Origin: Blasia pusilla | Taxonomy: Eukaryota | DNA: 64,000 nt | Assembly: GCA_050084515.1 (NCBI GenBank) | Contig: CM114271.1 | Location: forward strand, 3,224,001-3,288,000 | Direction: 5' to 3' | Made by a program: the position numbers and the translations under genes | The notes under the pieces: generated by a model | The model's input: only the letters and a program-made list of their open reading frames with translations | Database searches by the model: none | Told to the model about the DNA's origin: nothing | Shown: positions 1-64,000 of the stretch, piece after piece | Position numbering within the stretch: the first letter of the stretch is position 1 | Layout: every line of letters starts with the position of its first letter

Positions 1-174
1 AACAGAGCGCATGTAGATAAGGTACGCTGGATTCATCGGATAACTCGAAAATTCTTTCTCGTCATCCGGAATCCACGACATGACTATTTGGAAATTCTGA
101 TGCGGAAAGGACTTCGATCTCATGTACAAGAACGCCAACAATGGCACAAAACGCGGCTCTGTATACCACAGTAC

Positions 175-434
175 CTCAGGCGTAGCGCGAGTTCTGAACT
201 TGGGGGCAGCCTTCCAGCAGGCAAGTCCAGTAAAGCGCCATGCATGCCACCACTGCTTCTTAAAAAACTCGCATGAGAAGAGCGTTTCGAGAATTTCGCT
301 CCCGACAATGCTACAGCCACTGTCGCATTCCTCACGGTAGTCTTCCTCGTGAGATCACTGGCACGCGCGCCATCACCGGCAGCAACCAGAGCTTGCGGGC
401 ACCGGGCTCCCGCCAGAGCAGCGAGAGGTTGCAT
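175..434 (-). CDS. Possible first coding exon (transit-peptide-like N-terminus) of a gene running off the left edge
   Basis: ATG at 434 (MQPLAALAGARCPQALVAAG..., Ala/Ser/Arg-rich), candidate donor GAG|GTACTG at 175/174, GC-rich upstream region at 450-900. No domain recognised. Confidence 0.35.
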
Positions 435-2122
435 CTTCGCTCCCAACCTCGACTCCCTCCTTCTCTACCGCACCACAATCTTCTTCCCAAGTCACTCCCA
501 CGCTCCTCCCTTCTCCTCCCCTGCACTCGAAAACTAGCTTCCCAACATCCAACTCCACATTTCACCACCCCGCCCCTTCTTCTGCCTTCCACAATCGGTG
601 CATGCAATCTACAATGCCTCGGGAGAGCACACTGTCTGTCACCAGCGTCGCATGCCCAGCGAACACCGCCGCCGTCGCGTCGTCCTAAAACTCAAAAGCG
701 ATCTCGTGCCACTGCGGCATCACAAACCCATCCCCCCGCGCCCCCAACCTCCTCCAGCGCGAGGACGCGAGTTCGCAAAAGCGGGCATCCAAAATATCTG
801 CGGCCAGCGATCTTCGACGCATGGGTTCCTGCGACTTCTTTCTTTTCATGTTTCGTCTTTCCCTTCCCGTCCCGTTCGTGGGTTGAACTCCGGGCACTCT
901 GGCTCTGTAAGAAAATAAAAGAGTGGTTTTTCGACACTTTCATCGGATTACACGAATCATGGGTAAAATATTAGGGGAGAAGGCTTTTTCGATATTTGGG
1001 TAGAAGATTTTTCTTTTCATTTAGAGCATAGAACATCCTTATGGGAGTAACGAAGACTTTTTATTTTTTTTCCATTTGTGTGAAGTTTGATTATTCTCGT
1101 GGCTATACATTAGTCCTGATTAATATGCTAGGTGATATGTCTAGGGTATTAAAAAAAAATTGAAGTCTTAAATTGAGGGATTTGTAGATGTGAGAGGAAG
1201 TGGCCATTAAAACCCCCAAAATCATAAGACTAAAGCTCAACCAGTGTATTTATCACTTGGGACCCCTTCATACCCTAAGAGCCCGTCCCTCTCCGACGGT
1301 CCTACCAATTTCCAGGTATGATCACAAATGGTTTCGACGTTTGATTATAAAAGAATTAAAAAGACAACCGGCTACCGTCCTTTGATTTTCCGAGGATCGT
1401 CCCTAGTATTTCTGCGCCGTAAATTTCACGTCATGGAAGGACAAGCGACCCGCCCATGGTCCGTGGATTGATAGTCGTCGATTTAGCATTCGGAGGATCC
1501 TGCGACCATGGAATCTCACGATTATTCATATATTTAATCAAAAATTTATCTTCATTATTTGTTGCAATTTTATAATTTCAACATGAATATATTTAAGGAT
1601 TTCATTATATTTTCCATTTGTAAAATATACTGATTTTTATCCATCCGACCCAAGATATTACTAGTTCCATTAAAACGCAATAAAACAATGACTAACTATG
1701 GACAATTTATATTTCCCTTTTAAACCCCACATGAATGCTTACTCGTGTTTGGGAAAAAAATATCTTAAAATAAAAAAGAGTTCTCCTGTAATAATGACCC
1801 TCTCCTTATAACACGGGGATTACAAACTAATCACCTGCACTCTCGGTAATTCTTGCTGCGTACCTTTCACCTGCCATCAACATGGGCCGTGCTGCACGCC
1901 GTGAATTCTCAGCGGTCCTCCACGGCGTTAACGGGGACCTCCACACGTCGCAGGACACGGACGGACGGACGGGGCGGGAGGGGAGGGAGTCGACTCTCTT
2001 TCCCTCACAGAGTGTAGATGTTCCGTCCATACTCTTATTCGTCCGTTACTCTTCGCTGTAAGGGAGGGCATCAACGCCTGCCCGCATGCATGCATTGGGG
2101 GCGACGGATGCCCGCTACGCGA

Positions 2123-2171
2123 CACGTCATGACTTGTCAATGTCCGGATGACATTGACAAGTCATAACGTG
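2123..2171. repeat. 22-bp-arm inverted repeat with a 5-nt loop
   Basis: CACGTCATGACTTGTCAATGTC-cggat-GACATTGACAAGTCATAACGTG; one mismatch between the arms. Confidence 0.9.
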
Positions 2172-3159
2172 CCACCAGACTGTATCATAACGGGTCCATA
2201 CTTCTCTACTTCTCGTTGCGCATTCAAACCGGGCCCACGTGACCTATTACTACTATTATTAGAATTACAGGAAATATCCGGAACAATTAATTAATTAATT
2301 AGTTTTCCTTATTTTTAGTTAAAAATACACATGAAAAAATTTACTCACAAATTGACAGAAATGAATTTTGACAATGAAAAAAAACATGTCATTCACATGA
2401 GATTTCCCTTCTTTAACACCTGGTTGATTTTTTTAACTGATTTTGTAAGTTTTTCATTCTTTAGAGTTTGCAAAAAGCATCGGAAAACATATATATATTC
2501 AAGATTACAAAAGTTATCCATCTTGGCAAAATGTGTGGTTGTGGACTTTGATGATCCTTTCAAAAAATAGTTTGGACTTTGGATTTTCTTGTCCGCCAAA
2601 GGGTAGGAAATTCTTTAGGTATAACTTGAAAAGGTCCTAAAAATTTGTAATTTTTTCTCATTAGATATGATATTTATATAAAATATTTTTAATCTTGAAT
2701 TTTGATCTCTTTGCCTCTTTATTTTTTTCATGCATAGTTTTCTTCTAGTGTAATACAAGTTGGATCTCATTAACCTCACCACAATTGCTTTGACACAATC
2801 ATGGGCCTATATGATCACCTAGAACCATATTTGTTAGAGGATGGGAATGTGATCATATTGACAAGCATAGATGGGACGAATAAGTTGTACTTTTCATAGA
2901 TTTGTTGTATTATATTTTAAGAGGAACCCTTCTGAATTTGTCCAATACCTCCAATAATCAATACATGTCATTTTCACAGTTCAAAGTAACAAAGTTCAAA
3001 TTCCTTGATGACCAATGTAATCATATAATGATACTAGTCTAAGTCTGTGCAAGGCACAAGTTTATATTACCTCCCATAATTAACTCTCACAATTCTCGAG
3101 CGCCATTTTAAATTAATTTAGAGCGATCCTACTTATTGAAAAAGTGAGCGATCCCATCC

Positions 3160-3458
3160 CCATTCTCCTAATGAGAGGCTTGGGTTACACACACAAGGCA
3201 AGGAGGACCATAGCTCCGCCGCCTAATGCCAAGAGGTTCAACAAAGAGAGAATGAGCTCTCAAGCTCTCTCTCTCTTGGAGGTATACCCCTTCCCTCTCC
3301 CAAGCTCTCTCCATGGTAACCTATGCACGCAGGTCATCTCCTTGGCTCTTGACCCGCTACACGCTATAGTAGATCATCCTCGACCTCCTAAGGCTGTCCT
3401 CTAGTATCTCCGAAGGCGCTCTACTAGATCTCGTCGATCTGTCCTAACAGACGTGACA
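3160..3458 (-). mobile_element. Truncated, internally deleted A-repeat of retrotransposon family 2
   Basis: Matches ~32460-32892 and ends ...GACGTGACA, which reads TGTCACGTC as the element 5' end on the minus strand. Confidence 0.8.
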
Positions 3459-5799
3459 TAGGGGACATGTGTCAACACCTGAGGAGGATTTCTTCTAACC
3501 CCATCCGCTCTTAAAATTTATATATATATAAACTCATGGTTAGGGGTGAGATAAGGAAGCATGTTTAAAAATTGACATGAGTGAAAATGAATTTACTCCA
3601 TAAATCAAGTTTAGAACTTGGATACTCCATCATATTACACATAGGTCTCAATCTTTTACTTGTGATTGATGGTGATTGTTTTTTTGCTCAACTCTTTGAA
3701 TCCCTTAGTTTCATGAATATCATATGTAATATAAAAGCATTGTACTTAGATTTGTCTCTAGTCCATAATAATGAAAAGGAACATAATTGCATGCAATACT
3801 TGTGATACCCTCTTGTGTCTCCAAGCAAGAAAGCCCTTCTAATGTGTATTTCTATTATACTACAAGAATTGGATGAAGTAAAAAGTACAATTTGTTTTTG
3901 TAGCCAAGGGTAACACTAAAACCTATTAAAAAGAAAATACTGGTTGGATTTTCCCTCCTCAATTAGGATACTTTAATGCTATCACTACCTTGGTGCAATA
4001 ATATATGTATATTCATCATATCTTCTTCATTCATTTATTCTATAATATATATATATATATATATTGCTAATTATTTCAAGCTATTTGCATCTTCTATGAT
4101 CTAAGGCCAATTGCTATCGCTCTCTTTAAATGATCAACGTCCACAATATCCCAATTGCATAAAGTTCGGTTATCTCAACTGGCATGAACACATGCTCCTC
4201 CTCAATCTACGTGGTCCTTCAAGTTGAGGGCCACAAATCAAAATTGGTTTTGAATGTCAATTGATGTTTGATACCAAGTTCATGATTTTTGTCATGGTAG
4301 ATGAGGCGTAGGGTGAGATAGTATCGAGGCCTTGGGAGGGTCTTATACTTCCCTATTTTGAGAGGTCATATGTAACCTGCTCTTAGGAGGTGACTTACAA
4401 GTGTAGGTCACCCTTCCCTTTATGAGGAGTGGCAACCTTTAAGAGTTTGATCTTCCTAGCCATGTATAGCTCCACTTGGATCTATAGGGTCATGTGTTAG
4501 TTGGTAGTTGGTCTCATGAGCGGACCACATGTGTAGTTGTTAGGGAGTTAGTACTTTATGTACTACATGTTGGTAGTGACATACTAGGAGGGAGGTGACT
4601 TTTATAGGTCACTCATGGAGGTGCCTAGGGGGGTATACCTCGGATGAAGCTCATTTGGAGTTCATCTCCTTAGGATTGCAAACCCTTGTTGGGATTCGTG
4701 ATATGATGCACCTTGCATGTATTGAGTATAGATTTTCTCTTGAAGAATGGGCTAGGAGTGATCAATAAGGAAGATCACACACATTTTGGGAGTCATTGTG
4801 TACACTTTCTCTTGTTGTTACAACAGTGTGTATCTGATTCATGAATATGGCTATTTGGACGAAACACGATTGATTGCAGATTTCATCAAAGTTTACGGTT
4901 TGTATTCAACTTTATATTGGGGTTGTCCCATGGTTCATGTGTAGAGATGAGATGGATCTTAGACATGTGTTTGCATGACAACCAATGTATGTTGGCAGCC
5001 ATATGTATTCACACAACATTTCCTTCTAATCTTTGAGAATCAATTCTTTTTGTGTGAATAAGGTAAGTGTGTACAATAGTCTCTTCTTCGGATCGTCCCT
5101 TCCACCCAATCTCGTATCTCTTATCACAAGAACACATATGGTGGTTGGTTGTATATGATCCTTTTGGATTTTTCACATATTTTATCGGTATCTGTTTCTC
5201 ATTTACAGAGGTACACATGATGACTCTCTGTGTAAGATCCCTCTAGATCCTCCTTGAGGACAAGTTGTAGTGACCCTTTTACAAAATACATCAAGTGAGA
5301 TAGTACAAGATCCTCCCAAATCCTTCTTAATTCTAGGTCCATGCCCATGTGCTCCTCTAGCACATATGATTCCCATCGAAAGGGAGCAAATATGCCAAGT
5401 ACCTGAATTTTCTACTTCAATTGGGTAGAGGGGATATTAAATCCACGATCACCCATCGTTTCGATGACCCTCGATACGAAGGCCATGCTGCAACAAATGA
5501 CGATGAAGTGTATCTGAAGAGATGCTCCACGTCCATATACCTTGTTTTACAGATTTTTTCCGTTTCTACTATGGGGTGTCGAAAGAGGTGGACGCACGAT
5601 GTTTACGACCGTCCAAACTTCCTTCGAGTATTTAATTCATGAAGAAACACAAAGGCAACACCTAGCAAATTATAGCACCCTCTTCCCCAAGAGTGTACCA
5701 TACAAATTTTAACAATAAAAAGGTAAATGAGATCACAGGCTCTATGTCGCGATGTGTGAGACACACTATTATTTACAACCCTTACAAGAACTTGTCATG

Positions 5800-5960
5800 T
5801 ATATTATTATTGGAGAGTGCCTTCTTGATTTGCAAACACCTCTTTGCTTGACATGTGGCAATCGGACCGCAAGTAAATGTTTCCTCCTCTACGGGCAACA
5901 AGAAAAATATTTTGTGACCAACATGATTAGTTCCCTTCACCGACACATGATGCTCACTAA
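5800..5960 (+). mobile_element. Degenerate copy of the small Helitron-like element at 61424-61597
   Basis: TATATTATTATTGGAGAG..CTTCTTGATTTGCAAACA..TTTGCTTGACA.GTGGC shared with 61426-61590. Confidence 0.6.
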
Positions 5961-6513
5961 ATTTTCTCTCTCCAACTAACCTAACCGCGTTATTGATAAT
6001 TAAATTTCCCCCCTCTCTCAAAGGGTTTGGGTCTAGGGAGACCATCAAAGCCATAATGGCATGCATCCATCCGTATACACAAGTTCTCTTCCATAAAGTC
6101 TATCCCTACACCCACACTTGTTCTTGAAGATGGACAATGTTCTATGATGTTCTTCTACCACCTAACCATGGTCCATGGTGGCTTCCACGACCGACCATGG
6201 TCAAGACACATGCCCATATTTTGACGTCACACGCTGGGCTGACAACACACCAAGTCTGGTTCAGTGCATGGTCCGGGGAGTTTTTTCACGATAGCTGGTA
6301 TGTTACCGGTGTTTCATAGCGTGGATCAGTAAATTCGGATGTCTAATCGGTTTTTCAGATACCTTTAAAAAGAAACCCCCCTAACCCTGCCTGTTTTTTG
6401 CCGACCAGTTTTAAATAAATCGGAAATTTCTGATTTTAAGCGACTAGGATTACTTGTAACTCCGGATCTTACTTGTAACATCGGTTCAGTGTGAGGTTTG
6501 TTTAGGGGTCCGC

Positions 6514-7295
6514 TTGGGCCTCCCCCAACCATCGGTGGTTGGTTCGACACACTGCGAGTGTCGCCGGAGCCTGGATCCACTTGGTGTGCATTTGGCACGC
6601 TGTCCAGTTGGAGGTGAGAGGATAGCCACTCACGATGCAGTGCGGGATATCATGTTCAGTATTGCTCGGGAGAGTGGCTTCCATGTGCAGAGAGAGAGGC
6701 ACTACTCCATGCGGGATTCCCTTATTCGAGCTGATCTTTACATGACACGAGAGGCTGAGGTGGTAGTGGCGGACGTGGTAGTTACAGATCCTACGTGGGA
6801 GGCAGTGCGAGCCCAAGTGGTGGCCCAAGGGCGAATGCTACAAGGAGCGGCGGCGGTGAAGAAGACACATATCTACAGTCTACTTCACGCGGGACACATC
6901 TTCATCCCCCTGGCCATAGAGATGTATGGGGCTATGGGGGAGAGGTTTGACTCGTTCCTTACGGACTGCGCCCATAATCTCCAATCGAGAAATGGGTTGT
7001 CCTTAGCTACTGCGATTCTCTATTGTACGCAGCGGGTCTCCATAGCTTTGCAGCGCGCCCAGGCTAATGGGCTTTTGCGGCGGGCTCAGGCTGTGGGAGA
7101 CGCCGACGCTAGAGGCCCACTTAGTAGTAGTCATAGCTCTCTTCTTGTTGCTAATATTATCTCTACTGTTGGTGAGTTTCGTCGTTAGGGGGGGAATGCC
7201 CCCTTCTTCCTTTTCTGGTCTTGTTGTGGCCTTCAGGTTTTGACTCTTTGAGTCCCCCCTCTTTTGTACTTCCGATGGGTTTTCCATCACACGTT
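6514..7295 (+). mobile_element. 5'-truncated CRE-like non-LTR retrotransposon: CCHC knuckle, restriction-like endonuclease and 3' UTR
   Basis: ORF 6514-7188: CEC..D..GVH...C..GG...THDAVRD, RADL...ADVVVTDP, KK..Y, FIPLAIEMYG, QRVSIALQR. The 3' UTR recurs at 50510-50630. Confidence 0.75.
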
Positions 7296-8571
7296 TTTAT
7301 CTAAGTGCATCATTTCCCCTTAGGGGTCTGGTATTGAACAGACCTACCTACTTTTAGGGGTCCGGTCAAGTAGTGTAGTCAAGTTCTCCTCTTTTCTTTT
7401 CTTCGTATGTGGTCTTCTTTTCTTCGTCTGTGGTCGTGTTAAACTACTCCCCGGAAACAGCTCCACCTCGTGGCCAGGTTCCTTTCCGCTCGACACGTGG
7501 TGCACCCTTCCCTCACTGCCGTCGATTGAAGAGGACAGGATGTTGCGTTCCCTCCTGTCAACTGTCAACGGTCTGCATTTTCTTCCGCTCTTTGATGCAA
7601 ATCTTTCCCTTTCTTCCGGTCTTCCTTTCTTTCTCTGTTGCTCTCTCTCTCTCTGTGTGTCTCCGAACGTCTCTCTCTGTTCTGTTCGCTTTCTGATCGG
7701 GATTCCGACCGCTTTCCTCGTATTAATGAGCATCGATGCGGAGCTTGTAGGGCGGGTGTGTTCGATTGTGCGACAGGCGGATGATCTGCGGTAGGGCTTG
7801 TCGATTTCAAGCCGCTGTGAAGCATCTTCGATCTCCAGCAGTAGGGCCAGGCAGGAGCGGACAGTGTATGAGCAGCGCAGGAGCAGCCAAAGTGCAGAGA
7901 AGAAGAAAGTGAGTGAGTTTGCGGTTGATCGATTCTCTGGGAGATGTAGGGGTAGAGAGAAGCAATGGGAGAGAGTAGCGTGTAGTGGTGTAGGAAAGGT
8001 TTTGCCTGCTGCGCTTTTCTAGGGATCCGTTTGATTTTGGTCGCGGTTCTTTGTTCTTGGAAAGAGCATAACGAGGCGCATGGGAACCCGCCCCCCCCGT
8101 CCCTTGGTCTGAGAATGGCATCGCTTTGTGATGAAATGGAGGGAGGGACTGGATGATCTTGCGGAAGATAGAAGAGTGGGAGAGTGACGACTTAAGAACT
8201 TGCGCCGTTCGCTTCCAGAGTGCTGTGTGAGTGATGGAGGTAGAGCGCGATTAGGAATTGCAGCTGTGATGTGGTGAGTGGATTCGTGTGGAGTAAGAAA
8301 ACGGCCTCTGCATGCCCACCATAACTCGGATCCCGTTCGCATTACACATGATGTGGCTTAGTAATTGTGTCGGATTAGTTTTGAATCCCCAAAATTTAAC
8401 CATGTGTCTGTGATCTTAAACCACATCATACGAAGTTTGTTGCCTGTCTAAACGCTTCAAATGAGTTAGATCGTGGAGATCGGAAGCCGAGTGAGAAAAT
8501 GCTGCCCTAAACCAAAGGGTTTCAGTGAAGCGATTCTCTCTCTCTCTCTCTGTGGTGGTTCTTCACTTCTC

Positions 8572-8637
8572 CCAAGAGGTTAGCTGAACTGACAGAAGGT
8601 TCTCTCACAGAGGTCCCGGTTCAACTCCTCCCCTTGG
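8572..8637 (+). other. tRNA-like sequence (pseudo-tRNA or SINE head)
   Basis: A-box-like TTAGCTGAACTG, B-box GGTTCAACTCC and pairing ends CCAAG...CTTGG. The anticodon arm is not canonical. Confidence 0.3.
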
Positions 8638-9099
8638 ACAGTCTGATTCTGATGGAGAATTCCATTATTTTTTTATTATTTATTGCAAAACGTAAAACAT
8701 CGTTTCTCCAGTTAGTTGGGAATGTAGCCGTCGATAGTTCTTTTCCCCTGCCTATCCCACTGTGGGGGGCGGTCTCAACCCCAGACCCTACTTAGGGCAT
8801 GGATGGTCCATTTCCGAGAGAGAGTACGCCTTGTGTGCCTTGGCTGTGCTCCCGGGTCGAGAATTTGGACAAGAAAGTTGCAGACCTTCACTCAAAAACC
8901 AAATCTCCTTCATGGGAACCCCGAACAGAAACTTTTGAAATCTAGATGTGAAGGTGCCTGGCGGATGTGATGTCAATATCACATATGTGGAAGGGGTCCC
9001 ATAGGCCAGTTAGGCTTCCCGTGGACTAAAAATTAATTCTTCTTCTCCTTCTCTCTACACCCATCCCAGTCTTTAGCATTGTGCAACTAGGGCAGGGGT

Positions 9100-12000
9100 C
9101 CGTGGCTACGACAGGCACTACTTAATGAGTAGTCTCTCTCTGTGATGACTCATGAGCTTTCCAGCGATCATAATTCTGTAACACGACTCCAATTTTTTCC
9201 TGCCACTGCAGAAGTTTTTCGTTCGGCGAGGGTTTAGAGAAGGTTTTCTTGATGCGAGGGTAGCTATGGAAGGTAGAAAGACTTCGAAAGAGGCCCTTTA
9301 CAATGTAGCCTTTGGAACCGGCGAATGTAACTTGCTGGATGGAGCTGTGCGTCACACTGTCAGCAATGTGCCCCGTGAGTTTCAGCTTGTGTCTGTATGA
9401 ATAGAGATTTTTTTTTAAAACAGCTTAAATGCAGAGCTGCTGACTGAAGAATACTCAGATCCGTGTACACATGTCCAAACTTGAAGACCATTCTTGTCAT
9501 GGATGAAAGGGGCGGGAGGGCACGCTAGCATCCTCTTGGCGTTCTAGTGGCATGAAACCTGTTAGTGTGAGTTAGTGTCGGGTGGATATGACTGTGAATG
9601 TGGCTGGAGATGTTTATGCATCAGCGTGGACAAACTCTTTTTCATTTTGTGTTTGCTCAAGTGTAGTGCATGGACTTCTTTAGAAAGCTCAGCTTGCATA
9701 GAAACCCCATCAGTGCACATGATCGAATTTGTAAATTATCTCCAATTTAGCATTGGAAACTCCTCGAAAACATTTGATGGGAGATGTAGGTTACTGATGT
9801 GGGTTCAAACATAGCTACTCTTTTGTGAGTAAGAATGGAGGCAGACTTTTTCTAATCAATTCTGAAAGAAAGTAACAGAAGCCTCTCCATTGAGTAGGGA
9901 AGAGCTAGTAAGAGATATCTTAAAAATCTAGCATGAACAAGGAATATGTCGACACCTTTTATTGATACTGGGATGTCACGGATTGGCAAGGGTTGTTTCG
10001 ATTGTGCTGAAGTATAGCGCTACCTTCCCATCACCAGGCAGCTGATTTAGATGTCCTTCAAACAGAAATTTGGAACAAGAGTGACCTTCGTTTTGTACTA
10101 CTGTCGTGCAAAGTCATGTGAGGTGAGGCATGGTCTTCCTTAATGCTATCAAATATTGCCACCCCACGATGTGGAAGGCATGATCTACACATCCTCTGGA
10201 CTGCCCACAACATCTCTGGCCTTCCTTGGTGACAGTATTCTCCTCCAGGTGCAACGAACTCCTATTGTTAAGGGATTGGCACCACTTCTTTCCAACCATG
10301 CTCAACAATGTGATCCTCCTATAATTTTGAGGTACACATTCACTTTTCTAGCAGAGATTCACAATCTTTTCCACTCGTCACCTCTGTGGGCTGAAATGAG
10401 TTCCTTCCCAAAAACCAGGACGAAGAGATGCAGTCGAGAAAATTGGCAATGGTAGAGAGACGAAGGTAGGTAGTGATAATTTAGTCATAGCCTTGCAACT
10501 GTAGATTTCTCACCTTCTTCAACAGAGATATAGAATAGGATGGGTGCAGAGGGAGTACCATTTGAGAGGAGACTCACAAGTGCGAGTGCTTACCATCCAG
10601 AGTGGTAAATCAAAGTTTACTGTTCTATCTACTTTACCAAACTAGGATCCCCAATACACATTATTTACCAAAGCAGCAGCGTTGAGCATTCAATCTAGGC
10701 TTATGAGCGGGATACACACCTCTGGCAGTCCCAAATCAGCAGTTTTAACACAGGTTATTACTCTTTGTGCTGTGCCCTTGAGGTTCCTCAGTACTCTTTT
10801 TAAAGGACTCTGCTTTACAGGTAGTAGGTGACTTGACCGCTGTTTCATAAGGCCTATGAGCCCTCATTACCACAGCATTTCAGCAGGAGAAATTGTGACT
10901 AGATCCTGGTTATCTGGAGCTGGTTCTTCCTCACCAGCTGGAGTGAATACTTTTTGCAAAGGTCCTGCTGGGAAAAAGCTCCTGATGTGTACAACATATA
11001 TCTTCTCCTGTTCCTCCCAAATGTTCGCAAGATGGAAGTTTCATCTTTGCAGCTGCCTGGTGACCTTTTGGACTTGGTGATCTTGTCCTTAGTCAAGTCC
11101 AATTGCATTTGGGCAGTCAGTGCCATCCCTCTTGATACGACGAAGAGGGTTAAAGGCTTGACAAGTACTTTTTCGGTTTCATCTTCATGATTTCGTTTGC
11201 CCTGCTGTTCTATCATCAACAGATAGAAATTCCTTTGCAGCTCTGAGAGCTGGTGCCTCACGTCTTCCCTCTTTGGGTTCTACTTCCAACTCCATCCATT
11301 TTGCTCCCAAGCTCCTTGCATGACCCAAAATTAGATAGTCCAGTATCTATTCCTTTTCTCCGCTTTCTCGTCTTGATCTCTATTGATTGAAGCTACAGCT
11401 AATTCTTGTCCCTCTCTCTACTCCATTACGTATCCTGAAAGTTTCTGCTCTGAACCTGGTTTCAGGGATGCAGACTGCCAATCCTTTGTCTTAGTTAGAT
11501 TCTTTCCATCTTGCACACTTTGAAGACTCCTGTTCAACTACTTTACTCGGTAAGGGACTCAGGTTTTCAGCCAAGCTCACAAGCTCCTCTTGGTCCTTAT
11601 TACCCTCTCCTTCATTAGTTGACATATGCCACTCAGCGATCAGGAGTCAAGAAGACTATTAGATCTTCTACTGATTCTGGATTTTGCATTAGATCTTTAA
11701 AAAAATAACAGAACCAGGGGAATCCTTGTTTGGAAAGTTGCCCAAAGTTCAAGTTCAGAAAGAGCAGGAACATACTCTTAAGTAGTTGAGCTGGAATAAC
11801 CAGGACTCTGAATGCAGTTACTAAAGGACTGGGAGAGCTCATGCAGAAATACAGGGTTGAGGGAGGAAAAAACTCAAACCTTCTTCTACTGACTGCGAAC
11901 CCTAAAACAGCATGAGGTAAAAGGTGCTGTGTGTAATTCCTCTACCAAGGAAAGCAAGCAAGAAGCTGTGGAGAAGAGGCAAGACACACCTCTGTGGAAA

Positions 12001-13840
12001 CACAAGGATCTTCAAAGGTTTCATGAAGCTTGAAGCTTTCTTTCCTCATCTCCTCCCTACTTACTTCCCTAAAGTTCTAGTCTTTCTTCGGCAAGCTTCA
12101 TCCATCTCCTGTCCATTTCATCCTGATAAATCCAAGAAAGATTAGATCATTTCACTTCGACCCAGAAACCAAATACTCAGTTTGCTAGTATAATTTTACT
12201 GCTTTTTGCTGCCAAGCTCAATGCCAGTCAAATCTGCTTCATGGAAGTTGCACTTGACAAACCTGAGGGGCTACACAAATGGCTTTATCACTGCTGCAGA
12301 GGGACTCATGCTCATGTCTATCATGCAATCTACTACAGGAGCTATCATGTGCTCATGCATCATGCTTGGAGCTTGTATGTTTGCCAGGGCGGGGTTTGCA
12401 GTCAACCAACATGTAAACAGTGCCTCGGTATGCAGGCAACATAATGGGTGTTTCCAACACAACAGGGACAGTGGCCGTTGTGGTAGGAGTGGTTGTGACT
12501 GGACAGACCCTAGAGGCTTTTATCGCAGAATAAGCAAACCTTAATAATTGGGCCATTCTGTTTGCCATACCACCAGTTCTATTTGTCCGCAATGCTGGTG
12601 AATCTATGGAAACTCAAGTTTGATTGTTGAGCTTCTTTTGAGGAGCCCAAACTCAGCCTGTGTGAAGCAGTTAGGTCCCTTTTGCAACAACTACTGAATG
12701 TTTGGAAGTTGTGTTGTTCATCCAGCGGCTGCCGCAGTGAGCTGAAGGAGGAACGAATTGTGCAACTTGAACTATAGAAATCTGCAGCGTGAAGAATTTG
12801 CGCATGAGTTTGCGGAGGTGAGCTTCAACTAATTTATGAACAGTTGGGATTTGAACATCACTGTAATGGCACATAGAAACTTATGGCCTCAAAAGATGGT
12901 AGTTCTCAGCTATAGAACGACCTGACCTCAGCAGACATGAGAACCGATTCAAGATCCTCAACACCTTCCTCTAAAAGTGTAACATATAATCGATCTTGAG
13001 ACAAACTTCATAGGTGCTGGACCTAGATCTCCTAATGTTACCAAGATCTCAGTTTCAGGTCTTTTTTCATGTCTTTAAAAACCTACCTATGATTCAACCC
13101 CATCTTACTTGTCCCACTTTCCATAGCAGCTAGAAGTCAAATTAGAATCCTCTCCATTCTGCACACTTATCCATTACTCGGCAATTAATCAATTCAGTAC
13201 TTACACAACAGTAAAACTTATCTACCACCTACGGTGCTACCTCATCAGTCTTGCACCTCATCAGTTAGTGAGATTTTAACAAAACACATCCTCAATAAGA
13301 ATTCAAAGATTTTGATGAAGGCTTTTTTCCAACTCTTAAAGAGTTCTAATGGAGTCCGTATTGATGCTGTTGATTTGTCCCAAGTCAGATAACTAAATGT
13401 ACCCTGGGAACATCTCATGTGGAACCCCATAATACCTGAACATCTTTCTTCATTGATCAAAATTTTCCAGATGATTTTGAAGTGGGTAGAAAGCTTTGAT
13501 TCTTATTCTCAATTGTCTCATCTTCTACCAAATGTCCTCTTTGGTGAGGAAGGATCAACCAAGTGAATTAAAGTGAACCCTGAATAGTGGCAAAAAGTCT
13601 CTAATCAAAATAGTGAACATGTGTAACAAAAGATCAAACCTACCTGATCAACCTCCATCCTGCCATGAACACAAGGTCTTACATGGAATGGAGATTACTC
13701 AAAAAATCTTTCTTTTACTCTGAAGCTCTTATAAAATTCTTAAATTACTTTTCTCGGGCCTCACAAGTTTTCCTAGCTATCCAGTGTATCTCATGTCTTT
13801 TACACATTTTAAAGTGTTACTTTCTCCCCAACCCAATGAA
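9100..13840 (-). mobile_element. Highly degenerate LINE-like (L1-type) remnant
   Basis: Only scattered motif-like remnants on the minus strand (SPGP near 13020, QG.P near 11720, PSP near 11830) in broken frames. Boundaries are approximate. Confidence 0.3.
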
Positions 13841-16800
13841 CGGGGAGATCCGGGTTTACGAGGAATCGTAGCCGGCTAAAATAAAAAAATTCCGATTCGA
13901 TCCAAGCTCGTCGGATAAAACTGGCAGGTTAAGGGGGGGATTTCTTTGTAAATGTATCTGGAAAGCTGGTTGGAAATCTAAATTTACCGGTATGGGCTCT
14001 GGAACACCAGTTTTGTACCGGTTCTCGTGAAAAAACTCCTCGGACTATGCCCCAACCCTCTCAAAGAGTCGTACATGGGTTAAGAATACACATGTCCTTC
14101 ACAAGATTGTAAGCCACTCGAAGTGGATGGAGGGATCTGATTCATCCTTTTTGTAGAGGACACCTTCTACAAGATGTCTACAGATGACTTCCTTTTATAG
14201 GAACAACAAAACACAAGGATTCAGTAAGAATGAATATTAAATACAATAGTGCATGTCTGAAATTTGACTGTTAAGCCATCCATCCATTATTACTCAGCCA
14301 TTATCTTTAAATAAAAAAAAATGGATGAGTATAACTTATCTCTATTCACTTTCTAATTTACCAAACAGATTATGGCGCATCAATTTAATGAGAGAGGAAA
14401 GGAATGATATGTCAAATATGAAAAATTTGCAAATAGTTTCTTGAAAAGAGAAGTTTACATATTGTCATCTAGTTTATAAAATTATGAGTAATATTTAAAT
14501 CAAATTTTGGACATATATATATGAAACTTGATATCTATGTTACTCAAATACATACATGCCTTTCACTTCATTGTATACTTAAGAAGATTTATGATTTAAC
14601 TCAATCAAAAGAATGCATTCAATAACAAGCAATGAAGATGAGAATCTTTAAAAAAAAATAAGCGAAAATATTATAGGGAAATATATGTTCATTTGTTGAT
14701 TCAAAGAGACCTTCAAAGCCTCCTCTATGGAGCAAGATTGGTGTAAATTTAATTAATTTTATACACTTTGGAGTTGAGATAAGTTTCTCTTCCAAAAGAT
14801 TTTTTTGCTAAGTTAAATATTTTCAAAAAAACTTTCCTTTGAAAATTATGCAATTAGACTAATGATAAATAATCATAATCTAAAATTGGGAAAAAAATCA
14901 TAGCTTTATGTTCTTCATCGTCAAATACCCCCCTCCACTTCATTACCACCAAAATATTGAAGTATGAGATCCTCTTGAAGCTTGATCTTGATCTTGATGA
15001 TAATGTCATCGAAATCTTGCAAGTTTCCTAGAGATTGACAAAAATAATACAATAAATTATATCTTATATTAAATAAATTTTCAACCAATAGAAATATTTT
15101 ATTATGGAATTTTATACTTCATATTTTTTTCTCTTTGCAACTTTGAAGAAATGAAAATTTTCAATGATATAGACACATAAAAATAACTCTATACTTTGAA
15201 TTTTATGATGAAAAGAATGGTTCACAAGTGGTAGGGATTGGATTTTAATAGATATATGGAAGATTCTTAAGTAGAGATTGTAAGAGAAATTATTTGAAAT
15301 GATTAACTTAATTTTGTCACATTTCATGTTGTTATTAAAAAAATTAGAATATGATTGCACATCTATTTATATAGGTTCTTAAAAGATGGAGGTTGCATGA
15401 AATTGAACTAAGAGGAAAGCTTAATAATTATTCTAAAAAAAATCATAAAGATACCTACAAAGGGAGGTACTGGAAATAACCCATTTTCATAATAAGAGAT
15501 CTCTAAATAGACAAAAGAAGACTAGTGTACCACGTCACACAATAGAGCTCAAAGTGATCTTTCAAATAACACTCAAAATTCAAACTCTCTAAGAAGAATC
15601 ATTATGAAACTCTATTATATGAATTTATTTCATCACTTATAATTTATGTAGAATCAATAGAATCCATAGTCAATCCTTTGCAATGAGTTCCAATTTTTTG
15701 AAATTAAATACTTAATATCTATCCTAAAGAATATTCCTGAAATTTAGGATCGAGTTATTTGATGTTAATCTCTAAGTAGTTCAAGAAGTGATAATAGTAT
15801 CTTGTAGTTTCAATAAGAGTTTAATGCTTCCTTTTGGTTAATTGTGATCATTGGGTTCAATTTTAATTGGTTAATGAATCAAATGATATCTTCTTCTTCT
15901 TTTATCGCTTTCTTAGTCCTTTCACATTTCCATTTCTCAATCATTTTCCCTAAATGAATAAAAAAAAAAAATAGGGTCTTCCCTCCGAGTTCTCTCAACG
16001 TCTAGAGTATAGAGTAGGATAGCGAATATGTATATAATCCACTAATATTTTTATCTTATTAAATAGAAGTTTATTTACTTATTGTGTTATTAATAACTTA
16101 ATAAGTATAAAGCTAAGAAACAATGAATGTGATCAAATTTCTTAGGTATGGATTATCTTTTTAATGTTACTTTCACTATCATACTTATTATATTATATTT
16201 TGTGATTCTACAATTCAAAAAGTTTTTAAGTTGGTCTTTTTCCAACATACTCTTAATATCCTCTCCTTATTTGTGGTTATGTTTAACTTGGTTTTCTCCA
16301 TCAGTTGTGTTGGACATCCATCAATTATTTATGCATAGCCAACAAAAAATTCATAAAGAGTTTGGAGATCATCAAATATGCTTTCAAGAACAAGAAAATA
16401 ATCCCCACAAAGACCCAACTTTGAAGAGATGAAGAAATTCAACTACAATAGATTTTATTCTAGATCCAATCATTTAACATTCCAATGAGAATAGGTAATG
16501 AACTCAAATCCATCGAGAGACCCACACAATCTAGAGAGATGGTTTATATGTTTTGGTTTTGTGAAGAAAGAAAATGGAATATGTTTTTCATGCTATCTAA
16601 CTTGGATCAATTACAGTATGGAACTTACAAAAATCTCATATAAATGCTCCATATATAAGATCCTTGCACAATTTATCTATGGGAAAGAGCTATAAGAATG
16701 ACAAAAAATCTATGAATCATCTTAGCATCATCAAGTATATATATAAACATTAAGTTGATAAGAATTATATATTTTAAAGATTTTACTTTACTACTACAAT

Positions 16801-17204
16801 AAGAATAAAAATATGCATTTAAAATTTTTTTATTCATGGTTAACTTCCATCTAAGATTGAAAATTTTATGTAAATATTATTTAGAAAATTTCATTTATAT
16901 GGACTTTTCACCATTCTTCTAATTACCAAAAAATCATTTCTTATTAATTCTTTTGGAGTAATTATTTGATATAGTGATATTATTCAAATTGAATTATCTT
17001 TGAAATTTTTTTGTAAGCTAGAGTTCTAAATTAGGTTAAATATGTAAATAATTACTACTTATATGTATATGTTTATTATTGTTGGAGTCTTCAGATTTAG
17101 TGTTTAGCTCTAGGTGCCCTACTTCTCATATCTTATCTTCATAGAAAGTCTTTTTTTTTTTCTTTCCCTTTTCGATCTTTCCATTAACACAATTTTAGGG
17201 TGTT

Positions 17205-20200
17205 ATGGCAAGTCGAGGAGCCCGAGCGCGCTATTACCCTGGAGCAAACTCTTTTAGTCTTTTCAGTGCACAGGTATATTTTCCTCTCTTCTTTGGAACC
17301 CCTAAATATGAGACCTCTATGTCCACTCTAAATATCTCAAGTTTGAAGAAGCTTGAGATGTATTTTTTTTTACATTTACCACGTGTATGTTCAGAATTGA
17401 GTTAGCTTTAGGTTATGATAAGATTATGAGAGAATTGGACCCTACCTATGTTGTTTTGATTAGAAAATTGAAATTCAAAGAAAGATTGTTGCAATAGAAA
17501 GTTGGCTTAAGTCATTCAATATCTCAAAGATACTAAGTGCACTAAAGATTTGGATTATCTGTGTTTACACATGAGAATAGGGAAGCAATCCACTTGAAGA
17601 CTGCAAGGTGTACGGGAAAGGAGTCCAAAAGGTTGTTCCTACTCTCATCTAGGGTAATTGCATTGATTTGTGTTAATTTTACGTTATTTGATTAAGCTAC
17701 AATATCTTAATGAAATTATGGGCTTATATTTGGTATTGTATTTTAATATAGGTTTATGATAGATCAGTCAAGGGATATGCTTACACTCTTTGCGGAGGAC
17801 CTCAATCAAAATTGCAGCTACCAAAACATGATACAAAATCAGGTAATTTTCAAGTGATTTCAGGTTTTGAAAGATATCTCCAGGTTTCAATAATAGTATC
17901 TATCTTAATATTTGTGGATATGTCATCTTACACATATACAATGGGTAATAGTGTGATATTTTGATGTAATCAATAGAATTTAAGAGCATGCAATGGAGTG
18001 AATGAGCAGGTCTCCAACTACTGCATCACTTCTTGGTCTTCCAAGTGTTTGTGCCCCCGGGCCAACATTTTTCTATTGAGCTCAGGTAACTCGTAAGCAT
18101 GTCCTTATCCTCCATGTGAACCTTATGAAGTTGGAATTTGTTTCATGGCTTCATTGGTTTGTCAAGCTATGAATTTAAAAAATTGTGAAATGGATATTTT
18201 CACAAATATATGGACTTAAATATACTTGGTATTTGATAGTCAATACTAAAGGTGTTTTCTGATGATGAGATCATAATTTGTTTATAGGGTAAGCGACTCG
18301 AATAACACAAGGAGAAAAATGTACTTTTCTACAAATTTTAGTGACATCAAGAGTACTCCTCTCCATTGTCAAATACCTATTTCGATGGTCAGTAAAATCT
18401 GAATCTCTTTCTAGCTAGGTGGTATCTATTTGATTCCAACCCTTTCAACTTTTTTTCTTAAGTTGAGATAGTCTTTCCATGCGCATACTTCCAACTAAGT
18501 TCTCTTTGCACAACTTCTCACAAGTCATAATGAGATAGTCACTCCTAAAACTTGACCGATAGGATTTTCTTCAATATAAAATTTTCTTTTTCATCATTAC
18601 AATCTTGAGGGAAATTTTTAAATGATATTTTACAAGATTTCTTCAGAGAATTTTTCTTTGATGTTCTATCTCCTATTACAATCATGGTTGATAGACTATC
18701 CAAATTACTAAATAGAACAATTTTTTCATCAGAAAATCATTCCATTGGTTGGGAAATTGTATATTTATTTAATAAACCATACTTGACCATCAATGCAGGT
18801 CATACGCAATAAATGGCTTAGTTTGGCATTTCATGTTGCAGATCTCTTCAACAATTGTTTCCGTGGTGGTGTAAATTTTCGGTGAGTGTTTTCTTATAGT
18901 GTTAATCCTAGATGACTTTCTTTCATATTAATAAATCCCACGTGATTTTATTTCATTCTTGTGGGAATAATTTCATTCTTGTGGGAGCTTTTCTTCAAAT
19001 GCTATATTGCCTCACTTTTTGATAACCTACTTGCAGGTCCATTGATATTATTGTTCTAGGTCCTGTATGTAAAATTCGAAAAATTTTCACAATGAGATGT
19101 CGAATTACGGATACAACTCAGTACGGATACGCGGAGGAAGGAAATGAGGATTGCTTGCCACAAGAGCATCTTTATGCCTCAGGTGTAGACTCATGTATAC
19201 AAATATTGGATATGGCATCATTACAAGCGACCGTTCTTAGCAATGGTGAAGCTAATGCTGAAGGTACTCCCATCCTATTTGATTTTTGGTGAGTCAATCG
19301 TCTTGCAAAAAATATATATCATGAAGAATAGTTACAAGAAAAACTATGTTACTACAGCTAAACAGAATTTCAAATTTTTTTTGGGATCTTATTGGTTTTT
19401 TGTGCATTGCCTTTTTCCTTAATTATTTACAGAGTCTCGAATTGCTTTGGGTCTAGAAACTGGATTGAATGCTCGGAAGGGCACACATGGCAAGATGGAA
19501 AATTCACGTATGGTACATGTGGCATTTGGGACAAGAATGCCACTTCCATTGTCCACAGTTCAAATCAACACAAATCTCCCACACGACAAGTGCCCACTTA
19601 TTCCCAAGGATCGGTTTCGACAACATTTTCATATTGACCCTGCAGTTTGTGAAGCCAAGGAGCCTAAACCTTCATCAAACATTGTATCTCGTGCATTGAG
19701 TATGACCTCCACAAGTCTTCGTCAAGAAACTGAGAGAAGGAAGGTGGATGGATTACTACTAGATTGTAAGTCTATGCTAGGCAATGGAATAGGGAAAGTT
19801 TATAACGATGTAACCCCATGTGTTGAAGAGAAAGATCCTTCCAACACTCCCATAGCAGAAAGAATGAAAATAGATAATGTCTCACAAGAGTTTCACTTGC
19901 CATCAATTCTAGACCCATTGCCCCATTATCCAACAATGATTGATCAGAACATCAGTGAAGCAACAAATGGTCATGTTGGGGTGGATCCTACAAACAAAAG
20001 TCCATGTAAAGCTCAAGGACCAAAGAAAAGGGAAGTACAAACATCTACATATACAAAATCCCAACGTAAAGACTATCAGGGTGACAAGCAGAGATCAAAG
20101 GAGTACAAATATTCAAGATATATGGATTCGCCCCCTGAGAGCCCTCCTTGTGCTTGGAACAACTTTACCAATGGGAACAAATTTGAAGATAAAGCTTTCA

Positions 20201-22360
20201 ATGATCATTTCATGGACGGACTGTGGATGGAAAACCAATTTAGCAAATCTCTTGATACAGGTAAATCTTATGGCCCTATAGATAGCCTAAAAGAGAGAAG
20301 TAAAAAAATTTTGGATTCTCGAATCCAAATCTGATTTTACAATGAGATGGTTGGCTCAATGTGCATGGATATGTTCAGTTCAAGGTCAGAAAAAACTCAA
20401 CTCACAAGTCTTTCTTATGTTAGTAATTATCAACTAAGAATATCTAACAAAGAAGAACACATGACTTGGAAATACTAGAGCGTCTATAGTTGAATCTTAA
20501 TTTTGATCAAAAAGGGGATTGGAGTTGATACCCATCACTTCTTCAAGACACATGAAGTGTAACATGAAGGCTAAAATTCAAAATCTTGCACAATATCACT
20601 TAAAAATTATTTTCCAACACCACTTCTAGCCAGGGGTGATGACAAAGTAATTTGGTGTTTGGTATAGAAATGGAAGTACCCTTACTTTGGATGTGAATAA
20701 ATGTTGGATTAGATTCCTCCATAAAGTTTTAAGAAGTACTAATTTTTGGTTTATGGAAATGTGGATGACCTCCAAAAGAATAAATGTTGGATTAGATTCC
20801 TCCATAAATTTTTAAGAAGTACTAATTTTTCGTTTATGGAAATATGGGTGACCTACAAAAGAGAAGAGAATGTGGTATTCATAATCTTGAAGAAATTGCT
20901 CATGGCTCATTGGATCTTGGTTTGTATGTGCAACATGTGTATCCTAACGACATGAAAATTTTGCAGAAGCAGCAAGGAAATACATTCATGAGGAAGACAT
21001 GCTAGTATTTGATGACCAAGATGAATCTTCTTTTAAGAAACTCTCGTGTGAGAATAAAAAGGTTAGAATGACCAAAACTTTTCCACCACTCCCTAAAAAC
21101 TATGAGTCCACCAAAGGTCTTGGTGGGTTTGTCTTCACCAAGAAGAGATGGATATTCTAGATATTCATAAGAAGGTACCAAAATGATCCTAGGTTTCATC
21201 TAATCAATAAATAACTTCCACATGAAGAAGATGTAATAAAAGCTTCTTTAGATCTCGTGTGGTGAAATGGTCTCCAATTGTATATGATATAGTTAGAATG
21301 GCACTTCATAATCAAAAGTAAACTACCAAAATTCCTAGGAGAAAGTTACTATTTTTTTATTATTCTACTTATACTTTTTATAGTAAATTTTCTTATTACT
21401 AGAAGAAAGCAATAGCCTTCCAAGATGAGGTGTACATCCTTATCCACTTATGTTTGTGATAGGATTTTCGCAAAATGACTCGTGTGTTGTTGTTATCTTT
21501 TAGGATTTAAATAAATCAATCACATGGACGATGGATACCTTTCCTGAAGAAGAAGTCAAGGATGTGAGAGAATCTTTTGACTCTGAAATTGGAACACAGA
21601 TTTGCAGAGGAACGCTAGACTCCACTCTTGAAGAGAGGTAATGAAAGTAGATGCTTTGATTTTCTACTTTTTTTCTAGATTTTTCATATCTTTTGAGAAA
21701 TGAAAGAAGCTAAAAAACATAATTTTCTTAATTTAAGAATGTGTATATTTCTTTTCTCAAGTTTTTAGATAGAGTGATGATGATAAGAATTACCCAAGAA
21801 GCCATATTTCACCATTCACCAAAAACCTCGCATCTTGGGTTAAAACATCCATCTCTTCTATTCTTTCCTCCTTAGTGAGGAAAAAATAGAAGAGATAGAT
21901 GTTGCATACCCAATAAATTTTAAACTCATATTCTATTTGATCGGTAGGGATGTCGACACTTTTACCTTGGAGCCTTTCAAAAGTGTATTGAAGAGTGATG
22001 TATTGCGGAACATCTCGTCGTGGCAAATATTGGATGAAAATCCTATCACCACATCTCTTACAAATATTGAAGATCAAAATTCAGATCTTAATGAAGAAGG
22101 TGGATGTATGATCCTCTTGAAGTCTTTCCATCTTATTACGTAGTTCTGGGGAGCACCCCATAACTAGCTCATTGTTTTGAATTATGCATTTAAAGTTGGA
22201 TGAAGCTTCCTCATCCGTTGATGCTCACTCTAGATAATTCATGGTTGCAGGTCTCCTCGTTAGCAAGGATAGACCTGATGAAGACTTGGATCTTTTGTAT
22301 GATCCAACCTTGGATTGCTACTATGATCCTAAAACTAATCGGTACTATGAGCTAAAATGA
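17205..22360 (+). CDS. CFAP20DC: CFAP20-domain-containing protein (C3orf67-like, CFA20/DUF667 N-terminus), multi-exon
   Basis: Phase-consistent GT-AG exons 17205-17273, 17581-17631, 17752-17842, 18010-18085, 18288-18387, 18799-18881, 19037-19263 and 19433-20260 give ...FSLFSAQGSNP..VYDRSVKGYAYTL..KLQLPK..LHHFLVFQVFVPPGQHFSIELRVSD..RRKMYFST..STPLHCQIP..KWLSLAF..CKIRKIFTMR..HVAFGTR. Last exon 22251-22360 ends LLYDPTLDCYYDPKTNRYYELK*, the typical C3orf67 tail. Exons between 20260 and 22100 (e.g. 21504-21638, ~21949-22099) are less certain. Confidence 0.88.
20695..20860 (+). repeat. Tandem duplication, 2 x 83 bp, intronic
   Basis: GAATAAATGTTGGATTAGATTCCTCCATAAA...GACCT.CAAAA at 20695 and 20778. 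Confidence 0.9.
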
Positions 22361-24289
22361 AGTTTTCAACCTTAAAAAATAATAATGGATTTGGAGTAGT
22401 AAGATTTAGAGCAAGATACCAGAGGTTTCTAAGTGTTGCATAACTCCTTGCCAAGAGAAAAATTTCTTGTAGGCTCCCAAAACTCCAATTATGGAATATG
22501 AAGTTATGAAATTAATTGGGCGTACGGCCAAAATTTCCGTAAAGACCAACTGAATCAACATGTTTCAACCTTCAAAATGACATTCTATTGGATGAATATT
22601 TACAAGTGATGGATGGAAAAAATATGGCTGAAAGATAATGATTGAGGATATTAATGAATAAAGATTGTAGAGCATGTGTTAGCGTCTTCATTGAAAATGT
22701 CTCAAATTTTAGAATCATATGCTTTCCAATGAAGATCTAGAAGGGATGGATGCAAATAATGAAGCTTGGAGGCTTGATTTGAGGATTTTTTTTTTATCAA
22801 GTGGAGGTTGGAGAGAAGATAGTGTCAACTATAGGATAGAAATGGGATGAAATTTCTCTTCAATAAAATGTTTTTTTAGTAGAATCGCTCTCATACATTG
22901 ATTTCCAATTTTTTTTTCTCAAAAATGAAATGATTGAGCCTACCTTATGAAGACAAGGTTCTAAGGTATATTTTTCATAGGATGTTATATAGTCTTTAAG
23001 AAATGGTATAATGAATCTTGTTGGTTTTGAGTTGTGATTCTATAGAGATTTCATAGAGTTTATGGTAGTCCTTTCAAATACTATTATTATTATGTATTCT
23101 TGAATCTTGATGTCTTACTAGCCTAAAAGGCCTTAAGTAAGTATGGTACATATAAAAGGATTGCCTTTCAAATTAAAATACTCTTAGAATTGCCTTGAGA
23201 ACGTATTGAGAAATACGCCCCTACAACGATGCCGTCTAAGAAAGAATTGGCCTCATAGTAGTAGGTAGTTTTCCCTCTTTTCTTCATGTTTGTATGATAC
23301 AACTTTGTGCTCAATAGCTAAAAATGATATGAACGACACCCCTAGGGTAAAAAATAAAAAAAGTTATGCAGATGATTCATCGCCATCTACTTAGTTTCTT
23401 CTTGCTTCTATAAACTGTGAGCTTTTCACCTAATCCTTCTAAAGTTCTCCATGCTTATAATTGAAGACGTTTATAAAAGGCATAGATATTTTCTCCCTTC
23501 ATATCAAACTTAATAATGTATCAAGATGTTAATGCTCAAACATCTAATTTGCAAAGAATTCTCAACATCTACTTTGTCATTCCTTGTTCATGTTTAGAGC
23601 TACTAAAAGTAGCCAAATCATAAACATAACCCATCACACAACTAACTCAAAAACATGGAGAGGTGAATGATCAAGCATCTACTTCAGAAGGAATTCTCAA
23701 CCGTATCGTGCGCATACACATTGCTACACAACATACATTGTTGTCGATAAGCATACACACAAACACACACAATCCCATGCTAACTCATGGCATCCAAACA
23801 ACGAGACAAGAAGTACCAAAATATCTCCAATAAATCAAGTAGATCTCACATCACGTCACATCTCTCTCAACAACTCACACCAAGCTCTCTATGGTGTGCA
23901 CTCTCTCTCATGTCAATCCAAACCTACTCTCCTAAAGGGAGGCTTGGGTTACACACACAAGGCAAGGAGGACCATAGCTCTGCCGCCTCCTGCCAAGAGG
24001 TTCAACAAAGAGAGAATGACCTCTCAAGCTCTCTCTCGTTGAGGTATACCCCCTTCCCTCTCCCAAGCTCTCTCCTCGGTAACCTATGCTCGTAGGTCAC
24101 CTCCTTGGCTCTTGACCTATTGTAGCGGGTCAAGGGCCACCTCCACAAGTGGAAAGTCAACTCTACTAAATATGGAAACTTATCCAAAATAGTAAGTTTC
24201 TCTATATAACTCCAAATGAGCCGAAACACGGACTCATCTTTAGGATGTCCCGGGTGAATCCTCACCGCGACCTCCTATCAGGTGATATA

Positions 24290-24615
24290 TGTGGAAAACT
24301 GCTAAACAAAACATAACTGGTGGAAAAATGACTCTCACACACACACACACACACACACACAATCATGGAGGACGAAATTTGCAATGAGAGAATGAGTGGA
24401 GGCTGGTCCTCTCCTCAATTATATAGGATATGTACAAGCAACCCTAACCCTACCCTTAACCATAGTCTCGAGTTAGACTAATTGTGATTAACTAACCCTA
24501 CTTAAGAGAATCGTGCTTAAGTGATTAACCAAGATTAAGCTTCCCTACTTTGTGTGAGTACCAAATGTAGGAGTTCATATGTCTCATAAGCTTGACTGTA
24601 ACTCAATCTTCAATA
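24290..24615 (-). repeat. copia 3' LTR
   Basis: Direct repeat of 27349-27662, preceded on the minus strand by PPT AGCTTGAGGGGGAG (24616-24629). Confidence 0.9.
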
Positions 24616-24683
24616 CTCCCCCTCAAGCTCATATTGATATCTCTAACGTCTAAATCCTTTCTAAAAATCTCAAACTTATCTCT

Positions 24684-25251
24684 AGACACGTCTTTTAGGA
24701 TAGATCTGTCAGATCTAGCAGAGCGCCTTCGTGAGTAGTGGAGGATAGGCTCAATAGGTGGAGGATGACTTACTGAGGCCCCGGGAAACGTGAGAGCAAA
24801 TTTCCCCATTGTTTCGGCTCATTTAGAGCCATATTGAGGAACTTATTATTTTAGGTAAGTACTATTTTTAGTATATGATCAACTTTTATTTTTGGTAAGT
24901 GGCCCTTGACCTCCATCAGGTCAAGAGCCAAGGAGGTGACTTTGGAGCGTAGGTTACCATAGAGAGAGCTTGGGAGAGGGGAGGAGTATACCTAAAGGAG
25001 AGAGAGCTTGAGGGCTCATTCTCTCTTTGTTGAACCTCTTGGCATAAGGCGGCGGAGCTATGGTCCCTTGCCTTGTGAGTGTAACCCAAGCCTCTCATTA
25101 GGAGAGTGGGTTTGGTTTGACATGAGAGAGTGTGCACACCTTTGAGAGTTATGGTGTGAGATGGTGTAGAGAGAGATTGGATCTTACTTTACAAAGAGAG
25201 AATGAGCCCTCAAGCTCTCTCTCCCTGAGGCATACCCCTCCCCTCTCCCAA
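24684..25251 (+). mobile_element. Family-2 A-repeat (element 5' end) inside the copia, ending in a fold-back inversion
   Basis: Matches 63031-63556 on +. 25191-25251 is the near reverse complement of 24970-25030. Confidence 0.8.
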
Positions 25252-27336
25252 CTTGGATGCTCTTCTATCTTGCTTTGGAAAAGGAAATCTAGCTTGTTTT
25301 CCAAATTGGCAAGCAGGAAATACCTCTAACGTAGCATGACTGGCTAATTTAGGGAGTCCTATTACTATATTAGATGATGAAAAAGTATATAATCTTTGAA
25401 GATTGATATGTCCAATTCTTTTATGCCACACATTTAGATTTGTGACTTGTTGGCCGATTTGACCATACATTGCTATTTGAATCTTTGGCACAGAAATATC
25501 TAATTTGAACATTCTGCCAGATCTAGTTCCTTTGGCTATTGTAGTCTGGTCACCCATTGATTCAATGAAACAACCATCTGCGTTAGACTTCACTTGATAA
25601 GCCTGTTCTATTATCTGTGCTATAGATATCAGATTTCTTGCAATAGTAGGAACATAGAGAACATTTCCAAGAGCACAAAGACCATATGATGCTATTGGAA
25701 CTTTACAGGTATGCGAGATATGATGTTGAGTGTCATCTCATGTGAGCACAATTGCAGGATCTTTCACCGGCTCCAAACTATTGAACCATTTAGCTTGTGA
25801 GATCATGTGATTTGATGCATCAAAGTCAATGTACCAATCTGTTGTCAAGTCTTTCTTCACCATTGCTCCCATATGATGAGTCATGACGAAGAGATGCTAT
25901 GTTTGTGAATGTTGTTGTTTTTGGTACTACTCTTGGTAGTGTTGCTCCACATAGTTTTATTGTTGTAAGGATCCTATTCTCATATCTTCCTTCTTCTTGA
26001 AACAAAACTTTGCATATTGACCCTTTATCCCACAGTAATTGCAAGATCCAGAGACCCTTTGTTGCTGACCTCGATCCCAACGATTTCCACCATCACCACC
26101 TTGTGATTGTGTCTGGTACTGGTTCGTAGTTGATTGAGTGACATTATATTGAGTGCCTCTTCCTCCATATGCTTCATATCCACCACGACCACGGAAGTTT
26201 TTGCCATGACCCCTGCCTCTGTTTGATCCATAATCTGCAAATAACGCACTCTCTTGTAGATTAGACGAGCTACCGCTGCCTACTAGGTGCATCTCTTCAC
26301 TGATCAATAGAGGAACTAACTCTTGAAAGGTTGGATATTTCTCTCTCACAGAGATAGAGGTCTCAAAGGACTTGTAATGCTTTGGAAGGCCTTGAAGAGT
26401 GAATAAAATCAGATCATCATATTCTACTGTCACTCCAATGCTATTCAACTAATCAACAATATGTCTGATACTCAAAATATAATCATTGATGCTCTACGAT
26501 CTTTTCCTCACTACGTTTAATTGTTGTTTCAATTGAAGCTTTCTGGCCTTTGTAAATGTCTAGAATAACTTTTCCAATGCATCCCAGGACTCCTTCGGAG
26601 TATCAACATCTTGGATGTGACCAATCATTGGCGAATTGATCGTTATTGCAATGTCGTGGATTACTTGCCTTACACGTTTGTTCCAAGTACGAACATTCAA
26701 GTCTGTTGAGTCACCTTCTAGCTTGGCCTCATCACCTATGACAAGCTCCCATAGTTCTTGACCCATGAGAAATTATTTCATGCAAAACTTCTAGATATTG
26801 TAATTCTGCTTGTCTAGCTTCTCGCCTGTGATTGATGTTGAGGAATACTCCATGATAAACGATTTCACTCACAAAAACATAATTTCAGGCTTTCTACTGC
26901 TCCAATTGAAGCATAGACTACTCTTACACAGAAATTGACCTAAAATTTGCCAAAATTGATCAAATGTAAGAAAGAACTAGTCGAAATTGGCTTGTAGAGA
27001 GCAAAGTACACAACTTTTCTTCACTAATTGCACTTTCCTACACGTCAGAGTGTCAGAATCGAGCAATTTTGGGTGCGTTGGAAAGCTCTCAATGAGCTCT
27101 ATAAGACGTCTAGAACAACCTTTGACATCATTCTAGCCAAAGCGGACCCAGATGGCTGAATCAACCGGGAAAGCCCTAAAAAACGCCTCCAAAGTTTTAT
27201 CACCGTCAAAGCTCCACTTGAAATCTGCACCCACTAAGTTATGAATAAAATTTCCTTCTCCCAAACTGAAATTTTGCCTTCTCTTGCCTCTCTTCTCTAT
27301 TCAAACACCAAGAATTTCAAGTGATGTTCTCCTCCC

Positions 27337-27348
27337 GCTGTGATACCA
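27337..27348 (-). promoter_or_regulatory. copia primer-binding site (tRNA-iMet)
   Basis: TGGTATCACAGC directly after the 5' LTR; one mismatch to TGGTATCAGAGC. Confidence 0.85.
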
Positions 27349-27662
27349 TGTGGAAAATTGCTAAACAAGCATAAGTGGTGGAAAACGGCTATCACACACA
27401 CACACACCACCATAGAGAACGAAATTTGTAATGAGATAATGAGTGGATTCTGGTCCTCAACTCAATTATATAGGATATGTACAAGCAACCCTAACCCCAC
27501 ACTTAACCATAGTCTCGAGTTAGACTAGTTATGATTAACTAACCATAGTTAAGATAATCGTGTTTAACTCACTAACCAAGATTAACCTTCCCTACTTCGT
27601 GTGAGTACCAAATGTAATAGTTCAGATGTCTTATGAGCTTGACTATAACTCAATCTTCGATA
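27349..27662 (-). repeat. copia 5' LTR
   Basis: Direct repeat of 24290-24615, followed by the PBS on the minus strand. Confidence 0.9.
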
Positions 27663-30600
27663 ATATATTGTGTGGTACTCGCTCCACCTAAGGATGTCTG
27701 TATCCGGAATGGACAACGCTCCACATGGGCCCTCGTCAAGCCCAAACCTCTGAATGCCGCTTTCCCCAACATGAAGGGGTTGCGCTCCTGAATCCAACCA
27801 GATGCATTGTGGACTAAAAGCTCTATCTCTTGGACTCACCAACTGGAAGACCTCTCCCCGGTTATCCAACAAAATAACACAAGGAGAAGCCATGGCAAGC
27901 TCTATCGCGGGTCTAGTGGGCATCTCCGCCATCCTAGCAATTGCAACCTGCCACGAATGTGACGTGGATGGCCCGAGCATCAGCTCCAAGGGCAAGTCCA
28001 TCACCTCCTCTACAATCACCTTTGAATGTGATGCATGAACTCCAACTCCAAGATCACATAGCGTAGCAGCCAACCGGAAAACCTCGGCGGGGGTACTTTC
28101 CAACGTCATAACATCGAAAGCAGAAAATAAAGGAGCGCGGTACACAATGGTGGACGCCCCCAACAACATACTTGACACATTCCCCTCTTGAGCATCAACA
28201 ATAGGAGTTGTGGCACTCTCTTCTCCCATCGCCAACTCTCCGAGAACTCTTATCAGAACCCGTCGATGGGGTCCTCATTGCCTCGAACAACGTGAAAGAC
28301 TAATGAAGACTGGTCTGTTTCTTGGCTTCCCCCCGCTGTGGATCCAAATCTGCGACTGCTCCACGCGTAACAACTCCAAGGGCCTCCATCTGGGCAACCC
28401 CGCACATCCAACCAGGATCCTCCATATCTATGGCGGCTCCATAAGACATCGATGCCACGGATCCGGCATCGGGTAACCTCAATGCCATAGTAGCAATCTG
28501 CTGCTGTAGCTGATGTATCTGAGCAGCCATCCCAGCCTTACGCTTGGCATCTCCCTCAACGCGTCTAGGTGGGGGAACTTTACCTCCTCCATGAACAACT
28601 CCATCATCCCCTTGGGCGAATCCATCTTCTCGTCTCCCAATGGGACCACCTGGTGCACGGCCTCTAGGCCCACCTAGACCGGCAACTCGCTATGGTGCCC
28701 TCTCTGGCCCTCGATCCAGACGTAACTTATGGTGCAAGCACAAATACTTGGCGTGTGTGTGACCTCTGAAATTAGTCACATTGATAATCTCTTGGTGCAG
28801 CCCCATCTCCTCCTCCATGTTACGGTAACCGACCATGACCCTGACGAAAGCAATGGTGTTGATGATGGGCTCCACCACATGACCAAAACGTAATCGTAGA
28901 CGGTTGCTGCTGAGCCGCATATGAAGGCGCAGGTCTCTGTGGCACGGCCTCCCGATATCCTCCCTTAGCTTGTGGTGTCACAGACCTATCTCGGAATCCA
29001 CGTTGTTGCATTGATGGTGCAGAAAATCGTGACTGCTCTCCTCCGCCATGTTACGCTCAATATTCTCGGCCGTCCTTAAAACATCTCTCAATATAGGGGA
29101 GGTGTTCATAAGAAGTATCCCCTCCTGCACATGTATCCGCAAGGTCCGGTCCAACATCGCGTACCATGACTAGATAGCATGAGCCTCTGTCATCCCCTGA
29201 GTGACGTTAATCAACCGGCGCAAGCGGGTGTAGGCCTCATGCAAACTCTCACCCGGGAGCCTCTGGAAGTCGTGGATGCTCCGCAACTTCTCCGTCCGTA
29301 CCCCCTGGTAGCTCGCCCTCAACTCAGCAAAGAACTCAACCACGAGGTTGAACCTCGGATGAACTCGACTGGACAATGCAACTGCTCCAGTGTGAGTCAC
29401 CCCTCCTACAACATCACTGATGGAGGAACCCTCTCCTAAATCCTCCTCCTTATCAAGAAACGGATCAGTCCATGCCACATAGGGTGGGTCATAGTAGAAT
29501 CGCCATTCCTCAATCTCTTGGGCATATCTGTGGGGGAACTCATGATAATCATCCATGGGTGCCCTCTCTAAATGTTGGAATGTACCGTTCCATGTTGTAA
29601 ACAGGTTGAACTCTCTAGAGTTCCTAGCCCGTTGTGAGTCACACCAACTACTAAAATCCGCAATGAAGTCCTGTAGCTCTATGATGCCTACAGCACCCTA
29701 AGCGGTCATCTACCCCGATCGTCCATCTCGTACGCCCAACTGGTAGGACCACTCAATGTGTGCGGTGGATCACTAGCACACTCTTCTATACTCTCCCCCT
29801 CGTTTGAAGACAACACAAAAGGAGACCGAGGTGGTCTCTCATGTGGAGACTCTGGAAACTTCACACCACTCCGGGCAAACCCTCTAGAGCTACTCTTAGG
29901 TCCACCACCTCGCCTCTCAAAGTCCCAAAAGGACACCGTGATGATCCTCATGCCCCTCTCACACGATCACTTTCAATCTCACGAGTAATCACTCAATCAC
30001 TCAATCCAACAATCGGCTCTCTATCTACACTCTCTCACTTAGACGTGTCTTGTGCGGCAACATGCGGCGTGGTGTGGCAAATCATCGACTGCCCTATCAT
30101 CTCATCGGCAAGACACACCCTCAACTTTGGACATCCCACACATGTCTATGTCCCCTAACCCATACATCAATGATGCTCTCACCATCAGCCCGAAACCCAA
30201 TATCCCCAAATAACTTCCCAATACCCGGAAATCCCTAACGCGTGTAGGGCAAAAGACCAGAATGGGTAATCTGAATGTCTGTGTCGCTCCTCACCAATTG
30301 CAAAACCTCGACCCCAACTCGGTCGTGAAAACAACTCCTCCAAATAGTATGTCGTACTCCCCTGGTACTGACGGTGCTCAAATCTCCTCAATGTGCGGTG
30401 CGGGTCCAGTGGTACGGTACGGCAGTGGCGGCACGGAACGGCACGGCACTCGAGAATGGGGTGCGGCATTGAGTGGCATACCCTCCCCAACAACAAAACA
30501 CACACTCTGCTCCCAAGTGATGGTGCAGCTCCGCGATCAAAAAGTGCGGTGCGGCCACGAGCGGCACCGCGCAGCAATTGGCGACGTGTTGCGGCTACGA

Positions 30601-33600
30601 GCGTCACAGCACGTTATTGGATCGTCGCCGAGTGGCTACAAATCACAACGCAGCAAAGCGGAAAAGAATGGAGACCCCATCGACCCAAAATATCACCTGT
30701 CATTCCTGAGCGGTCAATCCTCAGTCGATCGATGTCCAAACGGCGACTGAAAAATCGGTGGCGGAGCTAATGACAAAAATCAACGGCCGTCAATTACTCA
30801 ACGGAAACTGACAGCTGCAGAACACCGACGGATGTCGGTCGGACGGACCCAGTTGGTAGCAGCGGACGGCGTAGGTGCGTAGCCGGATGGAGCGACGCAC
30901 AGTAGGACAGCGACTCAACCCGCGGCAGACGAGAGGGAGACTTCAGGTTTCGATGGGGTCCCGGCAACGTGACGCCGACAGTCGCGTAGGGCGCGTAAGG
31001 CACATAGGGTCGGCTGGTAGAGCCACCGAAGAAAGACCGCGACGGATGGACGGCACGTGGCACAGAAAGCGGCGAACTATGGCTAGCGGCAACTCCCCCT
31101 AGCATACGACAACGGAGAGGGTCGCAGACCGGGTGTAAGGCGTCGGCTTGACGCAGCCGGTCGCGAGCCGGATCACAGAGACGGCAACTACGTCGAGCGA
31201 CGGCAGCAGGTCAGGGTTGGCCGAAGGCAGGAGCTCCAGACAGTCACGACAAGAACACCAGTTGACGCACATCAATTTTCTGGCACATACGGCGGGCCCG
31301 CGATAGTAGTTGGGTACCGCCGCTACCGCGGTAGTAGCCACGGGACGGCGGCTGGTCGCGACGCACACGACGTGCGAGCAAAGTGGGCGGCTTCGTAGCA
31401 AGGTCGACCAGGAGGCACGGAGCAGGTGGCGACTCCGGCTAGCTCCCCCACGGCTGTGGCAACCTAGCGAGGCTACGGCAGCTTATGAATCCGTGACAGC
31501 AGGCCAGGCCACGGCGGACCGGGCTGAAAGGCGCGTCTGCGGGAGCAGTAGCGATCGGAACGCGTCGGAGAGGCTGACGGCAGAGCCGGGCGGATGTCGT
31601 CCCTCCCCCAAAATTTTGTCTTCTTACTAAAATACCCCCCGGAAAAACTGGGTCGAAACTAAAATTGCTTAACTTGACTCCCCCCCCTCTGACAGATTTA
31701 CAAATTGGATGATTCTCCGCAATCAGTGGGTCAACTCTCCTATTTTATTTTTCACTCAACTTCTACCTCTGAAAACATTTGTCCCTTGTCCTACCCACTG
31801 AGATGACACATAACTTTTTTTCTACCCATCACCAAGGATTTTGGAAATTTCACTCATACCTTGGGACGGTGGCCATGGCAGCCCAACAAAAACTATTGTA
31901 ACTTCACGCTCAGCTCATGAAATTGCGCACCATTTCTTCTCCATGTGCACAACTTCTTGATCTATGACCTCGTTGAAATGGTTTCTCCATTCGACCTTCC
32001 AATAAAAACTGGCAGGAACTGTCGTGCAACTCAACATCTCTTCTCCTACACAAAATTTGGCAGCGCTTCCGTGTTGATTTCTCCCAGCGCAAATCGAAAA
32101 CTTGTGAAAACATAAACCAGCAAGCTACACGATGCTCTCGAGAGCACCGGCATGGGGCAACCCGCCCCCATACTCAATCCCTATCAAAAATTGGGCAGCG
32201 CTTCCGCGCGCCACTCTTCCACACAAAAAATTGGCAACCGCAAAGCACAACCAAAGCCACTCTTGCTCCGGTGAGCACTCCCATGAGTGGCTGAATGGGG
32301 AATACGGTCCCCAACCTCCAACAACAGCGAGTGACCAGCGAGCTCCTCCATTGAACTCTCTCACTCTCTCATTCTCTCTTTGTAAATCAAGTAGATCTCA
32401 CATCACATCACATCTCTCTCAACATCTCACACCACTCTCTCTCATGTCAAACCAAACCCACTCTCCTAATGAGAGGCTTGGGTTACACACACAAGGCAAG
32501 GAGGACCATAGCTCCGCCGCCTCATGCCAAGAGGTTCAAGAAAGAGAGAATGACCTCTCAAAGCTCTCTCTCGTTGAGGTATACCCCCTTCCCTCTCCCA
32601 AGCTCTCTCCTCAGTAACCTATGCTCGCAGGTCACCTCCTTGGCTCTTGACCTGTTGTAGCGGGTCAAGGGCCATTTCCCAAAGTGGAAATTCAACTCTA
32701 CTAAACATGGAAACTTACCCAACATAGTAAGTTTCTCTATATGACTCCAAATGAGCCGAAAGAAAGGGGAAACCTGCTCTCTCAGGTTTTCCGAGACCTC
32801 AGCAGGTCATTCTCGACCTCCTCATCCTGTCCTCCTCTACTCGCAAAGGCGCTCTACCAGATCTCTCTGATCTATCCTAAAAATTTGTGACAACCATCAC
32901 CTTCGCCTCTTCTTCCTCGTATGAATTCTAACCTTCTCGCTTTTCCCTTCTCCATTCTTGTAGATGCAAAGGATCGAAATGAAAAAATTCGCAAGCATAC
33001 ATTGACATTGCACAACCACCTCAATAAAAGGAGAACAAGATGTAATTTCTAAAGGAAATTATACGTATGAAAGGGCTCATAATAAACCCACAAATGTGTA
33101 CGCTTGTGTGTAAGTCCAAAGAGCCATTTATTTTTATACTTATGTTGAATTCATCAAGTTTTCACAAGATAGTTATAAGATACAAAGAATCTAGGGGTTT
33201 ATTTGCAAGTGCTTTGGAAGTGTTTTACAAAGATTTTGTAACTTTGTGATTGCGCTCTAGAAAAGTCAATGTATTTTGCCACCTAGAACTCATAAACTAT
33301 CAAAGCAATTATATGGAAATCATCCAATAAATGTATGGAATTCTCTAATAAGAGGGGTCTAAACCAATGAGAATATAAAAACTTGAAGTTTCTAAAGGAT
33401 GCATGATAGTTGTTCATTTATAAAGAGCCATAAAAGAGAGAATCTTAGAAAGTGGAAAATCTACACCTAGCCTTATCAAAAATAACCTTGCGCCTATTCA
33501 TCCTCAGGCTAGAGGCACAAGAGTTAGACGTGGATTATGATTCAAGAGGGGCTCATACAAAACAAGTCATCTCTAAGGGATTTCGGACCTAAGACCTACA

Positions 33601-34093
33601 CCTCCGCAATGAGCACTCCATCCACTCCCTGAGTCTCCAACGTGATATGAACGGTATTAATAAAATTCTAAATCTGTTATCCAAAATAGAACATATGGCT
33701 TCAGGATTTTGACCTCGGGGTTAACTAACCCAAGGATGAATAGGCCCAAGGAAAAATAATCTTGATCACCATATGGAATTTCTACATATGAATGTAACTT
33801 GAAGTCTTTTTTTTTATATATAAATGGTTCTAAACTAATGCATTGGGTCTAACAAATATTTCCTTGAAGGCTTAATGGGATTTCATAGGTGGTCTTGCAA
33901 ACTCTGTAATTCACAAAAAACTGATTTTAAAAGATTAGGTCGCTCTTTCCTTCTTCATCTTTCCTAATCATGGATTGCTTAAAGATTAGAAGAACAATTA
34001 AATGGCTTTATAAAAGTACATTTGACTTGCTCATGATTGTACACACAGTTTCTCTAAGTCCAAAAACTTAAGTATATGAGAATAGTAGCTGGC

Positions 34094-34461
34094 TGTCATG
34101 ACCATACGAATTATGTCGTAGAGTATAGCGTGCTAATAGAAGCCATACCTTATGTAGGGCCATAGTGTCTAGGTAGAGATGCGGTTTCATACATAGGGTT
34201 GGGGGTTACTCAGTTGAGGGTGACTTTTCCAATAGGGCCCGCTCTTAGGTTGGAGGATATAGTGTGGAGTGCACTCAAAGAACAGTTAGTTCTTTGAGTT
34301 GAGCCTGTTGCGTTGGAAGTTAGCCTTGGTAGTGAGTAGAGCTCTTGGCTATGGTGGTTCTCGTAAGCTTCGACCTGGATTCTCCCATCGTGGAGTGGGT
34401 TTGGCTCGACAGGATGTGATTCTATACGTGTTTTATGACAGTAGGTCTTTCATGGATTTCA
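34094..34461 (+). repeat. Split repeat A1 (368 bp)
   Basis: Colinear with 42986-43353; about 17 mismatches by manual count. Confidence 0.95.
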
Positions 34462-35020
34462 CTCAAAGAACTAGAGTAGATCGATGGTAGCTTCGATTGT
34501 GGATCAGTAGGATATGGTTAGGGCTGATTGTGTACTCAGACGTGGATGTTCGTGGCTTGTGGCCTATGTTGGAGTTGGGAATCTGGTGCATGGTTGGTTG
34601 GTAAAGAATTGCCTTGCTAGAGCTTTCCAACGCGCTTTAGATCACTGGATTTCGTTAAGGGAGTTGGAAGTTGGAGAGCTTGGAGTGAGGAAGCTCTGTT
34701 GAAGTTCATCCAGATCGGGTGAGAGGTTCTTGTTGCTACTTGTATTGTGATCTCATATGAAGCTATATGCTTGAGTGTTTGGAGCATTGTGTATTTCTGC
34801 GTGCATGAATCTGGGTGGAAGCGCTGTCGGATTTGCGATTCCGGAGGTGTATGGACAACAAGTTTGTCTGATTTTAAGCTCGAAGTACAGAGCTCGGTTG
34901 TAGCTGATTTTTTGTGGAGAGATAGCTATGGTGGTCAATTGAATTCTGGTTGAAATAGATTCAATTTTGGTTGAGAATTTGTGGAGTAATTTCTGATCAA
35001 AATTTTGCGGACTAGCTCAA

Positions 35021-35080
35021 GGTCTGGCTATGGTGGACAGCAGATCGGAGGGTCTGGCTATGGTGGACAGCAGATCAGAG
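35021..35080 (+). repeat. 2 x 30 bp tandem repeat in the element's 5' leader
   Basis: GGTCTGGCTATGGTGGACAGCAGATC(G/A)GAG twice. Confidence 0.9.
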
Positions 35081-35807
35081 AGGCTTCGAGGCATCTCGTG
35101 GTAGCTCAGTGCAAGTGGGCGTGAGAGGCGGAGTAAGGATCAAGGATTAAGCAAGAAAGCTTGCTTGCTTGGGCATGAGGCAGGTTTTGCAGGATTTGTG
35201 ATTTGAGTGTTGCATAACTGGTCACCCATCTTTGGGCTATTCTGCCTGGAAGACGCTTAACCGCTGAGTTCTTAACTATGCTAGTGTACACACTGGTGTA
35301 GCTCATTTGGTGTTGTTCGGAGATGTGTTAGGCGCTTTATGCATCTCAGGTTTTTGGTTGATGGATCTCTAGCGCATAGTACGGTGTAGCCTCTCCATGC
35401 AGTTGATATTTTCAGGTGCTGCGAGTCCGACTAGCACGTCATCGACCCGCGGCGGAGTAGTTATTGCGTTAGAATTTTGTAGTGGGTTCTGTGGATTTAA
35501 GGGGCGCCACGTTTGGTGGATTGTGTTACCTTGATTTCCATTTGTGATTAGAGGGTTTTCGTTGGACTTCCTGTGTTTGGATCCCCTCCATCCTTGCTTC
35601 TTGCTTGCGCGCCCATTGTTAGGGTTGACGTTGATTTCCATAGTAGTGTTACTCCTGTGTGCTACCGGTAGTGAGGCTGGAGTGATGACCAGTAGACCGT
35701 GGGAGCTTTCTTGTGGTGATGACACGTTAGGTTGCCTACACCCATAGCTAATAGAGCTAGAATAGTACAGCGACATCGACGTCACTTGGCTACTTAGTGG
35801 TGGTAAT

Positions 35808-38300
35808 TTGGTGGTGGTGCGGCATCGGCGTTGGTCATCACGGAGCTGTCTGGTGGCCTGGTTGGGCCTGGTTGGGGACCGTGATGCGGACAGTGGTGGT
35901 TTTACACGGAGTGGATTGAGGTATCTACTACCTTTTCCACTTCTGACGGTTGATGAAGAGAAGGACGAGGGTGTTCCAAACACCGAGTCTTCTACGTTGG
36001 TATCGAGTGTTGCAGCTCCATTGATTTGGGACATGGACGAGATATATGGGGCCATGAAGGGCCCACGATGATACTCGGATGCAGTGGACACCATTGAGTT
36101 GGAGGACTTCATGCAGGAGTTTGATACGTGATGTGATATGCAGCTGTTGCGGAACGCCACGTTGTTTACACCCTTCTTGGCTAGGAAGGGGTTGTTTCAA
36201 CACTTGGAGGGACCACCCATGGACGATTACCATGAGTTTAGGAAGGACCATGTTGTTGAGATTGAGGCGTGGAGACAATATTGGTCTCCAGGCTATGTGT
36301 CTATCACCCATGGTGGTATTGGTAGTAGTGCTCCTACTATGCCAGCCAGCCCGACGTTGAGTGGTACGAGTACGAGCAGGAGTGGGAGTACCAGTGGAGA
36401 TACCGGTGGGGGTACTAGTGGAGGTACTAGTGCCCCACCATCGTTCAGCCTGCTTGTAGAGTTCTTCAAGAGGTTGAAGAAGAACTATCAGGGAGTGAAG
36501 ACAGAGAAGTTGAGGAGTCTTCAAGAATTTGAGCGAAAGATTGGTAAGAGTCTTCGTGAGGCATACACTTGTATGCGTCGCTTGATTTCACTTACCCAAG
36601 GTGTGACTAAAGCTCAAGAAGTCAAGTTTTGGTATGGGATCTTGGACAGAGAGTTGCGCCGCAGGGTATATGATCTACTCTTATGAGTGATGATTCACCC
36701 ACATTGACCCATGTGTTTGCTCTATCTGAGAAGATTGAGCTTAATATGGTAAAGGGGAGAGTGGTGACATCCGCATTCAGTAGGGATACAACTACTACTT
36801 CTCGTGTTCAGCAGCCCATCTCACATTCTCGTAGTAGTGGTGGTGGTAGTAGTAGTGGGAGTCGTGGGGGTTACACACGACCTCAGTCAGGTCCTAGAGG
36901 GACACTTGCGTAGAGACCATTGCCTTCATTTGCTGCCCCGAGCAAGGACACTCATGTTGGACATGTGGAGCTGATCATGTTAGGAGTTTTTGTCCCCAAG
37001 AGGATGGGAGACGGACTTTGGAGGATGGGCCTCAATCGGCCCCAACTCAGAGTGATCATTGCGGGAGACCAGGTCATCCTCGAGAGCGTTGCTTTGATCT
37101 TCATCCAGAGTTGAGATCAGGCCGCAGCCGTGGTGGAGTAGCTCCGAGAGGCCGAGGTGGTAGAGGTGGTAGAGGTGGACCATTGGTTGGAGAGCCTACG
37201 GTGGCTATCCCTACCACTACGACAGAGTCAGCTATGGCTGCCAGGATTGAGCGATTGGGAGCGGTTGGCTTCTATTGTTGGTATCCAAAGATAGATCAGG
37301 TTCGGGAGCAGCGGCTTCCACCTCTTATGGAGGGATGATCTCTCTTATATGGCGAGTGCAAAGACCGAGGTTGAGGCATCGCAGCGATTTGAGAGGAGCC
37401 ACTCGAGCGTTAGAGCCACCTGGTGCTACTGTGGAGTTGGACCCACAGAGGGGTGAGGTTGGGAGGCAGGCTAGGCTTCCCCAATCATACTTGTTGTCTG
37501 AGGTGCTTAGGACTCCATCCATGGTTCCTACGCAGCCTATTGAGCCGACAGTGGGGACCGAGGCATCTACATCGCGTGTAGTAGACACGGATGCAAAGAT
37601 CAATGCAAAGATTGTGCGGATGGCAACTTTAGTGTTGGGATCCCCATTGTTTTCGGCCACGAAGCTGATGGCTTGAAGAGTTGACTTAGCTCGTGTATTT
37701 CAGCTAGCAGCCACGTTGTGTGAACGTGGGGATGTTACTGCTATACGTGCTGAGGTGGATGAGGGTGTTGCGGTGGAGCGACCCTCTATGTCAGGTGTAG
37801 CATTGAGTACTAGTGCTACTTGGCAGGCAACAGCGGCGAAGATGGATGCATTACCAGCCCGGCCAGCCATTGATCGTGAGAGGCTTACACCTGGTGTATG
37901 TATGTTGGACAACCAGAGTGGGATATTCCGATTGGTGAGTCCTACAGGACATGTGTATAGACCAGATAGAGTCTTGTTAGACTCTAGTGCCTAACCTTTG
38001 ATGTTGGGAAAGGCGGCATGTATTGGTTTGGGTATTCGGAGGTCAGAGCTTGAGCCTTGCCCATTCCAGATTCAAACATCACTTGGAGGAGCCAATGATA
38101 TGTCTCAATTCATGACACGGGAGAAGTTTTCTGTACAGTTGAGACCAGATCATGTGACTGATAGCTCCCGATTGGGAGTACCTACAGTGGTCACATCAGC
38201 CGAGTCATATGATGTACTAGTTTGAGGAGCATTATTGAACCCGATGGGTTTTCAGATGGATTACTGGACTGAGACAACGTCTTATAGACCTGGTAGGCAA
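35808..38300 (+). pseudogene. gag (two knuckle remnants) and aspartic protease of family 1, interrupted
   Basis: Gag-like ORF 36138-36686, knuckles CWTCGADH....C (~36955) and xDHCGRPGHPRERC (~37050), protease VLLDSSA*PLMLG (~37970-38010) and SYDVLV*G. Confidence 0.8.
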
Positions 38301-38699
38301 TCCGGGGATGGACGTATGAGCCAAGTTTATGTGAGATTTGTTTATGGGGCTCGACCAGGAGGGTCTTCCCCAACAGCGTTAGCATCTGTGGCTGGTTTTA
38401 GTGGAGTAGTCACTTGGCCAGGACAATTTTTGGAGGGTAATGTTTCCGCTATGGATTCTCTTGTGCATGAGGAGGTAGAGGAGGTCCCTATTTTTGTAGC
38501 AGTGGCATCCTCATCATTGGATGTGCCACTTTGGAGTTCAGGCGGTGCACTACGGCAGGAGGCTGATCGCCTAGTGCAGGAGGCTTGGTGTGAGGTTGTT
38601 ATATCTCACGAGGAAGAGGAGGCCCCACGGCGGACTCCTACTTCTGGTCCAGTTGGGTTATCTCCTTTGGATACTACACCCATTGTATGGCAGTATCCG

Positions 38700-39640
38700 C
38701 CGAAGGGCATTTGTGTGTTAGATCTCTTTGGTGGGATTAGCATTGGTTTGGCTCTAGTGTTGCAGGCCGGTATTCCTGTGCGGAGATACGTGTATGTGGA
38801 GCAAGATGAGACGGCCCAGAGAGTCTCATCCCGACATATTGGTCAGTTGATGCGGAGATATCCTGAGTTGTTGCCGCCATCAGCTATTCGTGGGTACTAG
38901 CGTGGTTTGCCGTCACACATTGCATTGTTGCGGGCGCAAGACCTTGAGAGGGTCGGTCCTGTGGATTTGGTGATTGCTGGATGGCCATGTCAGGGTCATA
39001 TACGTGTTGGTTGTGGTAAGGGATTACACGACCCTAGGTCTTGATTGTTTTGGGAGATGTTACGGGTGTTACAACATCTTCAGGTTCATCAGGCACGTGT
39101 TCCAACTTACATTCTGGGTGACACTCGGACCCAGATGATGGTGAGTGTTCATGAGGTGCGGTCTTGGATTGGACCAGAGGTGTTGTTGGATGCAGTGCGA
39201 GTTGGCTCACGTGCACATCATCCACGCTTGTGGTGGACAAACTTGTTTCCTAGGGAGGTTCTACGTCGAGCATATGATGTAGTGCAGCGGGATCCTTGCC
39301 TTACAGTGGATAGTATCTTGGATAGTGGGCGACTTTCTCAGGTGGTGAGGGTTATTGATCGGTCACCCATGGCAATGGTGAACCGTGTGGGCCAGCCTAG
39401 GATGGCACTACCCACATTTGTGAGTTTTCCCTCGTCACATGCCTACAAGGAAGGTGGTCTCGGGCTTGTATGGGATTCTCATGTGCGACAGTTGGTGGAG
39501 CCTAACGCTGATGAGAGAGAGCGTGCGATGGGATTTGCTACTGGTGAGACAGTGGTTGCTTCCATTTCTGAAGCTTCACGACGTCATGTGTTGGGTCAGG
39601 CCATGGACCTGAATTGTTTGACTTGGATTTTGAGTCTTGG
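38700..39640 (+). pseudogene. C5 DNA-cytosine methyltransferase domain inside pol
   Basis: One frame read through stops at 38898 and 39042: motif I VLDLFGGI (38715), motif II YVYVE, motif IV DLVIAGWPCQG (PCQ at 38985-38993), motif V DPRS*LFWE, motif VIII LDAVRVGSRAHHPRLWWTN, motif IX ERERAMGF, motif X LGQAMD (39591). Motif VI (ENV) is absent. Confidence 0.9.
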
Positions 39641-39980
39641 TATGGACGAGCAGCGTCGACTTTGGACTATGTCCATGGGTCTTCCACCCCTTGTGATGAG
39701 CTCGATGGCTACCGGGACGGTAGAGGCATCGGCTGGGGGCAAGGATAGTAGTATTTTGCATCCTTGGAGTAAATGGGATGTAATGGCTAGGCATGTGGAG
39801 TTGGTTGCTCATGCTGGTGGAGGAGTTATTTGCTCAGATGATGGTGTAGCTAAGGGTGTACCATCTTGTGAGGGGATTGCGTAGTAGCCAATGGCATCGT
39901 CCTCTCCCTCTAGTGTGCCAGTGGAGGAGACTTAGGAGCCATTACTTGGGCCCAAGCTTACGGGAGGTGAGAAACGACGC

Positions 39981-41000
39981 TTGACACAATTCCTACGTGC
40001 TTATAGGAGTTGTTTTGCCTTGAGCATGAAGGAGTTGGGTGCTTTGGTTGGACCCGGTATACGGATTGATTTGGCTAGTGATATGCCAATCTTTCGTCGT
40101 CCCTACCGATATAGTGATATGGAGAGGGACCTGATTCAGACTAGGACGTTGGACCTTTTGGAGGCTGGATTAGTGGAGTTGTCGCATGGAGAATATGCAC
40201 CTACCGAGTTTCAGAGAGTGATGGACAGCATCCTAGCAGGGTTGGATTTTGTTTGGTGTTACATTGATGATATCTTGGTGTTCAGTAACATGGTGGAGGA
40301 GCATCATATACATTTGCAGATTGTGTTCGAGCGGTTGAAAGCTCATGGTCTACGTTTGCATCCAGGAAAGTGTAAGTTCTTCCATGAGGATGTTGAGTAC
40401 TTGGGTCATGTGATCTATCCAGGTGGTTTGGGAGTTCAGCAAGCAAAGGTGGAGGCTATTGCACTTATTCCGCGTCTGGTAGATGTGAGTAGAGTTTGGG
40501 AATTCATGGGATTGGATTACTACTATCGGAGGTATGTGAAGGGATTTAGTGCTATGGCAAAGCCTTTGAACCAATTGCTAAAATCATATCAAGAGTGGCA
40601 CTCGGGAGATGATCAGGAGAGAGATTTTGTGGAGCTCAAGGCCTAGTTAGTGGCGGCGCCTATCTTGAGGAGACCTATCAAAGGGCGCCCATTTCAGTTA
40701 TACACCGATTGGAGTAGGTTGGGACTTGGAGCGGTGTTGACACAACATGATGATGAGCACATGGAGTTTGTGGTGGCCTATGCAAGTCGTTCGATTAATA
40801 CAACGGAGTTGTGCTACAGTTCATATGAGGGAGAGTGCTTGGCAGTAGTGTGGGTTGTGGCACACTTTAGGTGTTACTTGTTTGGCGCACAGTTTACCCT
40901 TGTTACTGATCACCAGCCGCTCAAGTGGTTGATGGAGTTTGACAAGCTTACAGGGAAGCTTGCACGGTGGGCTCTTATCTTACAGGAGTATGACTTCTAG
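39981..41000 (+). pseudogene. Reverse transcriptase (internally deleted) and RNase H
   Basis: RRPYRYS, PTEFQRVMD, CYIDDILVFS, KCKF, YLGH; RNase H LYTDWS, YSSYEGECLAVVW, TDHQPLKWL. Confidence 0.93.
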
Positions 41001-42704
41001 GTGATACATAGACCTGGAGTTGCCAACCTTGATGTTGATGGGTTGAGTAGGAACCCATGTACTAGCCAAGAGGATGCAACTGGGGCTAGATGGCATGGCG
41101 AGGTTGATGAGGAGATGGTGCCAGGTTGGCATGCATCCGCCTTTTTATGTTGGTTAGGGGTGGACTCTAGTATGGAGGACCACATGACATCTTACTCTAG
41201 TCAGAGGGTAGATGGCCAGCCTTCAGATCCTAAGGTTGGAGATGGTGGTACGGATCAGCGTGATATTCATGATGATGCATTGGTGTTGGAGTTCCTACGG
41301 ACCAGTAGGGTGCCAGGCATAGTGAGTGCCAAGGAGCGAGACCGTGTTCTTCAACATGCTAAGAGGTATCGATTGGAGGGAACACATATTCTCCGTGTGT
41401 GGGAGGATGGTAGAGTACGAGTAGTGCCGCATTTGGCTCGGAGAGAGCGCATTGTGCGACATGCCTATGAGGAGTTAGGACATTTTGGGGTAAAGCGTAC
41501 GTATAGCTTACTCCTTGGTCAGTATTGGTGGCGTGGCATGCATACTCAGGTGCAGCACTTGGTGTCATGTTGTATGGTTTGTGACCGGGTGAGGGCATCA
41601 TTCAATGCTCCTACACCACAGTTACACCCCTTGCCTATTATGGGGTTGGGTTACCGTTGGAGTGTGGACTTTGCGGGACCGTTACCGTTGAATGTACGAC
41701 ATCATCGATATGTGTTGGTGATGGTGGAGCACTTCTCCAAGTGGATTGAGTCGGTAGCATTACCTGACAAGGCAAGTGAGGAAACGGCGTATGCCTTTCT
41801 TGATAGAGTGCTTAGTCATTTTGGTGCACCAGCTGAAGTGCTGACCAACCAGGATACAGAGTTTCAGGGTGAGTTTCAGGTCTTGTGTGACAAGGCGTTG
41901 ATTGATCATCGGACCACGTCTCGAGATCATCCAGAGGCGGATGGTTCGGTTGAGCGTGTGTTTCAGAAGGTGAAGAGGGCATTGTGCAAGTATGGCCTAC
42001 AGAAGGGGCATCTTGGAGATTGGGATATTCAGTTGCCATGGTTAGCCATGGGGTATAGGTTCAGTCGCCAAGCATCCTTGGCTTTCTTCTCACCTTATTT
42101 TCTCTTATACGGCCGAGATCCAGACTTGCCAGAGGAAATTCGTCAAGAGTCTAGTGAGGTGGTGAACCTTGATAACCCAGAGATGTGGATGAGAGTGTGT
42201 TCTCAGCGGGCAGAGCTCTTTCAGAGAGTTATGCCAACAGCCTTTGAGAACCTTGCCATGGCTCAACACAGGGAAACGTTGCGGTATGCAACCATTCGGG
42301 GTGGAGGTTATCGACCATCGATTCGTAGGTTCCATGTGGGGGACTATGTCTATGTGCAGAAGATTGCATCGACAACGTTGGATGTGACGGCAGGTCGCAC
42401 TATTTTACGAGTGCGCGAGGTGTTAGCTTATGGAGTTCTCATGTTGGAGGGTTGTGATGGAGTTTTTTGGAAGGACCATGTGCGTAATTGTACGCCATAT
42501 CATCTTCCAAATGTGGATGGTACTCTTGAACCAAGCTTAGCCATGATACGTGCTAGCTTGAGGTGCATGTTGTGTGGATCTACTGGTAACGTAGCCCGTA
42601 TGTTGGTGTGTGATCGGTGTTCTAGGGATTGGCACATGATGTGTTTGACTCCACGTATGGATGTTGTTCCTACTGGAAGGTGGGTTTGTCCTCGAAGTAC
42701 TTAG
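41001..42704 (+). pseudogene. DDE integrase with a C-terminal PHD finger
   Basis: HHCC-type GHFG...CMVC. Core SVDFAGP / VLTNQ (D>N) / SVER. C-terminus CMLC...MLVCDRC...WHMMCLTP....P.GRWVCPR at 42564-42701; the last Cys is lost. Confidence 0.92.
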
Positions 42705-42876
42705 GAGAGGTAGATGACTTGATCTTTGCATGATATGGATTACATATAGGCAACTAACGATGGGGCAACCTAGCACCCGACCTTCTGATTCATGCACCCA
42801 AGAAGGTGTATAGCATGTAGTAGATGTATAGGGCTACCTGGGAGTTAAAGGGACCTAACCGCCAGTTAGAGGCGCA

Positions 42877-42983
42877 AGTTGTGGTACACTTGTGTTTGTG
42901 GATGCTCTCGTCTATGTTATGTATGTATGTGAGTATGGTATGTCAGCGATGTATGTTGTATGACGATGTGGATTCGCACGATA
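42877..42983 (+). repeat. Split repeat B1 (107 bp)
   Basis: Colinear with 43353-43459. Confidence 0.95.
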
Positions 42984-42985
42984 GC

Positions 42986-43353
42986 TTTCATGACCATACG
43001 GATTATGTCGTAGAGTATAGAGTGCTAGTAGAGGCCATACCTAATGTAGGGCCATAGTGGCTAGGAAGAGATGCGGTTTCATACATAGGGTTGGGGGTTA
43101 CTCACTTGAGGGTGACTTTTCCAATAGGGCCCGCTCTTAGGTTGGAGGATATAGTGTGGAGTGCACTCAAAGAACAGTTAGTTCTTTGAGTTGAGCCTGT
43201 TGCGTTGGGAGTTAGCCTTGGTAGTGAGTAGAGCTCTTGGCTATGGTGGTTCCCGCAAGTTTCGACCTGGATTCTCCCATTGTGGAGTGGGTTTGGCTCG
43301 ATTGCATGTGATTCTATACGTGTTTTATGACAGTAGGTCTTTCATGGATTTCA
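42986..43353 (+). repeat. Split repeat A2
   Basis: Copy of 34094-34461. Confidence 0.95.
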
Positions 43354-43459
43354 GTTGTGGTACACTTTTATTTGTGGATGCTCTCGTCTATGTTATGTAT
43401 GTATGTGAGTATGGTATGTTATCGATGTATGTTGTATGACGATGTGGATTCGCACGACA
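43353..43459 (+). repeat. Split repeat B2 (element 3' end)
   Basis: Copy of 42877-42983; ends CGCACGACA. Confidence 0.95.
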
Positions 43460-43920
43460 TGGGCAAGTTGATCTAAAATTTTCTCAATCCTATCCCCGGC
43501 ACCTATTCATCCTTGAGTTAGATCAAGAGGGTCATAGGGTGAGTTAGACAAGGAGGAGTACTAAAAAAAACCTTGAGGTGTGTGGCCAAACTTGAGCTTA
43601 GGACCAACTAATCTTCAAGGAGCCTATTTCCCGCTATGATAAAATATCCTACATGCTAGGAGGGAGAACAACAAATAATTTATTCTTTTATCCATTTGCA
43701 AACCCATAGTAAGTTACCTTAACCACAATAAGAAAATCCAAGGATGAATAGACTCAAACATCCTATCTTATGATGTGGATAGGTAGGCCCTTGAAAGTTT
43801 CATCATAAGTGTAGCAGAATGTTCATATTTCAAATATTAAGCCTTCTCACACATACATATCATATCCATAAGGTTTCTTGAATTCTTGCAAGGGAAAAGT
43901 GGGCATGACATTATATCTTA

Positions 43921-44284
43921 GGGCCTTATCCCATGGCCCCGTTTCTTGGGGTCGCGTGCGACCCCAAGAAACGGCCCTCTGGCTGAAATCTCCGGTTGGC
44001 TGCCTGTTCTCACCCGGTTTCAGGCTGAATACCCGGCCTGAAACCGCACACCCCCCCTCCCCTCGCTAGTCACTCTACAGAATCGGTCTGTCACTCGCTC
44101 TCCAAAGAGAACAATCTTGGGGTCGCACTTCTTGCGCCCAAAAATTTTGGCCGCAAGGAATGTGGCGATCCCGTCAAGTTTCTGCAACTCCGACTACAAA
44201 CATACAACTTTGGGTCATAGGGTAAAGTTGATCTAGCCTAACGGCTAACGTCGGTGAGTGATGTTGGCCCATGGGATAAGGCCC
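43921..44284. mobile_element. PIF/Harbinger (Tourist-like) MITE, 364 bp
   Basis: Perfect 16-bp TIR GGGCCTTATCCCATGG / CCATGGGATAAGGCCC, with TTA on both sides. Confidence 0.9.
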
Positions 44285-44420
44285 TTATAGAGAATATCTT
44301 CAGGTCACGAGGATAAATGATATTTCAATAAAGCAATAATAAAGAAGAAGAGGGGAATTTGAAATGACTTGGAGGACACAGATCAAGAAGGGGAGTGGAA
44401 AATTTTAGTACTACTTTATA

Positions 44421-45060
44421 TCCTATCAAACTATCATACTATTAAAGGCGTTAGCTCTGGCTCAAAAGCTTCCAATGAACGCCATATCTGAAGCCTTTCA
44501 ACTCTTTCAATCTTTTTATTTTCCAAAACTAAGCTAAAACTTGAATAGAAAAGAGTTTTTGTAATTCTGTTCTTTTTTTTCTAGTTGAAAAAAACTAATC
44601 ATTAGGGATAAAATTTGAGTCTAATTCATGTTCAAATGATTTTTACATTTTAAAAAATAAATTTATTACTTCAATACTTAGGGAAAAATTTTAATTATTT
44701 CAAGTTACTTTTGGAAGGAAAAATACATATTATTTTGGAAGAAAATGAGATAAAATAATAATATAATTTTGGGAAATTTATTATTCTTCAAAAGGATTTA
44801 TTTTATTTTATTTTATTTTTCTTTTAATTTTAAGCTTTCATTGTGAGGGATTTCTAAAGAATATTTTGAAACAAAACTTAGATCAAAATGAGTGATTTTC
44901 TTTTATTAGCCGAGAGATAGGGGTTGGAAACTTCACGATAAATAATTTATTTCTAAACTAATAAGGTAAAATATTTTTTATAAAATAAAATAAAACTTCA
45001 TGATTATTCATATATCTATGTTTGTGAAGTATTGTCATTGCACGAGCAAAAAATTGCTAG
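44421..45060 (+). mobile_element. Possible non-autonomous Helitron
   Basis: 5' TC..CTATCATACTATTAAA, AT-rich body, 3' decayed hairpin (..CATTGCACGAGC) followed by CTAG. Confidence 0.4.
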
Positions 45061-48000
45061 AAATAAATAATAAGAACTCCATTTGACACATCACATTACA
45101 TCAAGGTGTTGGACACTAACATATTTGATCTTTGTTTTGTATGAATAAAGAAATATCATTTCATGAATCATAATAGCGTCAATTATGCCAACCATAGATC
45201 TTCAAGCTAGTACTCCCAAAATCCCATAGAATCATACTCTATCATTTTTCCCATAATAGGGTTTTATACAATGTAACAATAATAGTAAGAGGATAAATCA
45301 AAGCAGTCATAGGAAATACAATCTATCAATACCCAATTGATCGCGCATTATTCATAGATGCTAATAAACTACAACAAAATTCAACCTTTGTTTGTCATAT
45401 GATGATAGGACTAGATCAAGACATGAACTCTATATTTGAATGGGCAATCCTATATATACAATAAGACAAAATAACAACATATTCGCAATTTTGTCCCTTA
45501 ATTCACATTTGATGGAAAAGGAAAACGAATGTGAATGGAAAATGTATCAATTAATTTTATTTATTTATTTCATTAATTTACATTATGATGTGCGACCCTC
45601 GTGATTGGACAAAAAGGGACATGGAAAAACAAGTTTACATATGTCCACATACATGGTAGAATCCAAGGCAAAAGTGGCACGAGCAATAAAAAAAGAGGAA
45701 CGAAAAAATATGAATCACGAAGAAAAATGGAAAGATGAGAAAACATGACTTGTCCGTAAAGACGTAAGAGCACGTACACATCACCATGAATGAAATATCT
45801 AAGAGGTACTTTATCAAAATTGCTATTTTAAAGCTCTCATAACGCATTTTTTTAAATCTATAGTGGTCTTGGCGGGATACATGAAAGTATGTCCACACTT
45901 TCGCTCTATTCACATGTTTTTCTTGAACTAAATGGACAAAAAAGTTGCATTTGGGAATTTCTCCCACTGTTTAGCTTTCTTTGGCTAAGGGCGGGTCCCC
46001 ATCCCCATGAAGTCGCAAGGTCCCAAATCTTCGAAACGGACCAAGAACTGGTCTTCGGTCCGTCCACGGCACAGAAACTCCTCGGACAATCCTTGGAGTC
46101 CATACGAGCTGTAACCGGTTCCAATTTTTCAGAGAACTGGTTAGGCCCGTTCTCTTCGACGAAGGGAACTAGTTGGGCTAGTGGCGGGATAGATTCTTCT
46201 TGCAGTGGAAAATTTGAAGTGGGAATTTTGAATCTTCCCATGTTTTCTTGATCATTCCATGTCAGGTGCGCAAATTCAAAACTCCACCCGGAATTCCTTC
46301 CTCCAAGATCAGACAGTGCTCCATAAATACACTCGCAAGATCACCGAGCTCATCCCGCGTCTCTCCCGCCCCATGACTACATTGCCCCGATGCCCGATTT
46401 ACAGCTCCTTTGCTTCCGCAATTCGAGCCCGATCTCCAAGCGTTAAGGAAATATCCGAGCCTAATCTCCAAGCGGTGAGCATGGTTTCAAGCATGGTCAA
46501 CGTTGGATTTGTGAACGCCTCCCTCTCTTGCATTTCGTGTGTGCGCAATTTGGTGCCCTTGCAATGTCGTGTCCTTGAATCAGATTATTGGTGGCTAACG
46601 GTAGCTGAGTCGAGCAATCCCTCCGTGCGCTCTTACCTTAGCTGTGAATGCAGGAATTGCAGCTCATAGTGGCTAGTCTGGAGAGCGGGATGGTGATGCG
46701 AGTCACCGCAATTTGAGCTCCGATGTCAACCTGACTCTCTGAAAAATTGACAGTGCGTTCTCTCAACATTCCCCTCTCTTACAGGGGGCATGATGTAGGA
46801 TTTGATCGTCCACTTCAAATCCTCGAATCACCTTGCTTCTAATTTATTCGAGCCTGATGAGATACTGTGACAAGCTTGATTTCCCAATCCAATAAAACAA
46901 ATCACACCCGTATTTCAAATTTGGAGGCCTCAACTGCGATTGATGGGTTGCTATCCACTTCTCCAAATGGACGAAATCGCAACTCTGCAAAAGTTCCAAA
47001 CTAGCTCTGAGTGACGGAGCAAAGAACGCCGACTCCCCTTCTATGCAAATTCTAAAAGCTCCATCCCGAGCTTACTTAGTGCAGGTGTCGATGTTACATT
47101 CGAATGAAACCTGCTAAATCCCAATGCATGAATTCATTCAGTCTGATTTATGACCATTGTACTTCTTGTTTGTGCGAGCACGAACATCTTCGTCTGATTG
47201 TACTCTGAGAGAGAGAAAAGTGTGTGCTAATTGGAAACTGTGAAAATCTGAGTTGGGTAACGAATCACACAACGATCCATCAAGAGAGAGGAGAGAATGC
47301 TCAGATTTTTCATGGACTCTGAGGACGCCTTGCGCGACTCTCCGGTGTAGCTAGAGCTTATGAATTCCTCACAATGATTGAACTAGTGACGGTGATGCAG
47401 GTGCAGAACCTACAAGTCAGCATTGCTCAGCAGCGGGCTGGTTTCTGTCCATAAATCTACCCTGGGCCAGAAGATTATGGAGTGACGGCCCCAAGTAGTC
47501 GAAGGTAGCCAAATCTATTCAGGGATTCATAAGGGTAAATCTTATGAATCTCTACTGTCAACTCGCCCATGGTACTGTCAACTCGCCGGTTCTCCTAGAT
47601 CCTGCCAAATTACTGTTGGCGACTTACGAAATCATTTCTTGTTGGCAATCCTATTTGTTCTGCCTGTTTTTTTTATTCTGCACTGATGCTCGTTTGCTTG
47701 ATTCTGCACTAGTGTGAGACCAATCCCTCCCTTTCAGCTTCGGTGCGACCAAACCTTCCCAATCTTGCTTCGATGCGACCAATCCCTCCCTGCGTCATCG
47801 GCATGAGCAAGTATCTCCAATCTCAGGTCTCCCACATAGACTCGAAAAAGCAGCAAAATGCTGAAATATGACTGAGTGAGTCAGCGATTGACTGATAGAG
47901 AGTCGCGTGTAGTGGAAAGTGCTAACTCTGCTTCACGTTTCAAGGGATGCCTTTGATTTGAAGATCGGGTTTTGGTCGACTGGAAAAGCGCTTCTCCTGT

Positions 48001-48639
48001 GAAGTCGGCTCCTCATCCTACTGCTGCAGATTGAAGAGGCATGGAGATGTACCGTTAATCTTTGTCAATCTATGGAGAAAGACTATTAATCTTTGTACTC
48101 TCCATATGTCTTTCGAGTTGACAGAATCCGACAATGACCCCAAAACCGGAACTGTAGTAGCTCTAGTGGTGGCTGACAGTAGCTGAGTCGACCATATGAC
48201 TGAAATGCCAAATAGGAGTAACAATCTGCTTGACAGTAGACGAGAGGAGAGTTAAGAGACAAGAGGAGTTCTGGGATAGGTCCCGAGAAGATTGCGTGAT
48301 CATATTCCAAGTGCCTTAGCTTGCTTGGTGGAAGGAAGTGCTTGATGAGAGGAGTTCATGGAGAAGAGGGAGAAGCCAAAAGCTCTCTTGTTGTCACAAT
48401 TTTTTTCCCTGGCCTTTGCTGAACCCACAATGTTCATTTATGTAAGTGAGTAGGCCTCAGCTACAAACCTATTTTAGCTTGGCCTCATCGTATTCAAATT
48501 GCCTTAAATTCCTATGTTACAAACTGGCTTGGTGGAAGGAATTGTTAATGGCAATGCTTCCATTGACGCGCAAACCTCCAATAATTATACCGGATTCCCA
48601 AATATCCATGCGTGAAGAATGTGTTCCTCAAGATGTAAT

Positions 48640-49027
48640 TGAACTTTCCAAAGACAAGTTCTCACCGTGGTCCTCATCCCACATCAAAATTTTGATCGCA
48701 GCCAAGAAATATGAGATGGAAACCGTGGAATTGCATGGAAGTGAGCAATCATGTATGTCTTCCGGAAAGTTGAAGTGGTCCAAGTGGCTAATTTTTGCTT
48801 GACTAATGGGGTCAATAACCCCATTCGAGATGGAAAACCAATGTAAGAAAAAATGGTATGCTATTCTCAAAGAATTCAAAAAGGTATATGATTGGGAGAG
48901 GAAGGAAAAAAGTGGCGAGGTGGGTTACTACGACATGGATTGATCTATGCGTAAGAAGAATGAGTTGCCCATTAACTTCAATGAGGAGTTCTATAAAGAC
49001 ATGAAGTCTTGGCTTCCTAGACGTTAG
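48640..49027 (+). pseudogene. Trihelix/Myb-SANT-like DNA-binding domain with stops
   Basis: PWSSSHIKILIAAK...KW...NQCKKKWYAILKEFKKVYDWE...YYDMD*SMRKKNELPINFNEEFYKDMKSWL; stops at 48800 and ~48941. Confidence 0.65.
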
Positions 49028-50198
49028 GATGTCAATTATGAGGGTGGTGGAGTACATACTTTTGATACCGGACTCCTCCCAATTGCAGATGAAGTCATAA
49101 ATTTATTCAACTCTCCAAGTATGTGAGTACATAATTCTATTTTGGTATTTTCATTACATAAAAGTATGTTATCTTCTATACTCTACTAATGTCTTCTTTT
49201 ATTTAATGGTAGACAAGGATGGATATCATCAAGATGGAAGTGAAACTTGTGAAACCAAAGAAGATACTAAGCAAGCACCACTCCATGTATGTAGTAACCT
49301 ATCCTTCATCTTTTTCTTCTCGTGTCTTTACTTCTTGCACAAATAGTTACTTCCTCACTATTAATGTATCTTGGTAGATGCATCAAATCATGGAGTTCAA
49401 GGAGATGTCCAAGAAAAGCTACATGAAACAAGCTCACCCAGAAGCCGAACTTGGGGTGAGTGTTTTTGCAAAAATTTACAAAGCACATAGTTGTACCATA
49501 GGGAAATATTTCTTAATGATAACTTTCTTAACACTTCCCTTTTATGTAGATGCTTTTGGAGACCACCAAAGAAGAAAGGAAACATAGCTTCATGGATGAT
49601 TTAAATAGTATCGATGGCTCTTCAAGACATTCTGGTATTTTCGCTTCAATATTTCAATTCAAGCCTTCCGCATGTTGTGATGTCTTTCGCATGTATGTTG
49701 CTAATAACTTGCTATGTTTGAAGACCACATGTCTTTCACATGTATGTTGCTATAATTTTCTTCGTTTTGGTTTTAGTGAAGGAAAAAAGTAATGACGAAG
49801 GAGTTTGGTGAAAAAACTCTTTGAAGCGTAAGGGATTATCTCTCTGCACAATGTGGTCATCAATAAAGAGAGTTGTAAACCCTATAGACCTTGGTTTTAT
49901 ATACCAAAGACCCGTCCTAGAATATGAGGAAGTCTTTGCCCTATTCAACAAGTGTAAACATAAGAGTGTATGAAGTGTGCAAGTTTAAATCATTTCAGAT
50001 AGCACAAGCATTATAGAAAGGCACATAGCTAAGTCAAAAGAATCATCCATGGTAATGGAAGAAGGTAAGAAGACACCACAAGTAGAAGGTATGGAAGAAG
50101 AAGAGAAATAAGAAAGTGTGAAGAAAAGAGAGCCCCGATAAGGAAGAGTAGGAGAGGCATGGGTAAATAGTGAGGGACTCACACACCTTTACAGTACT

Positions 50199-50360
50199 TG
50201 GGCTTAACATCCCTAAACTGAATTTAGTTTTCAGTATTTTTAGTTAGAAAAAAGTTTGTTGGGCTTAACATCCTAAACTGAAACTAGTTTTTAGTTAAGA
50301 AAATTTCGTTAGGCTTAACATCCTCAACTGAATTAAGTTTTCGGTTGTTTTAGTTGGAAA
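50199..50360 (+). repeat. Three imperfect ~55-bp tandem repeats
   Basis: GGCTTAACATCC..AACTGAA...TTTTTAGTT repeated three times. Confidence 0.75.
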
Positions 50361-50474
50361 CTCACAACTAACTATTTTCTGAGTACTCATGATGAATGAT
50401 AACGGATCAGTGGCATTCTGAGATCGATCGGAAGATGAGATAAGGCCGTGCTCATCCCGGCAACGCAAAATTTA

Positions 50475-50630
50475 TTTTTTTTTTTTTAAATGCAGTTCAA
50501 TAAAAAGGAGTGATGGAAAACCCATCTGAAGTACAAAAGAGGGGGATTCAAAGAGTCAAAACCTGAAGCCCACAACAAGACCAGAAAAGAAGGAGGGGGC
50601 ATTCCCCCCCTAACGACGAAACTCACCAAC
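50475..50630 (-). mobile_element. Short 3'-end copy of the CRE-like LINE with a poly(A) tail
   Basis: Reverse complement of ~7168-7290, followed on the minus strand by an A-run (T-run at 50475-50487). Confidence 0.8.
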
Positions 50631-50831
50631 AAGCCTCATCCCAGAAACCAGCTATCCGAGTGCTTGGCCCTTGCCTCCGCGGAGTATCGGTAGTTTCCTA
50701 GCAGACATTTGGCGCAGTGATTGTAGTCTCTTGAGATGGGTTCGAATAAAAGAAAAATCTCTATTACTCCTTTTGCGACCCATACTTATGGTCTGGAATT
50801 AGAGTGGCTTGTGATTACAAACCCGGTAGAC

Positions 50832-51056
50832 ATTTGAATTATCTCCGTGCTCGAGCTACTAGGCCTCTTTCTTACACCAGGATCCGTGACCACACACCCA
50901 GTGCCAATGTTGAGTCAAATGCTTTATCAGTGGTAGAGATTTGAATCATCTCCGTGCTCGAGCTATTACGCATCTTTCTTACACCAGGATCCGTGGCCTA
51001 TTCTGATTCAGAGGCTCCGTGACCACACAGCCAGTGCCAATATTGAGTCAAATGCA
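50832..51056 (+). repeat. Interrupted tandem duplication (~90-bp unit)
   Basis: ATTTGAAT.ATCTCCGTGCTCGAGCTA...GGATCCGTG and CCGTGACCACACA.CCAGTGCCAAT.TTGAGTCAAATGC each occur twice. Confidence 0.85.
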
Positions 51057-51268
51057 GTTGGGAAGGAAAATGAAGCAAGTGATGCTTGCTTGTGATGACA
51101 AAGCCTGCCACCTTTCATTTTTCTTCGAGCACTATCTTGTCCACAATCAGATCTAGGCATACATTTCTGTACTTGATTGACGGTCATAAGGATCTAGAGG
51201 CAGCTGTTCTTCTTCAGGATTGTCACCGAACTAGACCACGAGGACTAAAGCAGAGTTTGATTCGACAG

Positions 51269-51573
51269 GAAACCGCATTGAGCCACGTTTGGATGGTTGG
51301 ATTAGCTGGAGACGGATTCGGAGCAACTCACGCTATGATTCGCAACTCACGCTTCCACTATGGTTCACTTCAGCGCGATTTTTCTTGGTCGAATCAGCCA
51401 ATTTCCACGGAAACGTCCCTGGCCTCATTTACGCATGTCTTTCATCGAGGTTGATCTGATTGAAGCACACCGCAAACCCACGAGTCTCATGGTTCACTGT
51501 GATTTGTAGGGGTGATGTTGTAGAAATCGACAGTTGGGTGGCAGCAGCAGGGAAGAATGGCATGCAACGGGAT
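51269..51573 (+). pseudogene. Acyl-ACP thioesterase (FatA/FatB family) exon fragments
   Basis: cag|ETALSHVWMVGLAGDGFGATHAMIRN at 51269 and tag|GDVVEIDSWVAAAGKNGMQRD at 51510; both are truncated. Confidence 0.75.
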
Positions 51574-54500
51574 ATATCTCTGACCCTGATTACTATTCAA
51601 AGGCTCAACTCAAAGATTCTCTCTGATTGTAGTGCAGAGAGATTCGTCAATCTCTTGATGAGATTGAGGATCAATTGGTTTCTTCTTCGTGGTAGACTCT
51701 ACTGCGCCGCAACTGAAATCTCTTCATGAGATTGAGGAGTGCCTGACAATGACTTCATCGTGAAGCTCGAAACTCTTGATCTTCATCGCGACAGTGAAGT
51801 GCATGCTGGAGGAAGTGGAGGGGTACGTGGAGGAGTACGTTTTCATCGTTGCAGTGAACGGGAGTACATCTTCGTCGGTGTAGTGGACGGAGGTGATTTG
51901 TTTCGGTTAGTGTAATCCAGGAATTGGTTAACATTGCCTGAACACCGATGAAACGCCCAGAGCTACCATCACACTTGCCGGGAAAAGCACAGGACCTTGG
52001 CATAGGACTCCGCAACCCACGGACGCAAGTATCCATGGGGACCCACCCTGTCGGTGTGCGGTCCCGGTTTTTTACATTTAATTCAATGGTAAAGAAAATT
52101 AAGGTGGAAAAATATACCAGCATCATGAGTAAGAAAAAAATTATAATAATGTAATGAGAGAAGGCGATGAATATTAAAACCAAAGTGAGAGTAGATAAAA
52201 ACTGACACAAGGAGAGAGTGGAGTAATTCCAAATGTCACATCTCCATTCACATTTTATGGTTGAGAATTTCCAATAGGACAGCTTGCATTTTGCAGCCTC
52301 TACAATGCACAAAGAATGGAGAAATGGAACCGCTTAATGTGGCTAGTGGCAGGCACCGTAATGTGCACTTAGTTTCATTCCCTTCCATATGACTCTTCTT
52401 CGTGGTTGAATGGAGGAAAGCCTACTCACCCTTGCCAATTCGCAGCCAAGCAAATAAGCCCAGCTACACTCTTGCTTGAAAATCTCCAAGACCATCTCTG
52501 AAATCATATCAGATGTGTGATACAATGCTTCAGCAGTCATGAGAGCTGGAAAACATCAATTTCTACTTCCCTCGATGTTAAGAGGAGAAAGTGCAATAGA
52601 TTTTTGAAATCCAAGTCATTTTGGCCAAATGTTTTTGGTTCAAAGATGGTCCTCGACACTTACGTCGTATGCTCAATCAATTCCGCCAACTCCAAACACC
52701 ATTCTAGTACGAAAATCTAACTTACTTCCTCTCAGATCCAAGTGAACGTCTTCGAAGAAAGGACAACTCTAACTTCATAGAAACTAATCTCTTCAAAACA
52801 CATGCCATAGAGATTGATAATTTCTGCGGGTCTTGAGACCCACCCTGATCTACAATACATCGTCAAGAACCTAGGGAAATCAATTGGGCTGCGTTCAGAG
52901 CCTTGAAGGGTATGACTTTATATCAGGTGCAACCTCCGCTATAACGAATATAACAAATTCATCCATCGCAATCTCTTAACAGTCAGGTAGTGACACACTT
53001 GTCTGACCATCTCTGCAGCAGAACTAACACCACCAACTTTCTTCGTCCCCAATGCACAACAGTCCGATACTTCTGCTTTTATAACCTGTCGTTTACCAAG
53101 GATCCAGGAGGCATTCCAAACCCTTACTGAGCTGTAGCTGTAATTTTGTAGTCTCAGCCACAAACAATTAGAGTTTGTCTCCCCAACACAGATTTCTCTC
53201 ACCATCCTGTCCGGAATTACATCTACTCCATGTTTAATCCCAATGGAAAGTCCCCCCCTGTCACTGTGTGAGGCATATGCCGTCTTGGGACTGCAAGTCA
53301 TCTTTTGAAGAATTGCTGGTAGCAAGTCCGAGAAAATATGAGGCAATGCCTTTTTACTGCAAGACCCATACCACAGTCTCCACATAAGGGACCTCTTCCC
53401 TGCATTTGCATGTGACACTTGAAAGTTCAAAAGAATTCCCAATACTGAAGGAAAACCCTGGATTTTAACTGGCGACGGTGGTCCTAACTTACAATACAGA
53501 TGCTTAGAATCACATTCACGAGCCAACTGCGGTTCAACGAGTGGGAGCATGCAGTTAACTCCTCGCGTTCATAGTGTTATACAACCCAAACAGGCAAGCA
53601 TGCATTGCCAAGCTGAGAGTCAATCCTCTTCTATCTAGAAGTTAAATGCTCTTCCAAATTTGGGTGATACGCAGAACAGGAATTCCGCCAACCACTCTTC
53701 AGATACTTCTGTGACAGCTTACCCGTTACATAATCTTCAGATTCATGAATTTTTTTTGACACCAGAACAATTCAATAATGTTCCACCCTGCAGTTGCTTC
53801 TGGCACCTTAGGACCACAACACACCTCTGGCAACCCTCTAAATAATATGACAGCCAGAACCAGTTGCAACCTGAATCAATATGTAGTACAATGTCGAGGT
53901 ACATGGCATGCGCATGTCAAATCCTCAAGGTCATCAGACAATCTGTAGCACAGCACCACACCTGTCAAAACCATACTATATGTCAAATGACAATGGTGAC
54001 TCATCCGCGGATATAAAAAGTTATGGCCTAGAGACAATGAGTAAGCAAAGAAAAGTTTTAGTGGTTGTAAATAATCTTCATCAAAAATCACCAATAGAGT
54101 TCGAATTACTCAAGAATATAGCTGAGACCTTCTTTTTCCAAATACTTCTCCACACATAAAAGAAGGGTGATGGGATGACTTTGTAGTTCATCCTCTCCAA
54201 CAACAGACACAGAAACTGATAGTAGGGTCCAAAGGTGTAGACGTACAGCCTGTCCAAATGCAGGCTGCTCTGAAAACACATGCTGGTGGAGAAAACGAGA
54301 CGCAAAACTGGGTTTATGCTAGCCATTCAGACACTATCGTTTCCAGCCTAGATACCATAATCAAGTAGTACAGCTGTGTCTCCTTTCAGGAAAAAGATTG
54401 ATATGGAGACAGGTTGCCTTCTTCCAAGTAGAGCCCAGCCAAAGAACCTAGAAATAAGTGAGGGAAAATGATTCACCGGCTGGCCCATAGGCTGATCACT

Positions 54501-55398
54501 TCAAATATTGTGCATTGTGTACCAGCCCAAGACTACTCTTCCATTTACTTATGAACAAATACCCACTTTGGCACTAGGAACTTAATGAAGAGTCCCCGTA
54601 CAGATCAATGGCAGAAAAATGTGTCACGTGAAGAGATATACTCTGGCATTGAGATCGCCCCCAAGTTTCTGACTCCCAAGAGCAGCTCCAACCTCCATTT
54701 CACTCCATAGAAAAATAGCAACCTATCACATGCAAGAATGTAAGTCAGGTTAATAGTTGAGTGATGTGTTTCCGCTACACTTTTTTTCTTGGAGACCCTA
54801 AATACTCACGTTCTTCCAAGTAGCATACTGGCTCTAACAGGAGTGTAAATATTCTACCTATTTTCAATTCGTGTCACTATGAGAGGTAGGAAATGATACA
54901 AGGCTAGTAACTGTGGGGCATTTGAACTCAAATCCCTTGAGTTTCAGGTTTGGTATACACAGTTTTCCTTTCTGAAAGAAAAAACATCACCCTCCTAATT
55001 TAACATGCAGACAGCAGTATAGAAAGCTAGTGCCAACGTGTCCGAGATCCTTGGTATACACTTGCATTAAACTACACAATTTCATAGCTTCAGATTCAAA
55101 ACTTTCATGACTGCAATACTTGTAGATCCCCTGAACTATGGCACAATTCAAAAATCAGGTAGGCAGTAGAATAAAACCTGGAAAGTACCAACCATTAAGT
55201 CTTCATGACCATCATTTCAAAAAACCCCAGTGCGCTCCAATCACCCAGTAGGTTAGTAACAATGGTAGGTTGCAAACTAAACGTATTACGCATCCACCTG
55301 TAAACCTTCTTCAATCAGTACTCTTTCCCTCAGATCGCATCAATGTCCATATTCCCGCACACTGGATTTGAGGGCAAGCTGAATTTCATGGTTCATCT

Positions 55399-58300
55399 TC
55401 ATGATGGCAATTTCCTGCACATCAAATAAAATAATAGTAAGTGAGTTACATGGCAAAGTAAAGCATCAAAGATTACATAACAATTTACTAAAACCTCATG
55501 AAAAAAATAACCATTCTTAATCACATTCACCCAGAGCATTCGACATCAGCTTCCCAATCAAACAACCATGTGTGTGATTGATTCCCCTAACAGTGTAGTA
55601 ATGAGACAGTGAGACCAATACATCACATTGACCATTTCCCAGGAAGATAGAAAGCCCTCACCTGTCTTGATGGTTTTCAGCAGCAATTTCACTTGGTCCT
55701 TGAATGGAGTTTAAACCGACAAAACCATGAACTCCGGCCAACTTCAAAAGAGCACGTCTAAGCTCAGCTGCTCGTGTCACCCTCATGTTCTTCTCCTCTG
55801 CATTGTTCCTAACGAACTCCGCATCATCCATTGAATTAAGAAGAACCACTACAGCTGATGAACTGAATCTCCGCACTCCATTATTAGTATCCTCACCATC
55901 CTCAACTCCTTTCCTTTGCCTTTCCTTTAGGCTGCCTGAGTTAAGGTTTTGAAGAGAAGTCAACAGCTGGGAGTGGTGAGATGACATCCAGCTTGCCAGC
56001 ACCACCGCTGCAAATCTTCCGAATGCAGGCGGGAGAAAGAGCATGATATTTACAAGTTGAGAGGTAGGTGCATGGTATCTAAGGAGCAGCAAAAGGCCTG
56101 ACATCCCCTCAGAGTTGACTTGCGGATTCAGGACAGTGGAACATATCTTCAGAACCTGCATAACAACTGAGAGAGGCGCGGCTTGCAGCTCAGCTACAAG
56201 CAGTCTCCAGAAAATCTGCTGCTCTATAAACTCCCACTTAAGTGAGTTCTTTATAAATCTTGTCAGCACTTCCTGCTGATCTCCCACAATAGAAAATTCA
56301 CCGAGCAACAACCTAAACTCAAATGTGGATAGATCTTGCGGGTCCATGCTAGAAACCAATAACTGAAAAATCTTGTCCTTGCCGACGGACAAATTTGGGA
56401 GGTATCTGAAGACTGATGGGAGAATTCTTAGGAACCTTTTGGTATTCCATACTAGACATGTTTCTAAATCAGACAATAATTCTACATCCACGTTCTCAGC
56501 TTCTAGGTCGCTTGTTTCAGTTTTCAATAACCCCTCTATTTTGCTATTGTGCAGTCCTTGGTTTTGATGCGACCCATTGTTGTCTCCGTGTACTGTCACC
56601 TGCCCTTTACATACGAGGTTCAAAAACTCTTCATAAATCTTGAATGCATCAGATACTGTTCCGCGAATCTTTGCATGTGTATCTCCTCCTGTCTGTAGCT
56701 CTCTGGACCTGTTCCCTTTCCTGGTTAATGCTACTGAATTTCCACTGCCATGTGCCTTTCCAACAACTCCTGTGAGACCATTTCTTCTGTGATCCCTACC
56801 ACTCTCTCCAGATCTCTCTGTAAATTCTCCCTCTTCATCTCCGTCTCCATTCATGCTTGGGTCGTAATAGTCTTCCTCATTCTTGCTGTTCACTGCTGTT
56901 TCAGAATCCTGTACTCCTCCCGGAGCACTTGCACTTATGGACCTAGCACGTAGGCCTCTGGATGACATTGGTTCCATATCCTCTGCCAACCTGGAGACAT
57001 GACATAGAAGCCGGGCTCCCACCGCTAGTCCCTCCCTGTCCCAGCAGAGAAGCAATTGATGCAGCAGCGGTCTGCTCCGGCAATTAGCCACATAAAATCG
57101 AAGCACAGCTGCAGTCAATGAGAGTGTCTCATCGCCTTCTGGCCGGTCAGATGGGAGTGTTTGCAGAGGGCCAAAAAGCCCATACCCCCCTTTCTTTATC
57201 ATCGCAGTGATCTGGCTTGCCAATTTGGTCAATGTGAGGGATGCAGAATCTCCCGAGGAATTCACTGTTCCGCTTGGTGCCAATTCAGAGTTTGACTCAC
57301 TTTTTATCGAGTCGTTGTCTTTGCAAAGCTTATCCACGAACATTTGATCTGGAGCCGACATGACCAACCCCAAAAGCTTTTCCAGGACACTTACAGCAGC
57401 TTCTTGCGACCTACTCAAGGATTCAGCAAGCCTTTCAAAGTTCTGTTGAATTTCAAGTTGCAGGCTCTCTGCAGCATTCAACCTCCTCCGCTTCCTGTTC
57501 ATACCATCAGAGTCACCAGGTTTGGAATCTTCCATGCTGGGACCCGTTACCAGATCCAGGCTTTGTCCTGAATCACTATTTACACCACCTCCACTGTGCT
57601 CTCGACCTGGAGATGTTGCAGAGCCCAGAGCAAACATACCCTTCATGACTGATCCCCCCGTCTGTTGTTGTATGTGGTCATATGATGTTTCTAGTTGAAA
57701 ATGTTCGGGCCTCATCTGCTTGAAACCTTCCCCGGATTCACTCTTACAGTGAGCAGCAAAGTAGAAGTGGAGTTTATCTCTAAGCCACGAGGCAACTAGA
57801 CCAGAATCCGTAAGAGCATGCAAGGATCTAACCACACCCTTACCCACCAAGATATCGACAGAGGATGTTACTCCTTTCTGAATCAAGTCTTTTCTGACCG
57901 GATCATAGTGTTCGATTAGAAGAAATAGAAACTCGAGGAGGGAGTGTGTCATGTCCACATATTTAGGAATCGAATGTACCATCAGCAAAATGCCCGGTTC
58001 GATATTCATGATATTGTCAGTTTTACTCATGAAAAATAGCCAGTCGTAAAACAGAGCAAGTTTTGCGTTAGCCTCTACATGACTGCTCTTGCAGCACTTC
58101 AACAGCCACCCCACCACGGCCCACCGCGTAACTATGTCCGACTGAAGAATCTGATTCGATGGATGGTGCACGCAGCAGATGAAACGGATTAGGTCACATA
58201 CGAGAGTCTCGCTCTCTGGTGATGACAGAAACCGTTGTGCAAACCATGTTTGATAACGCCGCTGACTCCCCATTCTCACATGCGTGAGCATAAATCGTAT

Positions 58301-59146
58301 CTGATTCTCCATTTCAGGGGTAACCCGGGATATTAAATAGCGAGGCGGTGTCCGGACCACGTAAAGTTGGGCGATGTCAGCAAAAGCAGGAGCTTTGAAG
58401 GCGGCGGGATTACTCAACAAATCTCTCCAGATTGATTCAAATTCGGGGATGAACGCGACGTCCTGGAGAAGCCGAACTAAATCCCTTCCAATCATAAGAC
58501 AATCCTGGAATCTCTCTCTCAAAATCTGTACGCAAAAGGCCGTCTCATTTTGCTTGAGATCATTGAGATTTGGACCTTTCGCCATTGTGTGGTCGGGTAG
58601 GAGACGAAGATATGTGTAGAGAGCCGTGGTGAACAACGGTGGACTGCCACTAACCCAGGTCCAACTGCTTTTCATGATCTGCAAGAGCTCCGCAGCGAGC
58701 CACACATTTCCAGAGCTCAAATCACCACCCGCCACTTGCCTTAATAATGACAGACACAGGTTTTCTACGTCCGCGGCACTGAGGTTGATCAGCTGCTTCA
58801 GCAACCATAAAATCTGCGAACGACTCTGCTCCAATAACTTCGGATATGACTCATTCACCAACCGCATAAGAATGGAAACGAATGAGGCATATCCATCAGT
58901 AGTAATGGCTGTGAGGTGAGTGATGTGGGAGGAGGCCGCAGAAGCGTTTAGAAGAATACCACAGAGAAGAGCTTGAGTAAGCTGTGCATGCTGAGCAGTG
59001 GAAAGAGTAGAAAGGTGATAGGGAGGGGTGAGCTGACTTTGAAAAGTCGCATAAGTGCGCAAGAGCATTTCTTCAAGTTCATCGGCAGCCTCATACTGGC
59101 CGCCTCTGTGCATCAGTTTCGGAGAGGCCATACCGAAGCCTGCCAT
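55399..59146 (-). CDS. INTS3: Integrator complex subunit 3 (SOSS-A)
   Basis: 1162-aa ORF with QRRYQTWF..PESETLVCDLIRFICCVHHPSNQIL..RWAVVGWLL..ANAKLALFYDWLFF..NIMNIEPG. A likely terminal intron at 55415-55661 would give ...QDRKLPS*; otherwise the ORF ends at 55658. Confidence 0.93.
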
Positions 59147-61423
59147 GGCTTTCTTCTATGGCTAGTTCTTACACGCTACAGGTCTACCAGCATTGCCGAC
59201 ATTACTTGAGACCGCCGTGCATCTTTCATCCATTATACATAGAGCTCGAATAATTCCCCCAGAAGGACCGCTCAAATGTTCTTCCCACATTGCCTGTGTC
59301 CATACCTAGTTGCCATGATTTCAAGGTTTGAGGTCTTCGTGGATAAAGCATTGTACTCGTTCCCTCACAATCTCCTTGTGACATTGCTGTAAAGACACTG
59401 GAACCCTAAGTCATCAGATTCTATTCGTGGAAAAAACCTTTACCACAAACCCTTGCCGACATAAACCCCTCCGATTGACATCAATCGATTCAAATGCCTT
59501 GACCTCCAAATTGAAAGATGAATGACGAATTGCAATAAACACCAAAACTTAACCTTGATACGAAGAGCCTAATAGTAAAACCTTACGCCAGATGTCAAAA
59601 ATTCGAGAAAACGACCAAAGCAGACATCCCTCTCACTCGACCCCACCACCATTCTCACAAGAAACATGACCTCCCAAGCACGATAACCACACGCAACCGC
59701 AGACAATTCCTCACCCCAGCCCTCCACTCTCCGCCAAAACTGCCCCCACCACCCGAAAATCTTCTCCCCCAACCCGCAAGAAGCCCCCTCCCTCACCTTT
59801 CCCAAAGCACCAACGGACCTCGTAAAGATCAAGACAACAACAACAGCGCGCTCCTGCTCCTCCTGCCGCTCCGCTCCAATTCCATTCCTCCTCCTCCTCA
59901 TTGCTCCACCCGCGACGCGATCAGCCCCTCCGATCCTCCTCTGCTTCCCCTTCCATAGCCGATCCCACGCACACCAACTCCTCGCATCTCCCCTCCTCCT
60001 CCTCCTCCTCACACCAGAGCGCTCGCTCTTCCCCTTCCGTCCCTCCTCCAGCTCCGGGACGGGGACCTTACATTTTGCGAAGTGATCCAGCCACGGGCGT
60101 TTTATATGCGCTGCGGAGCCCATGGCGCGTCGTCCCTTATCCTCGCTCTACCTAGGCATTAGGTAGAGCCCCGGCCCGAAACCCCTCCCGAATAAGACAA
60201 AAGGGCGCGGCCCGGACTGTATGTAAGCGGGGGAGAGAGAGAGAGACGGAGGCAGAGGGAGTATCCCGCGCGCCGGAGTTTTGTCGATTGCGAGACGTGT
60301 CGTCACGCTACTGCGTCCGAAAAATAATAACGAAACGCCCCGCGAGTTCTGAAGCCTTGTGCGTGTTCCTGTAGCGCGCGTACTTAAGTGGCATTTAAAT
60401 AAATGGTGCTTCTTTTTCAGTTTTCTATTATGTGGTATTATCACTTTCTTGTGACCTCTCTTTCGGAGATTAAATATAGTACTCATTTTATTGAGTGTTA
60501 TTATAACCACGGGGGATTCCTGCAAGAACACCTCTTGGTTCCAAGTCTACATCATAAATTAAATTATTTTACTTTATAGGCATGTGCCCTTTTCTTTCAG
60601 ATTTATATTTCATGGTGCATGTAGTGAGTAATTTGTTTGGTTTAGTCTCTCTACCATTGAGTAGAATTTCTATGTCTTCTTTTCTTGTTGAGACATTTAA
60701 TGTGTTAAAACCAGTTTGCCGCCTTTTAGAGAGGGGTGGGAGAAAAAATGCTTAATAGGCACGTGTAGAGGAAACAAAAAAAACTTGTTGGGGTCGTAAC
60801 AAGAATCATCGTCTCAAGCACGACCACGGAAGCGGAGGCTCCTACTCCATTGACAAAACAAAATGACCACTTACTTCCCAACCTCCAATCAACGAATTAA
60901 TGCACGAGGAGGGAGGATCAAAGCTTTCTCTATTGTGAACTGAAAGGGAAGTTACGAAACTGAAATGGACTGAAGTGAGTGCTCGGGAATGGAACGCGTT
61001 GAACGATTCGAGCTCTTTACAATGACGCTCCCAAGGCAGTCTAAGACGGCTTTACGTGTCATGATCTAGGGCTACGGATTTAGGAGAAGACAACGAAGGC
61101 CCAAGGTTGCTATTAAGGTCACACGAATCTAATTAATATTAATCACACGAACCTAAGGTCATATGAATCTTATTATGCGGATCTCTATGCAAAAATAACA
61201 CAAACTAAAGTAACTTGCCCAATCAGGAAACAAAACAAAGCATACATGTAGGGGCCGTAATGATTTCATGAATCTTTTTATTTGTAATTACTACTCACAT
61301 TTGGTAAGAGGACAAGACGAGTCAAAAGTATCTCATGAGGGGAAGGAATCTAGAATTGCAAGGTGGAGAGTAAGGGTTGAAGTAATCATCTTAATCATGA
61401 TTTGTGTTCTATTTATGCACTAA

Positions 61424-61597
61424 TCTATATTATTATTGGAGAGCGACTTCTTGATTTGCAAACATCTGTTTGCTTGACACGTGGCACGTGGCAACGAGAA
61501 AACGTTCCGATAATATTACGGGCAACCAGAAAAATTTTAATTTATGTGAGCATGATTAATCCCTTCACTCCTGTACATGACACGAGCTTTACACTAG
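61424..61597 (+). mobile_element. Non-autonomous Helitron (174 bp)
   Basis: A|TC...CTAG|T insertion, subterminal hairpin CTCCTGT-acatg-ACACGAG, related copies at ~5800 and ~61780-61880 (-). Confidence 0.7.
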
Positions 61598-61875
61598 TAA
61601 TGTTTAGTTAGCAATAGAGCAAAATTTGATACTTTGGAGTTTGGAAGCTTCTTACTTTCCATAGAAAGAAACTTTTGACTTGTGGTATATGTTTCCTTTC
61701 ACTTATGGTTACCATTTAGGAAACTCAAACCAAAGGAGGCCAAAATTAAATTGACAAATTGATCTGTCAAATAAACTCCGAGCGATCTTATTGGCTGAGA
61801 GGGCGAGCAATCTTGTTGGCCGAGAGGGCCATATCTGAAGAGGAAAGATGTTTGAAAATCAAAGGGGCACTTTCT

Positions 61876-61879
<4 letters not shown>

Positions 61880-61969
<90 letters not shown>
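61880..61969. repeat. (TA)n microsatellite at the 5' end of a related Helitron-like copy on the minus strand
   Basis: About 45 TA units. The adjacent minus-strand sequence TATTATTAGAAAGTGCCCCTTTGATTTTCAAACATC resembles 61428-61466. Confidence 0.95.
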
Positions 61970-61971
<2 letters not shown>

Positions 61972-63030
61972 TAGATTTTGAGCATGTATATTGTCCCTCA
62001 AAAACCTCTCCAAGGTAAAATTCAACTTCAATTGACAAATGTTTGGGATTAAAAATATCTATTCAAAGATTCATATAGATATTTTATTATGTGTATACAG
62101 ATTGATATGTATCATAAATTGGTTACCATGTACAAACGTTTGAGATCCATTTCTCTTGTGAATGTTAACAAATTATGCAAATAACAATACAATTTTTTAA
62201 TTCTTCACTCTTTCTCATATATAAACTCAAATTTGATTTAACCACTTTGATTCTCAAGCACAACACACGTTGATCTCAACAAGGGAATCTAATACAATAA
62301 GTATTCCCTTTAATAGTAGCAGGTGTTTCCACGATAATGATGGATAATCTTCATTTGATTCAACACTCGCTTTATCCAAGAGCATCGGTAATCATATTTA
62401 ATACCTCTTCTAATGTACACTCATTACCATTTATAATCAAGTGTCATCAAACAATGTGTCGTAACTTATGGAGAGGAAGGTGAGATAACATCGAGGCCTA
62501 AAGGGCTCCTTAATTCATAGTTCTCATATTATGAGGTCATGGTGAGGTGCTACCTTGGAGATTACTAGTTTGCTAGTTGTAGAGAGAGACCTTGGTGGCA
62601 GACATTGTTATACTTTATCAAGGTTTTGGGGGATTGCGACAACTAATGTTGGAGCACATTGGGGATTGCTGGAGCAATCATAAAAGTTGGTGATATTATG
62701 CTAGTTGGGAGTAACTAGATGCAAGGGAAAGTATTTAGTGGTTGTCTCAAGTGCGATGTCTGCATATCGTAGAGTGAGCATTGCTTTGACGTAGATCTTG
62801 TAGCTCTAGAGTGAGCTAGATAGGTATTGCAAGGTTCATCACAACGTACCCAAAGATAGTATTGGGGAGTGTGTTATGAAGGATTTATGAGGAGTAGGGC
62901 TAAGTATCAAGGATCTCCATGTAAGAATTTTATCTGTATCTTCTTTACAAGGGACTTTAATGGATTCTTAGTTTCTTTAGAGACCACAAAGTGTCGTAAG
63001 TGTTTCCATACTATTGTTGTGGGAGATGGA

Positions 63031-63860
63031 TGTGACGTCTTTCAGGATAGACCGGTAAGATCTAGTAGAGCGCCTTTGCGAGTAGTGTAGGATAGGCTCA
63101 GAAGGTTGAGGAGGACATGTTGAGGCCGCGGGAAACCTGAGAGAGCAAGTTTCCCCTTCGTTTCGGCTCATTTGGAGCCATATTGAGGAACTTACTATTT
63201 TGGATAATTACCATTTTGAGTATATGGTCACCTTTCTATTTTTGTAAGTCATCCTTGACCTCCTTCATCAGGTCAAGAGTCGAGGAGATGACTTGGGAGC
63301 ATAGATTACCACGGAGAGAACTTGGGAGAGGGAAGGGGTATACCTCAAGGAGAGAGAGCTTGAGAGCTCATTCTCTCTTTGTTGAACCTTTTGGCATGAG
63401 GCAGCGGAGCTATGGTCCTCCTTGCCTTGTGTGTGTAAACCAAGCCTCTCATTAGGAGAGTGGGTTTGGTTTGACATGAGAGCGAGTGCACACCATGGAG
63501 AGGTTGGTGTGAGGTGTTGAGAGAGATTTTACCTTATTTTACAAAGAGGGAATGAGAGGGTGGGAGAGCTTCAATGGAGGAGCACGCTAGTTACTCGTTG
63601 TTGGTGCAAGTTGGGGACCGTGTTCCCTATTCAACAGCTCACGGGAATGCTCACTGGAGCAAACGTTACTTATTTTACTATTTTCCATTGTTGATTTTTT
63701 GTGTGGAAGAGTGGCGCACGGAAGCGTTGCCCAAATTTCCTTAGAGATGAAGTTTAGGGGCAGATTTCCCTTTTAGTGCTCTCGAGAGCACCAAGTAGCT
63801 TGGTTGTTTATGATTTGACAGGTCTTGAGTTTTTTGTGGAAGAAATTAGCGCGGAAACAC
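63031..63860 (+). mobile_element. 5' end (A1 plus leader) of another family-2 element
   Basis: Starts TGTGACGTC and is colinear with the reverse complement of 32892-~32060, including the leader beyond A. Confidence 0.85.
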
Positions 63861-64000
63861 TGCTGATTTTGTCCTACACTGGAACAAATCATGGTTTTAA
63901 TAACTTGCTCATATGACTCATTTTAGTCATATATAACCATAAATGACTGGCCATGATTGGTGACTCATGGAGTCACAAAAGCCTAGTCATGTACCATATT

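Follow-up and report, generated by a model that had tools for sequence, protein, structure and literature searches.

The window analysed here, a stretch of 64,000 nucleotides of Blasia pusilla DNA (contig CM114271.1), carries two related Ty3/gypsy elements that we assign to families 1 and 2. The element at 23704-32892 is confirmed as a damaged copy of the second family, with the following features.

23704-32892, minus: whole family-2 element, a deleted copy interrupted by copia, with ends of the A..B-A-B type
32893-32896, minus: 5' TSD TGGT (partner CGGT at 23703-23700)
32384-32892, minus: repeat A1, 509 bp, beginning with TGTCAC, the left integrase end
32580-32583, minus: putative TATA-like box; the self-primer segment lies about 30 nt downstream
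32539-32551, minus: predicted self-primer, 168 nt from the A end, complementary to the PBS except for one mismatch in this copy
32371-32383, minus: PBS-like 13-mer adjoining the A1 end
29700-32370, minus: leader, 77-87% identical to other copies over the matched parts
29094-29697, minus: gag core with stops, 43% identical to family-1 gag (E 4e-48)
27663-28274, minus: start of pol with the DSG motif of the aspartic protease, interrupted by the copia insertion, 36% identical to family 1 (E 7e-27)
24290-27662, minus: nested Ty1/copia, internally deleted, with LTRs at about 27662-27348 and 24615-24290 and TSD TATAT
24688-25254, plus: extra family-2-type A copy with PBS and fold-back, replacing the copia pol
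24227-24284, minus: rest of the protease region, up to the deletion joint
23832-24226, minus: repeat A2 without its first ~130 bp, 89.9% identical to A1 over 397 bp
23704-23831, minus: repeat B2, 128 bp, with the canonical A|B joint and the right integrase end
23700-23703, minus: 3' TSD CGGT

The flanks TGGT and CGGT form a 4-bp TSD with one transition, so that both ends come from one insertion. At the deletion joint, protease-region DNA is fused to A2 near A2 position 131, and hence DNMT, RT, RH, IN, PHD, B1 and the start of A2 are all gone. The preliminary description had read the locus in the same way, with an A1 of about 510 bp continuing into the leader, an A2 continuing into a B of about 127 bp, a B1 lost with the internal deletion, and a gag and protease homologous to those of family 1; the measured lengths, the joint and the matches of gag and of the protease-containing frame agree with it. 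The protease-region DNA at 24281-24227 is 85-87% identical to three other family-2 copies, and the terminus of B2 reads CGCACGATA in the window copy versus CGCACGACA in other family-2 copies. The deletion from pol to B1 and the copia insertion would both be later events.

The copia element, identified by Retrotran_gag_2 and gag_pre-integrs domain matches, splits the protease region and itself harbors the third A copy, whose fold-back is a ~63-nt copy of A's own interior; this arrangement was absent from the preliminary description. A 90-bp palindrome at 61880-61969 proved to be a TA microsatellite.

The family-1 copy in the same window serves as the comparator.

34094-34460, plus: A1, 367 bp, with TSD TGGC at 34090-34093
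34258, plus: TATA, with the predicted +1/self-primer at 34288-34299
34461-34472, plus: PBS-like 12-mer
36070-42704, plus: gag-PR-DNMT3-like-RT-RH-IN-PHD with stops and frameshifts (DNMT assigned from other copies)
42840-42876, plus: conserved hairpin and purine tract (PPT-like), upstream of B1
42877-42983, plus: B1
42984-42985, plus: GC spacer
42986-43352, plus: A2
43353-43459, plus: B2, followed by TSD TGGG

The domain order in the family-2 copy L043, gag-PR-DNMT-RT-RH-IN-PHD, is of the Ty3/gypsy type, with the DNMT domain between PR and RT and the PHD finger after IN, and the closest solved RT for one relative is that of Ty3 (E 2e-94). The DNMT matches the Pfam DNA_methylase domain, all 29 of its 29 PDB matches are DNMT3A/B/C, and PC and FGG motifs can be discerned in the predicted protein; between the families, this domain is 43-66% identical. 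An rve integrase with its catalytic motifs (DDE) is present, and the ends are TG..CA with 4-bp TSDs. A tyrosine recombinase was found neither in three copies (19 open stretches, each 130 aa or longer) nor in 7 longer stretches or 3 database proteins; the copies are so broken that a short remnant could escape. In the RT-RH tree, built with a quick tree search, two Klebsormidium RTs join families 1 and 2 (SH-aLRT 100); these proteins are partial, carry no DNMT label and are at most candidate KnitGypsy-Dnmt3 copies. The clade leaves out the five chromodomain-bearing rows tested, and named protein relatives come from Marchantia, Calypogeia, Sphagnum and Closterium.

The A..B-A-B layout is supported as a trait of the lineage, which is present in hundreds to thousands of copies in the 390-Mb plant genome. 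Elsewhere, family-2 copies read gag-PR-DNMT3-like-RT-RH-IN-PHD-B1-GC-A2-B2, end in TG..CA and carry 4-bp TSDs; family 1 and the metagenome relatives have the same features. A search with the family-2 B yielded 29 other loci, 13 of which read 3'UTR/PHD-B1-A2-B2, five end in int-B, eight are A-B without an upstream B and three are ambiguous; B directly precedes or follows a leader-bearing A in none of 30 family-2 5' loci. The earlier proposal that the layout was no one-off is supported: full-length family-2 copies combine B1-A2-B2 with DNMT, RT, RH, IN and PHD, and ordinary A+B LTRs at both ends occur in none of the family-2 copies examined. A PBS and a PPT had been named beforehand as companions of such ordinary LTRs; a site resembling a PBS and a tract resembling a PPT are indeed present, located at the A1 end and before B1 (the purine tract adjoins the 5' side of B1, not A2), and the element ends in A and B rather than in identical LTRs with a PPT directly before the 3' one.

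The TSDs vary in sequence between insertions and are 4 bp long. They are perfect in one, match at 3/4 positions in three and at 2/4 in one of the five family-2 copies with both ends; among 20 family-2 5' ends extended by 10 kb, only four led to a 3' end of the same copy that allowed scoring, and 16 were interrupted, rearranged or out of range. For family 1, A1 was reached in 8 of 20 retrieved copies (six perfect TSDs, one with 3/4, one degraded 3' end), and B2 follows A2 in 20 of 20 retrieved 3' ends, selected on B1|A2 only. All three metagenome relatives with both ends intact have perfect TSDs. A-int-B and A-B forms also occur with TSDs (including L044 and L060). Nine rows of family-1 A-B solos, of which one is a mis-called full element and two represent the same insertion, show perfect TSDs in five and 3/4 in three; five family-2 solos include two perfect, one with 3/4 and two failing. 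These short forms may stem from direct integration or from later recombination, the same data fitting both. Locus L042/L043 of family 2 reads int-B-A-B(partial)-A-leader-int-B.

Taken together with the 575 family-1 B|A junctions that match the exact pattern, these counts already refute the explanation by ordinary LTRs (A+B) altered through a single rearrangement, a nested insertion or an error of assembly. The window copy, lacking B1 and heavily rearranged, would fit it, and so would the solo A-B units with 4-bp TSDs; but in full-length copies A1 is followed by the PBS and never by B, the B1|A2 junction is found in RNA reads, and the layout recurs in two families, in metagenome contigs and, according to the accessible text of PMC5890265, in Klebsormidium.

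Between the families, B is conserved, as had been claimed: the local alignment score is 45, against a mean of 18.9 and a maximum of 32 in 300 shuffles, with the identity concentrated in the last ~65 bp. The A repeats do not score above shuffles (29 vs a maximum of 29; 26 vs a maximum of 30), yet both contain the 12-mer GAGTGGGTTTGG and have equal TATA-primer-end spacing, so that their description as unrelated holds for the sequence and fails for the architecture. The conserved part of B, in which the preliminary description placed a cis signal, comprises the integrase end on the right together with the palindrome at B|A. B may be conserved as the carrier of the right att end adjoining the PPT, whereas A would drift in sequence yet retain the TATA-primer-PBS geometry.

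A self-primer 13-mer with 0-1 mismatch accompanies 33 of 40 family-2 and 8 of 17 family-1 PBS matches, mostly 165-181 nt before the A end; in most failures, A1 is deleted or interrupted, or the match is not at a true A1 end. A blind scan for TATA, 26-33 nt and a 12-mer recovered the primers of both families and, in L234, a third primer/PBS pair that differs from these two, with no matches on shuffled sequence. Primer and PBS pair in the MFE fold of all three, and both covariation and complementarity are seen. Longer self-primers as a common event were rejected, an extended PBS being matched in only one family-1 copy, where it reads as a 4-nt duplication. The matches behind the apparent extended PBS of L007 and behind the PBS predicted for the L221 family both fall on the reverse strand of A itself, which leaves the L221 site as a candidate only. 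In raw RNA reads, mostly 90-99% alike and indistinguishable as to A1 or A2 origin, 5' ends accumulate at 34255/43147, which is 33 nt before the predicted +1; the predicted start 34288 itself is not among the listed pile-ups. Read depth drops from 89-149 to 15-22 in the bin with the A2 end and B2.

At B1|A2, the palindrome GACA-GC-TGTC holds in six families or relatives, and among the first 100 of the 575 family-1 junctions listed, 95 have a 2-nt spacer. At A2|B2, inserts are present in 80 of 791 family-1 joints vs 0 of 820 templated A1|PBS joints (Fisher p 2e-26). They are read as 5 PBS remnants (two being the whole 12-mer), 22 PPT remnants (18 a single G), 40 cases of one extra A, 9 of one extra T, one AG and 3 fillers. 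Family-2 A|B joints have inserts in 43 of 135, including PBS, PPT and combined remnants, the control being from family 1 only. Insert types are scattered over a tree of 45 copies, and in one copy the PBS and 158 nt of leader are inserted between A2 and B2 with the TSD intact. Solos make up 8 of 30 variant loci and hold both whole-PBS inserts, a suggestive pattern at most. The inserts, with their PBS and PPT remnants, imply that the A|B joint is made de novo.

This bears directly on a DIRS/PAT/Ngaro-type replication that uses an integrase, in which the RNA would span A1 to B2, the A|B joint would be templated and B1-A2 would rebuild both ends. The A..B-A-B topology is that of PAT and Ngaro (PMC7192593 and PMC5890265, as far as their accessible texts go) and most A|B joints are identical, but a templated joint should lack PBS and PPT remnants. 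The scatter of joint variants on the tree, the precise placement of PBS and PPT at the end of A and the start of B across unrelated A repeats, and the low RNA depth over B2 likewise make this explanation highly improbable.

We instead favor, as a fairly probable reading, an LTR of the form B-GC-A whose ends are rejoined each cycle and whose internal att-att junction is opened by the integrase. The element would be an integrase-encoding Ty3/gypsy with an LTR circularly permuted relative to the integration ends. Inserted copies begin and end midway through the repeat that reverse transcription would be expected to put at their termini, which suggests end-to-end joining of the copied DNA, followed by opening at a built-in internal site, before insertion; the cDNA, circle and cleavage steps are predictions from genomic copies. 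Transcription would start in A1, ~170 nt before its end, and stop in A2. The first 12-13 nt of the RNA, complementary to the site after A1, would pair with it and prime the minus strand, and the G-run observed before B1 would prime the plus strand. Ordinary strand transfers would then yield a linear cDNA, [B-GC-A]-int-[B-GC-A], whose right end (the end of A) is joined anew in every cycle to its left end (the start of B), as the inserts indicate, presumably either when the molecule is ligated into a 2-LTR-like circle or when RT jumps from end to end on a shared A. The DDE integrase would finally open the pre-formed palindrome GACA^GC^TGTC of the left LTR copy, generating CA-3' ends with 2-nt overhangs, and A-int-B-GC-A-B would be inserted with the observed ends and 4-bp TSD.

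Several observations weigh against this permuted-LTR reading. A symmetrical circle would contain two equivalent B|A junctions, of which only one seems to be cut: the alternative product A-B-A-int-B is nearly absent, with B|A upstream of 1 of 99 A|PBS sites on C1 and of 0 of 30 in family 2, and this sole candidate is a normal copy with a long insert, so the circle model needs an unexplained bias. The RNA pile-ups lie upstream of the predicted +1. Finally, exact A|B joints with an overlap of 1 nt (A) make up ~90% in family 1, a larger fraction than in host-ligated retroviral circles. The single-base inserts could partly be ordinary slippage, and 5 of 100 templated B|A spacers likewise vary in length.

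A permuted LTR could also be cut first and joined later: the integrase would cut the left internal junction of the linear cDNA and insert both att ends, with a short B stub retained in the intasome, and the host would repair the break between A end and B start in the chromosome. This order of events accounts for the same inserts and fillers, including the templated filler and CG in L191, needs no free circle and, with the left junction becoming double-stranded first, could explain the one-sided cut. Error-prone chromosomal repair should nevertheless lose more than is seen, given the exact family-1 joints and the retention of B2 at every retrieved 3' end, and we regard it as rather unlikely.

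The closest known system is KnitGypsy-Dnmt3 of Klebsormidium nitens (de Mendoza et al. 2018, PMC5890265), a Gypsy Pol with a DNMT3-related domain and with repeats equated to the DIRS structure, defined as A-coding-B-A-B; both features are shared with the Blasia families. The layout and the DNMT3 are accordingly published, whereas TSD, PBS, PPT, junction and mechanism are absent from the accessible part of that text. PAT-like and Ngaro elements have split direct repeats, A1..B1-A2-B2, with an internal copy of the end-to-end junction (PMC7192593, accessible text), but encode a tyrosine recombinase, in contrast to the rve integrase, Ty3-type RT, TG..CA ends and 4-bp TSDs of the Blasia lineage; of the marks of the DIRS order, the Blasia families share the split direct repeats and not the tyrosine recombinase or the lack of ordinary TSDs. 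The self-priming Ty3/gypsy elements Tf1, Sushi and Tcn1 (PMC6317226, PMC4600332, accessible texts) resemble them in a PBS right after the 5' repeat, complementary to the predicted RNA 5' end, with no tRNA, but have ordinary identical LTRs (and, in Tcn1, a chromodomain) instead of PHD, DNMT and split ends. In foamy virus and HIV-1, a DDE integrase produces processed ends by opening a palindrome of the form CA-(short spacer)-TG, as proposed for the Blasia elements, the att-att junction arising there from cDNA end joining as a side route (PMC1180852, accessible text); in the Blasia families, by contrast, the att-att junction is encoded in the LTR and RNA-copied, and the end-joined A|B is a different, non-att site. 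Troyka was rejected as a match, having CG..CG ends and 3-bp TSDs, with split repeats not described in the accessible source. Within the literature searched, which excluded subscription journals and Repbase Reports, Gypsy-DNMT3 appeared only in PMC5890265 and, as a passing mention in the accessible text, in 10.64898/2026.05.21.726589, and no paper on permuted LTRs in Gypsy was found.

In LTR retroelements generally, linear cDNA is integrated with its own ends as att sites, and 2-LTR circles are a dead end or side route. The Blasia families carry the marks of the opposite arrangement in thousands of genomic copies, and extend DNMT3-carrying Gypsy elements from one alga to Blasia pusilla. LTR finders that require two identical LTRs plus a TSD would probably miss or mis-cut this clade. 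We see an even chance that a Ty3/gypsy clade widespread in streptophytes normally integrates through an end-joined (2-LTR-circle-like) intermediate, with an LTR-encoded att-att palindrome that integrase has to cleave endonucleolytically. If so, the A..B-A-B ends would be the mark left by a permuted LTR, and the lineage would offer a natural, abundant and still transcribed system for integration at a pre-formed junction. The same logic may account for the split repeats of PAT and Ngaro and bridge integrase and tyrosine-recombinase retrotransposons, and it would give a reading of split direct repeats at large that can be tested.

The family-2 element, a Ty3/gypsy copy on the minus strand, starts with TGTCAC at 32892 and ends with CGCACGATA at 23704, flanked by TGGT on one side and CGGT on the other.

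32892-32384, minus strand: first A repeat (A1), running on into the leader, gag and the protease-containing frame
27662-24290: copia element with target-site duplication (TSD) TATAT, interrupting the family-2 protease region

About 55 bp past the copia element, a deletion has fused protease DNA to the second A repeat near A2 position 131, and A2 adjoins a B segment of 128 bp. The family-2 gag and protease-containing frame are 43% and 36% identical, respectively, to those of family 1, the related element at 34094-43459 (plus strand); the match between the B segments of the two families exceeds all 300 shuffles, whereas the likeness between their A repeats is no higher than in shuffles. The preliminary description of this copy (A1 continuing into the leader and A2 into B, a B resembling that of family 1 beside an unrelated A, homologous gag and protease, an internal deletion) is confirmed in all its observations.

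The window also holds the 5' end of another family-2 element (63031-63872+, plus strand; A1, primer-binding-site-like sequence or PBS, leader), a truncated A without B (3159-3459, minus strand) and, replacing copia pol at 24688-25254 (plus strand), a family-2-type A with PBS and a fold-back copy of ~63 nt of the A interior that extends upstream beyond the TATA box; this may be a strong-stop product that was captured along with a long primer, or else the result of fold-back repair. A 242-aa open frame at 6460-7188 (plus strand) has no Pfam match; from its motifs, we take it to resemble the zinc knuckle and restriction-like endonuclease of non-LTR elements. An intronless Integrator subunit 3 frame of 1165 aa (Ints3_N, E 2e-166) lies at 55658-59155 (minus strand).

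A search of the genome (390 Mb, 26 contigs) with the family-2 B gave 3930 first-look candidates. Among 29 other family-2 B loci, 13 have the order 3' UTR-B1-A2-B2, 5 join the internal region to B, 8 show A-B and 3 are unclear. One copy, L043, has the complete order gag-PR-DNMT-RT-RH-IN-PHD, and another, L032, runs A1..DNMT-RT-RH-IN-PHD-B1-A2-B2 between AATT duplications. In a metagenome scan (80 loci; 53 examined, 52 with enough downstream DNA), a B..B repeat was present in 19 of the 52, many of these being redundant assemblies, and A..B-A-B in 4. The TSD is perfect in one of five family-2 copies with both ends (three retain 3/4 bases, one 2/4), in 6 of the 8 family-1 copies, among 20 fetched, that reach A1 (one with 3/4 bases, one degraded), and in 3/3 metagenome relatives with intact ends, where it is 4 bp long. 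The earlier proposal that A..BAB is a lineage trait is supported and extended by the 13 loci, family 1 and the metagenome copies; B next to a leader-bearing A, the arrangement of ordinary LTRs, occurs at 0/30 family-2 5' loci, and an ordinary LTR element or an artefact is extremely improbable.

A tandem B-A-B-A is present at one family-2 locus, L042/L043 (G000:C3:19.379-19.399 Mb; int-B-A-B(partial)-A-leader-gag..PHD-B), which may represent a head-to-tail dimer or one element nested where the B2 of another ends. The loci L132 (minus strand, near 5257-5100) and L064 (near 604-200) share the hairpin, G-run and B 3' end, and represent a third and possibly a fourth family in this genome.

Three anatomical signals recur. 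Directly 3' of A1, both families carry a 12-13-mer complementary to a segment ~170 nt before the end of A, which lies ~30 nt past a TATA-like box despite the unrelated A repeats. A blind scan recovered both primer/PBS pairs and, in the distant L234, a third pair unlike either of them, along with several low-complexity or inverted-repeat hits, with 0 hits in shuffled sequence; the geometry is like that of self-priming in Tf1-type elements (PMC4600332, PMC6317226). A hairpin and G-run stand immediately 5' of B1 in all families aligned. Finally, B1 and A2 meet at GACA-GC-TGTC, that is, both element termini head to tail around a 2-nt spacer, which is found in 95 of the 100 family-1 junctions listed first, out of a total of 575; length varies in the other 5/100, and none contains primer sequence. 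The spacer GC decays to AC, GT and AT, as would be expected from CHG methylation of CAGCTG, and is TG in L132. Where upstream U3 is present, as in A2, the primer segment is predicted to form a local hairpin in family 1 and L234, which could prevent the 3' A copy from acting as a competitor for the PBS; the family-2 segment (L044) pairs part upstream, part downstream.

With the minus strand starting from the end of A and the plus strand from the start of B, the reverse-transcribed LTR would be B-GC-A, with the integrase ends in mid-LTR. A self-primed minus strand and a tract-primed plus strand would yield [B-GC-A]-int-[B-GC-A]; the cDNA ends would then be joined, mostly on shared A, and integrase would open GACA^GC^TGTC of the left copy and insert A-int-B-A-B, the staggered cut leaving CA-3' and a 2-nt overhang, as at a processed retroviral end. 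Of this scheme, the element ends, TSDs, complementarity, purine tract, palindrome and newly made A/B joint are observed, while the start site, the priming, the agents of joining and cutting, and their sequence in time are deduced. Reverse transcriptase is capable of end-to-end clamping, and primer remnants occur at retroviral circle junctions. Foamy virus integrase is reported to cleave a palindromic LTR-LTR junction (PMC1180852).

If the LTR is B-GC-A, A2/B2 is a joint of newly joined cDNA ends where primer leftovers are expected, whereas the templated A1/PBS, with an identical left anchor, should have no inserts. Genome-wide, 80 family-1 A/B joints carry inserts against 711 canonical ones, compared with 0 against 820 at A1/PBS (p 2e-26). 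Among these inserts, 5 read as PBS starts (two being the whole 12-mer) and 22 as purine-tract ends (one of 9 nt); the others are one extra A in 40, which may reflect blunt joining or a G that has since decayed, one extra T in 9, AG in 1 and fillers in 3. Family-2 A/B joints vary in 43/135 cases, including PBS, tract and combined remnants, and 8 of the 43 may be T-run slippage; the matched A1/PBS control exists for family 1 alone. When 45 family-1 copies are placed on a tree, the 8 rows of the AA type require 7 changes (shuffled 7.5) and the 13 rows of other insert types 10 (shuffled 11.3), so that the insert types arose repeatedly; canonical rows cluster, these having been picked for likeness to the window copy. 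In L181/L182 of family 1 (G000:C1:15.95-15.96 Mb; perfect TSD TCTC), A2 is separated from B2 by PBS and 158 nt of leader, and L191 from the metagenome has filler plus CG at the A/B joint.

Cutting the other junction would yield A-B-A-int-B. On contig C1 up to 48.4 Mb, B/A lies upstream of 1/99 A/PBS sites, the sole case being the long-insert copy (PBS + 158 nt leader), versus 34/91 A/B sites, so that a plain symmetrical circle is insufficient. The bias could stem from timing, with the left junction becoming double-stranded first, or from a reverse transcriptase jump with a displacement fork. The reverse order, cutting first and joining later, is possible but rather unlikely. In three RNA runs, families 1 and 2 are transcribed in sense, B1/A2 is present in reads and depth falls where A2 ends and across B2. 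We count this as fitting the proposed mechanism, whereas 5' pile-ups at 34255/43147 instead of the predicted 34288 count against the proposed start. Reads on 31700-43600 also reveal expressed copies with deletions, among them one without ~1 kb of IN and another in which the purine tract is missing together with half of B1. Overall, we favor the permuted-LTR mechanism as the best, and a fairly probable, explanation.

The methyltransferase is DNMT3-like (29/29 PDB matches) and the closest named proteins are from Marchantia, Calypogeia and Sphagnum, which makes a bryophyte host likely. An RT-RH tree of 55 rows (quick search) unites both families with proteins of Marchantia, Closterium, Klebsormidium and Haematococcus at SH-aLRT 100, and five chromodomain rows fall outside this clade. 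Two relatives from the RT search, P0106 and P0115, have PF05869 (adenine methylase) plus PHD in place of the C5 methylase label. De Mendoza et al. 2018 (PMC5890265) describe KnitGypsy-Dnmt3 as an element with Gypsy domains whose repeats are of the DIRS type; the integrase here is of the rve type, domain searches of the element reading frames found no tyrosine recombinase, and templated DIRS-like replication appears improbable. The literature searched mentions the Gypsy-DNMT3 group only in that paper and one 2026 preprint, and holds nothing relevant on permuted LTRs in Gypsy. The A..B-A-B layout and the DNMT are thus already known, and family 2 is a further member of this group; new here are the evidence on mechanism and, probably, the range in land plants.

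Follow-up and report, generated by a model that had tools for sequence, protein, structure and literature searches.

A transcribed family of Ty3/gypsy-type retrotransposons, present in high copy number in the liverwort Blasia pusilla, with a DNMT3-like methylase, a PHD finger and split direct repeats that end at a palindrome

In a 64,000-nt stretch of Blasia pusilla DNA (GCA_050084515.1, contig CM114271.1, 3,224,001-3,288,000; hereafter the window, whose coordinates are used throughout) we identified a 9.4-kb Ty3/gypsy-type retrotransposon with TG..CA ends at 34094-43459 (+). It belongs to a high-copy, transcribed family of this liverwort, of the 'Gypsy-DNMT3' kind as assigned by published description, and its direct repeats are split in the layout A1-internal-B1-GC-A2-G-B2. 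Our preferred explanation of the whole, to which we give a probability of about 0.6, combines canonical reverse transcription, joined cDNA ends, cutting of a palindrome by the integrase, and a methylase and PHD finger as accessory modules. The features described below are on the plus strand, the flanks and the B1-A2 junction being given without strand.

The domains run in the order gag, protease (PR), DNMT3-like methylase (DNMT), reverse transcriptase (RT), RNase H (RH), DDE integrase (IN) and PHD finger, so that the gag, protease, RT-RNase H-integrase order and the DDE (rve) integrase of Ty3/gypsy elements are both present. A long non-coding leader (34474-36032), containing a 30-nt tandem pair at 35021-35080, precedes gag with its CCHC knuckles (36033-37340), which is broken by at least three frameshifts: tblastn of the Marchantia protein P0002 matched 36033-36683 in frame 2, 36674-36937 in frame 1 and 36940-37257 in frame 3, and the match resumed in frame 2 from 37392 onward. 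A single frame at 37677-42704, with nine internal stops, encodes PR-DNMT-RT-RH-IN-PHD. The protease region (37677-38225) has VLLDSSA where relatives have VLLDSGA, with one internal stop and another at its end; its counterpart in the relative P0037 matches Asp_protease_2 in Pfam. The N-terminal part of the reverse transcriptase (39936-40646) is deleted at 40195/40199, and loose read ends from other copies continue into the missing part. RNase H (40608-40991; Pfam, residues 978-1105 of P0001) and the H2C2 zinc domain and DDE core of the integrase (41439-41933; Pfam) follow. The profile search of the polyprotein that had been suggested with the original prediction returned Pfam matches for RT_RNaseH (2.9e-34), RVT_1 (5.2e-16, covering profile positions 126-205 only), Integrase_H2C2 (3.2e-13), rve (2.2e-11), PHD (3.4e-08) and DNA_methylase (4.4e-05, 23.5 bits against a cut-off of 22); together with the repeat alignment these bear out the predicted anatomy A1-gag-PR-DNMT-RT-RH-IN-PHD-B1-A2-B2. 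A tyrosine recombinase had no Pfam match in the window polyprotein at E values up to 1. Given its gag frameshifts, in-frame stops and the loss of the RT N-terminal part and of the methylase ENV motif, the window copy is dead.

The polyprotein contains a non-rearranged Dnmt3-type C5 cytosine methyltransferase domain at 38658-39740, which retains motifs I (DLFGGIS) and IV (GWPCQ), has lost the ENV motif by deletion (YILGDTR versus YILENVPLLGDTR in Marchantia) and contains two stops. Its top match among solved structures was DNMT3A (4.5e-11 with the single sequence, 2e-21 with a profile), DRM2 being weaker (1.5e-08). In-frame TAG TAG codons at 39882-39887 separate ORF1 (gag-PR-DNMT) from ORF2 (RT-RH-IN-PHD) and form a candidate read-through site; the homologous codon is a stop in 12 of the 15 loci that have the boundary motif. 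The C-terminal PHD finger (42564-42695, stop codon at 42702-42704) has a C4HC3 zinc-binding signature whose last Cys is replaced in the window copy and intact in relatives. Among solved structures its nearest relatives are KMT2C/D, DPF2/3, CHD4, ATXR5, KDM5B, PHF21A and AIRE, and we take the finger of this family to be of the sequence type that reads unmodified H3 tails.

Searches found 72 related polyproteins, including 14 under the name Marchantia polymorpha (methylase part 60-72% identical) and one from Sphagnum fallax, and the 120 matches listed of 293 added Calypogeia, Sphagnum troendelagicum, Marchantia paleacea and Closterium; no Klebsormidium-named protein was present in either set. 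DNA depth in run X2 was 2433-6736 across the element interior compared with 1.4-4.4 in the flanks, and 4702 RNA reads, nearly all in one orientation, fell on the window element. Every copy examined at the DNA level was broken, the methylase region being stop-free in one of 18. The host gene INTS3 of the window is 72% identical to that of Marchantia, 66-67% to Riccia, 67% to Calypogeia and 53% to Sphagnum. In Sphagnum, as in the first 26 metagenome loci and the 14 proteins named Marchantia, the methylase occupies the same position. An alignment of 14 methylase sequences, with 35-71% identity to the first of them, has 44 invariant columns, and the methylases of bryophytes group in a single clade (SH-aLRT 100). 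The original prediction had named a one-off insertion as a possible refutation. Capture of part of a host gene by the window copy alone has nothing in its favour except the weak Pfam score of the decayed copy, and is ruled out by this shared position, the invariant columns and the single bryophyte clade.

Repeat A1 (34094-34461) starts with TGTCATGACC and ends with TTTCA, and A2 (42986-43353) is identical to it at 351 of 368 positions; B1 (42879-42983) is identical at 100 of 105 positions to B2 (43355-43459), which ends with CGCACGACA. The two pairs are equally diverged (K2P 0.048 for A1/A2 and 0.049 for B1/B2). Rather than two complete identical LTRs around the integrated copy, as expected of Ty3/gypsy, this gives the layout A-internal-B-A-B. 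The element opens with TGTCATG and finishes with CACGACA, matching exactly the predicted ends at 34094 and 43459. Each of the seven independent 5′ ends starts at TGTCATGACC and is preceded by unrelated DNA, B being absent upstream of A1 in every one, and all five independent 3′ ends finish at ..GCA(C/T)GACA, with TG..CA at every end seen. Two insertions had both ends: locus L025, an A1-internal-B1-A2-B2 copy, is flanked by a perfect AAGG/AAGG duplication, and the window element has TGGC on its left (34090-34093) and TGGG next to the B2 end on its right (43460-43463), a candidate 4-bp target-site duplication matching at three of four positions. Locus L002 reads A1-internal-B1-GC-A2, at which point its contig ends. 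These coordinates and independent copies uphold the predicted TG..CA inverted termini and split A..BAB repeats; ordinary LTRs in related copies, another objection foreseen, are contradicted by the seven 5′ ends and by L025. On three contigs (L010, L013 and L017) B was followed directly by flanking DNA, without A2-B2; these may be true A-internal-B insertions, B1-B2 deletions or assembly jumps over the 113-nt B repeat.

The priming signals of a Ty3/gypsy element are present, their function being predicted from position and complementarity. Directly adjoining the end of A1 is a primer-binding-like site, CTCAAAGAACTA (34462-34473), the exact reverse complement of a candidate self-primer segment within A, TAGTTCTTTGAG (34287-34298). 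The latter lies in a hairpin, CTCAAAGAAC-AGTTA-GTTCTTTGAG (34274-34298), downstream of a TATA-like motif (34257-34262); at L020 and L025 the segment is about 30 nt downstream of TATAAA. Complementarity extends over 16 nt at L020 and L024/L025, 12 nt in the window and 9 nt at L002 and L005, and is gone in two of the seven independent copies (L003 and L006). RNA read starts accumulate at 34255/43147, 32 nt upstream of the proposed segment, a point against the proposed priming; on the 12-16 nt of complementarity, Tf1-like self-priming is a candidate mechanism. A purine-rich tract, TAGAGGCGCAAG (42867-42878), lies directly before B1, not A2, and is a candidate polypurine tract; L002, L010, L013 and L025 have AGGGGGGCGAG at the same place. 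The original prediction had noted that Ty3/gypsy elements normally have two LTRs with a primer-binding site and a polypurine tract: a primer-binding-like site and a purine tract turn out to be present here too, but they flank a B+A unit instead of the integrated ends. With a primer site after A1 and a polypurine tract before B1, the logic of reverse transcription makes the LTR B+A.

Inside this unit lies the palindrome GACA-GC-TGTC, at which the integrated copies start and finish. GC separates B1 from A2 in all three junctions seen, the window junction TAGCTT (42982-42987) being a decayed version of the family's CAGCTG (..GACA-GC-TGTC..). The sequence GACAGCTGTC was found in six loci, where chance would give 0.6 in 634,534 bases. 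One of the six is L040, whose methylase is only 31% identical and where a purine tract, TG.., the palindrome and a 17-nt primer segment follow in that order, with the exact complement of the segment 250 nt downstream. At the second joint a single G (43354), the same G that precedes B1, stands between the A2 end (..TTTCA) and the B2 start (TTGTGG..), so that the window joint consists of the A end (primer-site side), G and the B start (polypurine-tract side). The joints seen in two copies, CA-G-TTG in the window and CA-A-TTG at L025, look like an end-to-end LTR joint.

In our preferred explanation reverse transcription would be canonical, with Tf1-style priming by pairing of the RNA's own 5′ part with the site after A1 and plus-strand synthesis primed at the purine tract before B1, so that the cDNA would carry LTRs of the form B-GC-A. 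Joining of the cDNA ends into a 2-LTR circle or tandem-LTR form would create the A-end, G, B-start joint seen at A2-B2. The DDE integrase would ignore the LTR tips and cut after CA on both strands of GACA|GC|TGTC in one LTR, which would open the molecule as A-internal-B-A-B for insertion with a 4-bp stagger. That the integrase opens circular or tandem-LTR cDNA at the palindrome we infer from the integrated copies only. Cutting the second, identical palindrome of a 2-LTR circle would be expected to yield an A-B-A-internal-B form, which was not seen among the seven 5′ ends. The circular or end-joined intermediate proposed originally fits the A2-B2 joint and the palindromic ends. The methylase, translated from ORF1, would be made in Gag amounts and the PHD finger carried on the integrase; as conserved accessory modules both may influence the chromatin of new copies and where these insert. 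The original prediction went further in having the methylase act on the element's own cDNA and the PHD finger read H3 tails for targeting, both of which are conjecture. More tentatively, and at slightly less than even odds, we suggest a DDE-integrase lineage extending from green algae to liverworts and mosses in which the integration site moved from the LTR tips to GACA-GC-TGTC inside the LTR, hence the circular or tandem-LTR cDNA, and in which the read-through ORF design supplies a Dnmt3-type methylase in Gag amounts.

A DIRS-like route without a closed circle would arrive at the same layout: template switching of the reverse transcriptase over B1-GC-A2 would build a linear A-internal-B-A-B molecule, and the integrase would trim GC from each 3′ end. 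The GC at all three B1-A2 junctions is what ordinary 3′ processing removes from ..CA-GC, the repeat geometry is described as common to DIRS, PAT and Ngaro (PMC8969392), and DIRS-1 amplification has been reported to proceed via linear single-stranded cDNA (PMC7192593). The integrated ends, however, have no primer sites, the B end not being purine-rich and no complementary primer having been found for the A start, whereas the priming signals are conserved at the A end and B start and the A2-B2 joint is exactly the A end, the base after the purine tract and the B start. We therefore regard this route as unlikely.

The original prediction had proposed an undescribed system uniting a DDE integrase, split repeats, a methylase and a PHD finger, and the literature search found no text naming the family in a land plant or mentioning its PHD finger. 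As a categorically new system it is nevertheless highly improbable, and for the combination as such refuted: KnitGypsy-Dnmt3 of Klebsormidium nitens, described as combining Dnmt3 with Gypsy domains and A-coding-B-A-B repeats (de Mendoza et al. 2018, PMC5890265), is an already catalogued family of such structure, as the prediction had itself named as fatal, and PHD fingers are reported as an accessory domain that is common in transposons of Chlamydomonas (PMC8557442). What remains is new host range and new detail. The split repeats could also be secondary, ordinary LTR insertions having given rise to rearranged or partly deleted tandems; tandems and solo LTRs do arise from LTR elements and all copies seen are old and broken. 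We find this barely credible, since the same A base starts all seven 5′ ends and the same B base closes all five 3′ ends, a perfect 4-bp duplication surrounds an A..BAB copy, the terminal inverted repeat TGTCATG/CACGACA stands at the integrated ends and not at the B+A tips, and the same layout is published for Klebsormidium.

Because the combination is already in print for a charophyte, the finding as first stated amounts to an extension of host range. The anatomy is of greater interest: one LTR is delimited by the priming signals, and the integrase appears to use a palindrome inside it, a concrete, testable route by which a DDE integrase could yield split direct repeats. The family also provides a natural setting in which to ask, as has long been asked, whether closed LTR junctions can serve integrases as substrates. 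If true, the proposed route would be a natural, obligatory form of the long-disputed retroviral circle-junction integration and would account for 'DIRS-like' split repeats without a tyrosine recombinase. Because Marchantia is a genetic model with many copies, it lends itself to tests of the methylase, the PHD reader and the read-through design.

Among known systems, chromoviruses are Ty3/gypsy elements with a chromodomain at the integrase C-terminus; the window family likewise appears to fuse a chromatin-reader module there, in its case a PHD finger. LTR elements of the Tf1/sushi type self-prime, a 5′ stretch of their RNA being complementary to a site that follows the 5′ repeat, and it is their ordinary LTR tips that are used in integration. 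The window family shares the self-complementarity to the post-5′-repeat site (12-16 nt) and differs in that A itself contains a second copy of the site, which forms a hairpin. With DIRS, PAT and Ngaro elements, including SymbioDIRS-Dnmt3, it shares split direct repeats (A1-internal-B1-A2-B2), and some of these carry methylases; they are described as encoding a tyrosine recombinase and lacking target-site duplications (PMC8969392), whereas the window family has a DDE integrase and a 4-bp duplication. Foamy-virus and HIV-1 integrases are reported to cut the palindromic 2-LTR junction, a closed palindrome of juxtaposed CA/TG ends (PMC1180852, PMC1905944), an activity predicted here for the DDE integrase of the window family; the retroviral palindrome is a tip-to-tip LTR joint, its use as a route being debated, whereas in the window family the palindrome is internal to the LTR and seems to be where integration regularly takes place. 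Closest is KnitGypsy-Dnmt3, for whose kind later papers use the term 'streptophytes (Gypsy-DNMT3)'. It has a non-rearranged Dnmt3-type methylase in a Gypsy polyprotein and DIRS-like A-coding-B-A-B repeats (legend to Fig. 4c), a likeness drawn from the published description, not from sequence, and differs from the window family in host. The text consulted for this comparison does not mention an ORF1/ORF2 stop, PHD finger, priming signals, palindrome or target duplication (PMC5890265). The present analysis adds to the accounts consulted the liverwort host, a high-copy, transcribed family whose relatives, with the methylase at the corresponding position, are found in many metagenome contigs as well as in Marchantia, Calypogeia and Sphagnum, and the conserved ORF1/ORF2 stop, priming layout, palindromic ends and 4-bp duplication.

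Repeat finding followed by base-by-base reading resolved two pairs of direct repeats in the decayed Gypsy-type retrotransposon at 34094-43459 (+), in the order A1 (34094-34461), internal region, B1 (42879-42983), the dinucleotide GC, A2 (42986-43353), a single G and B2 (43355-43459), all on the forward strand. A1 and A2 are identical at 351 of 368 positions (K2P 0.048) and B1 and B2 at 100 of 105 (K2P 0.049), the equal divergence that is expected if one insertion event made both pairs. The element starts with TGTCATG and ends with CACGACA, precisely at the boundaries drawn in the original prediction, and is flanked by TGGC on the left and TGGG on the right. A strong G-over-C skew (+0.19 to +0.29) was also noted on the coding strand across the whole element (34001-44000), and the flanks differ.

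Metagenome contigs were scanned with an alignment of the methylase, and the best 80 of 309 confirmed loci were kept (L-numbers below). One locus, L025, carries A1, B1, A2 and B2 in the window's order with AAGG at both sides, and L002 contains A1 and B1-GC-A2 before the contig ends. Seven independent insertions start at TGTCATGACC with unrelated upstream DNA (L002, L003, L005, L006, L020, L024/L025 and the window, L024/L025 being the same locus seen twice and counted once), and five stop at ..GCA(C/T)GACA (L010, L013, L017, L025 and the window). The split-repeat layout is a family trait. In L010, L013 and L017 the B repeat after the internal sequence runs straight into the flank and A2-B2 is absent; these ends may represent real A-internal-B insertions, B1-B2 deletions, or assembler jumps over the 113-nt B repeat. 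L017 is rearranged at 4923-5819, where an inverted A fragment is followed by A(188-340), a 10-nt primer site, 6 bases, B and the flank, with the internal region almost gone. Among the more distant loci, self-comparison found no terminal repeats in L016, L018, L027, L029, L031, L032, L034 or L036, contigs that are short or probably repeat-collapsed and therefore uninformative.

The sequence immediately 3′ of A1 (CTCAAAGAACTA..) is perfectly reverse-complementary to a segment within A. The match is longest in L020 and L024/L025 (16 nt), shorter in the window (12 nt) and shortest in L002 and L005 (9 nt), and it is gone in L003 and L006. In L020 and L025 the segment within A lies about 30 nt downstream of TATAAA. 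Self-priming elements such as Tf1 are built in this way, with a site after the 5′ repeat that is complementary to the element's own RNA. A tRNA-type primer site was dropped as a candidate because the bases after A1 do not begin TGG. Upstream of B1 there is a purine tract, AGGGGGGCGAG in L002, L010, L013 and L025 and AGAGGCGCAAG in the window. With a purine tract before B1 and a primer site after A, reverse-transcription logic makes B-GC-A the LTR; its start would be (G)TTGTGG.., next to the purine tract, and its end ..TTTCA, next to the primer site. The A2|B2 joint (window, CA-G-TTGTGG; L025, CA-A-TTGTGG) corresponds to LTR end plus LTR start, the sequence expected where two LTR tips are joined end to end.

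The integrated ends fall at the B|A boundary, away from the LTR tips. The closed B|A junction reads ..CACGACA-GC-TGTCATG.. in L002 and ..CACATGACA-GC-TGTCATG.. in L025, and the window junction (CGATA-GC-TTTCATG) is two bases off this form. The 10-nt palindrome GACAGCTGTC occurs in six loci versus 0.6 expected (634,534 bases), including L040, a circularly assembled contig of 8768 bp with a methylase 31% identical, in which a purine tract, TG.., the palindrome and a 17-nt segment are followed 250 nt on by the exact complement of that segment. A palindromic 2-LTR junction is reportedly cut by the foamy-virus and HIV-1 integrases (PMC1180852 and PMC1905944).

We propose a route in which self-primed canonical reverse transcription would give LTR(B+A)-internal-LTR(B+A), with a transcript start predicted at or shortly before AACATAGTTCTTTGAG and a poly(A) site predicted within A2. 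The cDNA ends would be joined after reverse transcription, and integrase would then open one LTR at the palindrome (..CACGACAGCTGTCATG..), cutting after CA on both strands, so that the opened molecule would be inserted as A-internal-B-A-B with a 4-bp stagger. Both CA-3′ ends left by such a cut would be recessed and carry GC overhangs, as processed retroviral ends do. A linear route would dispense with the circle and use linear A..B molecules with GC overhangs. Several points count against the proposed circle route: both ends were recovered for only two insertions, RNA read starts pile up at 34255/43147 (32 nt upstream of the proposed primer segment), and the other permutation, from opening of the other LTR palindrome, was not seen among the insertions examined. 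The circular or tandem intermediate is proposed from integrated copies, no circle having been seen, and we give the circle step about even odds.

Protease (PR), methylase (DNMT), reverse transcriptase (RT), RNase H (RH), integrase (IN) and PHD segments share one reading frame at 37677-42704 (+) with nine internal stops. Pfam matched all four domains named in the original prediction on the read-through polyprotein: RVT_1 (E 5.2e-16, last 80 profile positions only), rve (2.2e-11), PHD (3.4e-08) and DNA_methylase (4.4e-05), the last barely over the cut-off and missed with separate ORF pieces; RT_RNaseH (2.9e-34) and Integrase_H2C2 (3.2e-13) were matched on the same frame. Gag is represented at 36033-37257 (+) by an alignment with a Marchantia protein that is spread over three different frames. 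Among solved structures the best match of the window methylase part was DNMT3A (4.5e-11), and a methylase profile of 14 relatives matched DNMT3A (2e-21), DRM2 (1.5e-08) and HhaI (1e-08); a look-up of the methylase in the ESM Atlas returned one Streptophyta C5-methylase cluster, phage methylase clusters and nothing else. The nearest solved relatives of the PHD finger were those of KMT2C/D, DPF2/3, CHD4, ATXR5, KDM5B, PHF21A, WSTF, UHRF1 and AIRE, several of which are readers of the unmodified H3 tail.

The window copy is dead: it has stops and frameshifts, the N-terminal part of RT is absent at 40195/40199, where reads from other copies continue into bases missing from the window, and the methylase ENV motif is deleted. 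At sites differing from family reads of X2, a DNA run compared with the element, the window has mostly A/T and the reads G/C (A>G 123 and T>C 117 versus C>T 48 and G>A 45), an excess that fits decay through C-to-T change. Of the 15 loci with the end-of-methylase motif, 12 carry an in-frame stop at the homologous post-methylase codon and the remaining three (L005, L008 and L009) are frameshifted or rearranged at the ORF boundary; a sixteenth locus, L040, lacks the motif and lies outside this count. The stop context is TAG or TAA followed by CAA CCC in seven loci, TAG CAA TCA or TAG CAG TTA in three, and TAG TAG CCA in two (L015 and the window). The read-through context of plant viruses is UAG-CAR-YYA, which fits 3 of the 12. 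Marchantia gene models terminate at this position. The family design is ORF1 (gag-PR-DNMT) and ORF2 (RT-RH-IN-PHD) in one frame, probably joined by read-through, and conservation of the stop at their boundary implies that one of the nine stops in the window is ancestral.

Contig word depth in X2 was 2433-6736 in interior bins versus 1.4-4.4 in the flanks, a depth that does not equal copy number, and in a DNA run from a second labelled organism (X6) contigs were 90-99% alike in 27 of 30 bins. The RNA run X22 yielded 4702 reads with at least 85% likeness to the element and only 12 with at least 99%, with first mates on the minus strand in nearly all reads; thus other copies of the family are transcribed in one sense, and the window copy hardly. 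Depth was approximately 20-30 at the 5′ side, up to 80-158 near the 3′ side and 5.5 in the last bin, and read starts accumulated at 34255/43147. Sixteen RNA reads with 12 start places jump 1008 bases of the integrase region (41223-42232), with 9 other letters between, and are transcripts from a deletion derivative or rearranged copy.

Several other features of the window were noted. An uninterrupted ORF of 1165 aa at 55658-59155 (-) encodes INTS3 (Ints3_N, 1.7e-166), an intronless host gene between transposons. Its identity with the Marchantia polymorpha protein is 72% over the whole length, and it shares 66-67% with Riccia, 67% with Calypogeia, 53% with Sphagnum and 50% with Ceratodon, values that assign the window to a liverwort distinct from all of these. 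A second retrotransposon adjoins the element at 23899-32761, with direct repeats (23899-24226 and 32433-32761) that are 94-95% identical at a spacing of 8535, and a Ty1/copia-type gag_pre-integrs ORF at 25210-25737 (-). Two copies of a dispersed repeat (24792-25148 and 63141-63502) are 84-93% alike and 38.35 kb apart, and an 83-nt tandem pair lies at 20695-20860.

A search among proteins of polyprotein length matched 72 relatives by the methylase part, of which 14 are named Marchantia polymorpha (60-72% identical), one Sphagnum fallax and one Cymbomonas, many others being metagenome polyproteins; the precomputed PHD family is present in 27 of the 72. Calypogeia fissa, Sphagnum troendelagicum, Marchantia paleacea and Closterium were added by a domain-length search. 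The relatives show two domain orders, PR-DNMT-RT-RH-IN(-PHD), which is the window's type, and RT-RH-DNMT-IN-PHD. In a quick, unrooted tree of the methylases (67 of 73 rows, those with an alignment of at least 300 residues), one branch separated the latter order from all other rows (SH-aLRT 97), and the window methylase lay inside a bryophyte clade (SH-aLRT 100). Fourteen methylase sequences, 35-71% identical to the first, share 44 invariant columns including AGWPCQ and EN. Stops were present in 17 of 18 methylase regions of metagenome copies, the sole stop-free region belonging to L002, which is broken elsewhere.

Some algal-type relatives have an extra domain of about 250 aa after the PHD finger (L040 8000-8749 and the C-terminal ends of proteins P0039 and P0040) that is absent from the window's family; judging from a weak amino-methyltransferase match (N6_N4_Mtase, E 0.0049, below the cut-off) and DPFAG and SPW motifs, it may be a second methylase. 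Within the RT-RH-DNMT-IN-PHD group, L028 contains a 3.5-kb stretch twice (1-3492 and 6557-10048, 99.97% identity) and L030 starts with an exact 824-bp tandem (1-1648), duplications that could reflect neighbouring copies, LTR-like units in tandem or errors of assembly.

Full-text searches of the literature yielded no text with a placement of this family in a land plant or a description of the palindrome. The repeats, domains and ends of the element are as the original prediction described them; its proposal of a new system combining a DDE integrase, split repeats, a methylase and a PHD finger is not supported, since the kind has already been described, in the main text of de Mendoza et al. 2018 (PMC5890265), as KnitGypsy-Dnmt3 of Klebsormidium nitens. 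For KnitGypsy-Dnmt3 that main text says nothing of a target duplication, a PHD finger, circles or elements in bryophytes; a paper from 2025 and a preprint from 2026 point back to it for 'streptophytes'. The element is a member of the known Gypsy-DNMT3 kind in a new host group, and its internal-palindrome anatomy is the part of the finding worth following up.

Follow-up and report, generated by a model that had tools for sequence, protein, structure and literature searches.

A decayed Ty3/gypsy element with a DNMT3-type cytosine methyltransferase domain in a liverwort genome

Why a retrotransposon should bear the enzyme that is normally used to silence it is a puzzle, and the role of such enzymes has been tested solely in dinoflagellate elements. 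A 64-kb stretch of DNA from the liverwort Blasia pusilla, referred to here as the window, raises this question because a first-pass annotation had placed a C5 cytosine methyltransferase (DNMT) at 38700-39640, in the same frame as an upstream protease and a downstream reverse transcriptase (RT). Both the enzyme class and the shared frame were borne out by this study. The data suggest with high confidence that 34092-43457 is a decayed, non-autonomous "Gypsy-DNMT3" copy of the Ty3/gypsy type in a liverwort, the ancestor of which had two ORFs with a probably leaky UAG and carried the DNMT as cargo.

The element spans 9.4 kb of the + strand and encloses the DNMT domain, and the frame with codon starts at positions divisible by 3 holds the protease-like part, the DNMT, the RT, the RNase H, the integrase and a PHD finger (Table 1). 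The gag region was recovered by tblastn as pieces in different frames (36033-36683, 36674-36937 and 36940-37257) and includes a zinc knuckle of the form CX2CX3HX4C at 36955-36993. Among relatives, Pfam Asp_protease_2 was detected at the homologous place in P0026 and in ORF1 of the intact locus L027, and a PHD finger was detected at the equivalent place in P0026, P0027, P0028 and L027 ORF2. In chromoviruses, which are Ty3/gypsy elements, the integrase is followed by a chromodomain, and the present element is like them in having a chromatin-reader module at the integrase C-terminus, though the module here is a PHD finger and not a chromodomain.

Table 1. Features of the element and of its methyltransferase domain, in positions of the 64-kb window
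Feature	Position	Strand	Remarks
Terminal repeat A1	34092..34461	+	370 nt, element 5' end, begins TG; 95.4% identity to 42984-43353
gag region, decayed	36033..37338	+	Marchantia P0003 homology split over three reading frames
Aspartic-protease-like region	37872..38225	+	LLDSSA then stop at active site (from 37974); LLDSGA in relatives
DNMT3-type C5 cytosine methyltransferase domain, pseudogene	38700..39640	+	Motifs I, II, IV, VIII, IX, X
DNMT motif I	38715-38750	+	VLDLFGGISIGL
DNMT motif II	38787-38807	+	
DNMT motif IV	38973-38999	+	IAGWPCQGH, catalytic Cys present
DNMT motif VIII	39204-39245	+	
DNMT motif IX	39498-39536	+	EPNADERERAMGF
DNMT motif X	39588-39614	+	
Conserved ORF1 stop of the family	39882..39887	+	TAG at 39882; window copy adds second TAG, then CCA
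Reverse transcriptase, truncated	39936..40646	+	About 100 codons missing at about 40197
RNase H domain	40608..40991	+	Pfam RT_RNaseH 117 bits, RT_RNaseH_2 97 bits
Integrase (H2C2 zinc domain and DDE core)	41439..41933	+	Pfam Integrase_H2C2 49.7 bits, rve 43.8 bits
PHD finger, C-terminus of integrase ORF	42564..42695	+	Pfam PHD 33.3 bits, cut-off 24
Repeat B1	42877..42981	+	105 nt; 96.2% identity to 43353-43457
Repeat A2	42984..43353	+	95.4% identity to A1
Repeat B2	43353..43457	+	Element 3' end; CA follows at end

The ends of the element are split direct repeats in the order A1-coding-B1-A2-B2, and the same A...B-A-B arrangement is found in three other loci (L014, L024 and L038). Neither the window copy nor any of the 12 loci checked has a B repeat ahead of its 5' A, and L027 has no terminal repeats inside its 9.3-kb contig, which probably ends at them. 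The candidate target-site duplication (flanks CTGGC and TGGGC) agrees at 3 of 5 positions and is not a clean duplication. A search for a primer-binding site gave no convincing tRNA-complementary site, and similarity to the other loci ends about 12 nt past A1. The only other related sequence in the window is a gag and protease fragment on the minus strand, without a DNMT match.

The DNMT had been annotated as lying within pol. It does lie between the protease and the RT, but it ends ORF1 at a conserved stop, and the RT comes only after that stop. ORF1 (Gag-PR-DNMT) has the DNMT at its C-terminal end, and ORF2 (RT-RNaseH-INT-PHD) follows in the same frame. A stop was found in this column in 36 of 37 Sphagnum-like loci (25 TAG and 11 TAA), followed by CAA CCC, and at the homologous column in L027, L039, L044 and L006; the Marchantia proteins P0003 and P0004 terminate at the same alignment position. 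In the intact L027, ORF1 is 1369 aa long and ORF2, in the same frame, is 1047 aa long, and two relatives (P0026 and P0049) have a single uninterrupted ORF. The stop context is TAG CAG TTA in L027 and L044, TAG CAA TCA in L039 and TAG CAA CCA in L006, with a second codon past the stop that varies in amino acid (L, S, P) and is always YYA.

Read-through between gag and pol occurs in gammaretroviruses. The type I leaky stop of plant viruses, the tobamovirus motif, is given in the available portion of PMC5382211 as UAG CARYYA. The element is like the tobamoviruses in having an in-frame UAG between the polymerase and what would be an abundant product upstream of it, and in L027, L044, L039 and L006 the two codons past the stop match CARYYA. 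It is unlike them in the Sphagnum-like subfamily, where CAA CCC matches YYA imperfectly and 11 copies have TAA, and in the window copy, where the motif is damaged and the codon past the stop is a second stop. Since the two codons past the conserved UAG fit CARYYA, Pol would most likely be made as a rarer read-through fusion at this site.

A different explanation is that the stop between the DNMT and the RT is not read through and that ORF2 is expressed by splicing, re-initiation or a subgenomic RNA, or that the two-ORF form is a defective lineage needing single-ORF relatives such as P0026 and P0049, which do exist. An ATG located 6 nt past the stop in the window and Sphagnum-like copies would be compatible with this, as would the TAA, a poorer type I fit, in 11 of the 36 stop-bearing Sphagnum-like copies (37 examined). 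However, this ATG is not kept in L027, L039 and L006, whereas CARYYA is. Additionally, L027 ORF2 has its first Met at residue 117, within conserved RT sequence, and the 116 residues ahead of it are conserved as protein (L027, L039 and L044), and ORF1 and ORF2 share a frame in every copy examined. Expression of ORF2 by one of these other routes, or a defective two-ORF lineage, is considered unlikely, and read-through at the conserved UAG is the reading used below.

The window DNMT matches Pfam DNA_methylase (PF00145) with 25.5 bits (cut-off 22, E 1.1e-5), though only over profile positions 61-102, and ORF1 of L027 matches the same profile with 51.1 bits. A phmmer search of PDB chains using the single window sequence found DNMT3A (E 4.5e-11) with a collinear alignment over motifs I-VIII and motifs IX and X downstream, in agreement with the annotation of a linear domain that is not of the permuted DRM type. 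Of the annotated motifs, I, II, IV, VIII, IX and X were located in order, and motif VI (ENV) is deleted from the window copy. When a profile of the family was compared with solved structures, DNMT3A/B/C were the best matches (6e-15, 57 bits), followed by M.HaeIII (1e-5), HhaI (3e-5) and DRM (6e-5), and DNMT1 was absent at E<=0.01. The AlphaFold model of L027 has a mean pLDDT of 81.7 (>90 over residues of about 30-360), and in a Foldseek search with this model the first 50 PDB ranks were all DNMT3A/B/C (E 6e-18, target TM 0.80-0.83). An ESM Atlas search returned generic C5-methylase clusters only (Streptophyta and phage). Both by sequence and by predicted fold, the DNMT of this family is DNMT3-like.

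The cellular DNMT3A/3B/3C and plant DNMT3 enzymes are the best sequence and fold relatives and have the same linear motif order of I-IV-VI-VIII-IX-X, with about 21-23% identity between the element DNMT and the human DNMT3 enzymes in structural alignment. Unlike the cellular enzymes, the element DNMT has no introns, is fused behind Gag and protease, and lacks the PWWP and ADD reader domains, for which there was no Pfam match in the window polyprotein or its relatives. No PWWP or ADD domains are described for the published retrotransposon DNMT3s either, in the available portion of PMC5890265.

It could be argued that the DNMT acts on RNA (the genomic RNA or the primer tRNA, like DNMT2) or that it is a non-catalytic binding module like DNMT3L. 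Its location in the Gag-PR ORF would place it beside packaged RNA, and the accessible parts of PMC5890265 report no methylation in yeast by a Klebsormidium Gypsy DNMT, a result its authors judged inconclusive and the sole published test, and suggest RNA methylation for another retrotransposon DNMT. A dead scaffold is at odds with the relatives, as the catalytic motifs are kept in 12 of 12 (FGG, PCQ, ENV, the motif VIII arginines and RERAMGF). A role on RNA is at odds with the sequence and fold matches, which are to DNMT3A/B/C, while DNMT2 (6fdf) reached an E of just 0.21 in the structure-chain comparison. A role other than DNA methylation is therefore regarded as quite improbable.

Of 28 protein matches, 12 from Marchantia polymorpha and 1 from Sphagnum fallax have the order gag-PR-DNMT-RT. 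The order also occurs in 63 metagenome loci, the best 25 of which are about 77% nucleotide-identical over the full length. At the library level, 2169 proteins match the window DNMT at E<=1e-3 and 219 do so at E<=1e-30. PCQ is retained in 37 and ENV in 36 of the 43 aligned DNA copies. The comparison of dN/dS across copies proposed in the first-pass annotation gave a median Ka/Ks between the window and the loci of 0.22 for the DNMT (42 pairs, Ks 0.74) vs 0.75 and 1.31 in shifted frames, and medians of 0.22 for PR, 0.19 for gag, 0.15 for RT-RNaseH and 0.17 for INT, in pairs that are not independent because the window copy is in every one and several loci are duplicates. By these ratios, purifying selection has acted on the family DNMT as strongly as on gag and protease. 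Among the Sphagnum-like copies themselves the DNMT Ka/Ks was 0.54, higher than the 0.36 of the RT, which fits neutral decay after insertion or weaker constraint.

These data also bear on the idea that the DNMT is a fragment of a host DNMT3 gene or pseudogene into which a retrotransposon landed once, or which it transduced once, making the DNMT a passenger of the window copy only and with no role. Although plants have DNMT3 as a host gene family and the window DNMT is broken, as a passenger might be, this idea is extremely improbable, given that the gag-PR-DNMT-RT order recurs in Marchantia, Sphagnum and 42 metagenome copies, that the intact two-ORF element also carries the DNMT, that Ka/Ks is 0.22 over a Ks of 0.74, that RT or INT adjoins the DNMT in most of the long proteins among the 219 library clusters at E<=1e-30, and that PWWP and ADD domains are absent by Pfam. 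The annotation of a stably integrated cargo domain is upheld by this recurrence and this ratio. The domain may be freed from the polyprotein by proteolysis, as the annotation also proposed.

The DNMT occupies two alternative positions among the relatives, and these positions split cleanly on the DNMT tree; the named type-2 relatives are Monoraphidium neglectum and Cymbomonas tetramitiformis. The window, the Marchantia clade and the Sphagnum-like clade form an unresolved three-way split on this tree. As to the host, the INTS3 ORF at 55658-59155 of the window is closest to Marchantia (72% identity), ahead of Riccia and Calypogeia (66-67%) and Sphagnum (52-53%). Horizontal transfer between liverwort and Sphagnum was considered because the DNMT has 68-77% amino acid identity vs the 52-53% of INTS3, but with the tree unresolved it is not claimed; the Ks of the elements is 0.6-0.9.

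The window copy itself is a dead, non-autonomous pseudogene, a fossil without function. Two in-frame stops (TAG at 38898-38900 and TGA at 39042-39044) leave no open frame through its DNMT, and motif IV lies between them with its Cys intact, just as the annotation had it. Motif VI was lost through a 6-codon in-frame gap between 39113 and 39114 (vs 12 of 12 aligned relatives), and RNA reads from other copies contain the motif at the site of the gap. The window RT matches Pfam RVT_1 only at profile positions 126-205, compared to 7-205 for L027 ORF2; P0026 residues 1440-1524 have no counterpart in it, the RT alignment has 1373 columns vs 1065 nt in the window, and RNA reads from other copies continue past the break at 40195 and 40199. 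With two stops in the DNMT and motif VI lost, the window copy cannot methylate, and its gag, protease and RT are damaged too. Additionally, stops or frameshifts interrupt the DNMT in every one of the 43 aligned copies from the window/Sphagnum-like subfamily, so present-day activity rests on the intact Marchantia ORF1 models and on contigs like L027. As naturally intact ORFs exist, a repaired consensus is unnecessary.

Sense-strand transcripts of sister copies are present. In three RNA runs that bear the species label of the best DNA source, there were 3736, 3495 and 4010 reads at 90-99% identity, with the first mate on the minus strand in nearly all of them. Only 10-12 reads per run were at least 99% alike.

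Gypsy elements with a DNMT3 were published in 2018 (de Mendoza, PMC5890265), and the statements here about that work reflect the portion of it that was available. KnitGypsy-Dnmt3 of the charophyte Klebsormidium nitens carries among its coding sequences a DNMT3-like domain that is intronless and not rearranged, and it has repeats in the order A-coding-B-A-B, "like a DIRS" (legends of Fig. 1e and 4c), and a DNMT under purifying selection with Ka/Ks < 0.2 (PMC5890265). By this published description, it is like the present element in its Gypsy coding domains, its intronless DNMT3-like domain, its repeat order and its streptophyte host, and its Ka/Ks of <0.2 compares with 0.22 here (0.54 among the decayed Sphagnum-like copies). 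The present element differs in having a liverwort host and in its sister families from Marchantia and Sphagnum, and neither an ORF1 stop with CARYYA nor an integrase PHD finger appears in the available description of KnitGypsy-Dnmt3. Klebsormidium-named proteins were absent from both the 28 matches and the 113 homology matches. The other published system, SymbioDIRS-Dnmt3 of Symbiodinium, was shown to carry out de novo CG methylation in yeast, and by the accessible description it also has a DNMT3-type domain in a retroelement polyprotein and A-coding-B-A-B repeats (PMC5890265). However, it is a DIRS element with a tyrosine recombinase, whereas the window element has the DDE integrase, H2C2 domain, RNase H and protease of the Ty3/gypsy type. 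A DIRS identity for the window element was rejected, as its Pfam matches include rve and Integrase_H2C2 but not Phage_integrase. The literature consulted contained no paper naming such elements in Marchantia or other bryophytes, though the species tables of PMC5890265, a source available in part, may list bryophyte copies, and later papers, in their accessible portions, mention "streptophytes" only in general terms. The liverwort Gypsy-DNMT3 extends a kind already known since 2018, and a claim of high novelty is not warranted.

In the active ancestor, ORF1 would have encoded Gag with zinc knuckles, an aspartic protease and the DNMT3-type C5 methyltransferase, and ORF2, in one frame with it, would have encoded the RT, the RNase H, the DDE integrase and the PHD finger. 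The DNMT would then have been made in amounts equal to Gag and protease, with Pol rarer. By analogy with SymbioDIRS-Dnmt3, as described in the available part of PMC5890265, the enzyme may methylate cytosines of the newly made cDNA of the element itself, or DNA at the insertion site.

A broader model, possible but doubtful, is that a single old Ty3/gypsy lineage extends from green algae to bryophytes with a DNMT3 and an integrase PHD finger. In bryophytes the DNMT would have moved to a place before a leaky UAG, be packaged at Gag levels and methylate the cDNA in the particle, so that the DNA would reach chromatin premethylated, with the PHD finger picking the landing site. Still transcribed in liverworts and with intact ORF1 models in Marchantia polymorpha, this lineage would be a possible unrecognised source of de novo methylation there.

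The data presented in this study show that Gypsy-DNMT3 elements are abundant in bryophytes, and they are transcribed in the Blasia liverwort and have intact ORF1 models in Marchantia polymorpha. Experimental handles are offered by a DNMT that shares the Gag-PR ORF and precedes a conserved stop of the leaky type, by the PHD finger of the integrase and by the two positions of the DNMT. This abundance, the transcription and the intact Marchantia polymorpha ORF1 would make the role of a retrotransposon DNMT testable in a tractable plant.

The methyltransferase domain carried by the window element is of the DNMT3 type. Searching all PDB chains with phmmer placed DNMT3A at the top (4.5e-11), ahead of tobacco DRM (3e-5) and bacterial enzymes (4e-3 or worse). 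A 13-sequence alignment profile matched DNMT3A/B/C at 6e-15 (57 bits), then M.HaeIII (1e-5), HhaI (3e-5) and DRM (6e-5), with DNMT1 absent among its matches at E<=0.01. The structure predicted for the DNMT part of an intact metagenome relative (L027), with a 45-sequence alignment as input, had a mean pLDDT of 81.7 (>90 over residues about 30-360), and the first 50 ranks of a Foldseek search of PDB with this model were all DNMT3A/B/C catalytic domains (E 6e-18, target TM 0.80-0.83). Pfam found no PWWP or ADD domain in the window polyprotein or its relatives, including L027. Motifs I, II, IV, VIII, IX and X all lie at the place and in the frame reported in the first-pass annotation, which had also argued for a linear motif order and for a motif IV caught between two stops; the phmmer alignment to DNMT3A is indeed collinear from motif I to VIII, and the stops on either side of motif IV (IAGWPCQGH) are at 38898 and 39042. 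Its suspicion that motif VI might be missing was borne out by the alignment, in which a six-codon in-frame gap stands where 12 of 12 relatives have ENV.

The window copy is a fossil. Ten stops lie in frame between 37677 and 42704. Eight of them are premature; the remaining two are the stop that ends ORF1 throughout the family and, last in line, the terminator of ORF2. Additionally, gag needs three frames, the protease active-site stretch reads differently where relatives have D-S-G and then runs into a stop, and the RT is short by about 100 codons. The sequence is almost certainly a defunct Gypsy-DNMT3 copy. On the family's coding strand (window element at 34092-43457, loci L001 and L024), G and T are in strong excess over C and A, respectively (GC skew +0.25, AT skew -0.11 to -0.14), and CpG observed/expected is 0.5-0.6. 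Since intact L027 has the same skew in weaker form (GC skew 0.08-0.15), this is a trait of the family and not a product of decay in the window copy.

Ka/Ks ratios (Nei-Gojobori, codon alignments, medians for the window copy against metagenome loci) come from pairs that are not independent, and several of the loci are duplicates of one another. The ratio was 0.22 for the DNMT (42 pairs, median Ks 0.74), 0.22 for the protease, 0.19 for the gag N-terminus, 0.15 for RT-RNaseH and 0.17 for the integrase, against 0.75 and 1.31 when the same DNMT alignment was shifted by one or two bases. Ratios between loci (Ks about 0.2) were higher (DNMT 0.54, PR 0.66, RT 0.36), as would follow if much of that divergence built up through post-insertion decay. 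In every one of the 43 aligned copies the DNMT is broken by stops or frameshifts; PCQ is kept in 37 of them and ENV in 36, so the loss of ENV is not common to all copies, and the domain bears the mark of purifying selection. With the Pfam HMM match as well, none of the outcomes that the first-pass annotation would have counted against its reading was observed.

The layout of the element and the other features of the window are listed below. A single plus-strand frame, as read from the stop-to-stop ORF list and the single-frame translation, holds in order protease-like, cytosine-methyltransferase-like, RT, RNase H, integrase and PHD finger regions. Direct repeats bound the coding part, and the layout of the element is therefore A-coding-B-A-B.

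Features of the window (positions in the window; Pfam scores in bits)
Feature	Position	Strand	Details
Copia-type fragment	25210-25737	-	gag_pre-integrs 38.8; Pol_BBD
Related gypsy fragment	27626-29697	-	limited to gag and protease; 36-50% identity to Marchantia protein P0003; no DNMT, RT or INT match after it
Repeat A1	34092-34461		95.4% identical to A2
Leader, A1 to start of gag homology	34462-36032		unusually long (~1.57 kb); no primer-binding site recognised
Tandem duplication in leader	35021-35080		30 nt
gag homology	36033-37257		three frames; upstream of protease-like region
Motif IV	38973-38999	+	
DNA_methylase	553-residue piece	+	25.5, above the cut-off of 22
Family ORF1 stop	39882	+	TAG
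RVT_1	window element	+	59; profile positions 126-205 only
RT_RNaseH	window element	+	117
Integrase_H2C2	window element	+	49.7
rve	window element	+	43.8
PHD	window element	+	33.3
Repeat B1	42877-42981		96.2% identical to B2
Repeat A2	42984-43353		
Repeat B2	43353-43457		
INTS3 (Integrator subunit 3)	55658-59155	-	uninterrupted 1165-aa ORF, apparently intronless; Ints3_N 555, HEAT_Ints3_C 85

The element termini are TG...CA; a clean target-site duplication was not found, the 5-nt flanks agreeing at 3 of 5 positions only. Three metagenome loci (L014, L024 and L038) share the A...B-A-B arrangement, and no B was seen upstream of the 5' A in any of the 12 loci showing one. Exactly this arrangement is described for SymbioDIRS-Dnmt3 of Symbiodinium and KnitGypsy-Dnmt3 of Klebsormidium (de Mendoza et al. 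2018, PMC5890265, Fig. 1e and 4c legends).

Using the DNMT part as query, a word-indexed search returned 28 longer proteins. Twelve were Marchantia polymorpha hypothetical proteins, most of them 60-73% identical over 88-100% of the query, although P0025 and P0030 (69-72%) matched over only 54% and 22%; one was from Sphagnum fallax and the remainder were unnamed metagenome proteins (34-49%). In an exhaustive HMMER search, 2169 representative proteins matched at E<=1e-3, of which 219 reached <=1e-30. Two architectures were present among 177 fetched proteins with domains located by BLAST: PR-DNMT-RT-RNaseH-INT-PHD (type 1: the window, Marchantia, Sphagnum, P0026 and P0049) and the commoner RT-RNaseH-DNMT-INT-PHD (type 2), with named members from Monoraphidium neglectum and Cymbomonas tetramitiformis, both green algae. 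One branch with support 96 separates the two types on a FastTree phylogeny built from the window and 190 DNMT domains; this comparison leaves aside 37 domains whose architecture is not known. Many algal-type relatives (P0027, P0043, P0081, P0106 and others) have a DNMT that follows RNase H and precedes integrase; some type-2 proteins have long additional C-terminal regions or, as in P0028, a G-patch, and precomputed Pfam places a chromodomain alongside the PHD in P0239.

The metagenome scan found 63 loci. For the best 25, identity to the window element is 74-79%, and the matches extend to as much as the full length of the element with its repeats. These 25 are Sphagnum-like; the C-terminal letters of an L001 ORF (14857-15282) are identical to the C-terminus of the S. 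fallax protein. On the DNMT tree the window copy, a Marchantia clade (support 100) and a Sphagnum-like clade (support 95) form a three-way split of unresolved order, nested in a clade with support 99. The DNMT is 68-77% identical in amino acids between the window liverwort and the Sphagnum-like copies (window element against loci L001-L050), whereas host INTS3 is only 52-53% identical to that of Sphagnum (Marchantia polymorpha 72%, Riccia and Calypogeia 66-67%, Ceratodon 50%; the best named relatives are liverworts). From these INTS3 identities the host is probably a liverwort distinct from M. polymorpha. The higher identity of the DNMT could reflect horizontal transfer, slow evolution or parallel lineages of long standing, and the tree favours none of them.

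A 2018 study (PMC5890265) described DNMT3 carried by retrotransposons: in Symbiodinium by a DIRS-type element, whose enzyme acted on CG in yeast, and in Klebsormidium by a Gypsy-type element, whose activity test was inconclusive. Later work names 'streptophytes (Gypsy-DNMT3)' (bioRxiv 10.64898/2026.05.21.726589) and DNMT3s 'embedded within retrotransposon structures' (PMC12344493). In the article texts searched, Marchantia, Sphagnum or other bryophytes were not found named as hosts. Nor was a description found there of the DNMT's place in ORF1 ahead of a leaky-type stop, of its two alternative positions, of the PHD finger on the integrase or of the spread over green algae and bryophytes.

When depth is summed over the contigs of the best-matching DNA dataset, coverage of the window element is very high, which marks a family with many copies in that organism. 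Three raw-read RNA runs labelled as the same species gave 3736, 3495 and 4010 reads at 90-99% identity; in almost all of them the first mate maps to the minus strand, which is sense RNA in most stranded libraries. Since only 10-12 reads per run reached 99% identity, most of the transcripts come from sister copies. Reads breaking at the gap in the window copy contain motif VI, and reads at 40195 and 40199 contain the missing RT segment. All three runs also had reads (16, 29 and 46) joining 41223 to 42232 with 9 other letters between, and thus some transcribed sister copies have had 1 kb within the integrase region deleted or replaced.

The Marchantia proteins P0003 and P0004 and the DNMT-bearing frame of the window share an alignment end about 90 residues past motif X. 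At that column 36 of 37 Sphagnum-like loci have a stop (25 TAG, 11 TAA) followed by CAA CCC ATG, and the other has GAG; in the window the codon after the stop is also a stop, then CCA. In intact L027, ORF1 (1369 aa) encodes gag, Asp_protease_2 and DNA_methylase (51 bits), and ORF2 (1047 aa; RVT_1, RNase H, integrase, PHD) comes immediately after it in the same frame; some relatives have one continuous ORF. The stop contexts TAG CAG TTA (L027 and L044), TAG CAA TCA (L039) and TAG CAA CCA (L006) each match UAG CARYYA, known from tobamoviruses as the type I leaky-stop signal (PMC5382211). The amino acid of the second post-stop codon varies between lineages while YYA is kept, which points to a constraint on RNA rather than protein. 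The first Met in ORF2 of L027 is residue 117, yet the residues ahead of it are conserved among L027, L039 and L044. From these contexts, Pol is probably expressed by UAG read-through of the ORF1 stop, and the DNMT would then be part of the abundant Gag-PR product. The DNMT of the family is likely a functional DNMT3-type enzyme that serves the element, now or recently; by analogy and from its co-translation with Gag, its substrate may, more tentatively, be the element's own cDNA.

Follow-up and report, generated by a model that had tools for sequence, protein, structure and literature searches.

LTR retrotransposons and retroviruses are held to insert a linear cDNA by its ends, and their circular forms are regarded as dead-end by-products. 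Among DNA transposons, insertion sequences of the IS3, IS30, and IS256 type form circles in which inverted repeats are abutted across a short spacer, which derives from DNA flanking the donor copy, and are served by a DDE enzyme. Gypsy elements of the Tf1/sushi type prime their own reverse transcription at an LTR-abutting site that is complementary to 10 to 17 nt near the 5' end of their own RNA. Elements of the DIRS, Ngaro, and PAT groups are not known to duplicate their target site on insertion. As far as the accounts in two reports go, tyrosine recombinase elements carry split direct repeats in the order A1-B1-A2-B2, with the joined termini held internally, and a circular intermediate has been proposed for them (PMC7192593, PMC4157794). 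The closest described system is KnitGypsy-Dnmt3 of Klebsormidium nitens (de Mendoza et al. 2018, PMC5890265), for which the legend to Fig. 4c reports DIRS-type repeats on a gypsy-type element. The integrases of foamy virus (PMC1180852) and HIV-1 (PMC1905944) are described as cleaving the palindromic LTR-LTR junction of 2-LTR circles; in these accounts, a cut after CA on both strands of the abutted ends yields processed ends that are fit for integration.

The window, i.e., the whole stretch of 64,000 nt from Blasia pusilla that was analyzed here, holds a single copy of an element family with comparable features. The element extends from 34094 to 43459 (9,366 bp) in the layout A1-coding-B1-GC-A2-GT-B2 (Table 1). 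A1 and A2 are 95.4% identical over 370 nt, and B1 and B2 are 96.2% identical over 105 nt. Judged by its coding content, it is a Ty3/gypsy-type retrotransposon with gag, protease, a DNMT3-like domain, reverse transcriptase, RNase H, and a DDE integrase with a PHD finger. Its Pol follows the gypsy order, with RVT_1, RT_RNaseH, Integrase_H2C2, and rve in sequence between 39936 and 42704. Neither the gag-like ORFs nor the ORF with the protease-like motif had a Pfam match. The DNMT3 assignment rests on the homologous ORF (467 amino acids) of a relative, L075, which matched DNMT3A with an E value of 4e-08; Pfam DNA_methylase reached an E value of only 0.0019 on that ORF, below the model cutoff, and the pieces of this region in the window had no Pfam match. 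A gypsy-order Pol, a DNMT3-like domain, and the A-coding-B-A-B layout with its DIRS-like repeats are features likewise given for KnitGypsy-Dnmt3, the likeness being one of published description and not of compared sequences. The family is very high-copy, with a DNA-run depth in the thousands, compared to 1.5 to 4.5 in the flanks. The window copy is dead because it has stops in all reading frames, and all of the copies examined, not just this one, are degenerate.

Table 1. Features of the element and of its immediate flanks, in positions of the window
Feature	Position	Strand	Basis or remark
Target site duplication, left copy TGGC	34090..34093	+	3 of 4 positions match the right flank TGGG
Repeat A1	34094..34461	+	Begins with the left terminus TGTCATG; ends ...GGATTTCA
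TATA-like box GATATAG (TATAAAG in relatives)	34256..34262	+	13 A1 copies aligned; putative promoter function
Hairpin CACTCAAAGAAC / loop / TAGTTCTTTGAGT	34272..34299	+	3' arm (34287-34299) complementary to the primer-binding site
Self-priming-type primer-binding site ACTCAAAGAACTA	34461..34473	+	Abuts the A1 end
Gag-like ORFs with CX2CX3HX4C zinc-knuckle-like motifs	36132..37338	+	Translation; matches another gag-like ORF of the window at 43.7%
ORF with terminal LLDSSA, a protease-like active-site motif	37677..37994	+	Motif seen by eye
DNMT3-like cytosine methyltransferase region, split in two ORFs	38226..39884	+	Motifs DLFGGIS and ERERAMGF...LGQAMD seen by eye
Reverse transcriptase and RNase H, in-frame stops between ORFs	39936..41000	+	Pfam RVT_1 3.5e-17, RT_RNaseH 2.4e-36
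Integrase (H2C2 zinc domain, DDE core) with C-terminal PHD finger	41001..42704	+	Pfam Integrase_H2C2 2.4e-13, rve 4.1e-12, PHD 2.7e-08
Degenerate polypurine tract AGAGGCGCAA and GT, preceding B	42868..42879	+	Relatives
Repeat B1	42880..42983	+	Begins TGTGGTAC; ends CACGATA
Putative joined-ends site, degenerate copy of the palindrome CACGACA-GC-TGTCATG	42977..42992	+	Sequence, relatives
Repeat A2	42986..43353	+	Direct repeat of A1
A2/B2 junction CA-GT-TG	43352..43357	+	Join expected from the right cDNA end (CA) and the left cDNA end (GT-TG)
Repeat B2	43356..43459	+	Finishes with the right terminus CACGACA
Target site duplication, right copy TGGG	43460..43463	+	

The first-pass annotation had drawn attention to CACGATA-GC-TTTCATG as an internal, palindrome-like junction of the two element ends. 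This was confirmed: the string CACGATAGCTTTCATG occupies 42977 to 42992 on the plus strand and consists of the B1 end CACGATA, the spacer GC (42984-42985), and the A2 start TTTCATG, so that it falls exactly at the boundary between B1 (42880-42983) and A2 (42986-43353). The outer termini are also as claimed, TGTCATG at 34094 on the left and CACGACA at 43459 on the right. Compared to the common form, the junction in the window has two mismatches. The motif alone is common by chance, with at least one match in 27 of 100 shuffles of the window when two mismatches are allowed; its weight derives from its position at a repeat boundary and from its recurrence in relatives, not from rarity.

Relatives were obtained by an integrase scan of metagenome contigs, which yielded 80 loci with 55 to 87% protein identity. 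Distinct insertions were told apart by shared flanks. It should be noted that, for metagenome contigs of a repeat family, chimeras are possible. CA-NN-TG with a spacer of exactly 2 bp was found in 24 of 26 rows, which represent 15 of 16 distinct insertions with the window counted. The two exceptional rows, L053 and L054, stem from a single insertion, in which a deletion affects the site. The spacer reads GC in seven, AC in six, and AT in two of the distinct insertions. The exact string CACGACANNTGTCATG is present in eight loci, and the commonest junction form, CACGACAGCTGTCATG, occurs exactly in L006, L039, and L062; its central 10 bp are perfectly palindromic, with one asymmetric pair farther out. 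Three more distant families keep the site approximately 105 nt 3' of a G-rich tract. Their integrases share 70% (L043, spacer GT), 58% (L050, spacer GT), and 57% (L055, spacer GC) identity, and a full B-A-B is present in L043; the contigs of L050 and L055, like that of L063, are too short upstream or downstream to cover a second B. A palindromic CA-N(n)-TG composed of both element ends is thus shared by the window, its relatives, and the distant families. The earlier proposal of a built-in junction of right end and left end across a 2-bp spacer was borne out in this set, and the spacer length, which had been named as the point to check across copies, was constant apart from the one deletion.

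The same annotation had left room for a structure unique to this locus. B-A-B 3' of the integrase recurs at 14 distinct insertion sites, including the window, and the complete order A-integrase-B-A-B was observed in 5 of the 12 loci with sufficient flank. B was never found upstream of A1 (0 of 17 distinct left ends), none of the right ends of copies was an A end, and no genomic copy among the relatives and the window had the form B-A-coding-B-A. A 4-bp target duplication had been suggested as well. Comparing the 4 bases outside TGTCATG with those outside ...ACA, in elements with both termini in the contig, we found exact duplications in 8 of 11 two-ended elements (L003, L015, L066, L075, L011, L019, L040, and L056). 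Three of the four positions match in the window (TGGC/TGGG) and in L051, and two of the four match in L067. The canonical LTR layout, with identical full LTRs at both ends, was not observed, since the left end is A only, the right end is A-B, and B1 is internal; TG...CA termini and a short target duplication are present as in a canonical LTR retrotransposon. Together with the DDE integrase, these termini and the 4-bp duplications point to ordinary integrase chemistry acting at the A start and the B end.

Approximately 22 distinct insertions have a shorter form, A-coding-B, with unique flank after B. These copies have neither a 3' repeat nor any other terminal repeats. Six of them could be followed to both ends, and four of these (L011, L019, L040, and L056) have exact 4-bp duplications, one matches at 3 of 4 positions, and one matches at 2 of 4. 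Where contigs share flanks, they also agree in form (three sets short, six long, none mixed), which makes random assembly error less likely without disproving it. The A-coding-B copies could equally have arisen when B1 and B2 recombined at a later time, or through short-read assembly that skipped the B-A loop; with either origin, they would no longer support the mechanism proposed below.

The positions of the priming sites do not correspond to the ends of the integrated copy. In relatives, CTAGGGGGGCGAG immediately precedes TTGTGG in nearly all of 55 rows. The tract has decayed to AGAGGCGCAAG in the window, and other copies of the source organism read AAGGGGCGAG (loose end at 42851). It adjoins the 5' side of B1, and nothing purine-rich lies 5' of A2. 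On the 3' side of A1, TTTTCA is followed by CTCAAAGAAC, which is kept in relatives. The primer site at this position does not fit a tRNA 3' end because it lacks a TGG start. Instead, its 13 nt (34461-34473) are complementary to 34287-34299, 174 nt before the A end, which none of 300 shuffles reached. A complement of at least 10 nt, located 167 to 178 nt before the A end, was found in 7 of 10 cases, each equaled by 0 to 3 of 300 shuffles; the three copies without it are decayed. The hairpin that contains the complementary arm is kept in relatives. A second, different family in the window, on the minus strand, has another 13-mer in equal self-priming geometry, and on the comparison of these two families the primer/complement pair covaries.

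The TATA-like box lies approximately 30 nt upstream of the primer-like stretch, and, for an RNA that begins near 34284, the predicted fold pairs this stretch with the primer site. As a whole, the leader has an ordinary fold energy, with z values of -1.05 and -0.88. By eye, no tRNA-type (TGG...) primer site abuts A1 or B; TGGTAGCTTCGA was rejected as such a site, as it lies 24 nt downstream of A1 and occurs in the window copy only. Nothing primer-like follows B. As in Tf1/sushi-type elements, the primer site abuts the repeat (here A1) and is complementary to a stretch within A, not to a tRNA 3' end. Together, the polypurine tract and the primer site delimit B-NN-A, which differs from the terminal repeats that the integrated copy shows. 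Given a tract that adjoins B1 on its 5' side and a primer site that adjoins A1 on its 3' side, canonical reverse transcription would make an LTR of the composition B-NN-A, and the predicted linear cDNA is B-A-coding-B-A. Being permuted relative to this product, the genomic copies would not be derivable from it without joining of the ends followed by opening of the internal palindrome.

The second repeat boundary bears on how such ends were joined. A2/B2 reads TTTCA-GT-TGTGG (or AT in place of GT) and has this 2-bp form in 12 of 14 distinct insertions. One of the deviants carries 1 extra base, and the other, represented by L002/L003, has approximately 20 bp inserted, including CGAG, with which the polypurine tract ends. 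In one DNA contig from another copy, A minus 53 bp is joined to the start of B (34409 to 42879), a weak link with a 25-nt side. Among the best-supported rows of the read mapping, there was neither a loose end at the element termini nor a joint leading from the B2 end to the A1 start, which carries no weight in either direction, as reads of that kind would fit B1/A2. The boundary is made up of the A end that precedes the primer site and of the GT-TG that follows the polypurine tract. On this make-up, the joining of cDNA ends produces A2/B2, and B1/A2 is an inherited internal site of the reverse transcription LTR, at which the integration termini stand back to back. B1/A2 would not be formed by joining of cDNA ends, because the polypurine tract lies 5' of B1 and the primer site lies 3' of A1.

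Transcripts were assessed with one stranded RNA run, of which approximately 6% was read, mapped on this dead copy of a very high-copy family. Reads were divided arbitrarily between A1 and A2, and likewise between B1 and B2, and mapping is loose in so abundant a family. Nearly all reads had the first mate on the minus strand, corresponding to sense RNA. The depth was 78 to 124 across B1 and A2 and 4.4 in the last bin, which covers the A2 end, B2, and flank. Half of that bin is flank, which gives approximately 9 over the A2 end and B2, or about a tenth of the neighboring depth. This pattern fits transcripts that end within A2, without an A/B junction. RNA molecules piled up at 34255 and 43147, which are equivalent positions in A. 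The likeness to Tf1/sushi-type elements supposes an RNA 5' end close to the primer-like stretch; the pileup at 34255 is approximately 32 nt upstream of the start that this stretch and the TATA-like box predict, and a start at 34255 would take in the whole hairpin. The pileup at the two positions may mark the true start or may result from clipping against a divergent reference.

We hypothesized that the genomic copies are circular permutations of the reverse transcription product. Transcription would begin inside A1 and terminate inside A2. Self-priming of the Tf1 kind, with plus-strand priming at the polypurine tract, would yield a linear LTR'-coding-LTR', in which LTR' is B-NN-A. The cDNA ends would be joined, either in a 2-LTR circle or in a head-to-tail concatemer, creating the A/B junction TTTCA-GT-TGTGG. 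Integrase would assemble on CACGACA-NN-TGTCATG in one LTR' and cut each strand 3' of CA, the two cuts being 2 bp apart and leaving 2-nt 5' overhangs like those of normal end processing. The opened molecule would be inserted with a 4-bp stagger to give A-coding-B-A-B, and the observed A-coding-B-A-B matches an end-joined cDNA that was opened again at the B/A site in one of its LTRs. A-coding-B would result from a 1-LTR circle opened at its B/A site or from the use of two sites of a linear cDNA; such a copy would lack the 3' repeat needed for the next round. The cleavage of palindromic LTR-LTR junctions described for the foamy virus and HIV-1 integrases (PMC1180852, PMC1905944) makes the proposed chemistry plausible. 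The circle or concatemer and the cleavage by integrase are steps that we infer from the arrangement of the copies, and we place slightly better than even confidence in the mechanism as a whole, i.e., circle plus internal cut.

This scheme amends the first-pass annotation, which had supposed that integrase cuts after CA on both strands of a circle with a single B-A junction. The cut itself is consistent with the TG...CA termini, the 4-bp duplications, and the DDE integrase. However, B1/A2 would exist before any circle is formed, and it is A2/B2 that corresponds to the join of ends. The circle giving rise to this copy would, moreover, carry two B-A junctions (a 2-LTR circle), whereas a circle with a single one would give A-coding-B, a form that was also found. 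So corrected, the best reading of the locus is that of a joined-ends site, built into the element, which integrase would cut in a circular intermediate.

Among the alternatives, restoration of ends as in DIRS-like elements deserves the most weight, even though we consider it unlikely. The transcript would be missing the outermost ends, and B1/A2 would serve only as a template or splint for rebuilding a linear cDNA whose A start and B end are free, and integrase would act on these free ends without an internal cut. The same split-repeat layout is explained in this manner for tyrosine recombinase elements, in the accounts given in PMC7192593 and PMC4157794. RNA crossing the A2 end and B2 at about a tenth of the depth is also in its favor, yet B2 is on the whole poorly covered by RNA. 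Canonical priming, moreover, gives ends at the B start and the A end and not at the A start and the B end, and there is neither a purine-rich stretch 5' of A2 nor a primer-like one 3' of B. The insertions at A2/B2, in turn, are as expected of end joining.

A further possibility is that linear cDNA alone is the substrate, with an A-start half-site in the left LTR' paired with a B-end half-site in the right LTR'. A-coding-B would then be the primary form and B-A-B a secondary one. We consider this improbable, although A-coding-B is the more frequent form (approximately 22 compared to 14 distinct sites) and exact 4-bp duplications flank four of the six two-ended copies. A-coding-B has no second repeat copy, and so it would give no terminally redundant RNA and the family would not be sustained. 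In addition, the A1/A2 and B1/B2 divergences are similar in B-A-B copies, as if both pairs were made in one event, and we know of no secondary event that adds A-B with a clean CA-RT-TG junction.

It is very doubtful that a tyrosine recombinase, either the element's own or one acting in trans, uses the palindrome as its core site, as in DIRS, Ngaro, and PAT. The repeat layout is typical of such elements according to the Fig. 4c legend of PMC5890265, and split direct repeats with internally held joined termini are common to this element and to DIRS, PAT, Ngaro, and VIPER as these are described. However, none of the 31 plus-strand ORFs of at least 50 amino acids matched a tyrosine recombinase, and the element differs from all four groups in its DDE integrase, its TG...CA termini, and its flanking 4-bp target duplications. 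A one-off rearrangement at this locus (tandem LTR, solo LTR, or nested insertion), which would suit the sole family copy in the window, is effectively ruled out by the recurrence of the layout and of the 2-bp spacer at 13 other distinct insertion sites and in a family with 70% identity, and by the very high copy number in DNA runs.

Cleavage of an internal palindrome by a DDE integrase in an end-joined cDNA would set this element apart from the known systems in several respects. The retroviral palindrome arises where the cDNA ends meet, and its use is an accessory or debated route. The palindrome of the present element lies within the LTR, approximately 105 bp from its left edge, and has a 2-bp spacer, whereas the cDNA end join (A2/B2) is nonpalindromic beyond CA..TG. 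The permuted genomic copies imply, if they are read as above, that the internal site is one in regular use. We further propose, tentatively and with confidence that stays a little short of even, that a widespread green-lineage clade of gypsy elements with PHD finger integrases, and often with DNMT3, obligatorily integrates end-joined cDNA (2-LTR circles), its DDE integrase ignoring the cDNA termini and cutting a palindrome inside the LTR.

The repeat layout has been known since 2018 from KnitGypsy-Dnmt3. In the main text of PMC5890265, the terms palindrom-, circular, and target site do not occur, and one supplementary text was also negative. Within these texts, the junction palindrome, 4-bp duplications, positions of priming sites, A-coding-B form, and mechanism described here are absent. 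Literature on split direct repeats, on gypsy elements with DNMT3 or PHD finger integrases, and on permuted 2-LTR circles gave no account of integration at a site inside the LTR. As far as these sources extend, the mechanism was found nowhere in print. If it is correct, the element represents a natural system that integrates chiefly through integrase cleavage of abutted ends, and a natural case of the long-abandoned route with the circle as the integration precursor. It would also account mechanistically for the presence of DIRS-like repeats in a gypsy element, which was noted in 2018 and left unexplained. Split direct repeats would then be the footprint of a circle that integrates at a site within its LTR, whichever enzyme is used, a logic that would be common to this element and to tyrosine recombinase elements. 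In practical terms, LTR finders will misannotate elements of this kind.

The DDE integrase in the window looks intact in form. A comparison with a protein atlas placed it in generic gypsy integrase clusters and nothing more specific.

In contrast to insertion sequences of the IS3, IS30, and IS256 type, the spacer does not appear to be taken from flanking DNA. The window spacer GC does equal the bases to the left of A1 (34092-34093), but L003, L015, L066, and L075 differ, i.e., four of the five elements checked have a spacer unlike their own flank. A flank-derived spacer was rejected on these grounds, and the match in the window is, by this comparison, a coincidence. The spacer variants GC, AC, AT, and GT differ by transitions alone, and their bases stand in CAG/CTG contexts. 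Spacer type showed no link to kinship: it agreed between 2 of 15 nearest neighbors, a number that 4,904 of 5,000 shuffles reached, in a tree that is star-like. Based on the transition-only variants, their contexts, and this lack of a link, we read the variation as the probable decay of an unconstrained, methylated spacer and not as spacers made de novo. The CG of the adjoining CACGACA is also altered, in 5 of 15 copies.

Over window positions 33946-43633, the family of the 9,366-bp gypsy-type element showed extremely high abundance in DNA runs from the source organism and from two related labels. Its summed contig depth in these runs reached thousands, compared with 1.5 to 4.5 for the unique flanks. 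Small shares of the family's words were also present in air metagenomes.

When reads of a stranded RNA run were mapped onto the window copy, 16 of them bridged positions 41223-42232, with nine other letters at the join, and a further 10 bridged 42828-42926. Family variants with deletions are therefore transcribed: in one, much of the integrase is missing, and in another, the deletion removes the polypurine tract together with the beginning of the direct repeat B1.

In two related loci on metagenome contigs, L078 (3358-3876) and L080 (1409-1927), a complete A2 is followed not by the terminal repeat B2 but by the initial 182 nt of repeat A in inverted orientation. This arrangement may have arisen through nested insertion in reverse orientation, through inverted duplication or through chimeric assembly. 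The related locus L066 reaches 11 kb because an internal 800-bp segment is duplicated (6476-7282 and 10286-11076, 76.7% identity).

The Pol regions of the window element (38226-39884) and of the related locus L075 (6895-8298) both contain a DNMT3-like domain. Since L075 reads PWQ at the motif aligned with the catalytic PC of DNMT3A, the catalytic cysteine has been lost in this decayed copy. At the position where chromoviruses carry a chromodomain, the integrase of the window element has a PHD finger instead, which may guide the selection of insertion targets. No clear consensus emerged among the 4-bp duplications of the family.

Features of the window element and of a second, related element
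Feature	Element	Window position	Strand	Remark
Tandem 30-bp units (n = 2)	main	35021-35080		untranslated leader, A1-gag interval; 96.7% identity
PHD finger	main	42564-42701		C-terminal end of integrase; Pfam 2.7e-08
A'-like repeat	second	32761-32384	minus	
gag-like ORF	second	29643-29113	minus	43.7% identity to main-element gag
A'-like repeat, second copy	second	24226-23831	minus	
B'-like end	second	23830-23704	minus	follows A'-like repeat; ends ...GCGCACGATA

The window also holds a related but older element of another family (23704-32761, minus strand). Neither reverse transcriptase nor integrase was found in it by tblastn, and neither a B' copy nor a TGTCATG start was found ahead of its second A'. 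It has its own primer-site complement of 13 nt.
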